A model generated the notes under the pieces. That model saw only the letters and a list, made by a program, of their open reading frames with translations, was not told where the DNA came from and did not search any database. From NCBI GenBank assembly GCA_964106645.2, contig OZ067043.1: a stretch of DNA of 64,000 bases; one strand, 5' to 3'. The position numbers and the translations under genes were made by a program. The DNA comes from Podarcis pityusensis (Eukaryota). Positions 1-64,000 of this stretch are shown one piece after another; positions within the stretch are counted from its first letter, which is position 1, and each line of letters begins with the position of its first letter.

Positions 1-165
1 AGTCTTGATAGGCCATTCAGCTTAGGATACTAGAAGCTGATGCAGCAATCTGCAATACACTTATTCTGGAGCAGTACCACCTGCATCTTCCCTTAACCTC
101 TAGTCTTGAGACACTGTTAATTTCTACAGTGACCTGGAAGTTGTGCCTTCTGTCCAGAAAACTCT

Positions 166-390
166 GGAAAGCCTGTGTGGTATAGCGGTTTAGAGTGTCA
201 GACTGAGGAGAACCAGCTTCAGAGCTCTCTTGGTCACAAAGCAGGGCACATTGGGATACTCATCATCTCGCAGCCTCATCTTCTATACAGGGTTGTGGTG
301 AGAGATAGATGGTGGAGGGGAACCATATATGTTGCCTTGAGCTCCTTGGAGAAAGGGTGGGATATAAATGTAATAAATAAATAAATAAAA
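166..390 (+). mobile_element. Degenerate tRNA-derived MIR/CORE-like SINE with (TAAA)n tail
   Basis: A-box-like tgtggtatagcggttt, core cagggttgtggtgag, tail gagctccttggagaaagggtgggatataaat(taaa)n. Same family as 13930, 16443 and 29150. Confidence 0.75.
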
Positions 391-2593
391 GTTGTCTCAA
401 TCTTGCAGGCATGGAAGATACTAAGGAAGAAACAAAAGACACTTTGAGCATGCTCAGCACATGTTTCCAAGGCTGTATGCACATTACTGGCTAAAAACAG
501 ATTGAGGTGGTTCTTTTTCTAAATTTGGATTGAAGCTGGTTGGGGCTATTTGAATGCATTGCCAGTGATCCTGATGAGCCTTCAGACCTTGACATCCCAG
601 CCACGGGACTGGAGGTTTCCACACTGGTTGTCTGGGTTCCTTGCTGGCTCCTGGATCTCCCCTCATTATGTCCACGAGCATAGGAGTTGGCATGTGAGGC
701 AGGAGCTTTCAGGGATGCTGGCAAAGTACCTGGCTTGCCACACATGAAGGGGGGAAATGCATGTACGCACCTGCCTAATCAGAACCTGGCTAAGAATTAG
801 GAAGGGGTGAAGTCTCCAGTTCCAACATCAGCTCTCAATGTGAACCCCAGCATTCCTGAAGCAACAGCATTCTGCCATTCTTGAACTTGGTAGCAGACAA
901 GAAGCTGTTGGAGCTTGGCTGTCCTCCCTTACTTGCATAGAACCTTAAGTGTGGAGAGAGGCCTGCATATAGAAATACCTCATTTTTGCACCAAAAGATT
1001 GTGTGAGCATGCCTAAGTTACCTAGGCATGACTTCATACTGAAGACTTGCTCCTGTGCTCTACCGTGTCTGAAGCATGCATGCTCAGACTGTGTGTGAAC
1101 TGGATCGATCCTTTAATAAAAGTAAAGCTTAGCATCCCCCCCCCCCCCGCAGTATAAATTTCCTCTTCCGGTTGCCCTGATAGTTTCATTCCCTTGGGTC
1201 TATGAGGTTATATGTTGGGAGTGGCTGCATGTTCCTTCTGCACTGTCCACATGATTTCCTAGATAGTTATGCAAAAAATCCTTGACCAGCATGGAGACAG
1301 TACTCCCAGCTGCCAGATCCACATGATGACTTAGTACTGTAATCCATTTGTGTCACCATTTTATAGTAACCTGACTTGCAAATTCTATCCTTGCTCTTGA
1401 GGTTTTCCTTGTGTTCAGCTTGGCTAGAAATGAGACCAGATAAACAGTAGGGGTATGTATAGCAATATAATTATTGCTTTATTTAATTAAGCTAGTGAAA
1501 GTCTACTCAAATGGATAGGTTACTCTGGCTGGAAGTGCAAAAAAATGCAAGGTTTTATGTACGTTAGTTGTGCTCAGCTTCATAGGAGAGACTTTCTTCA
1601 GACAGTGTCCTATCTGACTGACTGTTCTAAAGAAATTTGTATTGCGTGTAGCCAGGCTCTGGAAACATTTCCTTTTGATTGTCTTATTAACATTTTAAAG
1701 CCACATAGATAATAACCTGGGGTAGCATGACAGTTCAGCAACTTCGTTTGAGGGAAACACTTAATCATATTTATTATGTAAACACAGCATGCCTTGCCCC
1801 CGTTAAATTATTAATAGTACCATTAACATATTTACATATAAATCTTATTGCAATTGATGAAAACTGTGAACAGAACCTCACACTGTCTCCCCTTTGTAGA
1901 ATAGATTCTCTGTATTTTACAGAGACCCATTTATTAAAGGGACAAAATACTTTTTTTTTGGCTCAAAGTTCATGTCGAAAATGTTGCCTCCGCAGTTTTG
2001 GAAATTGGCATTAATGTGAAACCCAGTGACACTGATTTCTTCCCCCCACAATCTTCATTTCTTTTCAAAATGTCATTATTATATAGTGTAATTAATGGAA
2101 AGGATTGCATTGCATTTCAGTTGCTCTTGTAACATTTAAATTTTTTTGATGAATAAGAACCAGCCCCCTGCTAATATAATAAGGATGGCTGATAGTTAAA
2201 GGAAAATATCAGAATTTCATTATTTTCCTTTGTATTGATAATTTTACTCTAATAGTCTTAGAAGATAACAAATACAGACAAGCTGATATATTTAATTGGA
2301 TCAATGTCTGGGGAATTTCAAAAGCTTTCATGGGAGTCCATCATGTGTATCTTGCAAGCCACATATCCCTACACAAATCAAGGATAGTCCAGTGACACTA
2401 TCCCTTTCCTAGCCATCTTCTCCTTAGCAACAACTATAAAAAATAGAACTCAGAACCTATCTTCTCTCTTTTTGTTTTGTTTATTGTTACCTTTAAGCTT
2501 AACCTGGTGTGCTGAGCATGCCAACTTGATTGTATCATCTGCAACAAATTCTTTGGGGTTTCTTTACCATTGTAGAACTGTCCTACTCCAGAC

Positions 2594-2727
2594 CAGTATT
2601 CCTCAACCTTGGATTCCCAGATGTGGTTGGATTACAACTGCCATCACCCCCAGCCTCTGCTTTATCTGTCTGGGGGCTATGGGAGCTGTGGTGCAACAAT
2701 ATCTGGGGACCCAAGATTGAAGAATAT
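2594..2727. mobile_element. Palindromic non-autonomous DNA transposon (hAT-like MITE)
   Basis: Arms cccagatgtggttggattacaactgccatcacccccag / ctgggggctatgggagctgtggtgcaacaatatctggg. Relatives at 9683-9772, 20912-21051, 38652-38789 and 62782-62917. Confidence 0.7.
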
Positions 2728-2792
2728 TCCTTTAGTCATCCCTCCAAGACTGAATCCCTTTTGGAAAGTAAGGAAGCATTTTATATTTTCTT

Positions 2793-3222
2793 TTTTCTTT
2801 TCTTTTTTGTATATATTTTTTATTAAATTTTCTGTTTTATCATTTAAAATACTCATTTTACATCCTTACGATATCAATGACTTCACTTCTTCTCTTTCCA
2901 TGGTTCATTTTACATATCATAAATCCCTGCATATTTTACAAAAACTATACCATTCAGTATTTCATTATTACATCCATCAAAACATATTTACACTGTTGAA
3001 TTTATCTTAATGCTGTACACAAATTATTTCCCATATATTCAATAAACGTTTTCCAATCTTCCTTAAACCTATGTTCTTCTTGTTCTCTTATTCTATATGT
3101 TAAGTCTGCAAGTTGTGCATATTCTGTCAACTTAAGTTGCCATTCTTCTTTGGTTGGGACCTCGCTCAATTTCCATTTTTGGGCTAACAAAACACGGGCT
3201 GCAGTAGTAGCATACATAAATA
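2793..3222 (-). mobile_element. 5'-truncated L1-clade LINE (ORF2 C-terminus + 3' UTR + A-rich tail)
   Basis: ORF 3002-3217 YATTAARVLLAQKWK...EEWQLKLTEYAQLA...FKEDWKTFIEY resembles a non-mammalian L1 ORF2 end. 13-bp TSD tttatattttctt at 2780-2792 and 3223-3235. Confidence 0.88.
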
Positions 3223-4740
3223 TTTATATTTTCTTCCACTAGGACTAATTCCTGTTCTTGGCATAGCCATGTTACCCTAGACTCCCTGTGCTTCAGTTTA
3301 TTCTCCTGAAGCTTTGAACCATTAGCATGAACAGGAAGGCAGTGGCAAAGAATACATGTATCTACATACTCCCTATACTCACCTTGTTCTGAATGCTGAC
3401 TATAAATTCTTTCTTGGAAAAAATAAGTATTTGATATAAGTGTTTGATCCTCCCCCCTACCCCCAGCAATTTCTCATGAAACAGGCACTTTCAGAAAAAT
3501 CATAAGAAAGCAATTGTTTCAAATTGGTCATTTGGGACTCAAATTACTAATCTAATACATTTTTATGGAGGTTTTCTGAGAGCTCCTATAAAATACAGTC
3601 TGTGAAGCTGCCCCAACATACCAGCGTTTTGAGTCTGACAGATCGAACCCAACAATCTCTCTGGGCTATTCAGGTTTAGGACCTGTGAGGCTGTTGCTGC
3701 CACCATGATAGAAATGTTTATATTCCTTCATCAATAGTGCCTGCCTTGCCAAGAGTTTTAAATTCTTCTGGGGTGGATTTTCCACCTTGCCCTGATTGGG
3801 GGTGGGAGGTGGGGAGGGGACAGAAATGGAGCATTTGAAAGAGGAGAATTGAGGAGCACTTTCTAGATGAATTCCCTCCAGTTGCACCCTGTCTTGCCAC
3901 CAATTTGGGATATCGAAATCTGAGTTCTTAGACTAATGTAGTTATTGGCTCATTTCTCTTTTTGTCTGGATAGAGAAGAGGTTGCTGTAGTGAGAAGAGT
4001 GTTGGGTCCCTTTTTACTAGGGCTCTTTAGTGGGACGACAACCCCACCCACCCATACCCTGGGAACATTTGTGGTATGACATTTCAGCAGGAGGCTATGG
4101 GACACACCCTGATTGGAAACAAATCTACCCTAAAAATATTGCCGGTGCAAACAATAGTGAAAGAGACATAATGCATAACTGCTCCAATATCATCATGAGG
4201 ACAAATCATTATGAATGCATGATCTGAAGAGTTCCATAGTGCTGTATTCTCCCAAAGAATTCCAGTATTCCCATTAGCTATGGGCAAAATCCTAGTGATA
4301 TTTATTAAGCAATAAACACCACTTGCTTTGATGGGACTTACTCTCCAGAAAGTGCATTTATGATCTCAGTTTTTGATCAGCAAAGGTTTCCCTGAGGTAT
4401 GTTTTAAAGTAGTGCCTTCTTTTCCTGGCTACTAGCTCTTTATTGTTCATTTCCTAATTATACCCTTCAGTCAGCAAAAATCTCCCCATTTAACATTGTT
4501 TAAATCAGCCCCTTCTCCCTGTACGAATTCCCTTCTGACCTAGCCCAGGAAATAACCAATTAAAGAGCCAGTAGCCAGGAGAAACAGGAGTGGCTGAAAA
4601 CCACATTAAAAAGGTAGACCTTTACTGAAATTAGCCCTTTTCATTAGTTGTTCTTGAACTCACCAGCAGAATTATTGAAAATGGTCTTTAAAAAACAATA
4701 CCTGGATCATCTAAAATAAAAATTATGCAATTGTGCTTTA

Positions 4741-4982
4741 CAGTGGTACCTCGAGTTACAGACGCTTCAGGTTACATACGCTTCAGGTTACAGAATCCAC
4801 TAACCCAGAAATAGTACCTCGGGTTAAGAACTTTGCTTCAGGATGAGAACAGAAATCGCACGGCGGCGGCACGGCAGCAGTGGGAGGCCCCATTAGCTAA
4901 AGTGGTACCTCAGGTTAAGAACAGTTTCAGGTTAAGAATGGACCTCCAGAACGAATTAAGTTCTTAACCCGAGGTACCACTG
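4741..4982. mobile_element. Tc1/mariner (Tigger-like) MITE
   Basis: TIRs CAGTGGTACCTCG...CGAGGTACCACTG with TA on both sides (4739-4740, 4983-4984). Second copy at 44515. Confidence 0.93.
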
Positions 4983-5296
4983 TATTTTAAAAAATCATTA
5001 TGTTTTAATTGTACACTCATGTTTCAGTAAAAAAGCAATATCAGATTATGATTTTTTTAACGATGAAATTCCAGCTGCCTGGGAAAGACCCACATAGCAA
5101 GACATGTAAATACAGTGGCATCAGGAAATGCAAGCAAACAATACAGGGCATCAGTGGTAGTTTGTCATTCTATGCTGGACAGGTTGGTGCTGCAACTGAA
5201 ACTGCATTCAAAGTCAGAAAATCACCACAAATCAGGTGTTTCAAAATCAACATGTAAAACATTAGAATTGTAACAGGTGGCCAGTGATACTGTCTG

Positions 5297-5650
5297 AGGG
5301 CTTATCCACACTTAATTTTTGTCCCACTCTTTCCAGACACAGGTCCATGCTTTAAAGCTCTGTGTCTGAGTGTGGGGTGTTGTTGGTTTTTGCCCCAGAG
5401 CTTTCACCGCGAAAATGTGCTCTTTAGCAGTCAATTGGAGCAAACGTCAGTTCGAATTTTCTGTGGATTGCCATTTGCTCCAATTAAGCATTAAAGAACA
5501 GATTTTTTTTGCGGGGAAAGCTCTGGAGCAAAAAGAAAGAAAAAGAAAGAGTGTTTCTTGAGTTCTGTGTAATAACCATGGGCTGGGGGTGCACATTACT
5601 ACTTACTTTGGCTCCAGTGTGCTCCCACCACTGGTGGTTCAAGGTGAGTG
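5297..5650. mobile_element. PIF/Harbinger-like MITE, left arm and interior
   Basis: Begins agggcttatccacactt. Internal inverted repeat aattggagcaaa/tttgctccaatt. Interior gagttctgtgtaataac...gtgtgctcccaccactggtg is shared with the complete copy at 60097. Confidence 0.75.
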
Positions 5651-6684
5651 CACATGACATTAGCCACAACCCATCTGCATCTTGTAGTTTCTTGAGAAAT
5701 ACTGCTGACGAAATTCCCTCAGACTGGGTTCCATCCGATTCAAAAACGTAAGTCACATTTAAGCTAAAGTTTGTACGTTGTAGACATTTTAGATGATGGC
5801 ACGTTTTAATAGGAATTAATAGGAGCTGCAGGCATGGGGAAACAAATCCGGTAATAACTTACAGTGTGTACAACACCACAGAATGTGACTTGACAAGGGG
5901 AAATGATCTCCCTTCATTTTAAGCCGCTAATTTGTACATGCCTTTAGTCTTGGACCAGGGAGAAGTGTGGTTAGAGCTTTACTCAGCCAGGCAATTTATG
6001 TGGCAGTGTTAGGGAAATCACTTTGGAAGCGACAGTCCAGGAAAGCAGTTGAAGAAGACAGCGTGGCTCCTTCATCCTTTGGCCATGCTGAACATTTTGT
6101 TTGGTGCATGTGCATGTACACACAAGTGGATACAGAAGATGAATGTTCTTAACAGAAGTGTGGGAAAGCAGAATGTGGGGCTCCAGCCCATTCTCCTCAT
6201 CTTACCCTTTTCTTGACTCTTCCACTTTCCTTGCTTTATCTCCTGCCACTTCCCCCATTCTACAACTGCTGCTTCCCCTCCCTGTGGTTCTTCGTGTATC
6301 AACAAGCTACTGCTCCTGGTGTAACAAGACCAGGCTAAATCTGCTTAGCCTTGCCCCATGTGTGCCAAAGTAACAACCACATCTTGCAGAGATGTCGGTA
6401 AACAATACCTTGCCTCTTCTCCCCATAGAAGAAATGGAGAGTGCCAGAGTGCGCCATGAATGACCATGAGCCATCTGGTCAGTGTCCTGTCCCCGATGAA
6501 CCACTTACTTAAAGCTTCATGGGGAGTATATGGGAAAGAAGTCTGTGATGCAAGTATCACCCTGCCATCAATCTTTCCCCAATGTTTTAGCATACATATG
6601 CATACTTTCCTAAGCTTAAGTCATAGAAGGTCAGTTCCCCCCACCCCGCTTTTATGGTTGTTGTAAAAATAATTAAATCAGGAA

Positions 6685-6768
6685 GTGCAATCCTGTACAT
6701 GTCTAGTTAGATGTCTCATTGAGTTCAGTGGGGCTTGTTCTCAGTTTAGGAGGTATAGGATTGCAGCG
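6685..6768. mobile_element. Short palindromic MITE-like repeat
   Basis: Ends tgcaatcct / aggattgca. Degenerate relatives at about 4282-4370 and 57010-57095. Confidence 0.55.
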
Positions 6769-7559
6769 TGGACCTTCTAATATTCTTCTATAGAAATCAT
6801 ATAGCAGTCAGTTCCACAGTTTAATTTCTTTTATTTGCTATCTGATTGTAAGCATGGTTGAAGCTTGTTGGTATGTGTCAAATCTTCTGTTGCTGATATG
6901 GAGAATTCTGCATTACTTTAGTAAATTAGACACTAGATTATCTTTAGCCATTCTCCAGTCCTGTGTTTCTTAACAACGGTTGAGCTTTAATACATGCAAA
7001 ATTATAAAGCTTAGGATGTGTTGACATCCTGCCTTTTTGTGATCCAGGAGAGGTGGAGAGAGGGCCCAGCAGACTGTAAAAAGAAATCAAACAGTGAAGA
7101 GAAACAACCCCTGAGCTTGCCAAGGAGCAGACTCAATATTGTCTTTTCTGTTCTCCGACTCATCCCCCCCCCCCTTCTTTTATGAGCTGCTCTCATTGGC
7201 AGCAACATAAAAATGTGGTTGTAAGGAGGAGGATTGTTTTGATAGCGCCTGCTATTCTGGACTAGACAGCTGAAGAAGCACCGGAGTGGAAAAGTAAAAA
7301 GATGGAGAGGAAATTTGCAAGGAACAACTGGGGGGAGCTGAACCAGTCTCAGTCTTTCTCTGGGACAGTTTACATTGGCAACCTTTGAGGAATCCAGTAA
7401 GCTGTGCTTCTCTCTTGAACATACAAAGGTTAGATAATACTTTGAACATCAAATGACTGACATGTTTCAAGGCAGGCAGAGCTTTTTCTCACTAATTGTA
7501 CCTTCCATAGTGCCAGCACTGTGTTTGTGGAAGGGGAGTGACTAAACCTAGACTAGGCA

Positions 7560-8682
7560 TGATGATGATGATGATTTTATTATTTATATGCTGCCTTGTA
7601 TCCTAAGACTATATGTTACTTATATACAACAATAATAACTGAAAGTAATCACACTAGGCATCCCTCCCAGTACACATTTCTTACCATAAAGTCATCACAA
7701 GTGATCACCTTAAAAAAGCAGCTAAAAGCCATCCACTGAGTAAGCCAGCTACATATATCAACATTCAAATGGCACCCCAAAAAGCCAATGCTACTCATAT
7801 ATTCAGACAGCCTGGTCCCAGTTGTAAGTATGGCCACTTAATTTTGAGCCAGTTGAAATGTCTGAACTATCTTCAAAGGCAGCCCTATGTATTAGGCATT
7901 ACAACAGTCTAAATTTGTGGTTACCAGAGCATAAACAACTGAAGTCAAGCTATCCTCATTGAAATAGGGGTGTAGTTGGGTCACCAGCTGAATCTAGCAG
8001 AAGGCACTTGGTGCCACAGAGTCCACCTGGACCTCCATGACAGTGATGGATCCAGGAGTAGCCTCAAAGTAGAAACCTGCTCCTTCAATGAGAGTGCAAC
8101 CTCAGTCATAACTGGGTTATGGTTAGGTTCTCCCTGTCCAGATAAGTGTGTACCTGGGTCACTAGCCGAAGCTGATGGAAGACACTCAGCACCACTGAGC
8201 CAGTGTGGTGTAGTGGTTAAGAGTGGTGGACTCGTAATCTGGTGAACTGGGTTCACGTCCCTGCTCCTCCACATGCAGCTGCTGGGTGACCTTGGGCTAG
8301 TCACACTTCTTGAAGTCTCTCAGCCTCACTCACGTCACAAAGTGTTGGTTGTGGGGGAGGAAGGGAAAGGAGATTGTTAGCTGCTTTGAGACTCCTTAGG
8401 GTAGTGATGAAGTGGGATATCAAACCCAAACTCCTCCTCCTCTTCTTCTTCCTCTTCTTCTTCACTTGAGCCTCAAGTGACAGCAAAGGATCCTGAAGCT
8501 ACATAATCGACCCTTCAGAGGGAGTGTAGCCCTATCAAGGGCAGGCAACCTCCCATCCATCCAGTCCAGGGAACCACCCACTAACAGAGCCTCAGACATA
8601 TCTGGATTGAGCTTCAGTTTGTCTCTCAACCAGTCCATTACTGAGGCAAGAAAACAGTCCTTCATCTCCACTGCCACACCTT
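7560..8682 (-). mobile_element. Composite L2 LINE remnant (RT C-terminal part + 3' tail), interrupted by a SINE
   Basis: Minus-strand translations VMDWLRDKLKLNPD..EALLV, LSLKEQV..LLDPSLS and ALVTTNLDCCNA*YIGLPLKIVQTFQLAQN match the L2 motifs LKLNPDKTE / LDYCNALYVGLP. Frameshifts and stops present. Confidence 0.85.
8197..8463 (+). mobile_element. Squam3-type tRNA-derived SINE (lacertid form)
   Basis: Head gagccagtgtggtgtagtggttaagag, B-box-like gggttcacgtcc, body tgggtgaccttgggctagtcacac, tail gggatatcaaacccaaa(CTC/CTT)n. Possible 4-bp TSD cact. Confidence 0.88.
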
Positions 8683-9275
8683 TCAACTCTCAACTTTCTA
8701 TTTTCAACTTTCCTTCTAACTTCTAACTAAGCTTGGTCCTTCAAACTAACAGTGAGCCAGTGGAGGGGCCCCACCCATTTGCCATCTCACACAGAGCCCC
8801 TTTCCTTTGTTTCCCTTAATGGCCCATCACCCAGGCAAGCTCCTCAACTTAGGAAGCTAGCCTGGCTTATATTTTAACACTTGCAGAATCCAGGAGTTAG
8901 AAGGGTCTCACATACAGCCTACTTTCTCCCCCTCAAGAGCAAGAAATGCTTTGAAAATAAAATGTAAGTTTGAGTGGTTTAGTAAAAGGCTGGCTTTCCC
9001 AAGAGAGTCCTGTGAGCTGCAAAAGTCCTATTCAGCTTTTTCTAGTTTTTTGGGGGTGCGGGTGAGGGCCTCTTTCCAACTGGCACTCAGGAACAGCAGA
9101 TTTTGCAAGTTCTACATTCCTTCCCCTAAATTAAACCTTTGTTAGCTCTCTTGGAATGCTTATACAATTCTGTATTTGTTCACGTGGAATCTGATGCAGA
9201 GACACTCCCTCAACCAATCAATTTAAGTTGACTACTGCAAAGCATGGATAATAATTATAAAGAAGGGAACAATAT

Positions 9276-9578
9276 ATATATATATATTTATTTTTAAATA
9301 ATTTTTATTAACAGGCCAATCACATCACATTATCCAAATCACATTAGTTCCAAATTATACAGCCAAATTTTAAATTTTGTTGGGGGTACCCATCCAGCAA
9401 GCTCCGCACGAGTCCAAAACTCTGAACGAGTCCAAACATCACTTATATTACTGCTTTAATTAGACAGTTCTATCCAGTTCAATCTAGATAGTCCTTTATT
9501 ACTGTCTTTCTCTTCTTGTTGTTATCGTATATTCCTTTCTTTGCAATCTCTGATAATTTTCACAAGCAGATTGAAAAC
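9276..9578 (-). mobile_element. 5'-truncated retroposon (L1-like 3' UTR) with perfect 17-bp TSD
   Basis: aaagaagggaacaatat at 9259-9275 and 9579-9595. A/AT-rich tail on the minus strand. Confidence 0.8.
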
Positions 9579-9953
9579 AAAGAAGGGAACAATATTTTTA
9601 TCCGTTCTGTGCATAACTTTACAAACCAGTTTCATGTCCCTTGTTACGGTAGTTGCATTTTCCTTGAACTATAGTAATGGGGTTCCTTTAGGCTTCCTGA
9701 TGTTGTTGGACTCCAGTGTTCAGGGATGATGGAAGCTGTAGTCCAGTAGCATCCAGAGGGCCACCAGTTCCCTGGGGTAACCAGAACTGTGCACAATATT
9801 TCATAAATTTATATAGTCATTATGATAGTGGCAGCCTTATTTTCAGCCACTTTCATTATCCTAGGATGAAATTTGCTGAATTTTGTTTCCTGCCCCACAC
9901 TGAGATGAGGATCCAGGTCAGGGACCCTATCATAATGGCTAGGCGGCATTAAC

Positions 9954-9954
<1 letters not shown>

Positions 9955-9996
<42 letters not shown>
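9955..9996. repeat. (TG)n microsatellite
   Basis: About 21 TG units. Confidence 0.95.
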
Positions 9997-9999
<3 letters not shown>

Positions 10000-10309
10000 C
10001 CGCTATTTGCATTAGAAGTAGAAATCCTATTTAATGGGTTTTACAACCACACAAGCCAATAAATAGCATCCTGTTTCACAATTCAAAATTTTGATACATT
10101 ATTCTGACTGACTCACTGAGCTCTTCACCCTGATCCTCACCCACTTACACACTGCCATCAGTATGTGTACAGTGCTTTATGTAAGTCCAAGAGGATAGGT
10201 GTCCCTGCTTTGAAGCTCTCACCATCTAAAATCCATATCACAAGCAGTTACATTCCATAACAGAGTGTTCCATAGGTCTATGGTGAGCAGTGAGAGAGAG
10301 AGTTATATT

Positions 10310-10790
10310 TTTATTAGTTTATAAAGCCTGCAACATGTTCATTTAACTGCCTTCCCTCTAGCTCTTTGTATTATGTGAAAATGTATTTAACTTTTTCTGA
10401 TTAATTTATTATTTTAAACATCTTCGATGTTCCTTTAGCTATGTCATTTGAATCATAATCATCGTTTTGGTAAAAGCCTCGAGCCGATCGTTTCATTGCT
10501 GTTTTAAATGACTATGGTGCCTTTTTGTTTTTCGTTCAACAAGAATATGAATAAGTGCTTTCGCAGATGAAATTAGTGGGCAGAAATGACTCATTCTACC
10601 ATCTCACTTGTAAAATATACCCTCAAATAAGAGGAGTGTTGTGCATTGAGGGGGGGTGCTGACTTTTTAAAATTACAAATGAATGTAACAAATCTATAAG
10701 TATTTAGTCTGTGAAACGTTTGGTTTTGAATGAGCTGAGCAGTGTAAATCATTGCTGATTTACATATAGATTTGTGAGATGTGGATGCTT
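10310..10790. promoter_or_regulatory. Candidate conserved non-coding enhancer
   Basis: Repeat-free, AT-rich, retains CpGs; inverted pair TGTAAATCA-ttgc-TGATTTACA. Confidence 0.5.
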
Positions 10791-10918
10791 CAGATCTCTT
10801 GGACCTCAAGCTGATCCCTCTCCACTTAGTATAGCCAGCACAAGAGGCCAACCTTTGCCAAAGTGGTCCCCCCCCCGGCGCACCCACCCTGGGCAGCGAT
10901 TGGGCACATTACGCCACT

Positions 10919-10959
10919 GATCCTCAGGAACAGGTCCAGATCCTCAGGAACAGGTCCAG
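10919..10959. repeat. Perfect 20-bp tandem duplication
   Basis: gatcctcaggaacaggtcca x2, directly after a hAT-like right end (ttacgccactg). Confidence 0.9.
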
Positions 10960-13459
10960 TGACACACCCCTACTCTCCTTTTTCCAGGGATAATGGCCCT
11001 ACACATTGCGGTGATTATGGTTTTCTGACAAGTAGACTTGGTCTGTTCATGCTGGCACATCCAATGGTGTGTCCAAGAGACAGAGGTGGGGTCTACCCAG
11101 CTGGCTCAGTATCCAATTCAGCTTCAGGTGCCTCCCCAGTTGCCAGGGAAATAGTGCTAATATGAGGCAGGGTAGGGGCCAGTTCAGACAGCTCTCCCTC
11201 CTCTACTGAGATATCTAGCACTACTACGTAGGTGCCAGCTCCCTGAGGCCCTGGCTGCCCAAGCCCCCGCCAATTTCAGCCCCAGGGCCATGCACGCTTA
11301 ATGACACCCACAGCCTTGGGCACTCATGGTTGCAGCACCAAGTTGGCACTCCTGATCTCCTGACAGGCTACTCAGCTGCTCCCCAGCACCAAGCTCAGCA
11401 CTCTCATCCAGATCCTCCTTCCCCTCTGAACAATCATGCCAAAGAGTCTCTACAGAGCTCAAGACAGTAATAAAATTGTATAGTTTCCACTTTGTGCATG
11501 TATGAAGCTTTGTCTGAAGCATCCAGTGGAAGTCAGTGAGAGAGTCAGATACTGAGTTCAGATGGCCCTTCATTGGAAATAGTCACACTTGTCCTAGCAC
11601 TGCTCTTGCAAGGACAGCACCCTCATCCCACTTTTAATGATAGGAAATGGTAACTGCATCTGTTCTAAGACTTGGTATATTGGTGAGCTGTCTGAATACT
11701 GTATGTAGATGCGTTTATTATCTGAATACCGTATCCTTTGCAGGGTCAAGATGAAATCTTCTCTTAGTGGAACAACACAGGCACAACTCTTTGTAGTCAA
11801 GCTCTCAAGACCACCAAAGGTTTCTTGGGACATGCTGTTGTTTGCTTATCTCCCTTTGATACCCTCAGGGTTTAGGTGGTCCTTATTTTTATGGCTAGCA
11901 CTTAACAATCTCCTGTTCACCTCCTGCTGATGAGACTTTCTCTCATGTCCATCTTGCTGGGACAATGTTTGAGGAGTTATTTATGTTAGCCAAGGAAGAA
12001 AGGCCCCTTGGGAGAATGGAATCTTGTGGCAGGAGGTGAGTCTGACACAACGTCTCTGAATGGGAATGCATGGTAAGAATTGGAAGAGGAAAAGGGAGGG
12101 CTGCCAAATTACAGTCTCACTTTATGTCTAGCTCTGTGTCCAAACTTCAGTTTAGACAGTGGCATGAGGAACTTAGGATATTTCCAGATCAACACACACA
12201 CACACACACATACACACACGCCTTACAGTGACAAGTGAAAACCATTCAGGTTTACACCATTTTAGCTGGTGTCAAAAGAGTTGTGAGACCTTCAGATCTT
12301 TTCAAACTGAACTTATAACATAAAGCTAAGGCTTCTGCTTGGTACTACTGGCCAAGAACATCTGTGAACATCAAGCTACTGAATCAGTGTGTCTACAAGG
12401 ATCAGGGGTGCAGGTGAGTCAACATGGCTTTTAGCTCGTTTTGCACCCTCTTTTAAGGACCAGCTCAGCAATTCAAAAATATCAGCTGTTGGACAGTCCA
12501 AACAACACTTGTTACTGTGGCGTTGATCTAATCCCCTATTTACAATCTGAAGTGGTACAATTCAGGAAAGATTGTACCATGTCAAATTTCCCCCAAAAAG
12601 TATTAGATTCCTATTTTTTAGTATCTGGGATGTAGGATATCCTTGCTTGGTTTCCAATGTCTTCTGTCCTTCAGGGATAAGTTTTACACTCATAGAATTG
12701 GATGATTGACTGTTGAGTGTCAACACCAACATTTAACATAGTTCGCCTCAAGTGAAAAGGAATGACATCAGCAGGTTTTAGAGGAAGTTGGAATCCTGAG
12801 GTAAAATCAACAGCATTGTGAAGGTTAGCATAAGGAATATGTTGACTTATTTTGGATTGCTACCTCTACCATTTCAGTATTCTGATCTCCATTCCATGTA
12901 AAACAATGGCAGGCTCCATGCTACACATGGGATGCGCTCTCCCAAAAGTTCCAGAGGTGCCTTTCTAAAGTCCCCTGCACAACCAAGTAATGAGTCTTTG
13001 TGAGACCTGGACACCCCAAAATTTCCAGTTGTGCACCAACACTGAGAAAGATGTGTGTGTTCAAAGCTCTGTGCTGGCCCTTTGCCCAGGAATATTCTCA
13101 GTTACCATTTCTGCCAAATGAATGTGCCACTTCAAAGAACCTGCCTAGACCCCCTGCCAATTAACAACAGAGCTGGGCTTTGTTAGCCACTAAAATAATA
13201 TTTCCCATCCTGCAGAGAGAAGCAAACCAACAGCTCGATCAGGGAACCAGACTCAGCCAGTGGAGAGAATGATGCAGAGGGCCTCATGTATTGGGAATCT
13301 ATGCAGGCAATCACAGCAAGCGGCTGTTGCCTGTTTTCACCACACTGAGGCTGAGCTGCAGTGTTATTCCAGTTTGCCAATGACACTTTCCAAAGCTCTT
13401 TATCCTCCCTTAGCTTTCCCCAGCCCCCACCCCACCCCCTTCCTGTTGTTCCTGTTCTC

Positions 13460-13929
13460 TCCAGTTATTGTCAATGCTGTAATAGAGCGATCAAAGTGCA
13501 ATAAGCTAAACATGACCCATTAGCGGCGTCACAGGCATTTTTTGATTTTTTTTAAAGAAAAAAATCAAAGGCATTTATGTTTGCTTATTATGCACTTTAA
13601 ACCCTGGCAATGTGATGTGATCAGAGAAGGAGAGAGAAATAAGAGAGATGCCCCCCCCACGCGCTCTGTCCCTCTGCCTGCCCTTCCCCCTCCCCTCATG
13701 TTGGTGCTCTCTGTGTTCATTAGTGGCCACAGCTGTGCAGCCGGCCAATTACTTGGAAATAATAAGTACATTTTGCAGTAAATTAAATATTAATTAGTGC
13801 TTGGCAGGTTGTTGTTTCTCCCCTTATTCCTGCACCACCCTCTGAAAAAAGAGGGGGAAAGAATCATTGGAGAAAAAAGCATAAATTGGCCTGTTTGTGC
13901 TGACATGTCAATAACAGGGTGACACAATA
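13460..13929. promoter_or_regulatory. Candidate conserved non-coding enhancer
   Basis: GATCAAAG, TAATTAG/TAAATTA cluster, TGACATGTCA, ACAATAG. Confidence 0.55.
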
Positions 13930-14460
13930 GAGAGGTGGTGTGGTGTAGTGGTTAGAATGTCATAGACTAGGACCTGGGAGACCAGGGTTCAAATCCCCAC
14001 TCAGCTATGAAGTTCAGTAGGTGACCTTGAGCCAGTCACTGTCTATCAGCCTAGCCCACCTCACAGGGTTGTTGTGAGGATAAAATGAGAGAATCCTGTA
14101 CACTGCCTGCAGCTACTTGGAGCCAGTGGTGGCTGGCCCCCATTGCAACTAGTAGGGCAGAAGGCATGGAGCTGCAAACAATGGGCAGATCCGGAGCCAG
14201 TGACAGACAGACAACTAATTCTAGCTCTGTCCCCTGCTAAGTTCTACAAGGAGAAGAACAGAGTCTCAGGAGGATGAGCCTGACATCAGTCGTCCCCCCA
14301 CCCTGCCACTGCCCCCACCGCCGCCTTGACTACTTCTAAGCAGGAAGGCAGGCAGGTTGGGCTGGCTGAGGGCAGACTCGGATTCTTGGGGCAGTGCCCC
14401 ATTGGCTCTAATGAACCAATCTCCACTGCTTGGAGGAAAAATGGGATACAAAAAATATGG
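13930..14460 (+). mobile_element. tRNA-derived MIR/CORE-like SINE split by a hAT insertion
   Basis: A box tggtgtagtggttag, B box gggttcaaatccc, core cacctcacagggttgttgtgaggataaaat. The tail (cttggaggaaaaatgggatacaaa) resumes after 14428. Confidence 0.85.
14124..14428. mobile_element. Non-autonomous hAT element nested in a SINE
   Basis: TIRs cagtggtggctgg / ccaatctccactg. 8-bp TSD cttggagc (14116-14123) / cttggagg (14429-14436). Confidence 0.85.
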
Positions 14461-15857
14461 GATCTACCCTGCTTTCAGTGCGTATATGTAGGAGCGGTCG
14501 GGGTCAGTAATGGGCCTCATCCCTTTGCTTGGTTGTGTCTAAGGCAGAGAACCGTGTTCCTCAACTCGAAACCCACAGACTTAATCAGCCTCACTGTTTC
14601 TTCTCTCCTGGCCATCATTGCTACTGAATCCTTCCCCATTACTGTCACTGGCCACTGGCATCCCAGTCCCACCACCTGCCATTTTTTTCCAGGGGCAGCA
14701 GAAGTGTTTGGGTAGGGCATCAGGAAGTGTAACTTTTCTTCCTATTATCTTGCAGTAGATGAGAGTCACTTTTTATTCCATTTTCTTTCCATTCCTTCTC
14801 TGCAGAGATTGTGATATGTTTTCATCTAGGACTGGCTGCATGGTTTCCGGTTTAATCTTTGCTTCAGTGAGCTTCTCCTTTAGCAAAATACTGATTTGGG
14901 ATGCAGTCCAGCCAGAGTTAAGCATTATAAGTTCCACTGATACAATGGGGAAATTAAGCATGTGCTTTACATGCTTTGATTGAAATCAGTGGGATTTAAG
15001 CTCTTTAAAAAAAAAAAAAGTTGACCAGTCTGTCTTCTTTAGTCTCTTCACTGATTAATTCATCTGCAATGGAAACGGTATGTTACAAAGAGGAAGGAAA
15101 TCCACAGACCATCCCCAACTCTTGATCTGTTTCTGTTCCCATTCAGCAAGTAAAAGTATCACTTTAGACAGAGTGGAAGAAGACTGGCTTTCTGTCACAA
15201 ACTACAAGTGCAAAGCTTGAATCATTTGTACCTTTGAGCAGCCTTTCTCAACTGGTGTAGTGGTTCAGTCTACACTCTATTAACAGATCCATGAATGGAA
15301 ATGAAATGGTGATTCAGGGGATGGCTGTTCCAATTAAAACCCAGGAAGGCATTTTTACAAATATGTACCTAGTTTCACAATAACCAAGCTGGGTTCATGT
15401 TATGCCTTGCTTATGTTCAGGTGCCAGTGAAAGCACAGCTGGCCAGTGTGAGGTTTCGAATTTTCAGTGTGTATCTTTTGTACTGGCTATCATTTATTTG
15501 TGTTTCATCTTGTGCAAGCTTCTCCTTCCCTGCTGAGAAGTGTGTAACGCCAGGGGCTCTTTGAAGACCTCTTCCTATAGGGGAGCCACCACCAGCATCC
15601 TCTTTAAACATCTGCCTTTTTGAAAACATAGCCTCCTTTGCTCCTAGCGTACCGTATATATGTGCGTGTGCTATTGCAGCCAATATTTTAATGTTTTTGT
15701 AGCATTTTTGCTCAAAAATACTAAATCACTAGTATTTATATATATGGGTGACCAGGAATTGTCGAATTAGATGCTGGCTTTTTAACAAACGTAATCTGTA
15801 TTGGCTCTTGCTTTATCAATGTCGCACACTTCTCACAGTCAGATACAATAAGATCAT

Positions 15858-15995
15858 CACATAGAACCACAGAATTGTAGAGTTGAAAGGGACCACGAGG
15901 ACCCTCTAGCCCAGTCACCTGCGATGCAGGAACCTTTTGCTCAATGTGGGGCTTGAACCCACAGCATTCGTTCTCTACTGATTGAGGTATCCCAG
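15858..15995 (-). mobile_element. tRNA-derived SINE with CR1-type 3' tail
   Basis: Minus strand reads ctgggatacctcaatcagtagag...gggttcaagccccac...ggtccctttcaactctacaattctgtggttctatg. Confidence 0.75.
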
Positions 15996-16442
15996 TTTTA
16001 TTAATAAGAAAAATGCCCACCACTACAATAGGGGGTGGGAAGAGAGGGAGAGGGAAAGTAGACACAGTGCTTGAATATTATAAGGACCACTGGGGAATCC
16101 AGTGTGTCTCTGTTGAGATGCAATGCTCTTCCTCTGGCTCCCTGTCTGTGGAATGGAGAGCGGTCAGCTACTGTCAGGTGTAGAGAAAAGGTTTTGTTCT
16201 TACCACAGAAGCATTCAGTGTTTTAGTAATATCCAACCATTCATTTATAAAGGAGAAGGTAAAATTAAGGTTGCTCATACTTGCATAATCTCATCCTGGG
16301 TATTCTTTCAGTACAGCTCTGAGGCAGGGTGATCCAGTGCAGTTTAAAAAAAATATTTTGATAACATAGTTATTTATATTTTCCATATTATAGTATGATT
16401 GAGGCAGAGGAAAGTTTGTCAGGACATTTAGGAGATTTAAAA

Positions 16443-16650
16443 TGTGCTGCAGTGGTTAAAGTGACTAACTAGGACCAGGGAGACCCAGAATCCAAGCCCA
16501 GCTGAGCTGTGAAGCTAACTGGGTGAACTTGGGCCACTCACTATTTGTCCACTTAGCTTACTTCACAGAGTTATTGAGAAAATAAAATGGCAGGGGAAAT
16601 ATATAGTGCTCTGGGGATTTTGGAGAAACAGCAAGACAAATTAAACGGAT
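16443..16650 (+). mobile_element. Degenerate MIR/CORE-like SINE
   Basis: cagtggttaaagtg...gaagctaactgggtgaacttgggccactcac...ttcacagagttattgagaaaataaaatgg; same family as 13930. Confidence 0.7.
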
Positions 16651-16899
16651 TTTGTTTCAGAGAAGACAAAATATTTGGAGCAATTGAGCTTAAATCCTTC
16701 CTTCCTTGTTTGTTGGCTTCCTTCTTTTCTTCCTTCCTCACTGCTTCACCCCTCTTCTTTTTTTTAAATTTGGTTCCCTACTGTGCTGCCCCCTGCTCCT
16801 GCCCTGTCTGTGAGCTTTCTAAATTCACTGAGGTCTTCCTCAAGGTGAAATGAAGGCGCCTGGTTGTGTTTGGTGGTGCAAGAGGGGGCAGCGTGGCGA

Positions 16900-17340
16900 T
16901 GTGGCCTGATCTTGTGATTAAACAAAGGGATTCAGCCAACATGTGTAAAATTAAGTGATCAAGAGTTGATTACAGAGTGCATTGATTGTGTACTGATGGA
17001 TTAAACGGAGTCGTGCTCAGGATGCGATTTTCCAAGCTGGAGAGAGTGCGAGCAATTGACGTGCCGGCCAGAAGGACCTACCTTCTCTTGAGCTCTGCCT
17101 TTTCTACATTCTCCGGATAAATCTGCAGAGAGGCCTCTGGAATTATAATCGATTATCCATTTCTCAAAGTCACTTAGGGGCCCTGAGCTACAAGCTAAAG
17201 TGCCGGCACTGCGAAGAAGCATTGGGTATGCGCCGGCATGAGCGGATGCCGACGCGAGAGGGATATGTGGCGTTGACCCTGCCTGCTGCAAGCTGATGAA
17301 TCTATTTTCTTGTAGGAAATAGTTTTGACAGTTCAATATC
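16900..17340. promoter_or_regulatory. Candidate enhancer / CpG-retaining element
   Basis: TGATGGAT, AACAAAG, high CpG density, three GCCGGC. Confidence 0.5.
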
Positions 17341-18559
17341 TGTGTTTTCAGTATGTGTGCTTTCCCCTCCCCCTTGTCTCACCAAGCTAGTGGGAGGAGG
17401 GAGGGCAATGCTGCGGGAAAGGAATGGAGAAGAAAGAGTGGAGGGCTCTGCCCCGTCACTGCTTCAAATTATAGGCATCTCAGTATATCACCAACCTAGC
17501 AAGTTGCCCTCTAAGTCAAGGACAAGTGCTGCCTACAAGGATGTCTTGTGGGAAAGAACTGGAGCTGCTGCCTTGTGCAAGATGGTTCCTGAGTGTCACA
17601 CCTACAATGAAATGGAACTAAATAATAATAATAATAAGTGGCTCCTATCTCACGATGTTCTTTGCATGAACTTTATGCAGGGAACACTGTGTTAGAACAT
17701 TTAATGCTACAAACATAAGGGTATATAGCCTTCCACAAGTCTATAAATATCCCCAGCTAAGGGAAAAATAGAAACTCTGGTGGAACTGGGAATCATTATA
17801 TTGGGGACTGGTTGGTGCTGCCCTCTGAAACACCCGGTTCTATTGGTATTAGAGATGGAGTGCAAACCAGGAAGGAATAGGGATTGTGTATATTCTGTAG
17901 TTGGAAAACTACAGAGCTGTAGGCTGTCACCCATTTGTGCCACATCCATTCTAGAAATAAGCATGTAGAATTGTAGCCACTACACAGGTTTTGGGTTTTT
18001 GTCTTGAGGTACCCTATGTGCCTCTCATCCTGTCTGGTGGTGGCATTGGGCTACAAAGCGATCTTGATTCTGTTTCTTCCAGATTGCTAGTCCATGTAGT
18101 CTTTATAATGCTTTCTCCTTTTCAGAGGATGTAGGCCATGTTGACCATTCATGAGCTTTTCATTCCTTACTTGTCAGATCTATATATTTTAGTTCAAAAG
18201 CCTGAAACGCACGTTTAGAACTAGAGGGAGCTAGTTACCGGTAGTTCCTCCAGTTGCTCCACTATTTTAGTTCCTCTAAAACAGTTAGAGATGGACTGTG
18301 CGTAGGATATTTTAGTTTCCACTTCTTTAAATAGTGTGAAAATTTCTGCCATCATTGACTAGAAAAACATGAGTCAGTAACTTTGGCCAATAGGTGTTTT
18401 TTTTAGATAGACCCCTGACCATGGAGATACTTGGAGTTTTAGCATGCCTTGTGTATACAGAATACTCAAGGGCCATTAGACTAGTAAGAGTGAGACCAAA
18501 TATATTTGTAAACCCTACATTTGAACACAATTTAAAGAGGAGATGAGTTTGCCTTTTCC

Positions 18560-19157
18560 AGATCTATAGTGTGGTCCCATCTGGAATGCTGTGTACAGTT
18601 CTGGTCACCCTATTTCAAAAAGATTGCTGTAGAGTTGGAAAAGATATAGAACAGGGCAACCATAGTGACCAAGGGATTGAAGCATCATCTCACCAGGAAA
18701 GGTGTAAGTGTGGGACTTCCTAGTTTGGGGGGAGGGGAGATGATGATGGGGAGATGATAGAGGTTTGTAATATTAGGTATACTGCAGATTTCAAGATTAT
18801 CAAATGAAATTGATTGGCGGTATACTCAAGATAGACAAAATAAAGAACTTCTTCATACAATGAACTCATTGCTGCCGTATGTGATGGCCACTAACTTAGA
18901 TGGTTTTAAAAGGGGATTAGACTAATTCATGGAGGATAAAGCTATATAAATGCCCACCAGTCATAATGGTTGTCTTACCTCCAAAATCAGAGGGAGTGTG
19001 CCTCTGAGTACCATTTGCTAGGCATCAGCAGCAGTTGTGGGCCGTTGTTTTCCTGCCCTGGCTATTGGCTTCTTAGAAACATCTAGTTGGCTACCATGTA
19101 GAAACAGAATGTTTGGATAGAACAACCTTTGCTGGGATCCAACAGGGCTCTCCTTAA
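18560..19157 (+). mobile_element. CR1 LINE 3' fragment
   Basis: Translates HLECCVQFWSPYFKKIAVELEKI*NRAT (CR1 motif PHLEYCVQFWSP), followed by a CR1 3' UTR (gatggttttaaaaggggattagac ... gatccaacagggctctcctta). Confidence 0.88.
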
Positions 19158-20131
19158 CCAAGAGAAAGTAATTTCTGGCATAGTGTTTGAGGAGTCCTGT
19201 GCTACTATTGTACAACATACAATTAGCTCTTACAACACCTGTCTCTGCACCATAAGCCCTACCTAGTCAAACTATTCAAGTCAGGAGGGGTGGGTGGGGA
19301 GGTGCCCATCACAAGCAGAAGGCTACATTTAAATCCATGGCCATTGCATAGTCATGCATTTTTGCCTTCCTTTAACATTTGAGTTAGTGGTACTTTTAAG
19401 CTTATTTACATAATCAGTAGAGCCAGAGATTTGCAACAAATGTTCTATGCAAGCTGAGGAAGTGTAAATGCTAAAATAAAAGCATATGCTCATGAAGATA
19501 TTGGTCCCACACCAGCTGCTGCTGTTTCAGTGGCTTGATCCATCTGATTGTTGCCCACATCTGCGCTCCCCTCCTGTACTTGTCCCTGATCTCAGTTAGC
19601 TTCTGAGGACACAGGCAGAACTTACATATTTAACTGTCCCTCTTGCCAATACTCACATAAATCTTCTGAATAAGATGCTAGAAAAATCTTTGCTGCACCA
19701 GAGACCACACCCATGAACCTTCTAGCTTCGGCTCAACATCCAGCATCCACTGACAACAAAAGGTATGGATTGGCCTTACTACACATTTACCCTAAACATG
19801 AGAGTACAGAATCTGTGATTGGATCTCCTTTTTCTTTTAATTTAAATATATGCCCTTTCCTACACCAAAAGATGCTCAAAGTTTTGTACAAGTAAAGGAA
19901 AATATTTGGAGGAGGGGGAATTAAATTAAAACAAGTATGAACAATAAACATGAAGAAGAAAATAGCTTGTCCACATACATTTCTTTTAATGGGGCTAGAG
20001 GAAATTGTAATCAGAAAAACTGTGCTGGGGGGAAGGGTTAAGCCTATGGGTCCAATTCAGTATCCATCTCTTCCCACTGCAGCTTCTGTTTGCTAAAATT
20101 GAAAAAGGTGGGAGGTCTGATATACTTTGGC

Positions 20132-20390
20132 CGGGGTAGGAAACTTTTTTCAGCCCAATGACCACATTCCCTTCTGGGCAACCTCCTGAGGACCACATGG
20201 CAGCGGTGGGAGGGGCCAGGCAGCAAATGTAAATTTTGCCTTTGTACGGTAGCAGGAGGCATTATCAAAGTTCAATGATCCCTCCTAGCCAGGCAAAAAA
20301 CACTCCTGGTTCAAAGCAGGGCCAGTGAAGGGTGTGTCCTGGGAAGAGTTTTGTGGGTTAGATAGAGAGGCCTGAGTTTCTCCTCCTCTG
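20132..20390. mobile_element. hAT-like MITE (related copy at about 49718-50002)
   Basis: Ends cggggtaggaaac / gtttctcctcctctg. Interior accacattcccttctgggca is shared with 49719-49738. Confidence 0.7.
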
Positions 20391-20911
20391 ACTGAGACCC
20401 ATTGATAGTCTGTAGAGGCCACACTTAGGGATGGAAGACAGTTTCAAAAACAAGCACACACAAACAAACATACAGACTCTCACACACAAACACCCCCCTT
20501 CCCCAAAAAATATGTATATAATGCACTCACAAACTCTAAAGTGCATGGAGGAGGTCAAAGAATTGACTAACAGTTGAGCCTCGTGCTTCAAGAGCTCCTA
20601 AATCTCTGACATAAACACAAAGTGAATTATGTAAAATGGATTCTTTTAAGATTGCTCCAATCCATGTATACTGTTCTCTGATGCAGTTTGACACTGCTTA
20701 CTCTAAGAGACAGGATCTTGAAGAAGATAGACAAGTCATTTGATCAAATCTGGCAGTTGCTCTTTTCTTATGATCACTCCTTTGCCTAGTAGCAGAAAAC
20801 TTCTAACTTCATACAAAGGAACTGTAACAACTGTCTACTAAATCCTACAAGCTTAGTAATTCACATAGCAGCCAAGCAGAGCAAGGCCAATTGATTACCA
20901 GTGTTCTGGAG

Positions 20912-21051
20912 CAGCATTTCCCAACCCTGGATCCCCAGATGTTGTTGGGCTACAACTCCCATCATCCTTAGCCAGCAGTGCCAGTGGTCAGGGGTGATTA
21001 GAGTTGTAATCCAACAATATCTGGAGAGTCACAGGTCCCCCATCCCCACTG
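20912..21051. mobile_element. Palindromic hAT-like MITE
   Basis: ccagatgttgttgggctacaactcccatcatcc / ggtgattagagttgtaatccaacaatatctgg. Confidence 0.75.
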
Positions 21052-22139
21052 TAGAAGAATCCTCACCCAGTTCTTACACCCATAACCTCACCTAGTTCTC
21101 ATGGCAATTGATCATCATTATTACTCTGGATTCTCTTGCATTTGTCTTGCTGCAGTTTCTGTGAATCATCTAGTAGCCAGCTGTGCCAAAGACTGTGCTT
21201 ATGTACCCACCCCTTTGTCAGGGCAGAACCTATCTTACAAAAGCAAAACTCCATGTTACACCATCAGAAACAGTTCAGGCTGCTTAGGAAGGAAGCTGGT
21301 GTTTCATTTCATCTGTGGATGTATTTATCATTGTTCTTATTTTTGAGTACCTCTTGCAAAGTGATCATTAGCTTGAATAAAAAATAAGTGACTGGGCCAT
21401 GCATATAAAAGTTATGTGTGGTGATCCATTATGATTCAGTCAGGTGTTTGTTAGAAACTGAGTGTGAGACCAAGGATCAAAGCAGCTTCTAATGATTTAG
21501 AACTAAAGTCAAATTTTCTCATGAACAGGCTGCTCCCCAGCATGGAGAGAGTGGTCTGGTGGCTTCCTTTAAAGCTTCCCCCACCCCCTTTAATTATTGT
21601 TTTATTGAATAAGCTTATAACATCTTCCACAATATTAACATAAATGCACCAGTAACCTAGTAAAAAGAAAGTGAAGCCTGGAAAGGAGAGGGAACAGTTA
21701 AAGGAAATACAAAGAAAGTTATACATAGGAGGTCATCATATCATCAAGTGAAGCACCTATACAAGCCAGTCAATATGTAAATTTAGCATTATTCATATCC
21801 CTTGCCCCAGACACTAGGCAAAGGTCTCTATATATGCTGACCATATCTGCCTTCCTTTGAAGCTTGGGTTTCTTCAGATTGGCCATGGGAAATGACATAG
21901 AATGAGGTGACAAGTGTGGAAAGTTTAGTGTCAGTGAATCTAGGTATGTTACCAGTTTTCCATTCTTTCTCTGCTGGGATGAGGGCAACACTTTCCCTCC
22001 ATTGCTCATGGAGCTGGCTGCCCAGGTGGGCTTAGGGAATGAAGAGCTCAGGAAAGACAGGCTGGTGTGTGTGGCTCTTTCTTTCAGATCTCTGCCACGG
22101 TGTCTTCTTTCTTTCTTCCTTCTCATCGAGAATTCATTG

Positions 22140-22620
22140 TCTTGTCAGCCTCTAGTTAGCTGGCGTGCGTGCGAATCATAAATTACACAGCCTGGGCCTC
22201 TACTAGGCTTCAGCACAGACAAAAAAATTGCACTCCATCACTGTGTCGCCCAGCTTTTAGCGGTATTGATCAACGCAGCCCCCTCCCCCCCTTTCATTTT
22301 AACCGAGCTGGTTAAGTGCAGTATCTTATTTTGTGCTGGGACAAATGAAAAGAATATTAGCAGGGGTTGAAATATATCTCTTTTTTATCTCTCTGCTACT
22401 TTTTTATTGAATCTCTCTGAGTAGGTGGCTTTCCGCAGGATGACAGCCTCCTGACAGGCCCCTCATTAGAGACTAGACAGTAATTGTGATGCATTTCCCT
22501 GCACGGCCTTTTCACTTCTTTCCCCTTCCCCCCTTCCTCCTCTCTCCCTTTCTCCTGATTTGTAAAGTGATTGGATGTACAGACTCGCTCAGTTTCTTAA
22601 ATTATTGCCCAGCTCAATCC
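22140..22620. promoter_or_regulatory. Candidate conserved non-coding enhancer
   Basis: ATCATAAATTA, two TGACAG (22441, 22452), retained CpGs. Confidence 0.55.
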
Positions 22621-23291
22621 ATCTTCCTCTTGCTGAGGATGGGCAGCTGTGGGCTCAGAATCAGGAGCTGGAGACTCAGCTCCTTGTGGCAGAAACAGAG
22701 CGCTGACCACTCCTGGACATGGAATATTGGGCTGGAGGGGCCATGGAGTTGGCACTGTTCAGCAGAAGCACAGACCTCTGCTGTCTGAACTCCCTGGGTA
22801 CCATACCTGTGACTGTAATCCTGGCAAACTTGTGCTCTTCCTTATCTCTACATAAGTCTTAGTGAGTGTGGAACTAAGCTTTAAACTAGGGTGGAACTAA
22901 GCCTTCAGTTAAACTCCCCCTTCTCTCCAACCTCTAGTTCAACTCACCCTGTATCCTGACATCATTAAACGGTGTGATTCTCCACCACACTTGTGGCAAG
23001 ACACACAGTAAGTTGTACAGTACTAGGCATTGTCAAGGGGAACCTCCCATTTTCAGAAGTAGCGCTGTGTGTCTTGTAATGCTTAGATCCACCCTCCCTA
23101 AGGTCCTGACTATTTAAATGTTGTAGTAGATGCTTTCTCAGGATGTGAGGAAACAAAAGATGTGATTCCTAAAATGCTCCAAAGTAGTAGGCAGTTTTTC
23201 ACACACGGTTCAAATAAGCAGTTAAACAATGGCTAATCTTTCTGGAAATGTTTTTTTTTGGGGGGTGAGGGGGTCGTTCTGTTTGAGAATT

Positions 23292-23701
23292 TAGAAGCAT
23301 GGAAGTGTAGCGTTTGAAAGGAACCTGAGGGTCATTTAGTCCAACCCCCTGCAATGCAATAATCTTAGCTAAAGCATCCATGGCAGATGGCCAATGAACC
23401 TCTGCTTAAAAGCATCCAATAAAGAAGAGTACACCACCTTCCGAGGGAATTGGTTCCATTGTTGAACAGCTCTTACTGTCAGAGAATTCTTCCTCATGTT
23501 TAGTCAGAATTTCCTTTTTTGTAACTTGAAACCACTGCCTTGAGTCCCACCCTCAAGAGCAGGAGAAAACAAGCTTTCCCCATCTTCCATGTGACAGCCC
23601 TTTAGACACCTGAATATTGTTATCTCCTCTCACTCTCCTCTTATCCAGGCTAAGCATACCCAACTGTCTCAGCTGTTCCTCATAAAACTTGGTTATCATT
23701 T
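23292..23701 (-). mobile_element. CR1 LINE 3' fragment
   Basis: Reverse complement of the CR1 3' end: gtcatttagtccaaccccctgc, ttccattgttgaacagctcttactgtcag, ttcttcctcatgtttag. Confidence 0.87.
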
Positions 23702-24124
23702 TGTCAGGGACTGGCAGGGCTCCGAAGTGTGTGTGGTGGAGGCAGCGGTCAAGGGGAGTGACCCAGGAAAGGGGACCAGTGACATATGGGGTTTGACGCT
23801 GCCCACAAGGCAGGACGTGGGGGAGGAGGGAGAGTCAGGGCAGTCCAAGATGGAGGAAGGCACATGGAGGAAGAGACTGTTCAGAAGACAGACGGGTCAG
23901 TAGACTCCTCACCTTCCTCTGCCCCACTGTCTCCTCGAACAATGACAACTTCTGTGCAGGAGGCGTCTCAGTTTGTGGGTGCACAACCTGTCAGGAGAGG
24001 GTATATAAGCTGGCAGGGAGGAGGGGTCTCACTGTTGCTGCAACTGATCCACACGGTGTAGATTTGTGTGGGACAGTTGCTTAGTGGCTAGAGGTGTGTG
24101 TGCATCTGCATTTGAAGCACGACA
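23702..24124 (+). mobile_element. Probable solo LTR
   Basis: Starts TGTCA and ends CGACA; purine/GC-rich interior; TATA-like gtatataagctgg at 24001; abruptly truncates the CR1. No TSD was found. Confidence 0.5.
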
Positions 24125-26435
24125 AGAGTTGTTGTAAATCACAGTTACAGGAATTGGGTGGGTACCAGAATCCCATTTTTAAGATGTCATATTATGGGGG
24201 AAAGAGTAATGGGTCTTTAGTGAAATCCACAAGCCCCACTCCCTGATCCCACCAATTTTAGCCAAATCACAATGTGTTTCCCCTGCAGTCTTCTAAATCT
24301 GTAGCTAAGAAGGACATCACAAAAGTTAAGGGGGCTGGGCCCCGTCTCACCCACTGTAATCCAAGCAGTGGATTTTCTCATTGGCTTGTGCTGTCTAGGG
24401 ATAAGTTCTCTGCTGGTACTTTAATTATATGGTTGTGGTAAGCTGAAATCTGAGTGATACAGACTTAATGTATGGAAGATCCTGTTTTAGGGTTAGGGTT
24501 ACTGAGGTTACTGTTCAAGGCTTTTGTGTCCATTTCTCTCTTTGGATTTTATGATGTACTCAAGGCCAGGCAAGGTCAGTCAAACACTGTTTTTGCGTAT
24601 TCTGCATTTGCCCTTTTCCCGCTGACCCTTGTCTCCTGCCTTGCTTTTGGTAGTATTAACTGCCATTGCCCATATGAGGAAAAGAGGGGAAAGGGGCGGC
24701 ACTTAAAAGGCAGAAAAAACTAAAGTAAGACATTTGTTGAGGTGTGTACTTGTGTCCAGCGGGATGAACAAAAAAAACCCCGTGCCTAGAAAACATGAAA
24801 CAGAATAAAACATGGACCAAACAGAAGTGTGGATGTCCCCATAGTTGCCTAAATCTATTCTGAACTTCTAACAGAAAGCATGACCAGACTGTGATATAAG
24901 TTGTCTAGGGAAGTTACAGAAGCAACGTCACTTTTCTGTCTTAAGTTTCTTCAGGTTTCTGCCTTAGCCTTTGTGGTTCCTTCCCACTTGATACATCAGT
25001 ATGCAATGGTATTTAAGTGTACTATGCGATAACTAATTTGTTTTGACTAGCAATCTATCTTGCACAGCTTTACATCGGCTAAATTTGATCTCCCCCTGAG
25101 TCTGCATCCCTGTGCTCTTTTGGATGCATTATTTTGACACCTGAACAAATTCCTGTTAATTGTCATGTAATTATCATTCTCGGGAGACAGTGACTGCTGT
25201 GCACAAGAAGTTCAGTGTCCTCTTTGATGCCAAACAAGAAATTGCCAAAAGAAGAAGGTAGAAGAGAACTCAGAAGAAACTTGAGCTGCTATCAGTAGCC
25301 TGAACAATTCAGCTTGCCTTATAGGGACTGGATGTTTGGGCAAGTTTGTCAGATCCCTAGGAGAAAATGTCATTGAAGGGTCGGATCTGAATGCTTAGAA
25401 TAAAAACAAACAAGCAAACTGTATACGAGTGCCTCCTTACAGCCATGAGCCGGCAGTGTTTCTGGGTGCAGAAGCATCATTTGGTTGCTCCAAAGCTAAT
25501 GTGGACCCTCCTTAGAATGATTGTTTTCTGAGCTGGAGGGAGAGGCAGCTTGTCAGGGCAGATACCTGCTATCAGCCCAGGAATAACAGCAGGCCCATCA
25601 CCAAGGGAAGAATAATCCCCACAGAACCTTCAGGAGCTTGATTACAGACCCTGAGGCTGTGTCAGCATTTCTATTATGTTTCTGCCACTAGGCTTCTTCG
25701 TAGCCTGTCAGGCAACAGGTCTCTAGTATGGGGAGAGGGCTGCTCATTTATTCTGGGGCGTTTCAGAGTAAATGATTTGGGTAGATTTGTTAGGTCAGAC
25801 ACATGTTTATGAAATGTGAGAGAGCAAGAGTGAAATTGCTTTGCTTTGCTGTTTGGCTGGAAAGCAGCCTTTGTTGCTGAAAATTAAGGGTATGTTGTCA
25901 CAAAGCGTTGGCTATCAGATTGCTTCCATGCAAAGCACCTACGAATCTGTTTGCATCCTGGAGCATGTTGCCCTTATCCTGGGGCACTGTCTTTCAGGCT
26001 CTGTGTAAACATGGCAGATTACTGTGGTGTTGGGGAGCATCTCCACACCTACCATAACTCACAAATGCCCACAGAGGGGCAAACACAGTAAGAGTGTCTG
26101 CAGCACTGCTTCTTTGAGTTTGTGTAGAAGTGACAGGAAGTGGGGGGGGGGGGGGAGCAAGCTGTAAAATATTTGCACCTTAAAATTAGAGAAGCCAGGA
26201 CACTGTCAATGCAGTCATTCAGACCCAAGTGGTGTGATGAAATATTTGCCCTGATTTGCAATATAGATTCTCAGGTATTGCTTCAATAGGCAGCCGCAGC
26301 TCAATGTGCATTTGCTTGGCGTTGTTGTACATGTTTGTGAAGCCCCATCATGCACAACCACACTGGATAAAAAAAAAGTAGTGCAGCCAATGCCTTAGTT
26401 TGCATATAGGAATCCTTTCTTCTTCTTTTCCTTTG

Positions 26436-26915
26436 CTAAAAATATATTTTATTGATTTTCTGAGCTGAGTACTGAACATAAAAAGGATAAACAGTTATCT
26501 AGACAGAATACAGAGCTCAGTTAAAGAAGAAAATAAGTATCAGCTGAAATTTGTAGTCACTTATATTATAATATAGGCAGTCAAATAAAGGTGTTGCTCC
26601 ATAGTGTTCCATGTGATGATGGTGGAGGGAAACCATGCTCAAATGATTTTACAAAGTCAATGCAAGCATACCATATTGTATAGAAGGTGTTCACTTTCAC
26701 CCTGGTGTGACGTTCCTTTTGTAAAATGGTTAATTTTTCCATAAGGGTGATGTCCCATACTTCTGAGAACCAAGCTTCAAAAAGGTTTGTATCTAGAGTC
26801 TTCCAATATGTTGCTATCACTAATTTAGCTGCTGCTAATAACAGCAGAGTAAGATTGTTATTGGTTGTATCTTGGTTTTGTGAGGAATCCTCTTTATATA
26901 GATATTGGTTAGAAA
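26436..26915 (-). mobile_element. L1-clade LINE 3' fragment
   Basis: ORF 26581-26919 LLLLAAAKLVIATYWK...WFSEVWDITLMEKLT...FYTIW resembles an L1/Tx1 ORF2 C-terminus. Confidence 0.8.
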
Positions 26916-29149
26916 ACAACTACAACAAACCCCTTCCACCTCACAGCTATGCACTGTCTCTTATACAGCCATATTTTGTATTATTACGCCTTACCCGTTT
27001 AGCATGCATTATTATTTAAATGTCTAAAATTCCAAAAATACTCAGATGCATCCTATGTGTATTCAGAAAGCAGTCTGTACTGTATACACACAGTAAATTT
27101 TCAAAATGCTTATTCTACAGTTGTCCCACAAAAGTGGTGGTGACATCTCTGGAATGCTTCAGGAATAAACTCATTTTTTTATTCCAGTATGGGGCATTAC
27201 TACAAGTATCCCCTCCAGCCTTTTGTGAAGAGATGTTTTGTTGTTATGACATCTACACAATGTGCATGTACCTTAATTTGGCAGCAATTTTGGCTACATC
27301 TAACAGCAGAAAGGATGAAAAAGCCACTGGGGACAGGAAATTGTGCCGCTGCAGACCCATTGGCCCTGCAAATGTCTTCCTATAACCTGAGACAATTCTA
27401 GGCACATTCATACATGCAGAGGTTCCTCCTGGGTAAGTGATAAAGTTGCTCAGTTCTCAGTGATGCAACCACCATGCTTCCTTCTTCACAGGCTGCCAGC
27501 AGGTGTGTTCTTGTTGTCCGGACAGACCCACCTAAGGCTGTGATGTGTGAAGGGATTTCACAGAGCTGCTCTTGTGGTTTCTGTGTTGAAGTACCAACCC
27601 CCCTCTGCCCCGCTTTCAGGACAGGAAATATTCAGTTTCAAACACTTAGAACGAAGCATTTATTTGGAGCCCAGGGGAGTCTGCACACACAGGAGAGGGA
27701 CGTGGCTGGCCCTTTTCATCTTTGCAGTGTTAGCAAGCCAAGGGCTGCAGGGGAGAGAACAGCCGTGCCAAGGAGGGTAAACACTGGAGATGAACCCTGC
27801 TGAGTTACAAGGGGCCAAAGGGAAGGGAAGGACAGGCAGGGAGGCCAAGCAAACACAAACACAGCTGCCAAAAACAAAGCTTGAAAGGGGCCATTTGAAG
27901 CCTGCAGCCTTGGCTGAAATATGGGGGCGTGGGAGCTCCTGGCACAATGGCATACTCAGACTTGGCACAGACCGGGCAGTGTGGTTGGTTGCTTGGCACC
28001 ACACTCTCAGCTGCCTTCTTGTTTCCTTCAACAGGCGTAAGTTGGGAAGAAACAGAAAACTGTACCTGGTGGGTTCCGCGGGAGGTGCCTCTGTAAGGAG
28101 CAGATGTTATCTTGGGTGCTCGTTGACTCACAGTGCTAAAGTCACTCTGGCAACCCTCTGGATGAAATGATTTCAAGTGTACCCTTGAAATGGGTCCTTT
28201 TTCCTACAGTGAGTCTGCATTCTCTCCCTCCCAGTGTCACATAAATTAAGTGATCTGAAAAGTCCATTTCGATCTTAGGCCAGCAGAGGATGGGCACCCA
28301 TATGGGTTACTAATCTAGTAACTAGTTTTGTTTCAATGCCGCCCTCTGCTGGCGATCAGATGATCAGCATGCGGGACTGTAGTTTTTGGCAAAACCTTGG
28401 CTTCGTATTTTAATTTTTTTAAACAGCTGAGAATGTGGGGGGGGGGGTTTCTTACAAGCAATTTAAAATCATATTTTTTCTGCCAAAACAAGGAAAATAA
28501 TGAAGAAATTGCCACCAGAAAAAGATGGGACAGAAACCCCATTAAAGTTGAAGAGCATTGAGTTGATTGTCCTTTCGTGGCTCTGGGTCACATCTAGTGG
28601 TGATGGACAGAGAAGCAGCTCCAAGGAACATTTCATGCTCTTGCAGTGCTGTGGGAAGGGGACAGCGAGATCACCCTGCATGTTTACCCATCCAACCATG
28701 CAGACTGCAGCAGGGATCCAGCAGGATTTCCCGTTTGCTCAGAGGCTGCCTGTTTGTTTTAGGAGGGAGGTCTCAGACACCAGCATTGTTACATTAATGG
28801 GACTATAGTTATAAATAGCAGCCAGTGGGGGACCTTCTGGGGTTATTTTGGACTTTGACCACACAAAAGTGGAAAGGCTCCAAGAGGAAGCTGGGGTTGC
28901 TCACCCTCCCAGTCAATGTGAGAGGATTGTTTAGGTCTGGCTATTATTGAAAAGCAGCAGCACTTTGTGTGTGATGGAGCAACAGTGAGCACTGCAAAAC
29001 AGGCCAGTTGTTCTCCTTCTGATCCATAGCAGGGCTTACAGCAGGGGTGATGGTAGAAAGGACCAGCAATCTGTCTCTGTTCTGGAAGATGAGTTTAACA
29101 ATGGCTGAATAAGAATAATCTGAATAATTTGCTGGCATGAACTGCAGCA

Positions 29150-29362
29150 TAGTTATTACATTTATGCCCCCTCCAAGGAGCTCAAGGTGGCATACATGGT
29201 TCTTCTCCCTCCCTATTTTATCCTCACAACAACCATGTGGGGTAGGCTAGACTAAGAGTGAGTGACTGGCCCAAGGTCATCCAGTGAGCTTCATGGCTGA
29301 GTGGCCACTTGAAGCCTGGTCTCCCAGGTCTTAGTCCATCCCTTTAACCACTACACCACCCT
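29150..29362 (-). mobile_element. MIR/CORE-like tRNA SINE
   Basis: Reverse complement of the 13930 family: tttatcctcacaacaacc, gtgactggcccaaggtcatccagtgagcttcatggc, taaccactacaccac. Confidence 0.85.
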
Positions 29363-29929
29363 GTTTGTTTGCTTATGTACATATTCAGTCTAAAGTGAGT
29401 GTCACTGGACAAATCAAGATGGCATGTAGCTGGGATGTCTTATGGGCAATGCACTTTTTAGCATGTCAGTATGCAAAATTAAAAACAACATATTGAGTTC
29501 CTTGAAAAGGAGAGGGGAAGAGGCAGAGGAACCAGGGGCCTACAAAAAAGACCTGGGACTCAGGTTCTTTGGGCTACCTCATAACAGCACTCCTTCACTC
29601 CATCCTGATATAAGACTTCTACTACTATCCTCCACCCCCCTGAACTCTGATAATTCAAACACCGTTTGCAGCTTTAGTTATAAAAGGGAATGATGGTGTG
29701 GTAGTTTACAGCAGGGGGAGAAGAAGCCTTGAGTAAGGTGCCCTCAGTTCAATGCCCTCAACATGTATAGAGAGAAATAAAACCCTAATTCCCATAAAGG
29801 GTTCTGTGGTGCACTTAGTGAGTGTATTATATAGTGAGGACATTGCTGGTGAAAGACATCTCCCCTGAAGCATGGCCTTGTGCATAATTTGAAGGCAAGG
29901 ATGAGTCAAGGTTATTTCCAAACTTATTT

Positions 29930-30370
29930 CAGTCCTGTTAAAGCGCCTCCCCCCTACACCTGTTTATGTAGCCCCGGCAAAGTGCTTGTGCCAACATTTT
30001 CTCCTTTGGGAGGTCTATTCCTTTCAAGGGGATTCATTTAACTGGGCTGTGCTTTTTGCTTGGGGCCATAAAATGGCACCTTTTGGCTTTTGATTGGAAG
30101 GCCATATTGCACGCAGCCTGCTTTATGGCGCATTACTGCCTCTCGCGCGGATTTAACCAATTTGATCCATGTCTAATACATAAATAAATAATCCAGCAGG
30201 AACGCTTCACATTAGATGACAATAGGAAACTATAAAGCATGCTTCCCTTCACGGCAGCCATCAGATCTGGGTGTGCTACGCCCTCTGACGACCAGAGCAG
30301 CTATCACAGCTATGGAGCTCGTGCTTGCAGCCCAGCAACTGTCTAATAATGTCTTTGGTCACTTAGTTGT
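29930..30370. promoter_or_regulatory. Candidate conserved non-coding enhancer
   Basis: GCCATAAA and TTTATGGC, ACAATAG, CpG cluster tcgcgcgg. Confidence 0.55.
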
Positions 30371-31204
30371 TTGCCTTTAAAAAATATTTATACGTTAGCA
30401 GGGTGCTGCATGTTCTAATGCAGAGTGTAGTAACATCTCTGAGCAGGGAAAGAAACTAGCTGTAGAACATAGAAAACATAGAAAGCCAAACTGCTGCTGG
30501 CTTCTCAACAAAACTCAGTTGTGCTGCAATAGGCCATGGAGGTCTTTCTGAGGCAATTCAAATGGTACAGAAATCACTCCCCTGAAAGTTCAGAGCTCTC
30601 AGTATCTTTTGAGGTTGTGACTGGTTGAATTTGTACCAGAGGAAGAAGCCGAATAGGGTTGGTATAATTTCTAGTACTAATAAATCACATTTCATCACAA
30701 TCATTTATTTGTATGTTGCCTTTCTACAGTTAAACTCAAGGTGGCTTACAACATCAAAAGAGTTACATAATTACAAAAATATAACAAAACTTAAGTTATA
30801 AGCAATAAATGAAAACATCTTAATACACATATAATAAAATAATCTCTACATAATTCATAATAAGGTCTAACAGTAAAGAGACAAAAGCATTATTCTGTAC
30901 CAGTGACAGCATTTCCAGAATGAAATCTTGACTCCAGCAAAAACTCTATCCTGATAGCCTCTAGGCATCTTGAGCAGCAGCCCTGCAGGATTCACAGCTA
31001 AGATGGTCTCTGACCATTTTAGTAGCAACAGCTGTTTCTGTGGCTGGAGTCAGTCAGCGATCCACCCTCCCAGGCCAGGTAGAAACAGGCCAGCAAAGCA
31101 GGGAGCAGGTCTTGCAGGACTCACAGCAAAGATGGGCTTCTGCTTGGGAGATCTTCAAAAATACCCGTATATTTCTTAGGTTTTCAGTATCCCTCCTGTT
31201 CATC

Positions 31205-31206
<2 letters not shown>

Positions 31207-31243
<37 letters not shown>
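31207..31243. repeat. (CA)n microsatellite
   Basis: Direct inspection. Confidence 0.95.
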
Positions 31244-31246
<3 letters not shown>

Positions 31247-31737
31247 ACAAGTCATTCAAGGAAGTTGCTTGTCTTTTCTGAATCATCTCAAGTTTACAAG
31301 GAGCCATGTATATCCAGTTTCTCCCCTGAAAGTTTGTTTACATGGCTTGAGTGCTAAGTTGAGTGGTAGAAGTGCTTTAGTTCTGCTCGTGGAAGGTTAC
31401 TATGACTTAATCCTTACTTGCACTTTTGATAGAAGTCTATTTTAAAACCACATTGTTTCTGCCTCTGCTTAGTGCCTTCTGAGGTTGTTCCAACCAGAGA
31501 AATCAATGGCATGGTTCCTAGCAGGGCGATTGGGGACAAAGAGTTAGAATATTGATGCTGAGTAAAATATACTGTTGTAAGACACTCTCACTTTTAAGGC
31601 CGTTTCATGCAAAATGAATTTCCTTCATGGATATAATTCCCATGTAAGAAAACTGGGTGTGTGCCCAAGGACCCCATTATAGAAATACATTGTATACTCT
31701 CAACAGTTCTGTAAGGAAGTGATATTTATGTAGGCAA

Positions 31738-31784
31738 ATTGACTGGGGAGGGCGGGGTATAAATAAAAATTATTATTGTTGTTG

Positions 31785-31817
<33 letters not shown>
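31738..31817 (+). mobile_element. Very short LINE 3' tail with (TTG/TTA)n microsatellite
   Basis: gggcggggtataaataaaaa(tta)n. A similar tail lies at about 42060-42124. Confidence 0.6.
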
Positions 31818-31818
<1 letters not shown>

Positions 31819-31926
31819 GTGGTGTTGCCCTCAGTTGTTGTAGTGCCTGTGTATAGGTAACAATAGAAAAGTGCAAATACGTTATTGCTGCCACTTCAAG
31901 CAGTGGTAAGCAGCAGTCATAGTCAG

Positions 31927-31958
<32 letters not shown>

Positions 31959-32481
31959 ATGGTAGTAGGAGGTGGGGCATCTTGCTTCTTGCCCGATGGT
32001 GCAGAAAGAGGCTGCCCTAGTAATTTCCCCTAGCTGCTAGAAGTGCTCCTTCTCTCCCTTTAATTGCCTCCTTCAGCCATGTTTAATTATAGGATAAGAA
32101 GCTGAAGTTAATTTCTTCAAGCTAACTTCCCTCAGCACCTGCCCACAGTCACCCCTTTCCAAGCTTATAAGGGTCTAATCCTAAGCCAGGGCCAGCTGCT
32201 GCAGCCCATTACATAGGTCCAAAGTTCTGCTGAACTTAGCCAATGGTGTGTGGCCTACAAGTGCATTCTTGAAACAAACAAGGAGCGGCATTCAGAAAAG
32301 CCAGTGTGTAGAAGAGACACAAATTGACTACTGAGCTAGTAATTGAGGCTACAGATATTTGTGGGTTGTTGTTTTTCTAAAACACTTTCTATTTCCAAGC
32401 TATAAGAGTGGTGGGGTGGTACTAATGAATGGATTTGAGGGTACCTGAAACTCAATACTCTTATCTTGTGTTCCATTACAG

Positions 32482-32611
32482 GCAAAAAGAAGGCAACACT
32501 TTTTGACAGCCAGGCTCCCATCTGCCCCATTTGTCAGGTCTTGCTGCGCCCGGGTGAGCTGCAGGAACACATGGAGCAGGAAATGGAGAAGTTAACACAG
32601 CTCAACATCAG
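32482..32611 (+). CDS. RNF220: RNF220 (RING E3 ubiquitin ligase) internal coding exon, equivalent to mammalian exon 3
   Basis: Acceptor ctcaatactcttatcttgtgttccattacAG (AG 32480-32481) and donor AG|gtaagg (32612). Translates (G)KKKATLFDSQAPICPICQVLLRPGELQEHMEQEMEKLTQLNI(S), recognised as RNF220 (mammalian LFDSQAPICPICQVLLRPSELQEHMEQE). 130 nt, phase 1 to phase 2. Confidence 0.96.
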
Positions 32612-33046
32612 GTAAGGACAGCCAGGGTCTTCACCAACCTACGTACTACCACAAGCATCAGTGTGCATAACCCCAAGACACAACTAACGTGGGTCCCATC
32701 CCTCTATAGTCAGTGTGGCATGTACCAGCTGAGCAATCTATAAATTTGTTCTTGTATACCTTGGTGAGGAGTGTTTAACTCTTACTGCAGATTTTTAGAA
32801 CATTAAACTATCTGTGTACCCTTCTTTTGAACATGTGTTTTCAGTCCCAATAATCAATCAATCTGAGATGCTTCTTTTAAAAGGAGGAGGGAGGAAACTT
32901 TAGGTGTTGCAAAATATTCCCCACCAAGGCTCTCAGGCAATGTTATTTTCCTGATTGATCATACCACACAAGATTTATTGTGAGTGCAACACATTTTTGG
33001 GGATTCTTTCTCAAGGGCACTTTTTAAAAAAACAACTTTGACACAC

Positions 33047-33197
33047 CAGGTGCAGAATTAGGTAATCTTTGGTAATATGGTGCCCTGAGCGAGCCCAAAA
33101 TTTGGTGCCCCCAAATGGATCTTCTCAATTTTGCGCCCCCTCAGCTCGCTGCCCTTTTCTGGGGGAACTGCTGGCACCGCCCTAGATCCGATGTGGG
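33047..33197. mobile_element. Degenerate hAT-like MITE
   Basis: GC-rich insert with repeated ggtgccc/gcgcccc subterminal motifs, ending ccctagatccg. Confidence 0.45.
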
Positions 33198-33699
33198 GGA
33201 CACTGGGAATACTTCACTAGCTCTCTGGCTGCTTCTCTCTGTAGCCAGCCCTGCCTGCATTGATGTCTCTGGTGCTGCTTCACTGGTTTCAGGGAAAGCT
33301 CCACGAAACTCCCAGCATGCATTTTTATCTCTTAACCTGTAAATTCCATACTGGCCTAGCCTGCCAATGAAAATGAAATTGAAAAGTTAGAAATCTCTGA
33401 TCCCCTCCCCCCAGCTTTCATCAATTGGAAAACAAATGTTGTGTGATCTTACCAATATGGAAAACAACATTGCCAAAGAGTTTTGTTGGGGAATTACTGC
33501 CTCTCCAGGTTTCCCCTTTCGTGACTCCTATGAACAGCAGCCTCTTTTTCTCAGGCATCCTTGTCTCCCCAGTGCAGCAGAGAAGAGGTTAAGCATGTGG
33601 ACACAAAGGTGGAGTCCACCAGCCCACCTCCCAGAGGCTGCCACCTGCCCTGAGGCTGCCTCTCCCTTGCCTGCTGCTGCTGCTTTCACCAGCGCAGCA

Positions 33700-34760
33700 A
33701 AAGTCCTCTGTGTTTTTTTAAAAATAATAATTGCATTTTAACTGCTAGCAGTTATTTAAGAAATCGCTGCAGCCAAGGGTTGGCAGATCCCTGGCCTTCC
33801 CTTAATAAAACTGCAGCCTGGGAGAGAGCGTGTTTATTTCAATTATTAATGAATTCCCCGGTCATTAAAAGGTGAAGAAAGAGATCAGGCTGCCGATGGC
33901 AGCAAGGTGATGTCATCAGGTGGCTGGGAACAGTAGGAAGCAGGGAACAACCAGGTTTTGGACCGCCCAGCACCTCAACAGACCACCCCTCAAGGTTCGA
34001 AAAGAGGGCCCAGCTTAGCCTAGAGTCTTTTCTCAGTGTAACAAGGGGGATTATTGGACACAGGTGTAAGGAACCAGTTTCCACAGGGTATAAAAAGAGG
34101 GGCCTACTGAATCCAGGCTGGACCAAGACCTCCCAGATCCATACCGATGTAGGATCCAGTACCGAGCCAGAATCTGCCACTTCTCAGATGGGAGGGAAGA
34201 GGGGGGGGGGGGAGGCAACAGCCAAGTCATTTATCCCATGTGACACCCGGTTCCCTTGTGCGCATAATTTATGGTGTAATTTGGGCTGCATCCAACTTAA
34301 TAAAGGGCCACAGCAAATTAACGAACAGGTTTAAATGAACAGAAGCAATTAGCACTCAGAGGAGCCTGTGGAAAGAGCGAGGCTAGTCTTGGAGTGGAGC
34401 TGGCCGAGAGCAGCCTGTGGCTGGCGCGAGGCAGGGAGGTGGGGGGGAGGTGGCGTTTAATGGGAAAGGAAAGGAAACACTAAATCATAAAGGCTGACAA
34501 GGGCCATTGTGGGCCAGCTGACAAATGAAAAAGAATGGCATTATTCCTTTAAATAACCACGGCAGTTAAAGGGGGAGACAGCTTACTCCTAGCCCTTGCC
34601 CGCTAAGGCTGCATGCATGGGGAAGAGCAATAGCAGGGTCTTTATTAATTATTAACTAATGACTCCTACCATGCTGCAATAGATAACGCTCAGTCTCCTC
34701 TGCAGATCAGGCCCCAGGGGCTAATCACCAGCCCGCTGCCGCATCCTGCCCCAGCCTGGC
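33700..34760. promoter_or_regulatory. Candidate enhancer cluster 1-2 kb downstream of the 130-nt exon
   Basis: Dense TAAT/ATAAA/TGACA motifs, no repeats, CpG retention. Confidence 0.55.
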
Positions 34761-34895
34761 AGTGGGAACAAGCCACCTTAAATGTCAGGCTGCTTTTGTG
34801 TCTCATGGGAACTGGGGTTCAGGGCTTCCTTGCATAGAACATGGTATATAAACATGGCCTCTTACATGAACTTGCCCATCTTCAACACAAATCTC

Positions 34896-34898
<3 letters not shown>

Positions 34899-34932
<34 letters not shown>

Positions 34933-34951
34933 ATGCATGTGTGTGTGTGTG
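34899..34951. repeat. Interrupted (TG)n microsatellite
   Basis: Direct inspection. Confidence 0.95.
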
Positions 34952-35744
34952 GTGCTTTGTGTATTCAAGATGGTGGCACCATCCTTCCAGCTTGTGACCC
35001 TGGACACAGAAAGGACTTGGGAGACAGAAGCCATCCATAATGAGAAAGGGAAGCTAATAACCAATCTCAAATAAGCCAATAAACTTGAAAATAAAATGTA
35101 GACTTATAAATGTGATGGGCTAGAGTACAGGAGCCCAACATACCTCTCTGCCAAGCTCCAGTCGTTACCAAAATGGCCCAGCAGCTGTTACTAATCACTG
35201 TGGTATGGGAAAATCATCCTGGGAAGTAGGAGAACCTCGCTTGCCAAGGGAAGGATCTTCTTTTTTTAAAGGGAAGATGTGCCCAACCACAGATTGTTGT
35301 TTCAGCTATTAAATAAACATTAGGGTAAAGGAAACCTCCTGTGGTGTGGGATGAAAAAAGCAGCCTTCCCTGGTCATGGCCACACAAAGAATGCCCTGGC
35401 CCATATTGTCTTCTCAGCAGGGCATCGGTGTGAACACTGCACAGTAAAGCGATTTGGACATTACTCAGAAGCATTTAACTCCAGTGTTTATGAAAAGCAC
35501 CAGTGGCTCCATGGTTTGTGGCCTCTAAAGGCTTGTTTACACAGCCAAAAAGATTTAGAGGTAATGATTCCAGGGTTATCATCTTGAGGTAACAACCTTT
35601 ATCTGCATTAACAAGGCACTGGGGGATGTTACAGCTACATCTCCTTACTGGTGTTACTCAATAGATGGCATTTTCTCACCAGAGATTATGACTTCACTTC
35701 AATTTACATGATATTTGTTTGTTTTCTCAGTTATGACTTGCCTT

Positions 35745-35835
35745 TCTTCCATCATGGAGCCCCCATCCTTTCACTAACCAGACTCAGATCTGCTTAGCTG
35801 CAGTAACGTTACTGTACCATATGCCTTCAGACCAT
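35745..35835 (-). mobile_element. 5S rRNA-derived SINE fragment
   Basis: Minus strand agctaagcagatctgagtctggttagtgaaaggatgggggctcc resembles the 5S internal control region (agctaagcagggtcgggcctggttagtacttggatgggagacc). Confidence 0.65.
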
Positions 35836-35849
35836 GAATTGGATGGCGT

Positions 35850-35915
35850 GTTGAGATTCCTGTATTGCAGGGGGTTGGACTAGATGACCCTCAGGGTCAT
35901 CAATTCTATGATTCT
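35850..35915 (+). mobile_element. CR1-type 3' terminus
   Basis: gattcctgtattgcagggggttggactagatgaccctc...attctatgattct. Confidence 0.8.
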
Positions 35916-38651
35916 TTGTCTTGGACTTGAGATGTGTAATCGTAGTATCTTAGAACAAAAGAGGAGTGTTGTTTCTATTTTTAATTGAGATTGCTGACTC
36001 TGTGTCACCTCACTTCAGTGTCTAATTCAACCCTTGCTTGGGTGAGCAAATCAGTTTTCATCCCCAAACAACAGACTTATCTGTTACAGCAGGATTTGTC
36101 CCCTCTACCAGAGAAAAATAAATTCAACCTTGGTTCATTTAGGACTTTGTCATGAACTTTGAATGACAAACCTTCCTCTTCACACATTCCTTACTTATTT
36201 TTGTTAGTTTTGCTTTAATTATCTCCAGAATTAGCACTGCTTCATTTTGTAGATCCTGTGTAGGAACGCTTTAGCAAGACATTTTTCTAAACCCTCAACA
36301 GGTGTGAAGCAAGTTGCAGCTGTCTCACTGGCCATGTAGCCCAGTTGCTTATTAGAATCTGAGCCAATTGGCCACTGCAACAGCTTTGCCCTTGCTCTGG
36401 CTATGTACACCCTATGCCATTAAAGCACATCTGAAACACATTCTTTCCCCTCAAAGAGTTACAATCCCAGTGAACCTTAACAAACAACAGTGTTCAGAAT
36501 TCTCTGAAGAATGTGCTTCGAATTTGCTCTAAAGGTATAGTGTTTGTACACGGCTGTTTATCCAGTGAATGTGCAGTCTGTTGCATTTGTGCCTGATTGG
36601 ACGTCCTGCATATTTTTGAATGGGAGGTGAACTGGAGCACAACGGTTCCTCTGAGCAAGGCTATCCTCTGTGGGTTGAACAATGAGTGAAGCGCATGTGA
36701 CATTGGTAGCCTGCTTTAGTATTGCCCAATAGAGGGGAAGTGGCTGAATAAGCCCTAAAAAGAAACTAGATAGGCAACTATCCAGAATGTTTTAGTCTGA
36801 AGGAATCTTGCTGGGGCAGGGGATTGGACTATATTGCCTCCAATGATATTTCTAATATTCTTTAATTTAAAAGCAGTGCCTAGCACCTACCTTGCCACAA
36901 AATGTTGCATCTATTTCCAAAACTGCCCTGTAAAAGTAAGATAGAAGCTTGTTTGTTTTTCAGAAGGACATGCCAGCGTGGACGGAGTTAATCCCCTCCA
37001 AGCCGAAGCTTGTAGTTTTGTTTTCTTTCAATTTATATCCTTCGCTTAAAAAGGGAGGGAGGAGGGGGAAGAAACGCCCGGCAGGTGACATATTCTAAGA
37101 GGGAGCAGCGAAATCGTGTTAACCACTTCAAAATCTCATATATTCAATCGGCCTCTGGCAAGACATCTGCCTAATGTTAGCGCTTAAATATCCTTTTCCA
37201 TTTTACATGCATTCAAGTCTCATTTGAGTGAAATGAAACGGTATTATTAAAGGGAGATTTTGCACAAATGGCCTGAATTTGACATGTCAAGTTCAATGAG
37301 GCTGTTACATATGTAATGCTGAGAAGGGGCTCCGAGGCTCCTGGCACTTGAAACAGCGCCAGTGGCTCAGAAATGAAATTTGCATGCAGCCCTTTCTCTC
37401 CCCACCCTTCCACTGCCTCCCACGGAATGCCAAGTAGCTGCTCATGCAGTACACAGCCCTGGGTTAGGATCCGGGGACAAGGCACAGTGCCCCATGGTGA
37501 AGCACTGAAGGGATCGAGATGCTGGCCCCCCAAGCTCTATAGTTGACTTAAGATAAAACATTAAAAGAATCGCTGTGTTGAAAGGTGCCCCAGCTGCCCT
37601 CTAATCTGCCTCCACCCAGCCACCCAGTCATGGCAGAATCCTCTGGATCCTTTATGCAACTCTTGCAAATGGACTTTCAGTCTTCTAATGTAAAGATGAT
37701 GAGATTCTACAGTGACCTTGCTTATTTCCAACACATTTGCACATTTAAGCAATATCCAGGCATGTCTAACGTCAGTACCCAGCTTTATCAGCACCTAGCG
37801 TTGGCAGGTTCTCATGAATTGCTAAGGGCCCACTCAGCCAGGTTTCCAGTCCTGGTGCAAATCCCAGTCTACCTTCCTTCCAGCTTTCCAGGTGATCAAG
37901 AGACTAGTGAGAGGCTGCACTCAAGGATAATGGAAGTGTTTGAGCACTCTCATTGGAGAGAGGCGACTTTCATGGTACTTTCCTCCTTAGAGAGGGGGTG
38001 GCACAAAAACCTGAAGCCCAAGCCCTGCTAACTCCCCACCCGCCCATCTGTTCTATTGCTGCTGAATTAAAAGTGAATGGGAAGGTATCCTAACAAAGCT
38101 AGCTAGCACTGTGGTTTTCTAACACTCACTGATTCAGGCTGTGCCACCTGCACTGATCCTACAGGTTCATTTGTAATTGTGGATTAGCACAACCTGAACA
38201 GTTTATGAGTGCATTTGCACTGATTCAGCATATCTAGTGCTCAGAAAAAAAATTGTGTTAATAAGTGGCCCTACTATTTAACCAAAATCTGTGGGTTTTA
38301 TTTAGTGTAGCATTAAGCAGATAGTTCTCTCAGTGCAAGGATTTCTCCTTGTGCAGTGAAACACTTTCCCCCGTTCTTCCCCCAGCATACTCTCTAAATC
38401 TGTTCTGGGATTTCCCCTGACACTCTGGAGCAGATTTGGGGATGGCATGGGGCACATACAGAGAGGAAGAGAGGGGATTTTTTTTGTTTTACTAGTGCAA
38501 CTATTTCACTGAATACCACATTGTTCCTCTACATCACAACACATGCAGGAAGTTCCTTATTTAGAGAAATGGGTCATGATGTAGGACAAAAGCTGAGAGC
38601 TTCAAGATTCTGTAGGACAACTAGATCCATAGTATGGCTGCATCCTTACAT

Positions 38652-38789
38652 CAGGGATGGGAAACCTATGGCCCTCTAGGTGTTGCTGGACTCCAACTCT
38701 CATCAGTCCCAGCCTGCATGGCCAGTGGCCAGGGATAATGGGAATTGTAGCCCAACAGTGTATGAAGAGCCATAGGTTCCTCACGTATG
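38652..38789. mobile_element. Palindromic hAT-like MITE
   Basis: cagggatgggaaacctatggc / gccataggttcctcac, plus internal inverted arms. Confidence 0.78.
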
Positions 38790-39050
38790 TCAGGAACCTT
38801 GGTGGTCTGAGATGAGTCTGCTCATTTATTTTTGCTGAGCCATATGTATGGAATGCACACCCAGTGCTTAAACTCCCCCTTCCTCCTGTATCAGTATTTT
38901 GGTATAACATTGCCAGCATCCTCCTATTCCATTAGCACTATTATGTAGACATAACAGGAGATAGTAGAGAGAATGAGATAAAAAACAGGGCTCTTCCAGA
39001 TAACCAGTGTACTGAGCATTCATCCTAATTTGTTTGTACACACACACACA

Positions 39051-39195
39051 GAGTGCTTTTTTCTGGGGGGAAGAAGGGGTACACATACCCCTAAACATTT
39101 TGTGAATCTAAGTTTGGCCTCATTGAAGGGCAGCATTTCAATATGAGTAGGAAAATGAAAGTACCCCTAAACATTTTTTAAGGAAAAAAGCACTG
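39051..39195. mobile_element. hAT-like MITE inserted in a (CA)n tract
   Basis: TIRs agtgctttttt / aaaaaagcactg. Internal direct repeat tacccctaaacatttt x2. tacacaca on both flanks. Confidence 0.78.
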
Positions 39196-39699
39196 TACAC
39201 ACACACACACACACACTCTATACAACATCACTATTGAACATTCAGTTTGAGTGAGTGAAGGTTATATAGCATCACCTGACATTGCCATTATCTGACACTC
39301 TCGAGTGTATTTTCCCATCACTTTTCTTACCACAAAAATTATGTGGCTGTTTTTTGGAAGTGAATTTATTGTGCAAGAACTTAAGAGCACCAAATCCACT
39401 TTAATTGTGCAATCTAAATTTACTGGTATATGATAGAATCATACCTGCAAAATCGTGACAGTCTGGAAGTGGCCACACTGAGTATAATCACTGAGCACAG
39501 TCTTGAGTTCAGGTAAGACACTCCAGTTTGAAATACGGTGTTTTCTACACTTCTGTAATCATGAGTTGGATTGATCCACTAGGAACTCACCTATAGGGAG
39601 CTTATGAGCAGGTACCACAAAGTTCCCTGGGTAATCCAGCAGTTGACTGCCCCAGCCCTCTTCAGAATCCTCCTGAGAAGCTAATCCCCAAGAGGTGTG

Positions 39700-40700
39700 C
39701 AAGATGTAATCCTTTCCCCCCAATAAGAATAAATGGAGTGCATAAAACATAAATAAGTCCCATTGTCACATGCCATGCATCAGGGTCACCGCTCTCACCT
39801 CTTGGCTCTCTTAGATTTACGCCCAGTGACATAAACCGGCCAGACAACACACTCGTACCTCCAAAGCACCCAACACTCAGGTCTTACAGAGCTTCAAGCG
39901 AGGGAGATTAGAGACATTTATGAGTGAGGGCCTTTTTTCTTTCACAAAGCTCCATTGAAATACCTAGTAAATCTCTCACCTTAAAAGCAACCTGACAACC
40001 AAGCAGAGATCTAAAGAGACAGTGACTAGCCAGCATTACTCTCAGTGAGAATTAGACCCCGGTGGCCCCCCATCTCCCTCCATTCGCTAACTTTTTTCTC
40101 ATTAGTTTCCCTTTGATTCCCCCCACCCATCAGCTTTTTAACATTTCATCCTTTCTTTCTTCCCTCTTCTCCTCCCCCTCCTTCCCATGGTATCATGGCG
40201 ACATCTCCAAGCCAAGTACTTTTAATTTCGCCTGTGGCCCTTGCTGACACCGTGGATATGCACAGCAAGTTAAATTCCCGCCTGATCAATAAAGCAGAAG
40301 CCGTGTGTCCGACCGGTCGATACTTTTTTATCTGTCTTCAGCCCAGTCCTGCTGATGACAGGCCTCTTGCGCATTGCCAAAGACACTCAAGGGCAACCGG
40401 GCTTTCAAAAACACGAGCACTTTAAATATATATATATCATTATTATTATTATTATTTTATTATTATGTTTATAATCCCCTCCCAAAAAAACCTCTGATAT
40501 ATCCCTATAGGAAGACGGAAAGCAGTTCACAGTGTTTGGCCTTTGCTTGAAACATTTTTATGATTTATCTTAATTTTTAATTGAAAAAAAACTTGTGAAT
40601 TAATTGATTTCTGGGGCTTGCCAATTAACATTGTAATTGGGTGCATGATAAATTCTGAGGCAGTGTAATTTTTTATTCTTGTCACCAAGAGGGGCTTGGT
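39700..40700. promoter_or_regulatory. Candidate enhancer cluster
   Basis: CATAAA repeats, TGATTTAT (40561), TAATT cluster, CGACCGGTCG. Confidence 0.55.
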
Positions 40701-41799
40701 GAGGGCAGCTTTTTTCTGCATGTCCCCTTGCATAGAACGTACTCTACTTCCAAGGTACAGCCTTGTTTGCTGCTAGCAGCTTCTTCAGAAAGAGAGATCA
40801 GTAACCTATTCAGCTTTGCAAAATGGGATCTCTCAAAGGCATAAATTCATGCCTGGTAGATCTGAAGGAGAGGGCAGTTCCCTCACAAGGTTCTTATCCT
40901 TCTAGTTTTCCCTTCCCATTCCACAGCATATACCTAATCAATGCTTCCTCCATTCAGTTATGGCTTAGAAAAGTGAAAGTCTTGAGCTGTTGCTCCTGAA
41001 GTAGTGTTGCCCAGTTGAAACTCTGGGAATATGCATATACCTTTGGATCTCCCAGTGAATAGCAAATGAGGCAGCCACAGCTTATTCCATCCATTCTTTC
41101 TCTTTCTTTGCACACTTGGAGCCTTGCCTGCTTGCCACACAGCTGGTGGGTAGAAGAAAGGGGGCAGAAAGACTATGGCTACTATGTCTCCCACTTCTTG
41201 GAGGTGGTGGGGCTTCAAAATATATGAATATTTTGTAGGACACAACCTGGCAATCCTGTCTAAAAATAAATTTGGCAACGAAGAGAAATAGAGGTGTTGT
41301 CACGGCCTGGTCATTATGCTTTGGTAAGGGAATATGCATCACCCTGCTATGTAACATTTGAGTTGGCAGGTGGAGGAGATGCCCATCTTTAAAGTTTAGA
41401 GAATACTTGTGTACCATCGCCCAAATGCTCAAGTTAAAGGCCCTTTTCCCAGTCTCATTCATTACCCATTACTCAAAGACCCTGTAGGCAGAACAGAAAG
41501 AAGAGGTGAAGAGGGTATACATAAAGAGGAATGGAGAGTCAGCCCTTTACAATTTTCAACCAATAGAAGACTCATCAGCTTCTGCATAGTCCAGTGCTGT
41601 TAGCTGAAAGGTAAAGGTTACCAGAATGCCACTAGCGAGGAGATACGGCACCACAAACCTGTGTGTGGCACAACATCATTAGAGTCCAGCAGAGTCCACA
41701 AACTGTGCATAGACCAATGCTATCACTAAACCTAATGTGTTTTAGTCTTTGCCTCATCCCTAGTTTATGTTCAGTGCAGATGAAGATGAAGATGATTAA

Positions 41800-42740
41800 T
41801 TATTATTATTAATTTTGTTTAGGAATCATTTAATTTATTAATCATTCCCATATATAAAACAGTTATATACATCAAAATTGTTGACACAATTGCACACATA
41901 AAAACAATTTTATACAAAACAATAATAAATATAAAAAGGGGATTAAAACAACTGTGTTCACATACATAAGATCAATTCAGATCGCAACCTGGATAAAGAT
42001 TTTGGAAGGTTTGTTCAAAGAGGAGCATCTTTATCAGGCATTGAAAAGGCAAAGAGAAGGCTGGGCAACCCCGTCAAATGGGTGGAGTACAAATAATAAA
42101 AATATTATTAAAAATTATTATTACTTGTCTGGTATGCAGTGGGAGGGAGTTCCAAAGGACAGGTGTCACTACACTAAAGGCTTGATTCTGGCATTGTACA
42201 GAACAGACCTCCTGATAGGATTCCCTCTTCTTCAGAAAACAGTAATTGGGTATGTAAGGAGTGAGACAATATTTTAGGCATCTTCGTATTTGTACACCAA
42301 TACCAGCATCTTGAGGGATGCGGGTGCCGCTATGGGTTAAACCACAGAGCCTAGGACTTGTCAATCAGAAGGTCAGCAGTTCGAATCCCCGTGAAAGGGT
42401 GAGCTCCCGTTGCTCAGTCCCTGCCTCTGCCAACCTAGCAATTCGAAAGCATGTCAAAGTGCAAATAGATAAATAGGTACCGCTCCGGCGGGAAGGTAAA
42501 TGGCGTTTCTGTGCGCTGCTCTGGTTTGCCAGAAGCGGCTTAGTCATGCTGTCCACATGACTCGGAAGCTGTACACCGGCTCCTTTGGCCAATAAAGCGA
42601 GATGAGCGCCGCAACCCCAGAGTCGGTCACGACTGGACCTAATGGTCAGGGGTCCCTTTACCTTTTTACCAGCACCTTGAACCTATCTCAGCAGCTAATT
42701 GGCAGCCAATGTACATACAGGTGTGCATGCAGTCAATAGG
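41800..42740 (-). mobile_element. Degenerate L2 3' fragment hosting a Sauria SINE
   Basis: gggagggagttccaaagg and the minus-strand ORF QAFSVVTPVLWNSLP (L2 motif RAFSVAAPxLWNSLP); ggcagccaatg (HWLP) at about 42701. Confidence 0.75.
42315..42666 (+). mobile_element. Sauria SINE, full length
   Basis: gggatgcgggtg...cagaaggtcagcagttcgaatcccc...gccaacctagcaattcgaaagc...ggtccctttacc. 14-bp TSD taccagcatcttga (42301-42314) / taccagcaccttga (42667-42680). Confidence 0.95.
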
Positions 42741-43250
42741 TTTTACATTGATTGCTTCAGCCTTTGAAGGCATCCTACTTTCAGTGGGGAAATTGACAGT
42801 TATGCTGTAGTTAGCTACTGTGCCTTTATTCATGAATATGTCAGCCTCTCTCCAGACTTATGTTCATATCATCAACTTTCATGCTTCTCCATTTTCTTGG
42901 GTACAGGTATGCTACCTTTAGAGTGGTGTATGCCCAAAAGAGTGTAAGTGAATGTTTCTTTTTCAAAAGAAAAGGCCAAGTAATTTTTACTTCGTGTTGA
43001 GTGTGGCCATTTTTTCTACAAACTCTTCAGCTATGCCTCTGTCAACATCCTGTGGTTTTGACAGGATCCTGATACACAAAATTTGCAGAGGAAAAGCTTT
43101 TTCTGGCATAGATATAAGTTGTTGGAGGAGCTTCACCTCCTTAATTGCCGTGTCACAGGCTTCTGTTATAAGCATAGGAGCGAGAGGAGTTTGTTTTTTA
43201 AGGGTGGCAAGTTGTTTTGTGTTGTGATTTCAAACTTCTGTTCTTGACAA

Positions 43251-43601
43251 GGGAGCAAGGTGATGCTGTGGTCTAAACCTCTTGGGCTTGCTGATCAGAA
43301 GGTCGGCAATTCAGGTCAGCGTGACAGGGTGAGCTCCTGATGCTCTGTTGCAGCTCCTGCCAACCTAGCTGTTTCAAAAGCATACCAGTGTGAATACGTA
43401 AATAGACGAGAAGGTAAATGGCGTTTCTGTGCACTCTGGCACTTGTCACAGTGTCCTGTTGCACCATGCTGGCCACATGACCCAGAAAGCTGTCTGCGGA
43501 CAAACTCCGGCTCCCTTGGCCTGAAGCGAGATGAGCGCTGCACCTATTAGTCAAGTTTGACTGGACTTAACCATCCAGAGGTCCTTTACCTGTACCTTTA
43601 C
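43251..43601 (+). mobile_element. Sauria SINE, older or different subfamily
   Basis: Same landmarks with a (ttacct)n tail. TSD cttgacaa (43243-43250) / cttggcaa (43602-43609). Confidence 0.9.
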
Positions 43602-43684
43602 CTTGGCAAACTGAATTCGTGTCCTGCCATATTTGCTATTGAGATGGGTCAGAGACCTGATTGTGACATTAGTGAAAATGGAGA

Positions 43685-43810
43685 CATGGTGTGGTATTCA
43701 ACTAAGTTTTATTCACAGAAGACCCATTTAAATTAATGAACATGATTAAGTTTGGTCCATTAATTTCAGTGTGTCTACTCTGAATAAAATTGAGTTGAAT
43801 ACTACCCATG
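43685..43810. mobile_element. Fold-back MITE (~125 bp)
   Basis: gtggtattcaactaagttttattcacagaagaccc pairs with gtgtctactctgaataaaattgagttgaatactac. Confidence 0.75.
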
Positions 43811-44514
43811 TCCTCTGTTGTTGCACCTCTTCAGTACTGGGACATTGAAGCTTGGCCTAACTTTGTGGCTGAGATTCTGAATGTGACTGATCTTGAACTA
43901 GGCCTCAGAACACAAAAGTTCAAGCTCCACCACATTCTCCCTGTATGACATTAAGTGAATCTGGCAACTCATCTGGGCCTCTGTTCCCCATGTGTATAGA
44001 AAGGTTAATAGAGGTTGTAATTTTAAATTTGTCAGTGATTGTGAGGCCACTTGGACATTTAGTTGTTGAAGGGTGCACCATATGATGAGCAGGTAAGCTA
44101 ACAAAGCGAACCCAGGTGCCCTGGTGAAGGGCAGAGTAGGGAGAAACATGGGCAGCAGAATAGATTGGGCAACTAAGCTCATGGAAAATGTCTATAAGTT
44201 TTTTCCCCTGCAAGCAAAATTCAACTGTAGGCCAATCCTTTTGGTGGATTAAAGCTACCAGCTGGAGGATAATTATTCCCCCATTACAGCTACAGTAACA
44301 AAGATCAGTCTCCACATTCCCTTCCCCCCGGCTTGTATCTTGTCTTTATTTGTCAGACTGGCTTTATGTTTTCCCCCTCCTGTCGTTTTCTTTTCTGGGA
44401 AGAGTTAAGGAGCTGAATTTGTTGGGTTTCAACCCATAAGAAAAGGCAAAACAAAGCGGAAACCAAAATATAGCCATTTGGTTAAAAGAAAACACACACC
44501 CATGTTTCCCTTTA

Positions 44515-44734
44515 CAGTGGTACCTCGGGTTACAGACGCTTCAGGTTACAGACTCTGCTAACCCAGAAATAGTACCTCGGTTTAAGAAATTTACCTCAGG
44601 ATGAGAACAGAAATCGTGCGGCGGCAGCAGGAAGCCCCATTAGCTAAAGTGGTACCTCAGGTTAAGAACAGTTTCAGGTTAAGAACGGACCTCCAGAACA
44701 AATTACCGTAAGTTCTTAACCTGAGGTACCACTG
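44515..44734. mobile_element. Tc1/mariner (Tigger-like) MITE, second copy
   Basis: TA|CAGTGGTACCTCGGGTT...AACCTGAGGTACCACTG|TA; collinear with 4741-4982. Confidence 0.93.
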
Positions 44735-45559
44735 TACTTTATCACTGAGTTGATCTTATGGTGCAAGTGATTGCTTCATGGATTCTTATCCTGAAGCTGC
44801 TGTGTACAAATTGGAGATTACTGGCTATCGTGAGCTTGTGCAAGTGTTATTTTGTGTGGGGTTCCCCCACTGATAAATATAGTGCAGGCTAATGGTCACT
44901 GGTCATCCTGATTTACAGGTTCTTGGTTAGGGTTGTAACAAGAGGGCAAGAGATCACTATGGCCTGATTTTAGTGTGGGCAAGTCAATTGCTTGTATTGG
45001 AGTTTGGCTGCTTCAGCAGATGTACCATTTCTACCCTGCTGCTGATTTGGGGAAGTGCCAAGATGAGTCTCTTGGGGCTAGCATTTGCTTAGCATTGAGT
45101 GCCAAGCTTTTTAAAGTCTACCCCATTCCCTGCAGCACTACCCTCCCATTTTGTGAGGGTAGATTTGTTTTCTGCTTAGTTCTTTGATGGTCAGGTGGTT
45201 GCTCTCTCCAACACAACTGTGCTATTACTATAGTAATTCTACTATTACTATTATTTTTTATCAAAATTTCTATACTACCCTTCATCTGAAGATCACTGGG
45301 TGGTTTACAGTATAAAAGCACAAAAATGCATAACATTATACAGTAACAAACAAAAGCAATAACCCCTCCCCATAGACTTTTTCACTGTAACAGAATTGCC
45401 TGTGCTCCAATGTGTGGACTGCTATTGTCTCTGAATGGTAGAATTAGTGCAAGGATAGAAGTGTGGTTGGGACATTCATTTACATACTGTTATAACAAGC
45501 CCTCAGGAATCTTTATTCTACACTTTCTAGGCAGAAATCCCAAATAGCTGTTTGCTGTG

Positions 45560-45700
45560 ATTCAGTTTTAAAGAGCAGATTTTTGTGGGGAAAGCTCCGG
45601 AGCAAAAAATAAAAGGGTGTGTGTGTGCTCAGACACAGAGCTTTAAAGTGTGGACCTGTTCCTGGAAAGAGCGGAGCAAATGTTAAGTAAGGATAAGCCC
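45560..45700. mobile_element. Harbinger-like MITE right arm
   Basis: Inverted match to the 5297 left arm (ctcagacacagagctttaaag...ggacctg...ggataagccc|taa). Confidence 0.72.
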
Positions 45701-45852
45701 TAAGTCAAAATGAGTAGATGCTCCCTCTCTAATGTGGCGGTCAGGTGGAACTGAATTTATTGAGAAAAAGCTCCAATCCTAGCTCAGACAGCAAAGCACA
45801 GAGGCTACACCTGCCTTAGTATCACTTTCCAAGCAACTCTTACTTAAAGCTT

Positions 45853-46062
45853 TGGGTTGTTTCCAAATAACTCATCAGCCCAAGGATTTCTGCTTGTGCA
45901 ACAGAATTGCCCCTTTTTTGTGTGCCCCCCGTTCCCTTCTCAGATCTTCTGTGGGTGGTTGGGCAGAAACCCAGAACAGATTTAGGAGGGCCTGGGAGAG
46001 GGGGAGTTCCACTGTGCAAGCAGAAATCTTTGTGCTGATGGAATGAGTTAGTTGGATACCTA
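45853..46062. mobile_element. Palindromic MITE (relative at about 38330-38515)
   Basis: aactcatcagcccaaggatttctgcttgtgca / tgtgcaagcagaaatctttgtgctgatggaatgagtt. Confidence 0.72.
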
Positions 46063-46115
46063 TGGCTGTACACCATGAAAATATAACAGGGAAGGATAGC
46101 AGGCAGGAAAGAGAA

Positions 46116-46325
46116 GGGTCATTGCTCAGTAGAGGAACACATGCCTTGTGTGCAGTAGGTTACAGGTTCAATTCCCAGTATCTCCAGTAAGAACTGAGAA
46201 AATATTCCTGTCAGAAATCCTAGAAAGCTGCCGCCAGTCAAAATAGAGTCTGTACTGTCTGTATCAGTACTGAGCTAGATGGGCCAATGATTTGACTCAG
46301 CATGATAGCTTCCCATATTTCTATG
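46116..46325 (+). mobile_element. tRNA(Ala)-like SINE
   Basis: A box tgctcagtagagg, B box ggttcaattccc, tail tactgagctagatgggccaatgatttgactcag. Truncated relative at about 57365-57470. Confidence 0.75.
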
Positions 46326-49317
46326 CATCTATATATATATATATTTAATACAGATTGCTGTCAGATTTTTAAATACTGCCTGCATTCATGAAGGCTATAA
46401 ATGAACTTATTTTATATGGAAGTTTGTGTCAAAGCAATGGAACCAACCAACAAAACTCCATGTTCTCTGCTAGTGTCCCTCATTTCAATTAGGTTTGAAG
46501 CACATCCATTATCAAACTATAAGCCAGGATGATTAACAATTTTACATTCATGCTCATGTCATCCTCAGATTTTATTTGGGCTTCTGGGAGGCTGAACTGA
46601 AGAAAAGTAAAAACAGACTTTTAGACCACTTTATGTTTTATCTAAAAGTGGCAGTGTGCAGACTCACTGTACTTATCCCCATTTGGCAAGCAATATTTTC
46701 CTCTCATGTTGGAGCATTTTCCCAGTGACTACTAGCTGATATAGGTCCCCCCCACACACACACAACGAATCCCTGCTTCCTTCATGTTGAGCCTTCCCAT
46801 GGAACAGTCACTGATTAAAAGTGACATTTAAAATTTCCGGTTTACTTTTTCACTGCCTCTATTTATTGCCTCTCCCCCTCCTTCCCGCACACACACACAA
46901 CACTTCATATGGTTGAAGCCAGCTCACTGCCCCTATTCCATTGTAGCACCTTTTGCTATTGCATGTCATTGTGTAAGCAGTGCATTCCAAGGTAAAATGT
47001 TGTTATTCCAAAAAGGAATTCTTATCAAGAGGCTTAATTTTAAACGCTTCTAAAACCAATAAAGCAGACTGCTATTAAGATGCTGAATGGGGTGTCAAGA
47101 GTTTCACTCACTCACTTGGTGTCAGCTGGAGCTAGGAAAGCTCATGACCCCTTTAAAGCAGATGCCTCAGGATAACCCTCAGACTGCCCGGTTTTATACT
47201 GAATTAGGCTAGTGGTCCATTTGGCCCAGTAGTGTCAACTGCTCTTCAGGAAGACCAAGTGGGGTCTCTACAAGTAGAGCCATCAGATGTCAGGCAAGAC
47301 TTGGGAAGGGAGTTCATAGTCGTGCATCTCTAGATAGCTGGGACTCTTGTGCCACTGACAATTTAGAACACACTTTTAACTAGTTTGTAGAAAAGCAATC
47401 AAATTAATGTATTTTTTTAACAGCAGAAAACGAGGTCCACTCCAGATTGGAGTACTAAAAACTATATTTATTGCATGAAAGAGAGCAAGTAAGATGATGA
47501 CTTATGTGGACCAAGTGGTGATCATAGAAGCAGAAGTTGCAAACGTTCCCCCCCGCCCCAAGATTAAATATTCAAGAGGATAATAGATTGTTGAGTTATT
47601 GTATAACTCCCATTCATTTCTATGTGGTTTCTGTTGGAGAACTTCCCAGTTGACTTGCTCTTTGCCAAATATTAAATTACTCTTTGCAGTCTGAGTGTTC
47701 AGGATCAGTTGTGTTACAAACTCAGTAAAAGTGTGATCCTATGGCTTTGGAATGACATCCCGGGGGCCATAGGATACAGAAGATCTTCTCCACCATTGGT
47801 GGAGAGGGAGGTCTGCCATCAGAGAGGGACTCCTGGATGCTTCCTTATAGTGGTGGCAGAGAGCTGTGTTGTTGGTACTCCAGTAACAGAAAGAACAAGG
47901 GTGTGGGTTTCCTGGGCACATTGGGGGAAGCTTTGGATTCAGTGGATCTAAAGCTCCCTACTGGGCATGCCCTTGGAACAGGAAATAATGATTTCCCTCC
48001 CATTGGAGTCTATAGAGCTTTCCCCACCCTCTGCTGATGTGAGCCCAGCAGGGCTGGGAATATGGTGTTTCTTCTTCCCCTTCCCAATAGGATTGCTTTG
48101 TAAATATGTGCTTCTGCTTCATAACAGATGTGTTTGCAACATAGCCAAATGCTAACACATATATCAACATGGATCAACATGGAAACAATAATTTTTCTTA
48201 GAAATATGCAAAGCCCCAAGAACGAAAATCTAACCCACAAACTCCCCCTTAGCCTCATTAGGGGATGATAGCTATTCCCCATCTGTTAATTCCTGCCTCT
48301 TTGTGATCTGCTGCTACCTAAAAGGGGCAAGTAAGTTGTGCTATCATAATGAACTGGATAAACAATTCCCCAAACAGATTAAAACTAACTGTAACTTGTA
48401 AAGGGTGGGAGGATGGGGGGTATGTAGTAATTATATTTTATTAGCTAGCAAAGCACCATTTTTTGCTTTCAAAGGATAATTCTATGTAAATCATCTTAAT
48501 TAGAAGTGTCAGACAAACCTGTGAAGATCATAGTTAGCAAGTAATTTCCTATGTATGGGTTATAATTTAAACCACATGGATCGCTCACTGTGTGGCAATA
48601 TGCTGGCCATGAAATAATGTGGGGAGTGTCGGTTGAGGTTATTACTATGTAAATGTGTGATCATTTCAGACCGCTCCTGACTTGCTTAGTGATTAAAGAG
48701 AATTCTGAGGTCTCCAAAGATTGTGCTCTTTGCAAGGGCCTGGAGCAGAAAACTTTAAAAGGTGCTGGAAAGTGTTTGAACTTTAAAGGTCGTGATTTCC
48801 CTTTTACCATTTTTAATTTGCCACCACTGTTTATGGGAAGGAAGGTTTCTCTTTGCTTATGGCCTCTCACTTTCCCAACCATCAGGCTAGCGATTAATGA
48901 TTTGCTCCTGGAAGGACTGGACGAGAGAGAGTGTTGCCGCTTTACACAATACATTTACCTATGCACATAACTTACCTGTGTGTTTAAAAACACGATCTCT
49001 TACTTGGTTCTTTAATCCCAGAAGAAGAGGCTGAAATGGAGGTGTCAGCCTGTTCTGGGGTTTGTGTTCTTATAATGAAGCTACAGATATGCCATACTTG
49101 TAGGAGGAATGGTCCCTTGGCCTGACCTGGTAAGACTGTATTATTGCACTGAAGTGTGACCCACAAAAATCACATTCTAATTTTCTAGATGAATTAATCT
49201 GGACTAGTTACCGCTAGTTAAATGATCTTCAGCATGTGCTGTTACTACTGAGAGTAGAATCAGAAGCACTTATACTTCTCAAATATTGTCACCTTGCTTT
49301 AACTGTACTCATCGTCT

Positions 49318-49633
49318 TGAGGCCCTTCTTCGTGTGCCCCCTACACAAGAGGCCTGGAGGGTGGCAACACAGGAACGGGCCTTTTTTTGTGGTGGCTCTC
49401 TGTGTTCCCCACAGGGAGACTTACCTGACACCAGGCAAAAGCTTTGGCCTTTTAACTATCTGTGGTCTTTTAGAAGTGTGTGGGATGTTTTTAATGTATT
49501 CCTCTTTCCTTTTGGTTTTTGTGTATCCATGTGGGGTGTAAAGTTTGTCTGTTTGTTTGTCCATTCATTTGTAAGTTGCTTTGGGTTGCCCTGGGCATGT
49601 TGAAGCAACTAATAAATTCAATAAATAAAAATA
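49318..49633 (+). mobile_element. L2 LINE 3' end
   Basis: gggcctttttt...gtggtggctc (RAFSVVA-like), ttgtaagttgctttggg, (aata)n tail. Confidence 0.65.
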
Positions 49634-50599
49634 AGAATCATTCATTTCCTCGCTGCATCATGGAAAGGAAGAATTGGTTAAATACCATAAAGCATATTTA
49701 ACTGCCAACATCATAGGAACCACATTCCCTTCTGGGCAGTCCTTCGAGAGCCACATGTCAGTGTTGGTTAGGGCCAGAGGCAAAAGTGGGCAGAGCAATA
49801 AATGTGAAGGTAACTTCTGTATGGTAGGCTAGTTTCTTCACACTCGCACATCTCTCTCTATCCTCCATCCAGCCAAGCAAAAGCCCTAAAGGAAGGTGCA
49901 AAGCAAGGCCGGTGAGGGGTGTGTCTCAGGAGGATGTATAACCTAGGGAGAATCCTGAGGGCTATAGAGAGGAATGGTGGGCCACCATTGTTCCCCGCCC
50001 TGAGGAGAAGAGTATGGTGTCTCCACGATGACAAATTTTAAAAACCACTTTTGACAATCATTTAGTAAGGATTGATTAGAAAGAAAGAAAATAGTACAAA
50101 GAGAGCAAAACTAACTGGAGGGGAATGACATTAAGTAATGGGCAATCTAACACTGGCTTATGCTGGCCAGGGTTTGTTCCCTTTTTTTGTTCAGGTGGCT
50201 CCTACTTTTTTTAATTTCCGCTTTGGCTTCCCAGCAGACATAGTTGAGGGACCCAATCCTGGTGCCTCCCAGGGGAATGAAAGAGCTGTGAACCTGGCAC
50301 ACCCCTGACCGCCTCTGACTCAGCCCCAGAACACCCAATTTGGGGGGGCTCCCCACAGTGAAAACATCTCCAGTGAATCTAGGGGTTGGGATTGCTCTCT
50401 AAATAGGTAAATATCTCACACATGTCAACACACACAACAGACTTCCCTTTGGTAAGGAATTGGATAACTTGGCGTCCTACCTTCCTGAAGTGTGCACAAA
50501 AGACCAGCTTTTTGTCAGTGACCCCAAAAAGCGCATTGGTTGCTATTGAGAAGGGAGGTAGAATTGAGGTTGAGATGACTTTTGGTCTTCAATTTTTGA

Positions 50600-51570
50600 G
50601 GGGGCTGTGATTGCGACAAAGAAGCAGTGGTGGCATGGGAAGCTTTGCAGTCCCCAGGAGCCAACACCTTCAAAATACCCTCCCCACTTCGTTTTTCTAC
50701 ACCCAGCCATCTGCCAACAAAAGGCAGATTAAAGCTAGCCAAATTCAATTTCTACTCACTGCTGCCACAGCTCGACATCTGGGGCTAAAGTGTCCCCGAC
50801 AAAGCGAACATGACAGCCACATTGCTTTTTTGTCACATCCAGTAGCATGTTGATCTTCTAAAAGTCTCATAAAAATTTATTGATGTCTCCCATATTGCTG
50901 TGATTGGGAAGAAAAGTGTGTGTGTGTATGTGTGTGTGTGTTAATGCTTCTAGAATAGATCTGATTTGATATGTCTTGTTCTATTGTCAGCATCTGTTTA
51001 GCAAGGCTTTTTAATACTTTCTGGCTGCCGATCAGTCATCCCTAGCTTGGGATGCCGACTTGCATACAAATTTTATTATTAAGTACAATTCCTTCTCTCC
51101 CCACTATCCTCCCCCCCACACCACCCTCCCCTCTACCTATCCACCCATCCATCCATCAACCCCCCCAAGGCTAAGAAGAGGGACCTCCAGCTGTGGGAGC
51201 CCTGCAAGCGCAAGACATCAGCTTGGGTAACATATTTCAGAGCCCCATTTTTGCCTGTTGCAGGTGCTTTGTATCAGTAAATCGAATCATGGGGAAATCA
51301 TTTATTTCCTAATGCTGTTTGTGGCATGTTAGCTGGAGAATTTACATGAGAGAGATTACTTTAATAACCAAAAAAATTACAGTGCGGGGTCTCCCCGCCC
51401 CGTCGCCTTTGATATGTAATTGTTTCAAATTTAACCTGTCTGGAGTGAGGGTGAAAGGCATTATTAAATCTGAAGCATCTTGCTCCAGGGAGGGCGGGGA
51501 GGGGGAGGATCACCCTAGTGTGAACCTCCTTCCAGCCGTTAAATAGAAATGGAGTGAAATTAACAAATCA
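50600..51570. promoter_or_regulatory. Candidate enhancer cluster
   Basis: CTCATAAAAATTTATTG, CCTTTGAT, GC box, TAATTG. Confidence 0.5.
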
Positions 51571-53639
51571 ACCAAGCAGAGAGGAAGAAGGAATTCCTAC
51601 AGCCTGGAGAAAGGCCCTTCTAATTTTAGTAATTTGTCTCTCTTTTCTCTGCTCCACATTCTCCTCCTGTGACCCAGTCCTGTGTGATACCTAATGCTCT
51701 TCATTCCTGCTAGCGTCTCTGTACATTAATTTTGTTCAAGGGCTGAGATCCATACTGGACCAAGGGTCTCAGGGAAAATGTGAACTGCAGAGAAATGTAA
51801 CCATTTATATTTAGAAATGTAATTCCTTATCAGGTATCCTCTGACTAATAGGGACTGTAATCAGAGCAACAAGGCAGTGTATATGAATGACTGCACCCAG
51901 GAAGGTGCCTGTCACATCAGCGTCCCACAGGACGCTAACTTTGCAGCAGGATTTCTGGTCAAACAAGGTGGCAAGTGCTTGTAGAGTTTTCAACCAGTTT
52001 CTGTGTCCCATAAGCAGTAGGAGCAGGTGGTAATGCGTTGTGAGACAAGTTATTCACAGCACAGCTAACTACTTTTCTGCATGGCAAGTAGGTCTCTTAA
52101 TGGTTTCCCAAATCACCTGTTTCTTCAGCACACTTTGGTTTCAGTTTCACCCCTTTACCTGCCTCTCCTGGACTGGGCTGTGGTTTCATCCAAGATCCTG
52201 TCTTACCCAACATGGCCAGTTCAAGAAGTCATCAGGGTTGGGAATTTGCCAGGGCCCAGAACCAGTAAGGGGACAACTAACTGAAAGTGAATGCCACCAC
52301 TTTGACTGCCATTTGCTACTAGGATTGACTAGGTTTGGAAGGGACACTAGAGTAAACCCTTAACTAAGTCAAGTTGTTTTTTGTGTTTTTTTAAGAATCT
52401 GGCTGAGATTTGCCAAGTGTGTATGCCATTAGGTCTGACTAGTTTGCATGCCTTGCTTCCTTCTGCCCTTCAGGGCTGTGCTTTAGTTCTCCCCACCCCC
52501 TCAACAGCTTAATCAGGGTACCATAGAGCTCCCTTTGTGCATCCACTCTGCAATGTGGTAAAGTGCTACTCTTCGCTCCAGTCACTAGGTAATACCACTG
52601 CTACCCTGCCTATGAGTCTTCTTTAAGCTAGTGGGTGAGCAGCCTTTGATCTTGGGAATGGAGGAATTGCCAGCAAACTCACTCCACTTGCTGCTGGATG
52701 CCAGAGCCAGCCTAACCTCTTCTTATTCCCCGTTGGCACAAATCTTTGGAGTAAGTTACCTATCAGCCTGGGTCATGGGTCACAGGCCATAGAGTGCCTT
52801 CCAATTGTTTTGCAAAGCAGTGAAGCCACTGCTGCAACTACAGCTGGACTGCTCACAATGGCAGGTCATGAGGGGAGGATAATTGGCTTTGGAACACCCT
52901 GTTTTGGGGCTTTCTTCTGGCCTCCATCAGTGTGGAAGAGGGGACAGCATGAGACAGGCCACATATACAGGAGCCTTGAGAGATGTGGTATTTGGGGGCA
53001 ATTGTTGCTTTGCCTAGGTGAGAGGAAATTGGCAGGATCTACTCTTGGGTTCCTATCAGACAAATTTAAGTTAAGAGAAAGCACTGCTGTGGGGGAATGC
53101 TTGAGGTATGTCTATCCAATCTTTGAGCAATGCAGTCTTTGGTGTAAGAAGAGTTGTGAATGGATGTGTAGTGGCTTGGGCAGGCCATTGTAACACAGGC
53201 ATGAGAAACCTCCAGACCATCATGTCTCAGAACCAGATCATGGAGGTCTTTGCAGCCCATGCCCCAACCTAATGGTGTGCCAGCTGCCTCTCTCCATGCT
53301 CTGCTTCCAGTTTGGTTGCCTCCCTCCCTTCGATCTTGCTGTCCCTCATTCTCCTCTGCAAAAATGAATGAGGAGAGCCAAAGAGAACAAGGAGAGTTAT
53401 TAAAGGGTCCTTGTCCAAGTTGCCCAAGAAGTCTCCAGAAGCTGGAGCCAGTCCAGTTAAATGGCCATGGTTTCAAATTGCAACACTATTCGTTACTTCT
53501 GTTTATGATACTTAATGGTGTATTTTCCCATAGGGCCAGGCCTGCCTCCCTAGTGGACATGGAAAGCTTTATTATGCTACAAGAATAATGAGGGTGTAAA
53601 AGGCAGGTGCACTTCAAAGCTTCTGTGATACCTAGATTA

Positions 53640-53810
53640 TGGTTTTGGATACAGGAAGTCAAAGTTATATCCTTGCTCAGCTTCAAAGTTGACAGGGTAG
53701 CACTGAGTGTCACTGTCTCTCAGTCTAATCTGCCTCACAGGGTTTTTGTGAGAACACCAATCCTGCTCTGAAGAAAGGGTAGGATTCAAATGTAATATAT
53801 AAATAATAGG
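53640..53810 (+). mobile_element. Highly degenerate MIR/CORE-like SINE, ~190 nt upstream of the 46-nt exon
   Basis: tcactgtctctcagtctaatctgcctcacagggtttttgtgag...gaagaaagggtaggattcaaatgtaata. Confidence 0.65.
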
Positions 53811-53995
53811 GATAGAAAGTTGGGTACAGTGTGGTGGTGATAGTCTACTGTGTGGAAAGTGAGTTCCTAGTTGTCTGGATCTCATCATAGCACCAACCCC
53901 CCCCCCCAAAAAAAAGGTCTGAAAAGTCTTACCCTGTAGAATTTATTTGCCCACTTTCAGTATGGTACTGATACTCTTCTTTTCTCTCTTGACAG

Positions 53996-54041
53996 TAAGA
54001 ACTCTATATTGAAGGATGTCATGACTCCAGGTACTCCCAAG
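53996..54041 (+). CDS. RNF220: RNF220 46-nt coding exon, equivalent to mammalian exon 4
   Basis: Branch point TACTGAT (A at 53971), pyrimidine tract, gacAG at 53994-53995, donor AAG|gtaagt (54042). AG from the previous exon + T = Ser, then KNSILKDVMTPGTPK (mammalian KNSLLKDAMAPGTPK). Phase matches the upstream exon. Confidence 0.94.
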
Positions 54042-55825
54042 GTAAGTGAGCCTAATTTGGTCACATATTGTTTTCCAATATCCTCCATGTGCCTACAAAC
54101 ACTGTTTCTTGGTCCAATTTGATCTTCCTTTCATAATCTTCATAACAGTATGTGGTATCAAACAGTTGTCTTGTCCTGTACACAGACCCTGAAGTTCCCT
54201 GGGCAGAGGACAGTCACTTAAGTCTTTATTTCTGCATCCCTCTTTATATTAGTGCCTCAATACGTAGTGGGCGTGCTTAGAACCCATTGCAAAACCATTT
54301 CAGCATTCTAAAATACTTCCAAATTTTACTAGAATTGGCCTTTGGGTCCCTGCAATTGGAGATTAAATCATCGTAACTTGTGACCTTCACACTGGGTGCT
54401 CTGGAACCAGAGACACTAGTTTGGTGAAGTGGATGTCTGCAGCAATTCTATCTTCTCTTTCTCCAACCTCCATCTGTAAGGTGTTAGGGGTGGGGTGTGC
54501 TTAGCTGTGGCTAAACGAATGTGTATGTGGTGGCAAATGCAGGGTCATTGCCGAATAATGTAGGAAGTGGCCCTTAGGACCAAGCAGAAAAACTTCATAG
54601 GTTATTGTGCCACCTGCTGTCATAGGCTACTAGTAATGTGTGCGCCACACCCTATACAGTGTGGTCTTAGTGCTACTCTGGCAGATCATGAGCTGCCGTT
54701 CCTGATTCAGAAACAAACATACACAGCAGAAGCAGGCATGCAAGTAAAAGGGAACACATCAATTAAAAATCAAGAATCTTCTTATTCGCCTTTGTGCCTC
54801 ACAAGGGAGTAGGAAAGAGCAGCATGAAAAGCAGCTCTTGTACTGTGCATTTTGGTTGTGCTCATTGCTGGATGGTGATAACTCATCTGTCCCAAACACC
54901 AAGCCTGAGGAGGCGTTCAATAGGCAGATTAGTTGTTTGGAAGTAAATATAGAGAGTTAGAGACAGTCACCAGATAAGGAAGAAAAAGGCCTTTTCTCCC
55001 AGCAGGGATTGAGCCTTTGAAGCTTCAAGCAACAAAGAATCCCATTTGCTTTGAGTGAAGGGATTAAGGCAGGATAGTTGAGGGGTCCTGTGTAACCAAG
55101 ATCACTTGTCTGCTGTCGCCACATGGCGTCCCCCTCCCTTCACTCTCCCACCATCACCTAAGAACGTTAAGAAGAGGGGGCTTTTGAATTCTTCTTACAG
55201 CCTCTTGGCCTCAGAATTGTTATTCTCAAGTGGTACTTGCTTGAAGAACAGGCCTGCGTGACGCAAAAGGTGCTGCGCTTCTCACTTAATAGCTAGACTA
55301 AGTGTAAGTCTGCCTTAGTCTTCAACTGGTTGGTCAAGATTCCCTATCAAGTCATGGGCTGATCTAAGGTGGGTTGCAACAGCAGTGCTACCACCATTTA
55401 AGTATATGGTGAAAAATAAAGAAATGGTCCTTAAATATATGTTTAGGTTAAAAGTGGGTACTGGATCTGAAAAGGATGAAGAGTAGTGGTCTAGAAACAC
55501 CATTCTCTGACACAGAAGTCCTTCCTCCTCAATCCCTGGTTTGCTGGGATTCTCTATAGGTATTTAGTGGCAAGATAAATGGGCCCCACTCACATGTTCC
55601 TGGAAACAATCTTGGCATTGAAAAAAACCTGCAAATTGCCCCTGGAACGATCCAAGATGCCAAAAAATGTGCAAAGTAAATAGGCACATTTACTTAAATT
55701 TCACATTTTATGTAGGCTTGCACATTTTGGATTTTAATTTTCAAAATGGGATCCCCCCCACCCCCGCCACTAACTGTTGACTAAAATAAATGTTTGGGTG
55801 CAAGTTTTGAGACACAAAAATTATT

Positions 55826-56521
55826 TGTTGAAGATGCAGTATGTAATGTTTGGTGGGTGCTAAATGCTTGGGTTTAAGAAATGTTAGGATTTAATTAGAA
55901 TTGGTATGTTAGGACTGGTAATAGCCAGACTTGTGTGTATTTAAATTGTGGGTTAGCCACTGTTAATCCCCTGGAATTAGCATATGTGAAGGGTTAATTA
56001 ACCTAGGCACACTTCCTGGGTTGTGTGTTGGACATTGTAATATTCACCAAAGCAACAAGTGTTAATGAAGTCAGTCAGGCTTCTTTGTGAGGTGATGGGC
56101 GGTGGGATAAGCAATTAGAGAGTTCAGAGCATCAGAGGATTAGGTATTAACACAACACAGGATCAAAGGAAATAGGTGTGAGAATACAAATGTGTGGTCT
56201 CTTTCTGAGGAGAGTAAAAGTGGAAAGCTGATAAGCTATGGTGTTATTTCCTGGGTTGTGCCCTGCAGTGCAAGAGAGGCTGCAGAGGAAAGGATGGGGC
56301 TCTGCTTACCAATGTTGTTACTATGGAATGAGCTGGCAGCTATTGGGATGCTACTGCTGTGAGCCCTACCATTGACAGCTCCAGGTTGTATATATGTGTA
56401 AATAAGCCATCTATCATAAAGACACTACAGCCTTTGTTGAACCTCATTCCCAAAGGAACCCTTGATAAGCATGCCTGTAACCCCGGGAATCTTGCGCAGC
56501 CGATTGGAGTGGCGTGTAACA
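55826..56521 (+). mobile_element. Probable solo LTR (left boundary uncertain)
   Basis: Ends ggcgtgTAACA, with candidate TGTT/TGTTA starts between 55826 and 55907. U5-like tgtatatatgtgtaaataagcc at about 56390. No TSD confirmed. Confidence 0.5.
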
Positions 56522-57469
56522 GTGCATTGAAGTTTAAAAAGAAGAGAGGGAAGGGATGGCAGGGAATTCTGATGCTGCATTATTGTTTCTGATGGTCTGC
56601 CCAACCACTAACATCCTCTGAGGAGGAAGAGTTTGATTAAGCTGTTTCCAGATATCTCACAGTGGATAGATTCTTTACTAAATTTTCTCTGTACTTTAAG
56701 CCAGAAAAGGTACTATGTACCTAGATTCCTCCATCAGTGTTCCTGAATCCCTAGTAACAGCTTTGCCATGTACTTCTGTGATGACCTTGGGGAAATCACA
56801 TAATACCTCAGGGCTTCATCTCTAAAAGTGATAGACGATAAAAGATTAATAATTAAATCTGCTCATTGTGGCTGTAGGGGAGAGGGAGAGACCAGAGAAC
56901 TGTCCATGTATATTTGAAATATGTCAGCACTTAGGGCTGGTATTCATGTGGGAGAAAGACTGGGGAAAAGATTGGGTAGTTGTAATTAAGTTTGGAAACA
57001 TATCCACTAAGGCTGTGATCCTAAGTATACTTTATTGGAAGTGAGCATTATTGAAATCAATTAGTATTACTTCCAAGCACATGGATTTAAGAACAGGATT
57101 CCTTCCTTCCTGTCAACCAACAAACCAAATGGATTTTCACATATTCCACATATTTCCACAATATATTCCACATATTGAAAACTCACAGGAGACGTGGAAG
57201 ACTCTCTGGGGCTGGTTTTTAAAAACTAGTTCAAACATAACCATATAGAGTGTGCGACGGATGATCTGTGTGCTCTAGGCTGAAATGAGGTTTAGTTCTG
57301 ACTTCTGTGTCCAAAGTTGAGTGGAAAATAGTACCAAGAAACACCTTTCTTGAGATTCAAGGAGGATGTCATAGGTCAGTAGTAGAATACATGTTTTGCA
57401 TGTAAAATGTCCCAGGTTCAGTCTCTGGCAGGGATGGCAATGAACCACTGGCAGTCAGACTGTAGACAA

Positions 57470-57940
57470 TGGGCTTACCCTTACTTCCTCTTCTATCACT
57501 GTCTTTCCCCCGGGGGAGGGGGCACTTTTTAGTGTTCTAACAGAGCAAACAGCAAGAGGGGGGCAAACAAAAATGCACAGGCACCAGTGGCGGAGTGTAA
57601 GCCAGCGCTACCTGGGATGGGTGTGTGGGGCGTGCCCCCCAGGGGGGCGGTGCACAGAGGGCGGCCTCCCATGCTCCAGTGTCCAGGGGATAAGAAGGAC
57701 ATGGAAGCTGCCACCTACTCTCCTCCTACTCTTTGCCGCTGGATCAGGCCAGGCACTAGCGCAGCAGCCAAGGCACAGCTCCTTCTCACATGGAGCCAGG
57801 CTCTAATGAAGGAGCCTGCAGTGGGGGTGCCCGTTTGCACCCAGGGCCACGCCCCCCATGCTATGCCTATGCCAGGCACAGAACTTTAAAGTGCAGACCT
57901 GTGCCTGGGAAAATTGGGGCAAATAAGTGTGTAAAAGCCT
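57470..57940. mobile_element. Harbinger-like MITE interrupted by a hAT element
   Basis: Left end gggcttacccttacttcc; right arm cacagaactttaaagtgcagacctgtgcctggg...aagtgtgtaaaagcc|ta. Confidence 0.65.
57585..57871. mobile_element. GC-rich non-autonomous hAT element
   Basis: Ends cagtggcggag / gctatgcctatg. 8-bp TSD acaggcac (57577-57584) / ccaggcac (57872-57879). Confidence 0.8.
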
Positions 57941-58379
57941 AGGGAGCAAAGTTATTGGGATTCCTTGCATGGCAACATGCTAGCATGGTCAAGTCTTTGC
58001 CTTCCCCAGCTTTCATTGAGGCATAGGGAACTGTGCACTGTTCTCTGGTGTAACTCAAACAGTGGTTCAAATTACCAGAAGCTGAAGTTGGCTTTCCTCC
58101 TTAAGTGCTGCTGTGGCTTCCTGAAGACAAACAGACAAAGGAGCCAGTGGGAGTATGTGAGTTTACTGGGCATTGGGAAAGTGTCAGAGAATAAAAGATG
58201 CTGGTGGTGTTCTCGTCTTGAGATGCTGAGACCACTGGTGCTATTACAAAGCACCGCAAAAGCTGGTATCACTCATTGCATTCGGGTTACAGTTCCCAAG
58301 TGATAACAGCTATTAGCAACACTTTGACTGCTTCCCCACCATGCAGGGGAGGGCAGGAGACAGAAAACATGTCAAGCCA

Positions 58380-58750
58380 TCACCTCCATGTTAAGTGATA
58401 AGTACCTATTTAGATGGCAGAGTTAAAGTCCAACGCATCAGGCAGGAAACACTTTGCGCAGGAGAGAAGGGAAAGGCCAGAGCGAGATGTAAAAAGCAGG
58501 GTTAGGGTATTTGTTGTGCTGACAGCAGCTGTGATTGATTGTTTAAGAGAAATAAACTGCCTGTGTTTTCGGGGCTATCAAAAAGCAGGAGCCCAGCACT
58601 TAATAGTCTCAAATGGGTGGCCTTGAAAGGAAACAAAGTGTCACTGCTGCCGGCTCACCGCTTCCCAGTGCTGACATCTGACCTGTCTCTGAGACAGGGA
58701 GGGGATAGTTTTAGGAGAGGCAGCAATGAGCGTATGTTACAATCTTGATG
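58380..58750. promoter_or_regulatory. Candidate enhancer with MEIS + PBX-HOX composite site
   Basis: TGACAG (58520-58525), CAGCTG (58526-58531), TGATTGAT (58532-58539). Confidence 0.55.
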
Positions 58751-60096
58751 TGTTTTCTTGGCCGTGGGATGCTCCCAGATCATAGGTGTCCCTCGGCTTG
58801 TGCTTGCTTCCACCCATGTCCCTGGGGTCAGCATGGCACACTCACATGTTTATGTAAGCACATACATGTATGCATCTGACATGCATGGGCACTTCTTATA
58901 CACATACACACAGAGTGAGCAGTCATTCACCTAGCCCAGGCATGGCCAGGCTTGCAGAGACTGGTTCGTTTTTTTACCAGCACTTTGAGCTCCTGCAACC
59001 AGTACCAGAGACAAAAGGATGGCTCCAGGGAAGAAACCAGTTACCTATCTCCACTGCCCCACACCTACCCTGGCCACTTTAGTCTTGCATATCCAAGTAC
59101 AAATATCTGAACTCTGCAGTAACTCTGGAACCCTAGCACCTCAGTTTAAGGTTTCTGCTATTGCTGATGTTAAATAACTGAGAGGCAGAACCTCCTGCTG
59201 ATCTGCTATGTGATCTGGCTATCTACCAGTAGATTCTGATCTACCTTCTAACATGCAGATGATAAAACAATTTCAAAACACTCACACCTGCATGAGTTTT
59301 TCTTGCCTGTGCGCATGAACACATAGGCACTCTCACAATCATTTGGAGATATATTCAAGAGCACCAAGATCTATCCTGTATGTGGACCTATACCTCATTT
59401 ACACTACCCAAGTTTTTGGGATGGGTGAGTAGAGGTAAGGAGGGATTTTCTTGCTCTCTTGTCTCCCACAACAGGTACCAGTGGCAGAGTAGATAAAGGG
59501 AAGGGGAACTGGTAAGCAGCCATTGTCATTGTCCTCCTCTTCCTTCATTTGAAAGAGTCTCAACCCCACCTCTCCCTTCCTCTTTTACCTGTGGCTCCCA
59601 AAGTGGCCCAGTCCTATATCTTTTTCCTTGCTGAAGAGGTGCTGTAACCTCTTGAAAGAGATTACAGATATCCCTGTTTGCAATGAGGATGTCTCATGCT
59701 GTCCCCTTCCATTCAGGCTTAGTGATCTATTGACTCCCTCCCCATTTCCAGCTCCCCTGCAAGAGGGGCCTCCCCACCCCCATCAGCAAGCATTTTGAAT
59801 CAGGTTGCGTTCGCTCGAGAGTGACATTTTCACAATCACAGTTGCAACATCCTATAAGGGCTTATTGGTTTCAGTAACCTGATAGCAGTTTATCCAGTGT
59901 TATTGTCAAACAAATTATTACAGAACATCTAGTCAAACAAATTACTTATGGCTTGCAGAGAAAGAAACCTTGGAGGTACCGTAACTGTTTCTCTGCCTTT
60001 CTAACTGGTTGAGGTGGTTACTTTGTTAACAGGAGTATTTACGTACTCTGACTTTTCTGGGTAGGAGCACCACACAGCACAAAACCAAAAGACTCA

Positions 60097-60446
60097 GGGC
60101 TCATCCCCACTTCCTCTTGTCCTGCTGCTTTCTCCTGGGGAAAACCAATCTTTAGTACTCAATTGGAGCAAATGGCTTTAAAGAGAGGGGTTTTGCAGGG
60201 AAAGCTCTGGAGCAAAAAAAGAGCACTCAGACATAAGCTCTGAGTTCTGTGTAATAACTTTGGACTGTGTGTGCACATTGCTGCTTGCTTCAGCTCTAGT
60301 GTGCTCCCACCACTGGTGTTTGAAGGGAAAGGATTGTGGCAAGGGGAAAACTGCTCAAACCCATGCCTAGAAAGTGTGGCTCAAGCAGAAAACTGTTCAG
60401 ATCTGTGCTTTCCAGGCACAGGACAAGCGGAAGTGTGGATGAGCCC
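60097..60446. mobile_element. Complete PIF/Harbinger-like MITE
   Basis: ~28-bp TIRs gggctcatccccacttcctcttgtcctg / caggacaagcggaagtgtggatgagccc (2 mismatches); 3-bp flanks TCA / TAA. Confidence 0.85.
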
Positions 60447-61404
60447 TAAAACGGCAAATAGTACAGTATTTAAAAAAAAGCAGCATTAATGTCTGAAAGC
60501 CTGCATAAACACAAACAGCCAAGTTTTAACCTGATGTCTAAATAGCTTCTTACACTTTACAATGTCAATTTATAGCACTTTTCCTGACTTTGTAAAGAGT
60601 TGTTCACTTTGATTGCCATTGATAATAATTTTTCCTCTTACAATCTCAGTCTGCACAGAACTGTATGGGGGGCAGGCATTTTTACATAGGGGCAGGCATT
60701 TTTCTCTCTGTACAATTCACTCTGAGTGCAGCATCAAGCTATGTTGCTCTCAGGGGGACTTGCTGTATTGTATTCAAAGCGTACAGTGGCGAAAAGGAAG
60801 GAGCCCCATGCACTACTAGCTGCCCCAGAGTGTGAGCAGCTACATTACCCAGGGCTTTTTAAAGGGCAAGGGGAAAAAATACCATACAGAAATGGTGCTG
60901 TAGTCATTGGGCGCCTCTTAAAGGGATCTACAGAATCTAGTGGATTCATGATCCGATCCTGGTTATGATCCATCCAGATCAAATGAGGTGAGTCTGCTTT
61001 GGAATAAAACTTCTGCAGATTCCTTCCCCATCATATATGACAAAAAGAGTACACTAGTTTAGGATTGACTAAAGCTGCTGTTTAAGGATACGTTAGCCTT
61101 GTGCGAAGGGATACTCTTGATTGAGAAGCCACAACTTTCTTTGACAACCCAGTCCCAGTTTTTAATCACTTTTTCCTGCTGAACAAACTGCACCTTAATT
61201 TCTACTTTCAATCTGTCCAGTAGTGCTCTCTCCCTGTGCTTTCTGTCACATATTATAACTGATATTTCTCTTTTAGCTTGTTCTTCAAAGGGGGATTTGT
61301 CAAGTTGGAAAGCATTAGAGCAGAAGCAGAGAAGAAAGACCCCGTTATTCCTATGAGCTAAGTAGGTTGTTGCTTGGAAGCTGGCAGGGGAGGGAAGCGA
61401 GGGT

Positions 61405-61613
61405 NNNNNNNNNNNNNNNNNNNNNNNNNNNNNNNNNNNNNNNNNNNNNNNNNNNNNNNNNNNNNNNNNNNNNNNNNNNNNNNNNNNNNNNNNNNNNNNN
61501 NNNNNNNNNNNNNNNNNNNNNNNNNNNNNNNNNNNNNNNNNNNNNNNNNNNNNNNNNNNNNNNNNNNNNNNNNNNNNNNNNNNNNNNNNNNNNNNNNNNN
61601 NNNNNNNNNNNNN
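61405..61613. other. Assembly gap (209 N)
   Basis: Run of n. Confidence 1.
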
Positions 61614-62781
61614 CAAACACATTTTACTGCTTTTTTGTCCATGTTTAAAAAGCACCGGTGACCTTTTTTTATTTAGCGTGCCCCAGGTGTAATGCTGAGG
61701 CTGATCCTCTTAGGGTTTATAACCTCAACAGAGAGTGCCTTTACCCAACGGAGGGATGATTTAAAGGAGGGCTAGAAATATGAAGCCTCATTGGTACTCG
61801 CACAAGTCTCTTGCTCTGCCTTTCCAGAGTGAAATGGTGGCTTGCCTTGGAAATGGTATAGGGAAAGGAGCTCTTGCAGAGAAAGGTTTGGTCAGGTTGT
61901 TGGTTGCTATTACAGATTAGTGCTTGGGAAGGAGGGGAAGGCTGGACTTCAGGGTGCTGGTCCTCCACAATTAGCACTATTACCAATACATCTGCATCCT
62001 CCATACTAGATTGCAGAGTAGGGTAATATAACCAAAAAGCTCCATTGCTATGTAGAAGATAAAGCCAAGAGAAATCTAGGGTGAAATTCAACATCTTGCT
62101 ATTGCAAACATTCTGTCTCCACAAGTATATCAGCTGGCCAGAGAGAACAATCACCCCTCCCCATATGCTATTCTGGGTTCTTCTTACCCTCCCCCCAGCC
62201 AATTTCACAGTGGGAATAGTGGGAGGAAAGCCCTGTTGCAAAGGCCTTCAACTGATGGGGTTTGTTAGGTAAATCCTGCCCCCCGATATTTGGGCAATCT
62301 TCAGTGGTTCCAAGATGATTGGTGACTTGGAAGCATTTATTCTCCATGACATTTTGGTGCCATTCCACTGGTTTGGTTCAATAGACAATATTATATTCAT
62401 TTAACAGCGTTCTCTGCTTTTTGATTTCAACCATTTTGCTAGGAATGTCAAGTTTCTTTGAGAGGACAGGAAAGTTGACCCAGTGTTGAGAGTGTCCAGG
62501 GGGCATGAGGGGACATAATTTTTCCTTGTACATAGTAACTCCCTAGGGAACAAAGGCTGCTGGTGTATCACAGGGTCCAATCACAAGAGTTCAGGTTGCC
62601 TTTTGTGGTTTTTTGTGGGGTGGGTTGAATTGACTGGCTTATTTCTTTTTTAAAAAAACACCTTCATGATTATAGTGTCAATAGTTGTATAGTGTATGGT
62701 TGTCCTGTACCATTGGGTTAACTGATTTGGAGGGTTGAGGATTTGATGAAATTCTCCAACACTTTTGTTTATTTAGAAACT

Positions 62782-62917
62782 CAGGGATGGGGAACCTGTA
62801 GCCCTCTAGATGTTTTTGGACTCCAGCTCCCAATAGCCCCAGCCAGCATGGCTAATGGTCAAGGATAATAGCTGTTTTAGTCTAGGAAAACCAGGAAGGC
62901 CTCAGGTTCATACTCTG
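62782..62917. mobile_element. Palindromic hAT-like MITE
   Basis: cagggatggggaacctgtagccctctagatgtttttggactccagctccc; same family as 38652. Confidence 0.75.
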
Positions 62918-64000
62918 CCCTCAGTTAGGTAGACTAAGTACAGATTATCTCCTGTTTTGGCCCATTGCATGAAGAAAGAGGTTTTCTGAGGAGAGCATGA
63001 GCTGGGACCTAATTTTTCAAAGTAGATGTGCATCCATACCTTCTCCTTCAGGATTTTCTTTTCAAACAAAAATACAGGAAAACAGACTCCAAGCAGGAAT
63101 AAGGGAACCCAGAGTCCATTGGCCACATTAGAATGGGCCCAGTTAACATTTCGATCAGAATCCACAGGTTGAAGAACACTGCTCATTAGTCAAGAGGTTA
63201 TGTGACCTCAAATTGTTATTCTTTCGATTCAGAAAAGTGCAAATTGTAAGCACTAAAACAATGGACATTTTGTATTTTCTGGTGGCAGACAATGTGCCAC
63301 AAAGAAAGACTTAATCTTCCTCTCCCTCAATCTATCATTCATCCACCCATCCATCCCTTCTTCTTGTTTCCTCTTCACCCTCAAATCCATTTTTTACCTG
63401 CTATCAAAAAGATGGTTGTGGTGTCATTGGGGTGACCCACCTTTGATCAAATCTGAGTCCAGCTTTGAGCACAATCTACCAGCCAACAACCAAACACTAA
63501 TGCTGGTAGGAAGGAGGAAGATGGGCATTTAAAGCTGACAAGATTTCTAATTCTAAACCTTCTGCTCCCATTCCTCCCCCTCCATCCCATCTATGTGCCT
63601 GATAATTCTCCTGACGCAGCCTAAATGGAGAAGCAGTTGCCATTCCACCTTGGTGAAATGAAAAACACAAATGAAGTGCAGTTTGGTGCTAGAGCAGGGG
63701 CTTGACTCACTGATACAATGTTTAACATGCTGTCGAGGTATTTAGAATAGAACCGCTTGCTACAATTTTAAGAAGACAGTTTATTCATCTAAACGGCAAG
63801 CGTATGTAGAAGAGGGTCTGAGATTGACGTCTTTGGGATTAGTTTAGCCCTGCATTTTTTCTGGAGGTCGTTGTCATGGTGCTCAGGAGGTTTGTCGAAT
63901 AAATGGGGCCAGCGTTCTTCTTGGGACCACATGCTAAAAACTAATACATAACGTTTAATTTACTGTCTCCGTAGCTAGCCCAGCCATTTTTCAGATAATA

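Follow-up and report, generated by a model that had tools for sequence, protein, structure and literature searches.

A most likely Passer-type excision scar in a MITE of Podarcis pityusensis and a genome-wide count of comparable scars

The window, a stretch of 64,000 nucleotides from Podarcis pityusensis (GCA_964106645.2, contig OZ067043.1), corresponds to G000:C6:51150001-51214000 of the 1.5-Gb assembly. Two copies of one MITE were present in the window, and their coordinates are listed in Table 1 together with those of the scar words. Positions 44696-44720 in one copy read GAACAAAT-TA-CCG-TA-AGTTCTTAAC, and the scar was located at G000:C6:51194704. The corresponding stretch of the other copy, with its start at 4949, read GAACGAAT-TA-AGTTCTTAAC and had a single TA. 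When the two copies were aligned, one clean 5-base gap was obtained. The initial annotation had stated that the copies differ by CCGTA, and this difference was recovered in the alignment, although the stretch in the empty copy starts at 4949 and not at 4950 as had been given. The duplicated TA that brackets the inserted letters, also described there, was seen directly in the same alignment.

The host element has CAG-starting terminal inverted repeats (TIRs), a TA duplication and no coding capacity. Its description as a MITE was retained, whereas its assignment to mariner proper was not; we take the host to be pogo/Tigger-like. A candidate autonomous partner of the host, a 582-aa open frame with a DDE_1 domain in an element with putative boundaries, was found at another locus (L155), which had a CAGTGGTACCTC start and a 73-bp match of 85% to the MITE end.

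Table 1. Positions of the scar words and of the host MITE copies in the window
Feature	Position	Strand	Details
TA-CCG-TA, most likely an excision scar	44704..44710	+	Duplicated TA and three terminal bases of a most likely Passer-type element; A at -3, T at +3
Host MITE, presumably pogo/Tigger-like, non-autonomous	44515..44734	+	Length 220 bp; TIRs CAGTGGTACCTC; family with 59,087 or more matches to the site
Left TA target duplication of the host MITE	44513..44514	+	
Right TA target duplication of the host MITE	44735..44736	+	
Second host MITE copy, empty site (TA at 4957-4958)	4741..4982	+	242 bp; TA-flanked; CAGTGGTACCTC terminal repeats
TA-CCGG-TA, likely four-letter scar in non-MITE DNA	18236..18243	.	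A at -3, T at +3
TA-CCG-TA, likely three-letter scar outside the MITE	59977..59983	+	A at -3, T at +3

The words TACCGTA and TACGGTA occurred 6 times in the window (0.68 expected), and a count of 6 was reached in 0 of 100 shuffles. Seven scar-like words were present in total; three had both target flanks, two had one and two had none. The words at 9645-9651, 11727-11733, 15650-15656 and 20245-20251 are TACCGTA or TACGGTA with one or no target flank and are no more than possible scars. The stretch was contained in the runs of five organisms, and the contigs from four runs ended inside the MITE, at 44711-44714 and 44533-44534; neither a filled nor an empty allele of the window locus was encountered in them. 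The depth of C and G at 44707 was near 1:1 in four runs, which carries no weight as support because it would equally arise from the ends of filled copies.

Across the paralogous copies of the MITE, the same TA was found empty, filled by an element with duplication of the TA, and scarred. The empty site gave 59,087 pattern matches genome-wide (control, 136), and the form TA-NNN-TA gave 149 (control, 8). The left half-site of the MITE followed by the start of a CCG element was matched 384 times (control, 15). Thirty loci were retrieved from these left-junction matches, 20 of which were MITE copies with a CCGTATTTTT element beginning at the TA. The far end of the element, TACGG followed by TA, was present in 16 of these 20 hosts; the elements were 169 to 996 bp in size and lay in both orientations. 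Moreover, the MITE-specific right junction of a TA-flanked CCGTA...TACGG element was matched 231 times (control, 1), and the filled sites come in several element size classes. The inserted letters had been proposed to be the terminal bases of a TA-targeting element, and a CCGTA...TACGG element indeed fills the same TA in the paralogues. CAG-starting elements followed the same left half-site in 105 cases (control, 9), some rows of which were non-MITE hosts.

The spectrum of the inserts was read by eye. Among the 100 three-letter inserts listed from the 149 matches, CCG was found 32 times, CGG 28, CTG 8, CAG 8, CCA 5, TGG 5, TCG 2 and CCT 2, and the other 10 were singles, 5 of them unrelated; CCG, CGG or their CpG-decay forms accounted for 86 of the 100. 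A tighter pattern for inserts of 4-14 letters gave 79 matches (control, 0). TA-CCGG-TA or a derivative was found in 60 of them (48 CCGG and 12 CCGG-derived), and 3 were complex. The remaining 16 were short tandem duplications of host sequence that terminated at the MITE-site TA and are possibly products of break repair. The inserts of 0-2 letters numbered 31 (control, 0), namely CG 14, CC 4, GG 4, TG 2, C 2, G 2, CT 1, AG 1 and none 1. The recurrent scar letters (C, G, CC, GG, CG, CCG, CGG and CCGG) are pieces of both element ends, and CCG, CGG and CCGG were the three commonest classes.

A second TA lies five bases on (AAG-TA-CTT, in the GTAC sub-lineage), and 85 scars with the same spectrum were found there (control, 0). 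By length, 29 were four-letter, 47 three-letter, 7 two-letter and 1 one-letter scars, and 1 was a bare duplication. The three-letter classes at this TA were uneven, with 16 CCG-class and 31 CGG-class scars in the 85 rows, and the CG scars, frequent among the short inserts at the first TA, numbered 0 at the second. Summed over three sets, the ratio of CCG to CGG was 64:65, one set alone being lopsided.

A CCG-ended family that targets TA had been postulated for this genome, and such a family was found: exact resident CCG ends numbered 26,592 genome-wide, 21,476 of which had A at -3, and members of it filled the MITE at the same TA in the 20 loci described above. The TIRs begin with CCGTA and are short, with 19-24 of 24 terminal bases matching in the 27 elements with both ends. 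These 27 elements are non-autonomous derivatives of 165-996 bp. According to its ends, target and footprint size, the departing element was most likely Passer-type. The Tc2/pogo-like source suggested at first was thereby kept as a CCGTA-ended pogo element and narrowed to this type. Passer (PS) is a DD35D pogo family, and its rows in Supplementary Table S1 give CCGTA/CCGTA ends and a TA target-site duplication in Podarcis muralis, Lacerta agilis and L. viridis (PMC9976928). Its target consensus is AAGTACTT, and footprints of 0-4 bp were obtained in human cells (PMC9976928). The resident ends had the same AAGTACTT preference, with A at -3 and T at +3, and the scar sizes of 0-4 bp at the MITE TAs fit the Passer footprint range. 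Hence, the family described here shares with Passer the CCGTA ends, TIRs of less than 30 bp, TA duplication, the type of target and the size of the footprints (PMC9976928). The terminal and subterminal start in the Podarcis muralis Passer row also resembles the ends of the filling elements by eye (PMC9976928). In contrast to Passer, the elements found here are non-autonomous derivatives, to which no DD35D transposase was linked among the searches run. The passages of PMC9976928 that bear on footprints are without a census of natural ones, whereas natural scars were counted here.

No intact Passer transposase was located in the assembly by domain, DNA and protein searches. The Pfam DDE_1 search gave 150 matches, and no CCGTA-bounded transposase was present among the 30 loci retrieved. 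The DDE_1 matches were rejected as the autonomous partner, as they belonged mainly to a young CAGTGGTGCC-ended 3-kb family and not to the CCG family. This CAGTGGTGCC-ended pogo family of about 3 kb was seen at L157-L180 and further loci, with many uninterrupted frames of 575-576 aa, and its copies were 90-97% identical to L166. A search with the Brinker domain (BrkDBD) yielded two weak matches; one was a decayed Passer-like frame that showed no CCGTA ends in the region inspected. When an 87-aa decayed frame was used as a protein query, four matches were obtained, none with similarity to the CCG elements or with CCGTA ends. In a DNA search with the 996-bp element, 40 of the 4,468 candidates were scored, and only non-autonomous relatives of up to about 1.5 kb were found among these 40. 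The decayed Passer-like frames at L181 (G000:C15:41075693-41078833), L196 and L197 contained stops and frameshifts, had no CCGTA ends in view and probably represent an older lineage. Furthermore, no second family starting with TA-CCGT(C/G/T) was evident in 30 contexts of a 400-kb sample. The 259-bp class of elements was 92-97% identical pairwise, and the median end branch of the host was 0.048; Passer would therefore have been active after the spread of the host.

The extra CCGTA is very probably an end-joined scar: a Passer-type element (pogo, with CCGTA ends) would have inserted in the TA, duplicated it and later been excised, likely in the germline. The earlier reading of CCGTA as the trace of an insertion followed by an excision was supported by the empty, filled and scarred paralogues and by the Passer-like ends. 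The germline origin is suggested because the scars are assembled sequence that carries CpG decay. The window scar itself is most likely a real Passer-type excision scar, and an ordinary one on its own. Both the excision mechanism and the Passer family are already known. In Tc1/mariner elements, the transposase cleaves the non-transferred strand a few bases into the element and leaves 3' overhangs, and Sleeping Beauty excision, with 3' overhangs and NHEJ, gives the footprints TACAGTA and TACTGTA (PMC6943129). The scars described here share with that system a TA duplicated on both sides of the first or last bases of the element, the two strand outcomes and, presumably, the NHEJ of 3' overhangs (PMC6943129). 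They differ in that the termini are CCG, that the palindromic four-letter class, CCGG, roughly equals either three-letter class in frequency, and that the scars are natural, inherited and present in thousands, whereas those of Sleeping Beauty were made in assays (PMC6943129).

In the proposed mechanism, a Passer-type element would insert at a TA and duplicate it, and would later be cut out, likely in the germline, with the break end-joined. The transposase would leave a 3-nt 3' overhang, 5'-CCG, on each side. A full three-base overlap would form two base pairs around a central C:C mismatch and give CCG or CGG equally. Pairing via the self-complementary terminal CG, with a one-base fill-in on each side, would give CCGG, and trimming would give the short forms. 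This pairing of CCG overhangs, read from the CCG, CGG and CCGG registers, appears to be a fairly likely step.

A 2-nt stagger is used by Tc1 and Tc3, and the scar spectrum also fits a 2-nt stagger with trimming. Under such cleavage, CC overhangs would give products of the form C(0-2)+G(0-2): CCGG would have both ends kept, the shorter forms would be trimmed, and all the classes observed can be written in this way. No CCGCGG, CCGGG or CCCGG was present among the 79 longer inserts, but longer products would not be expected from CCG overhangs either, as no pairs form in the corresponding registers. In a variant, the three- and four-letter scars would stem from two Passer waves that differed in stagger, and the greater CpG decay in three-letter than in four-letter scars could reflect different ages of the waves. 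However, CC overhangs form no base pair in any register, whereas CCG overhangs make two Watson-Crick pairs in exactly two registers, and these correspond to the two commonest classes. Excision with a 2-nt stagger, or in two such waves, is thus considered unlikely, although it deserves to be taken seriously.

The three-letter scars could also be written without any transposase. The element begins with CCGTA and ends with TACGG, and a microhomology deletion that joined the TA of the TIR (positions 4-5) to the far target TA would produce TA-CCG-TA or TA-CGG-TA. However, CCGG, CG, CC, GG, C and G, about 4 in 10 of the scars at the MITE site, are impossible from TA joins, and the inner-TA join TA-CCGTACGG-TA and longer TIR remnants were absent among the 79 longer inserts. 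The non-TA products and the missing TA-CCGTACGG-TA largely refute such a deletion, which is very improbable. The same 79 inserts contained no products of aborted templated repair, i.e., TA-CCGTACGG-TA or longer TIR stubs.

Descent was evaluated with trees of the host copies, from which the insert was excluded; the loci had passed the anchors, and short or broken copies were excluded. If CCGTA had arisen once in a master MITE copy and spread by amplification as a subfamily trait, the copies that carry it should form one lineage. Some observations point in this direction: 25 of the 30 first-listed loci with AAYTACCGTAAGTWC were the same MITE with the same insert, and the CCG labels showed slight clustering on the tree, a value as low being reached in 12 of 500 label shuffles. 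Moreover, the pair L017/L018 (G000:C2:119835877 and 119836173) is a local tandem duplicate, in which the scarred MITE and its flank are repeated 296 bp apart. However, CGG and CCGG were about equally common at the same TA, and the scars occurred on both states of two diagnostic host sites (GTTC/GTAC and GTACCT/GTGCTT). An excess of the same words with the flanks of the target site was also found in unique DNA. In a tree of 47 rows, the 14 CCG copies required 8 changes, at least 4 of them forced by starred branches, and a branch that set these copies apart from all other rows was present in 0 of 200 bootstrap trees. In the AU test with 69 rows, a single clade for the 20 CCG-class copies was rejected (p=8.09e-05). 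As CCG and CGG are equally common and one clade is rejected, CCGTA is not a subfamily consensus. Its absence from the MITE consensus, which had been anticipated, also agrees with the 59,087 empty matches and with CCG, CGG and CCGG on several sub-lineage backgrounds. The product mix, the backgrounds, the bootstrap trees and the AU test refute subfamily descent as a class, the probability of which is slight; these sequence comparisons indicate that the scars at the MITE site arose many times independently. The window copy alone may descend from a scarred parent. Any lone small insertion could be random, but a chance 5-bp insertion or an assembly error at the window site has a negligible probability and was ruled out by the insert spectrum, in which 86 of the 100 listed three-letter inserts were CCG, CGG or CpG-decay forms, and by the filled copies, the ends of which match the inserted letters.

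The word TACCGGTA was found at 8,441 places in the genome and the control word TAGCGCTA at 6,600, with Markov expectations (orders 2-4) of about 3,600-4,300 and 5,100-5,800, respectively. This plain count is weak alone, and only the flank test separates the two words: A at -3 and T at +3 were present in 4,106 of the 8,441 TACCGGTA places and in 253 of the 6,600 TAGCGCTA places. The three-letter scar word with target flanks and no T next, a condition that excludes resident ends, was found 7,668 times (control, 1,023). In a 400-kb sample, 11 of 19 TACCGTA words were element ends, and the 8 solo words against about 6 expected mean that this sample by itself does not show scars.

With the flank preference taken from the residents, the two sides assumed independent and the background taken from one control word each, 6,000-6,150 CCGG scars and 13,800-15,900 intact-core CCG/CGG scars were estimated. 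Residents were put at about 15,000 in a calculation by hand, in which 26,592/2 was divided by 0.85-0.9 to allow for the longer pattern. From these pattern counts, intact-core scars would number about 20,000 and residents about 15,000, an estimated 1-1.5 scars per resident and 1.7-2 insertions per scar; excisions that were precise or that left a large deletion escape the patterns. If scars with CpG decay and the short forms are included, the total may reach, roughly, 25,000-30,000. For one arbitrary identical left flank, 53 resident ends were found against 59 CpG-intact scars among 83 rows (CCG 23, CGG 22 and CCGG 14), the other 24 rows being non-CpG or other words. At the MITE site, after hand correction for pattern length, there were about 300 scars and about 270 filled copies. 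At about one scar per resident, approximately every second fixed insertion would therefore have been excised later and end-joined, and the resident copy number would show only about half of the family history.

CpG decay was counted by eye in each class. Among the matches listed, 16 of 100 resident ends were decayed. The four-letter scars included 12 decayed (two decay types) and 68 intact ones, and the three-letter scars 19 CCA/TGG (one decay type per class) and 84 intact ones; the three-letter scars look older or more mutated than the four-letter scars. The ratio of CTG plus CAG to CCA plus TGG was 29:19, an excess over the CpG-decay expectation that was slight and not significant (p=0.19). 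Per resident, three-letter scars may be far scarcer for CAG-ended families than for Passer.

The positions along the chromosomes were compared in two sets. In the complete listings of C1-C3, 47 of 66 filled MITE sites lay in the outer 20% at either end, compared with 24 of the 55 scars (p=0.003 in the Fisher test and p=0.005 in the rank test); the filled rows were picked by their first letters, 20 of them were confirmed as MITE hosts, and the idea arose from this set. In an independent flank set on C1-C17, in which two resident rows on C18 and C20 were excluded as these had no lengths, 51 residents and 59 scars gave p=0.026 in the rank test, and the outer zone held 25 of 51 and 23 of 59, respectively (Fisher p=0.34). 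Residents were nearer the chromosome ends than scars, with moderate support. The scars look uniform along the chromosomes and the residents end-biased. More templated restoration near the chromosome ends would give this bias, as would a later end-biased insertion wave.

The rates of germline excision and the repair of donor sites in vertebrates are usually inferred from cell assays or models. Excisions can be counted here from one genome because the Passer scars are stereotyped, contain the rare CpG and keep the target-site flanks. The window scar is one among tens of thousands, which together make the rate of excision and germline repair measurable. Tentatively, with appreciable doubt, 20,000-30,000 Passer excisions in the germline, or about one for each element that survives, may constitute a dated and mappable fossil record. 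From such a record, the excision-to-insertion ratio, the 3-nt pogo stagger (from the CCG, CGG and CCGG registers) and the choice between end joining and templated restoration would be measurable; that choice would vary along chromosomes, with fewer scars per resident near the ends, and between families, the CAG-ended ones leaving few scars at the same site. Insertions of 5-6 bp at TA would make up a sizeable class of indels in these lizards, and the presence or absence of such MITEs would be a homoplastic phylogenetic marker. Passer is already in use as a gene-transfer tool, and the scar spectrum yields a testable prediction for its cleavage chemistry.

A literature search, with most subscription papers outside it, found no vertebrate census of natural excision scars. 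In a census of rice DNA transposons, the insertion-to-excision ratio was expected to be between 1:1 and 2:1, and 2.6-2.8:1 was observed for Mariner (Roffler and Wicker, 2015; PMC4423477). The estimate obtained here, about 1.7-2:1, is within the expected range (PMC4423477). The excisions in rice, read from the alignment of two species, were messy, with 8 of 94 perfect, deletions of 18 bp on average and 13-bp fillers (PMC4423477). The scars described here, in contrast, follow a stereotyped form and can be read from a single vertebrate genome; larger deletions would escape the patterns used.

Two MITE copies carried more than one scar. A stacked TA-CG-TA-CCG-TA was found at L147 (G000:C3:47839120-47839148), which likely represents two hits on one site. 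In the copy at L051 (G000:C2:58138384-58141403), two scars were present at about 1505 and 1639, separated by about 130 bp; this arrangement points to local hopping or to repeated targeting.
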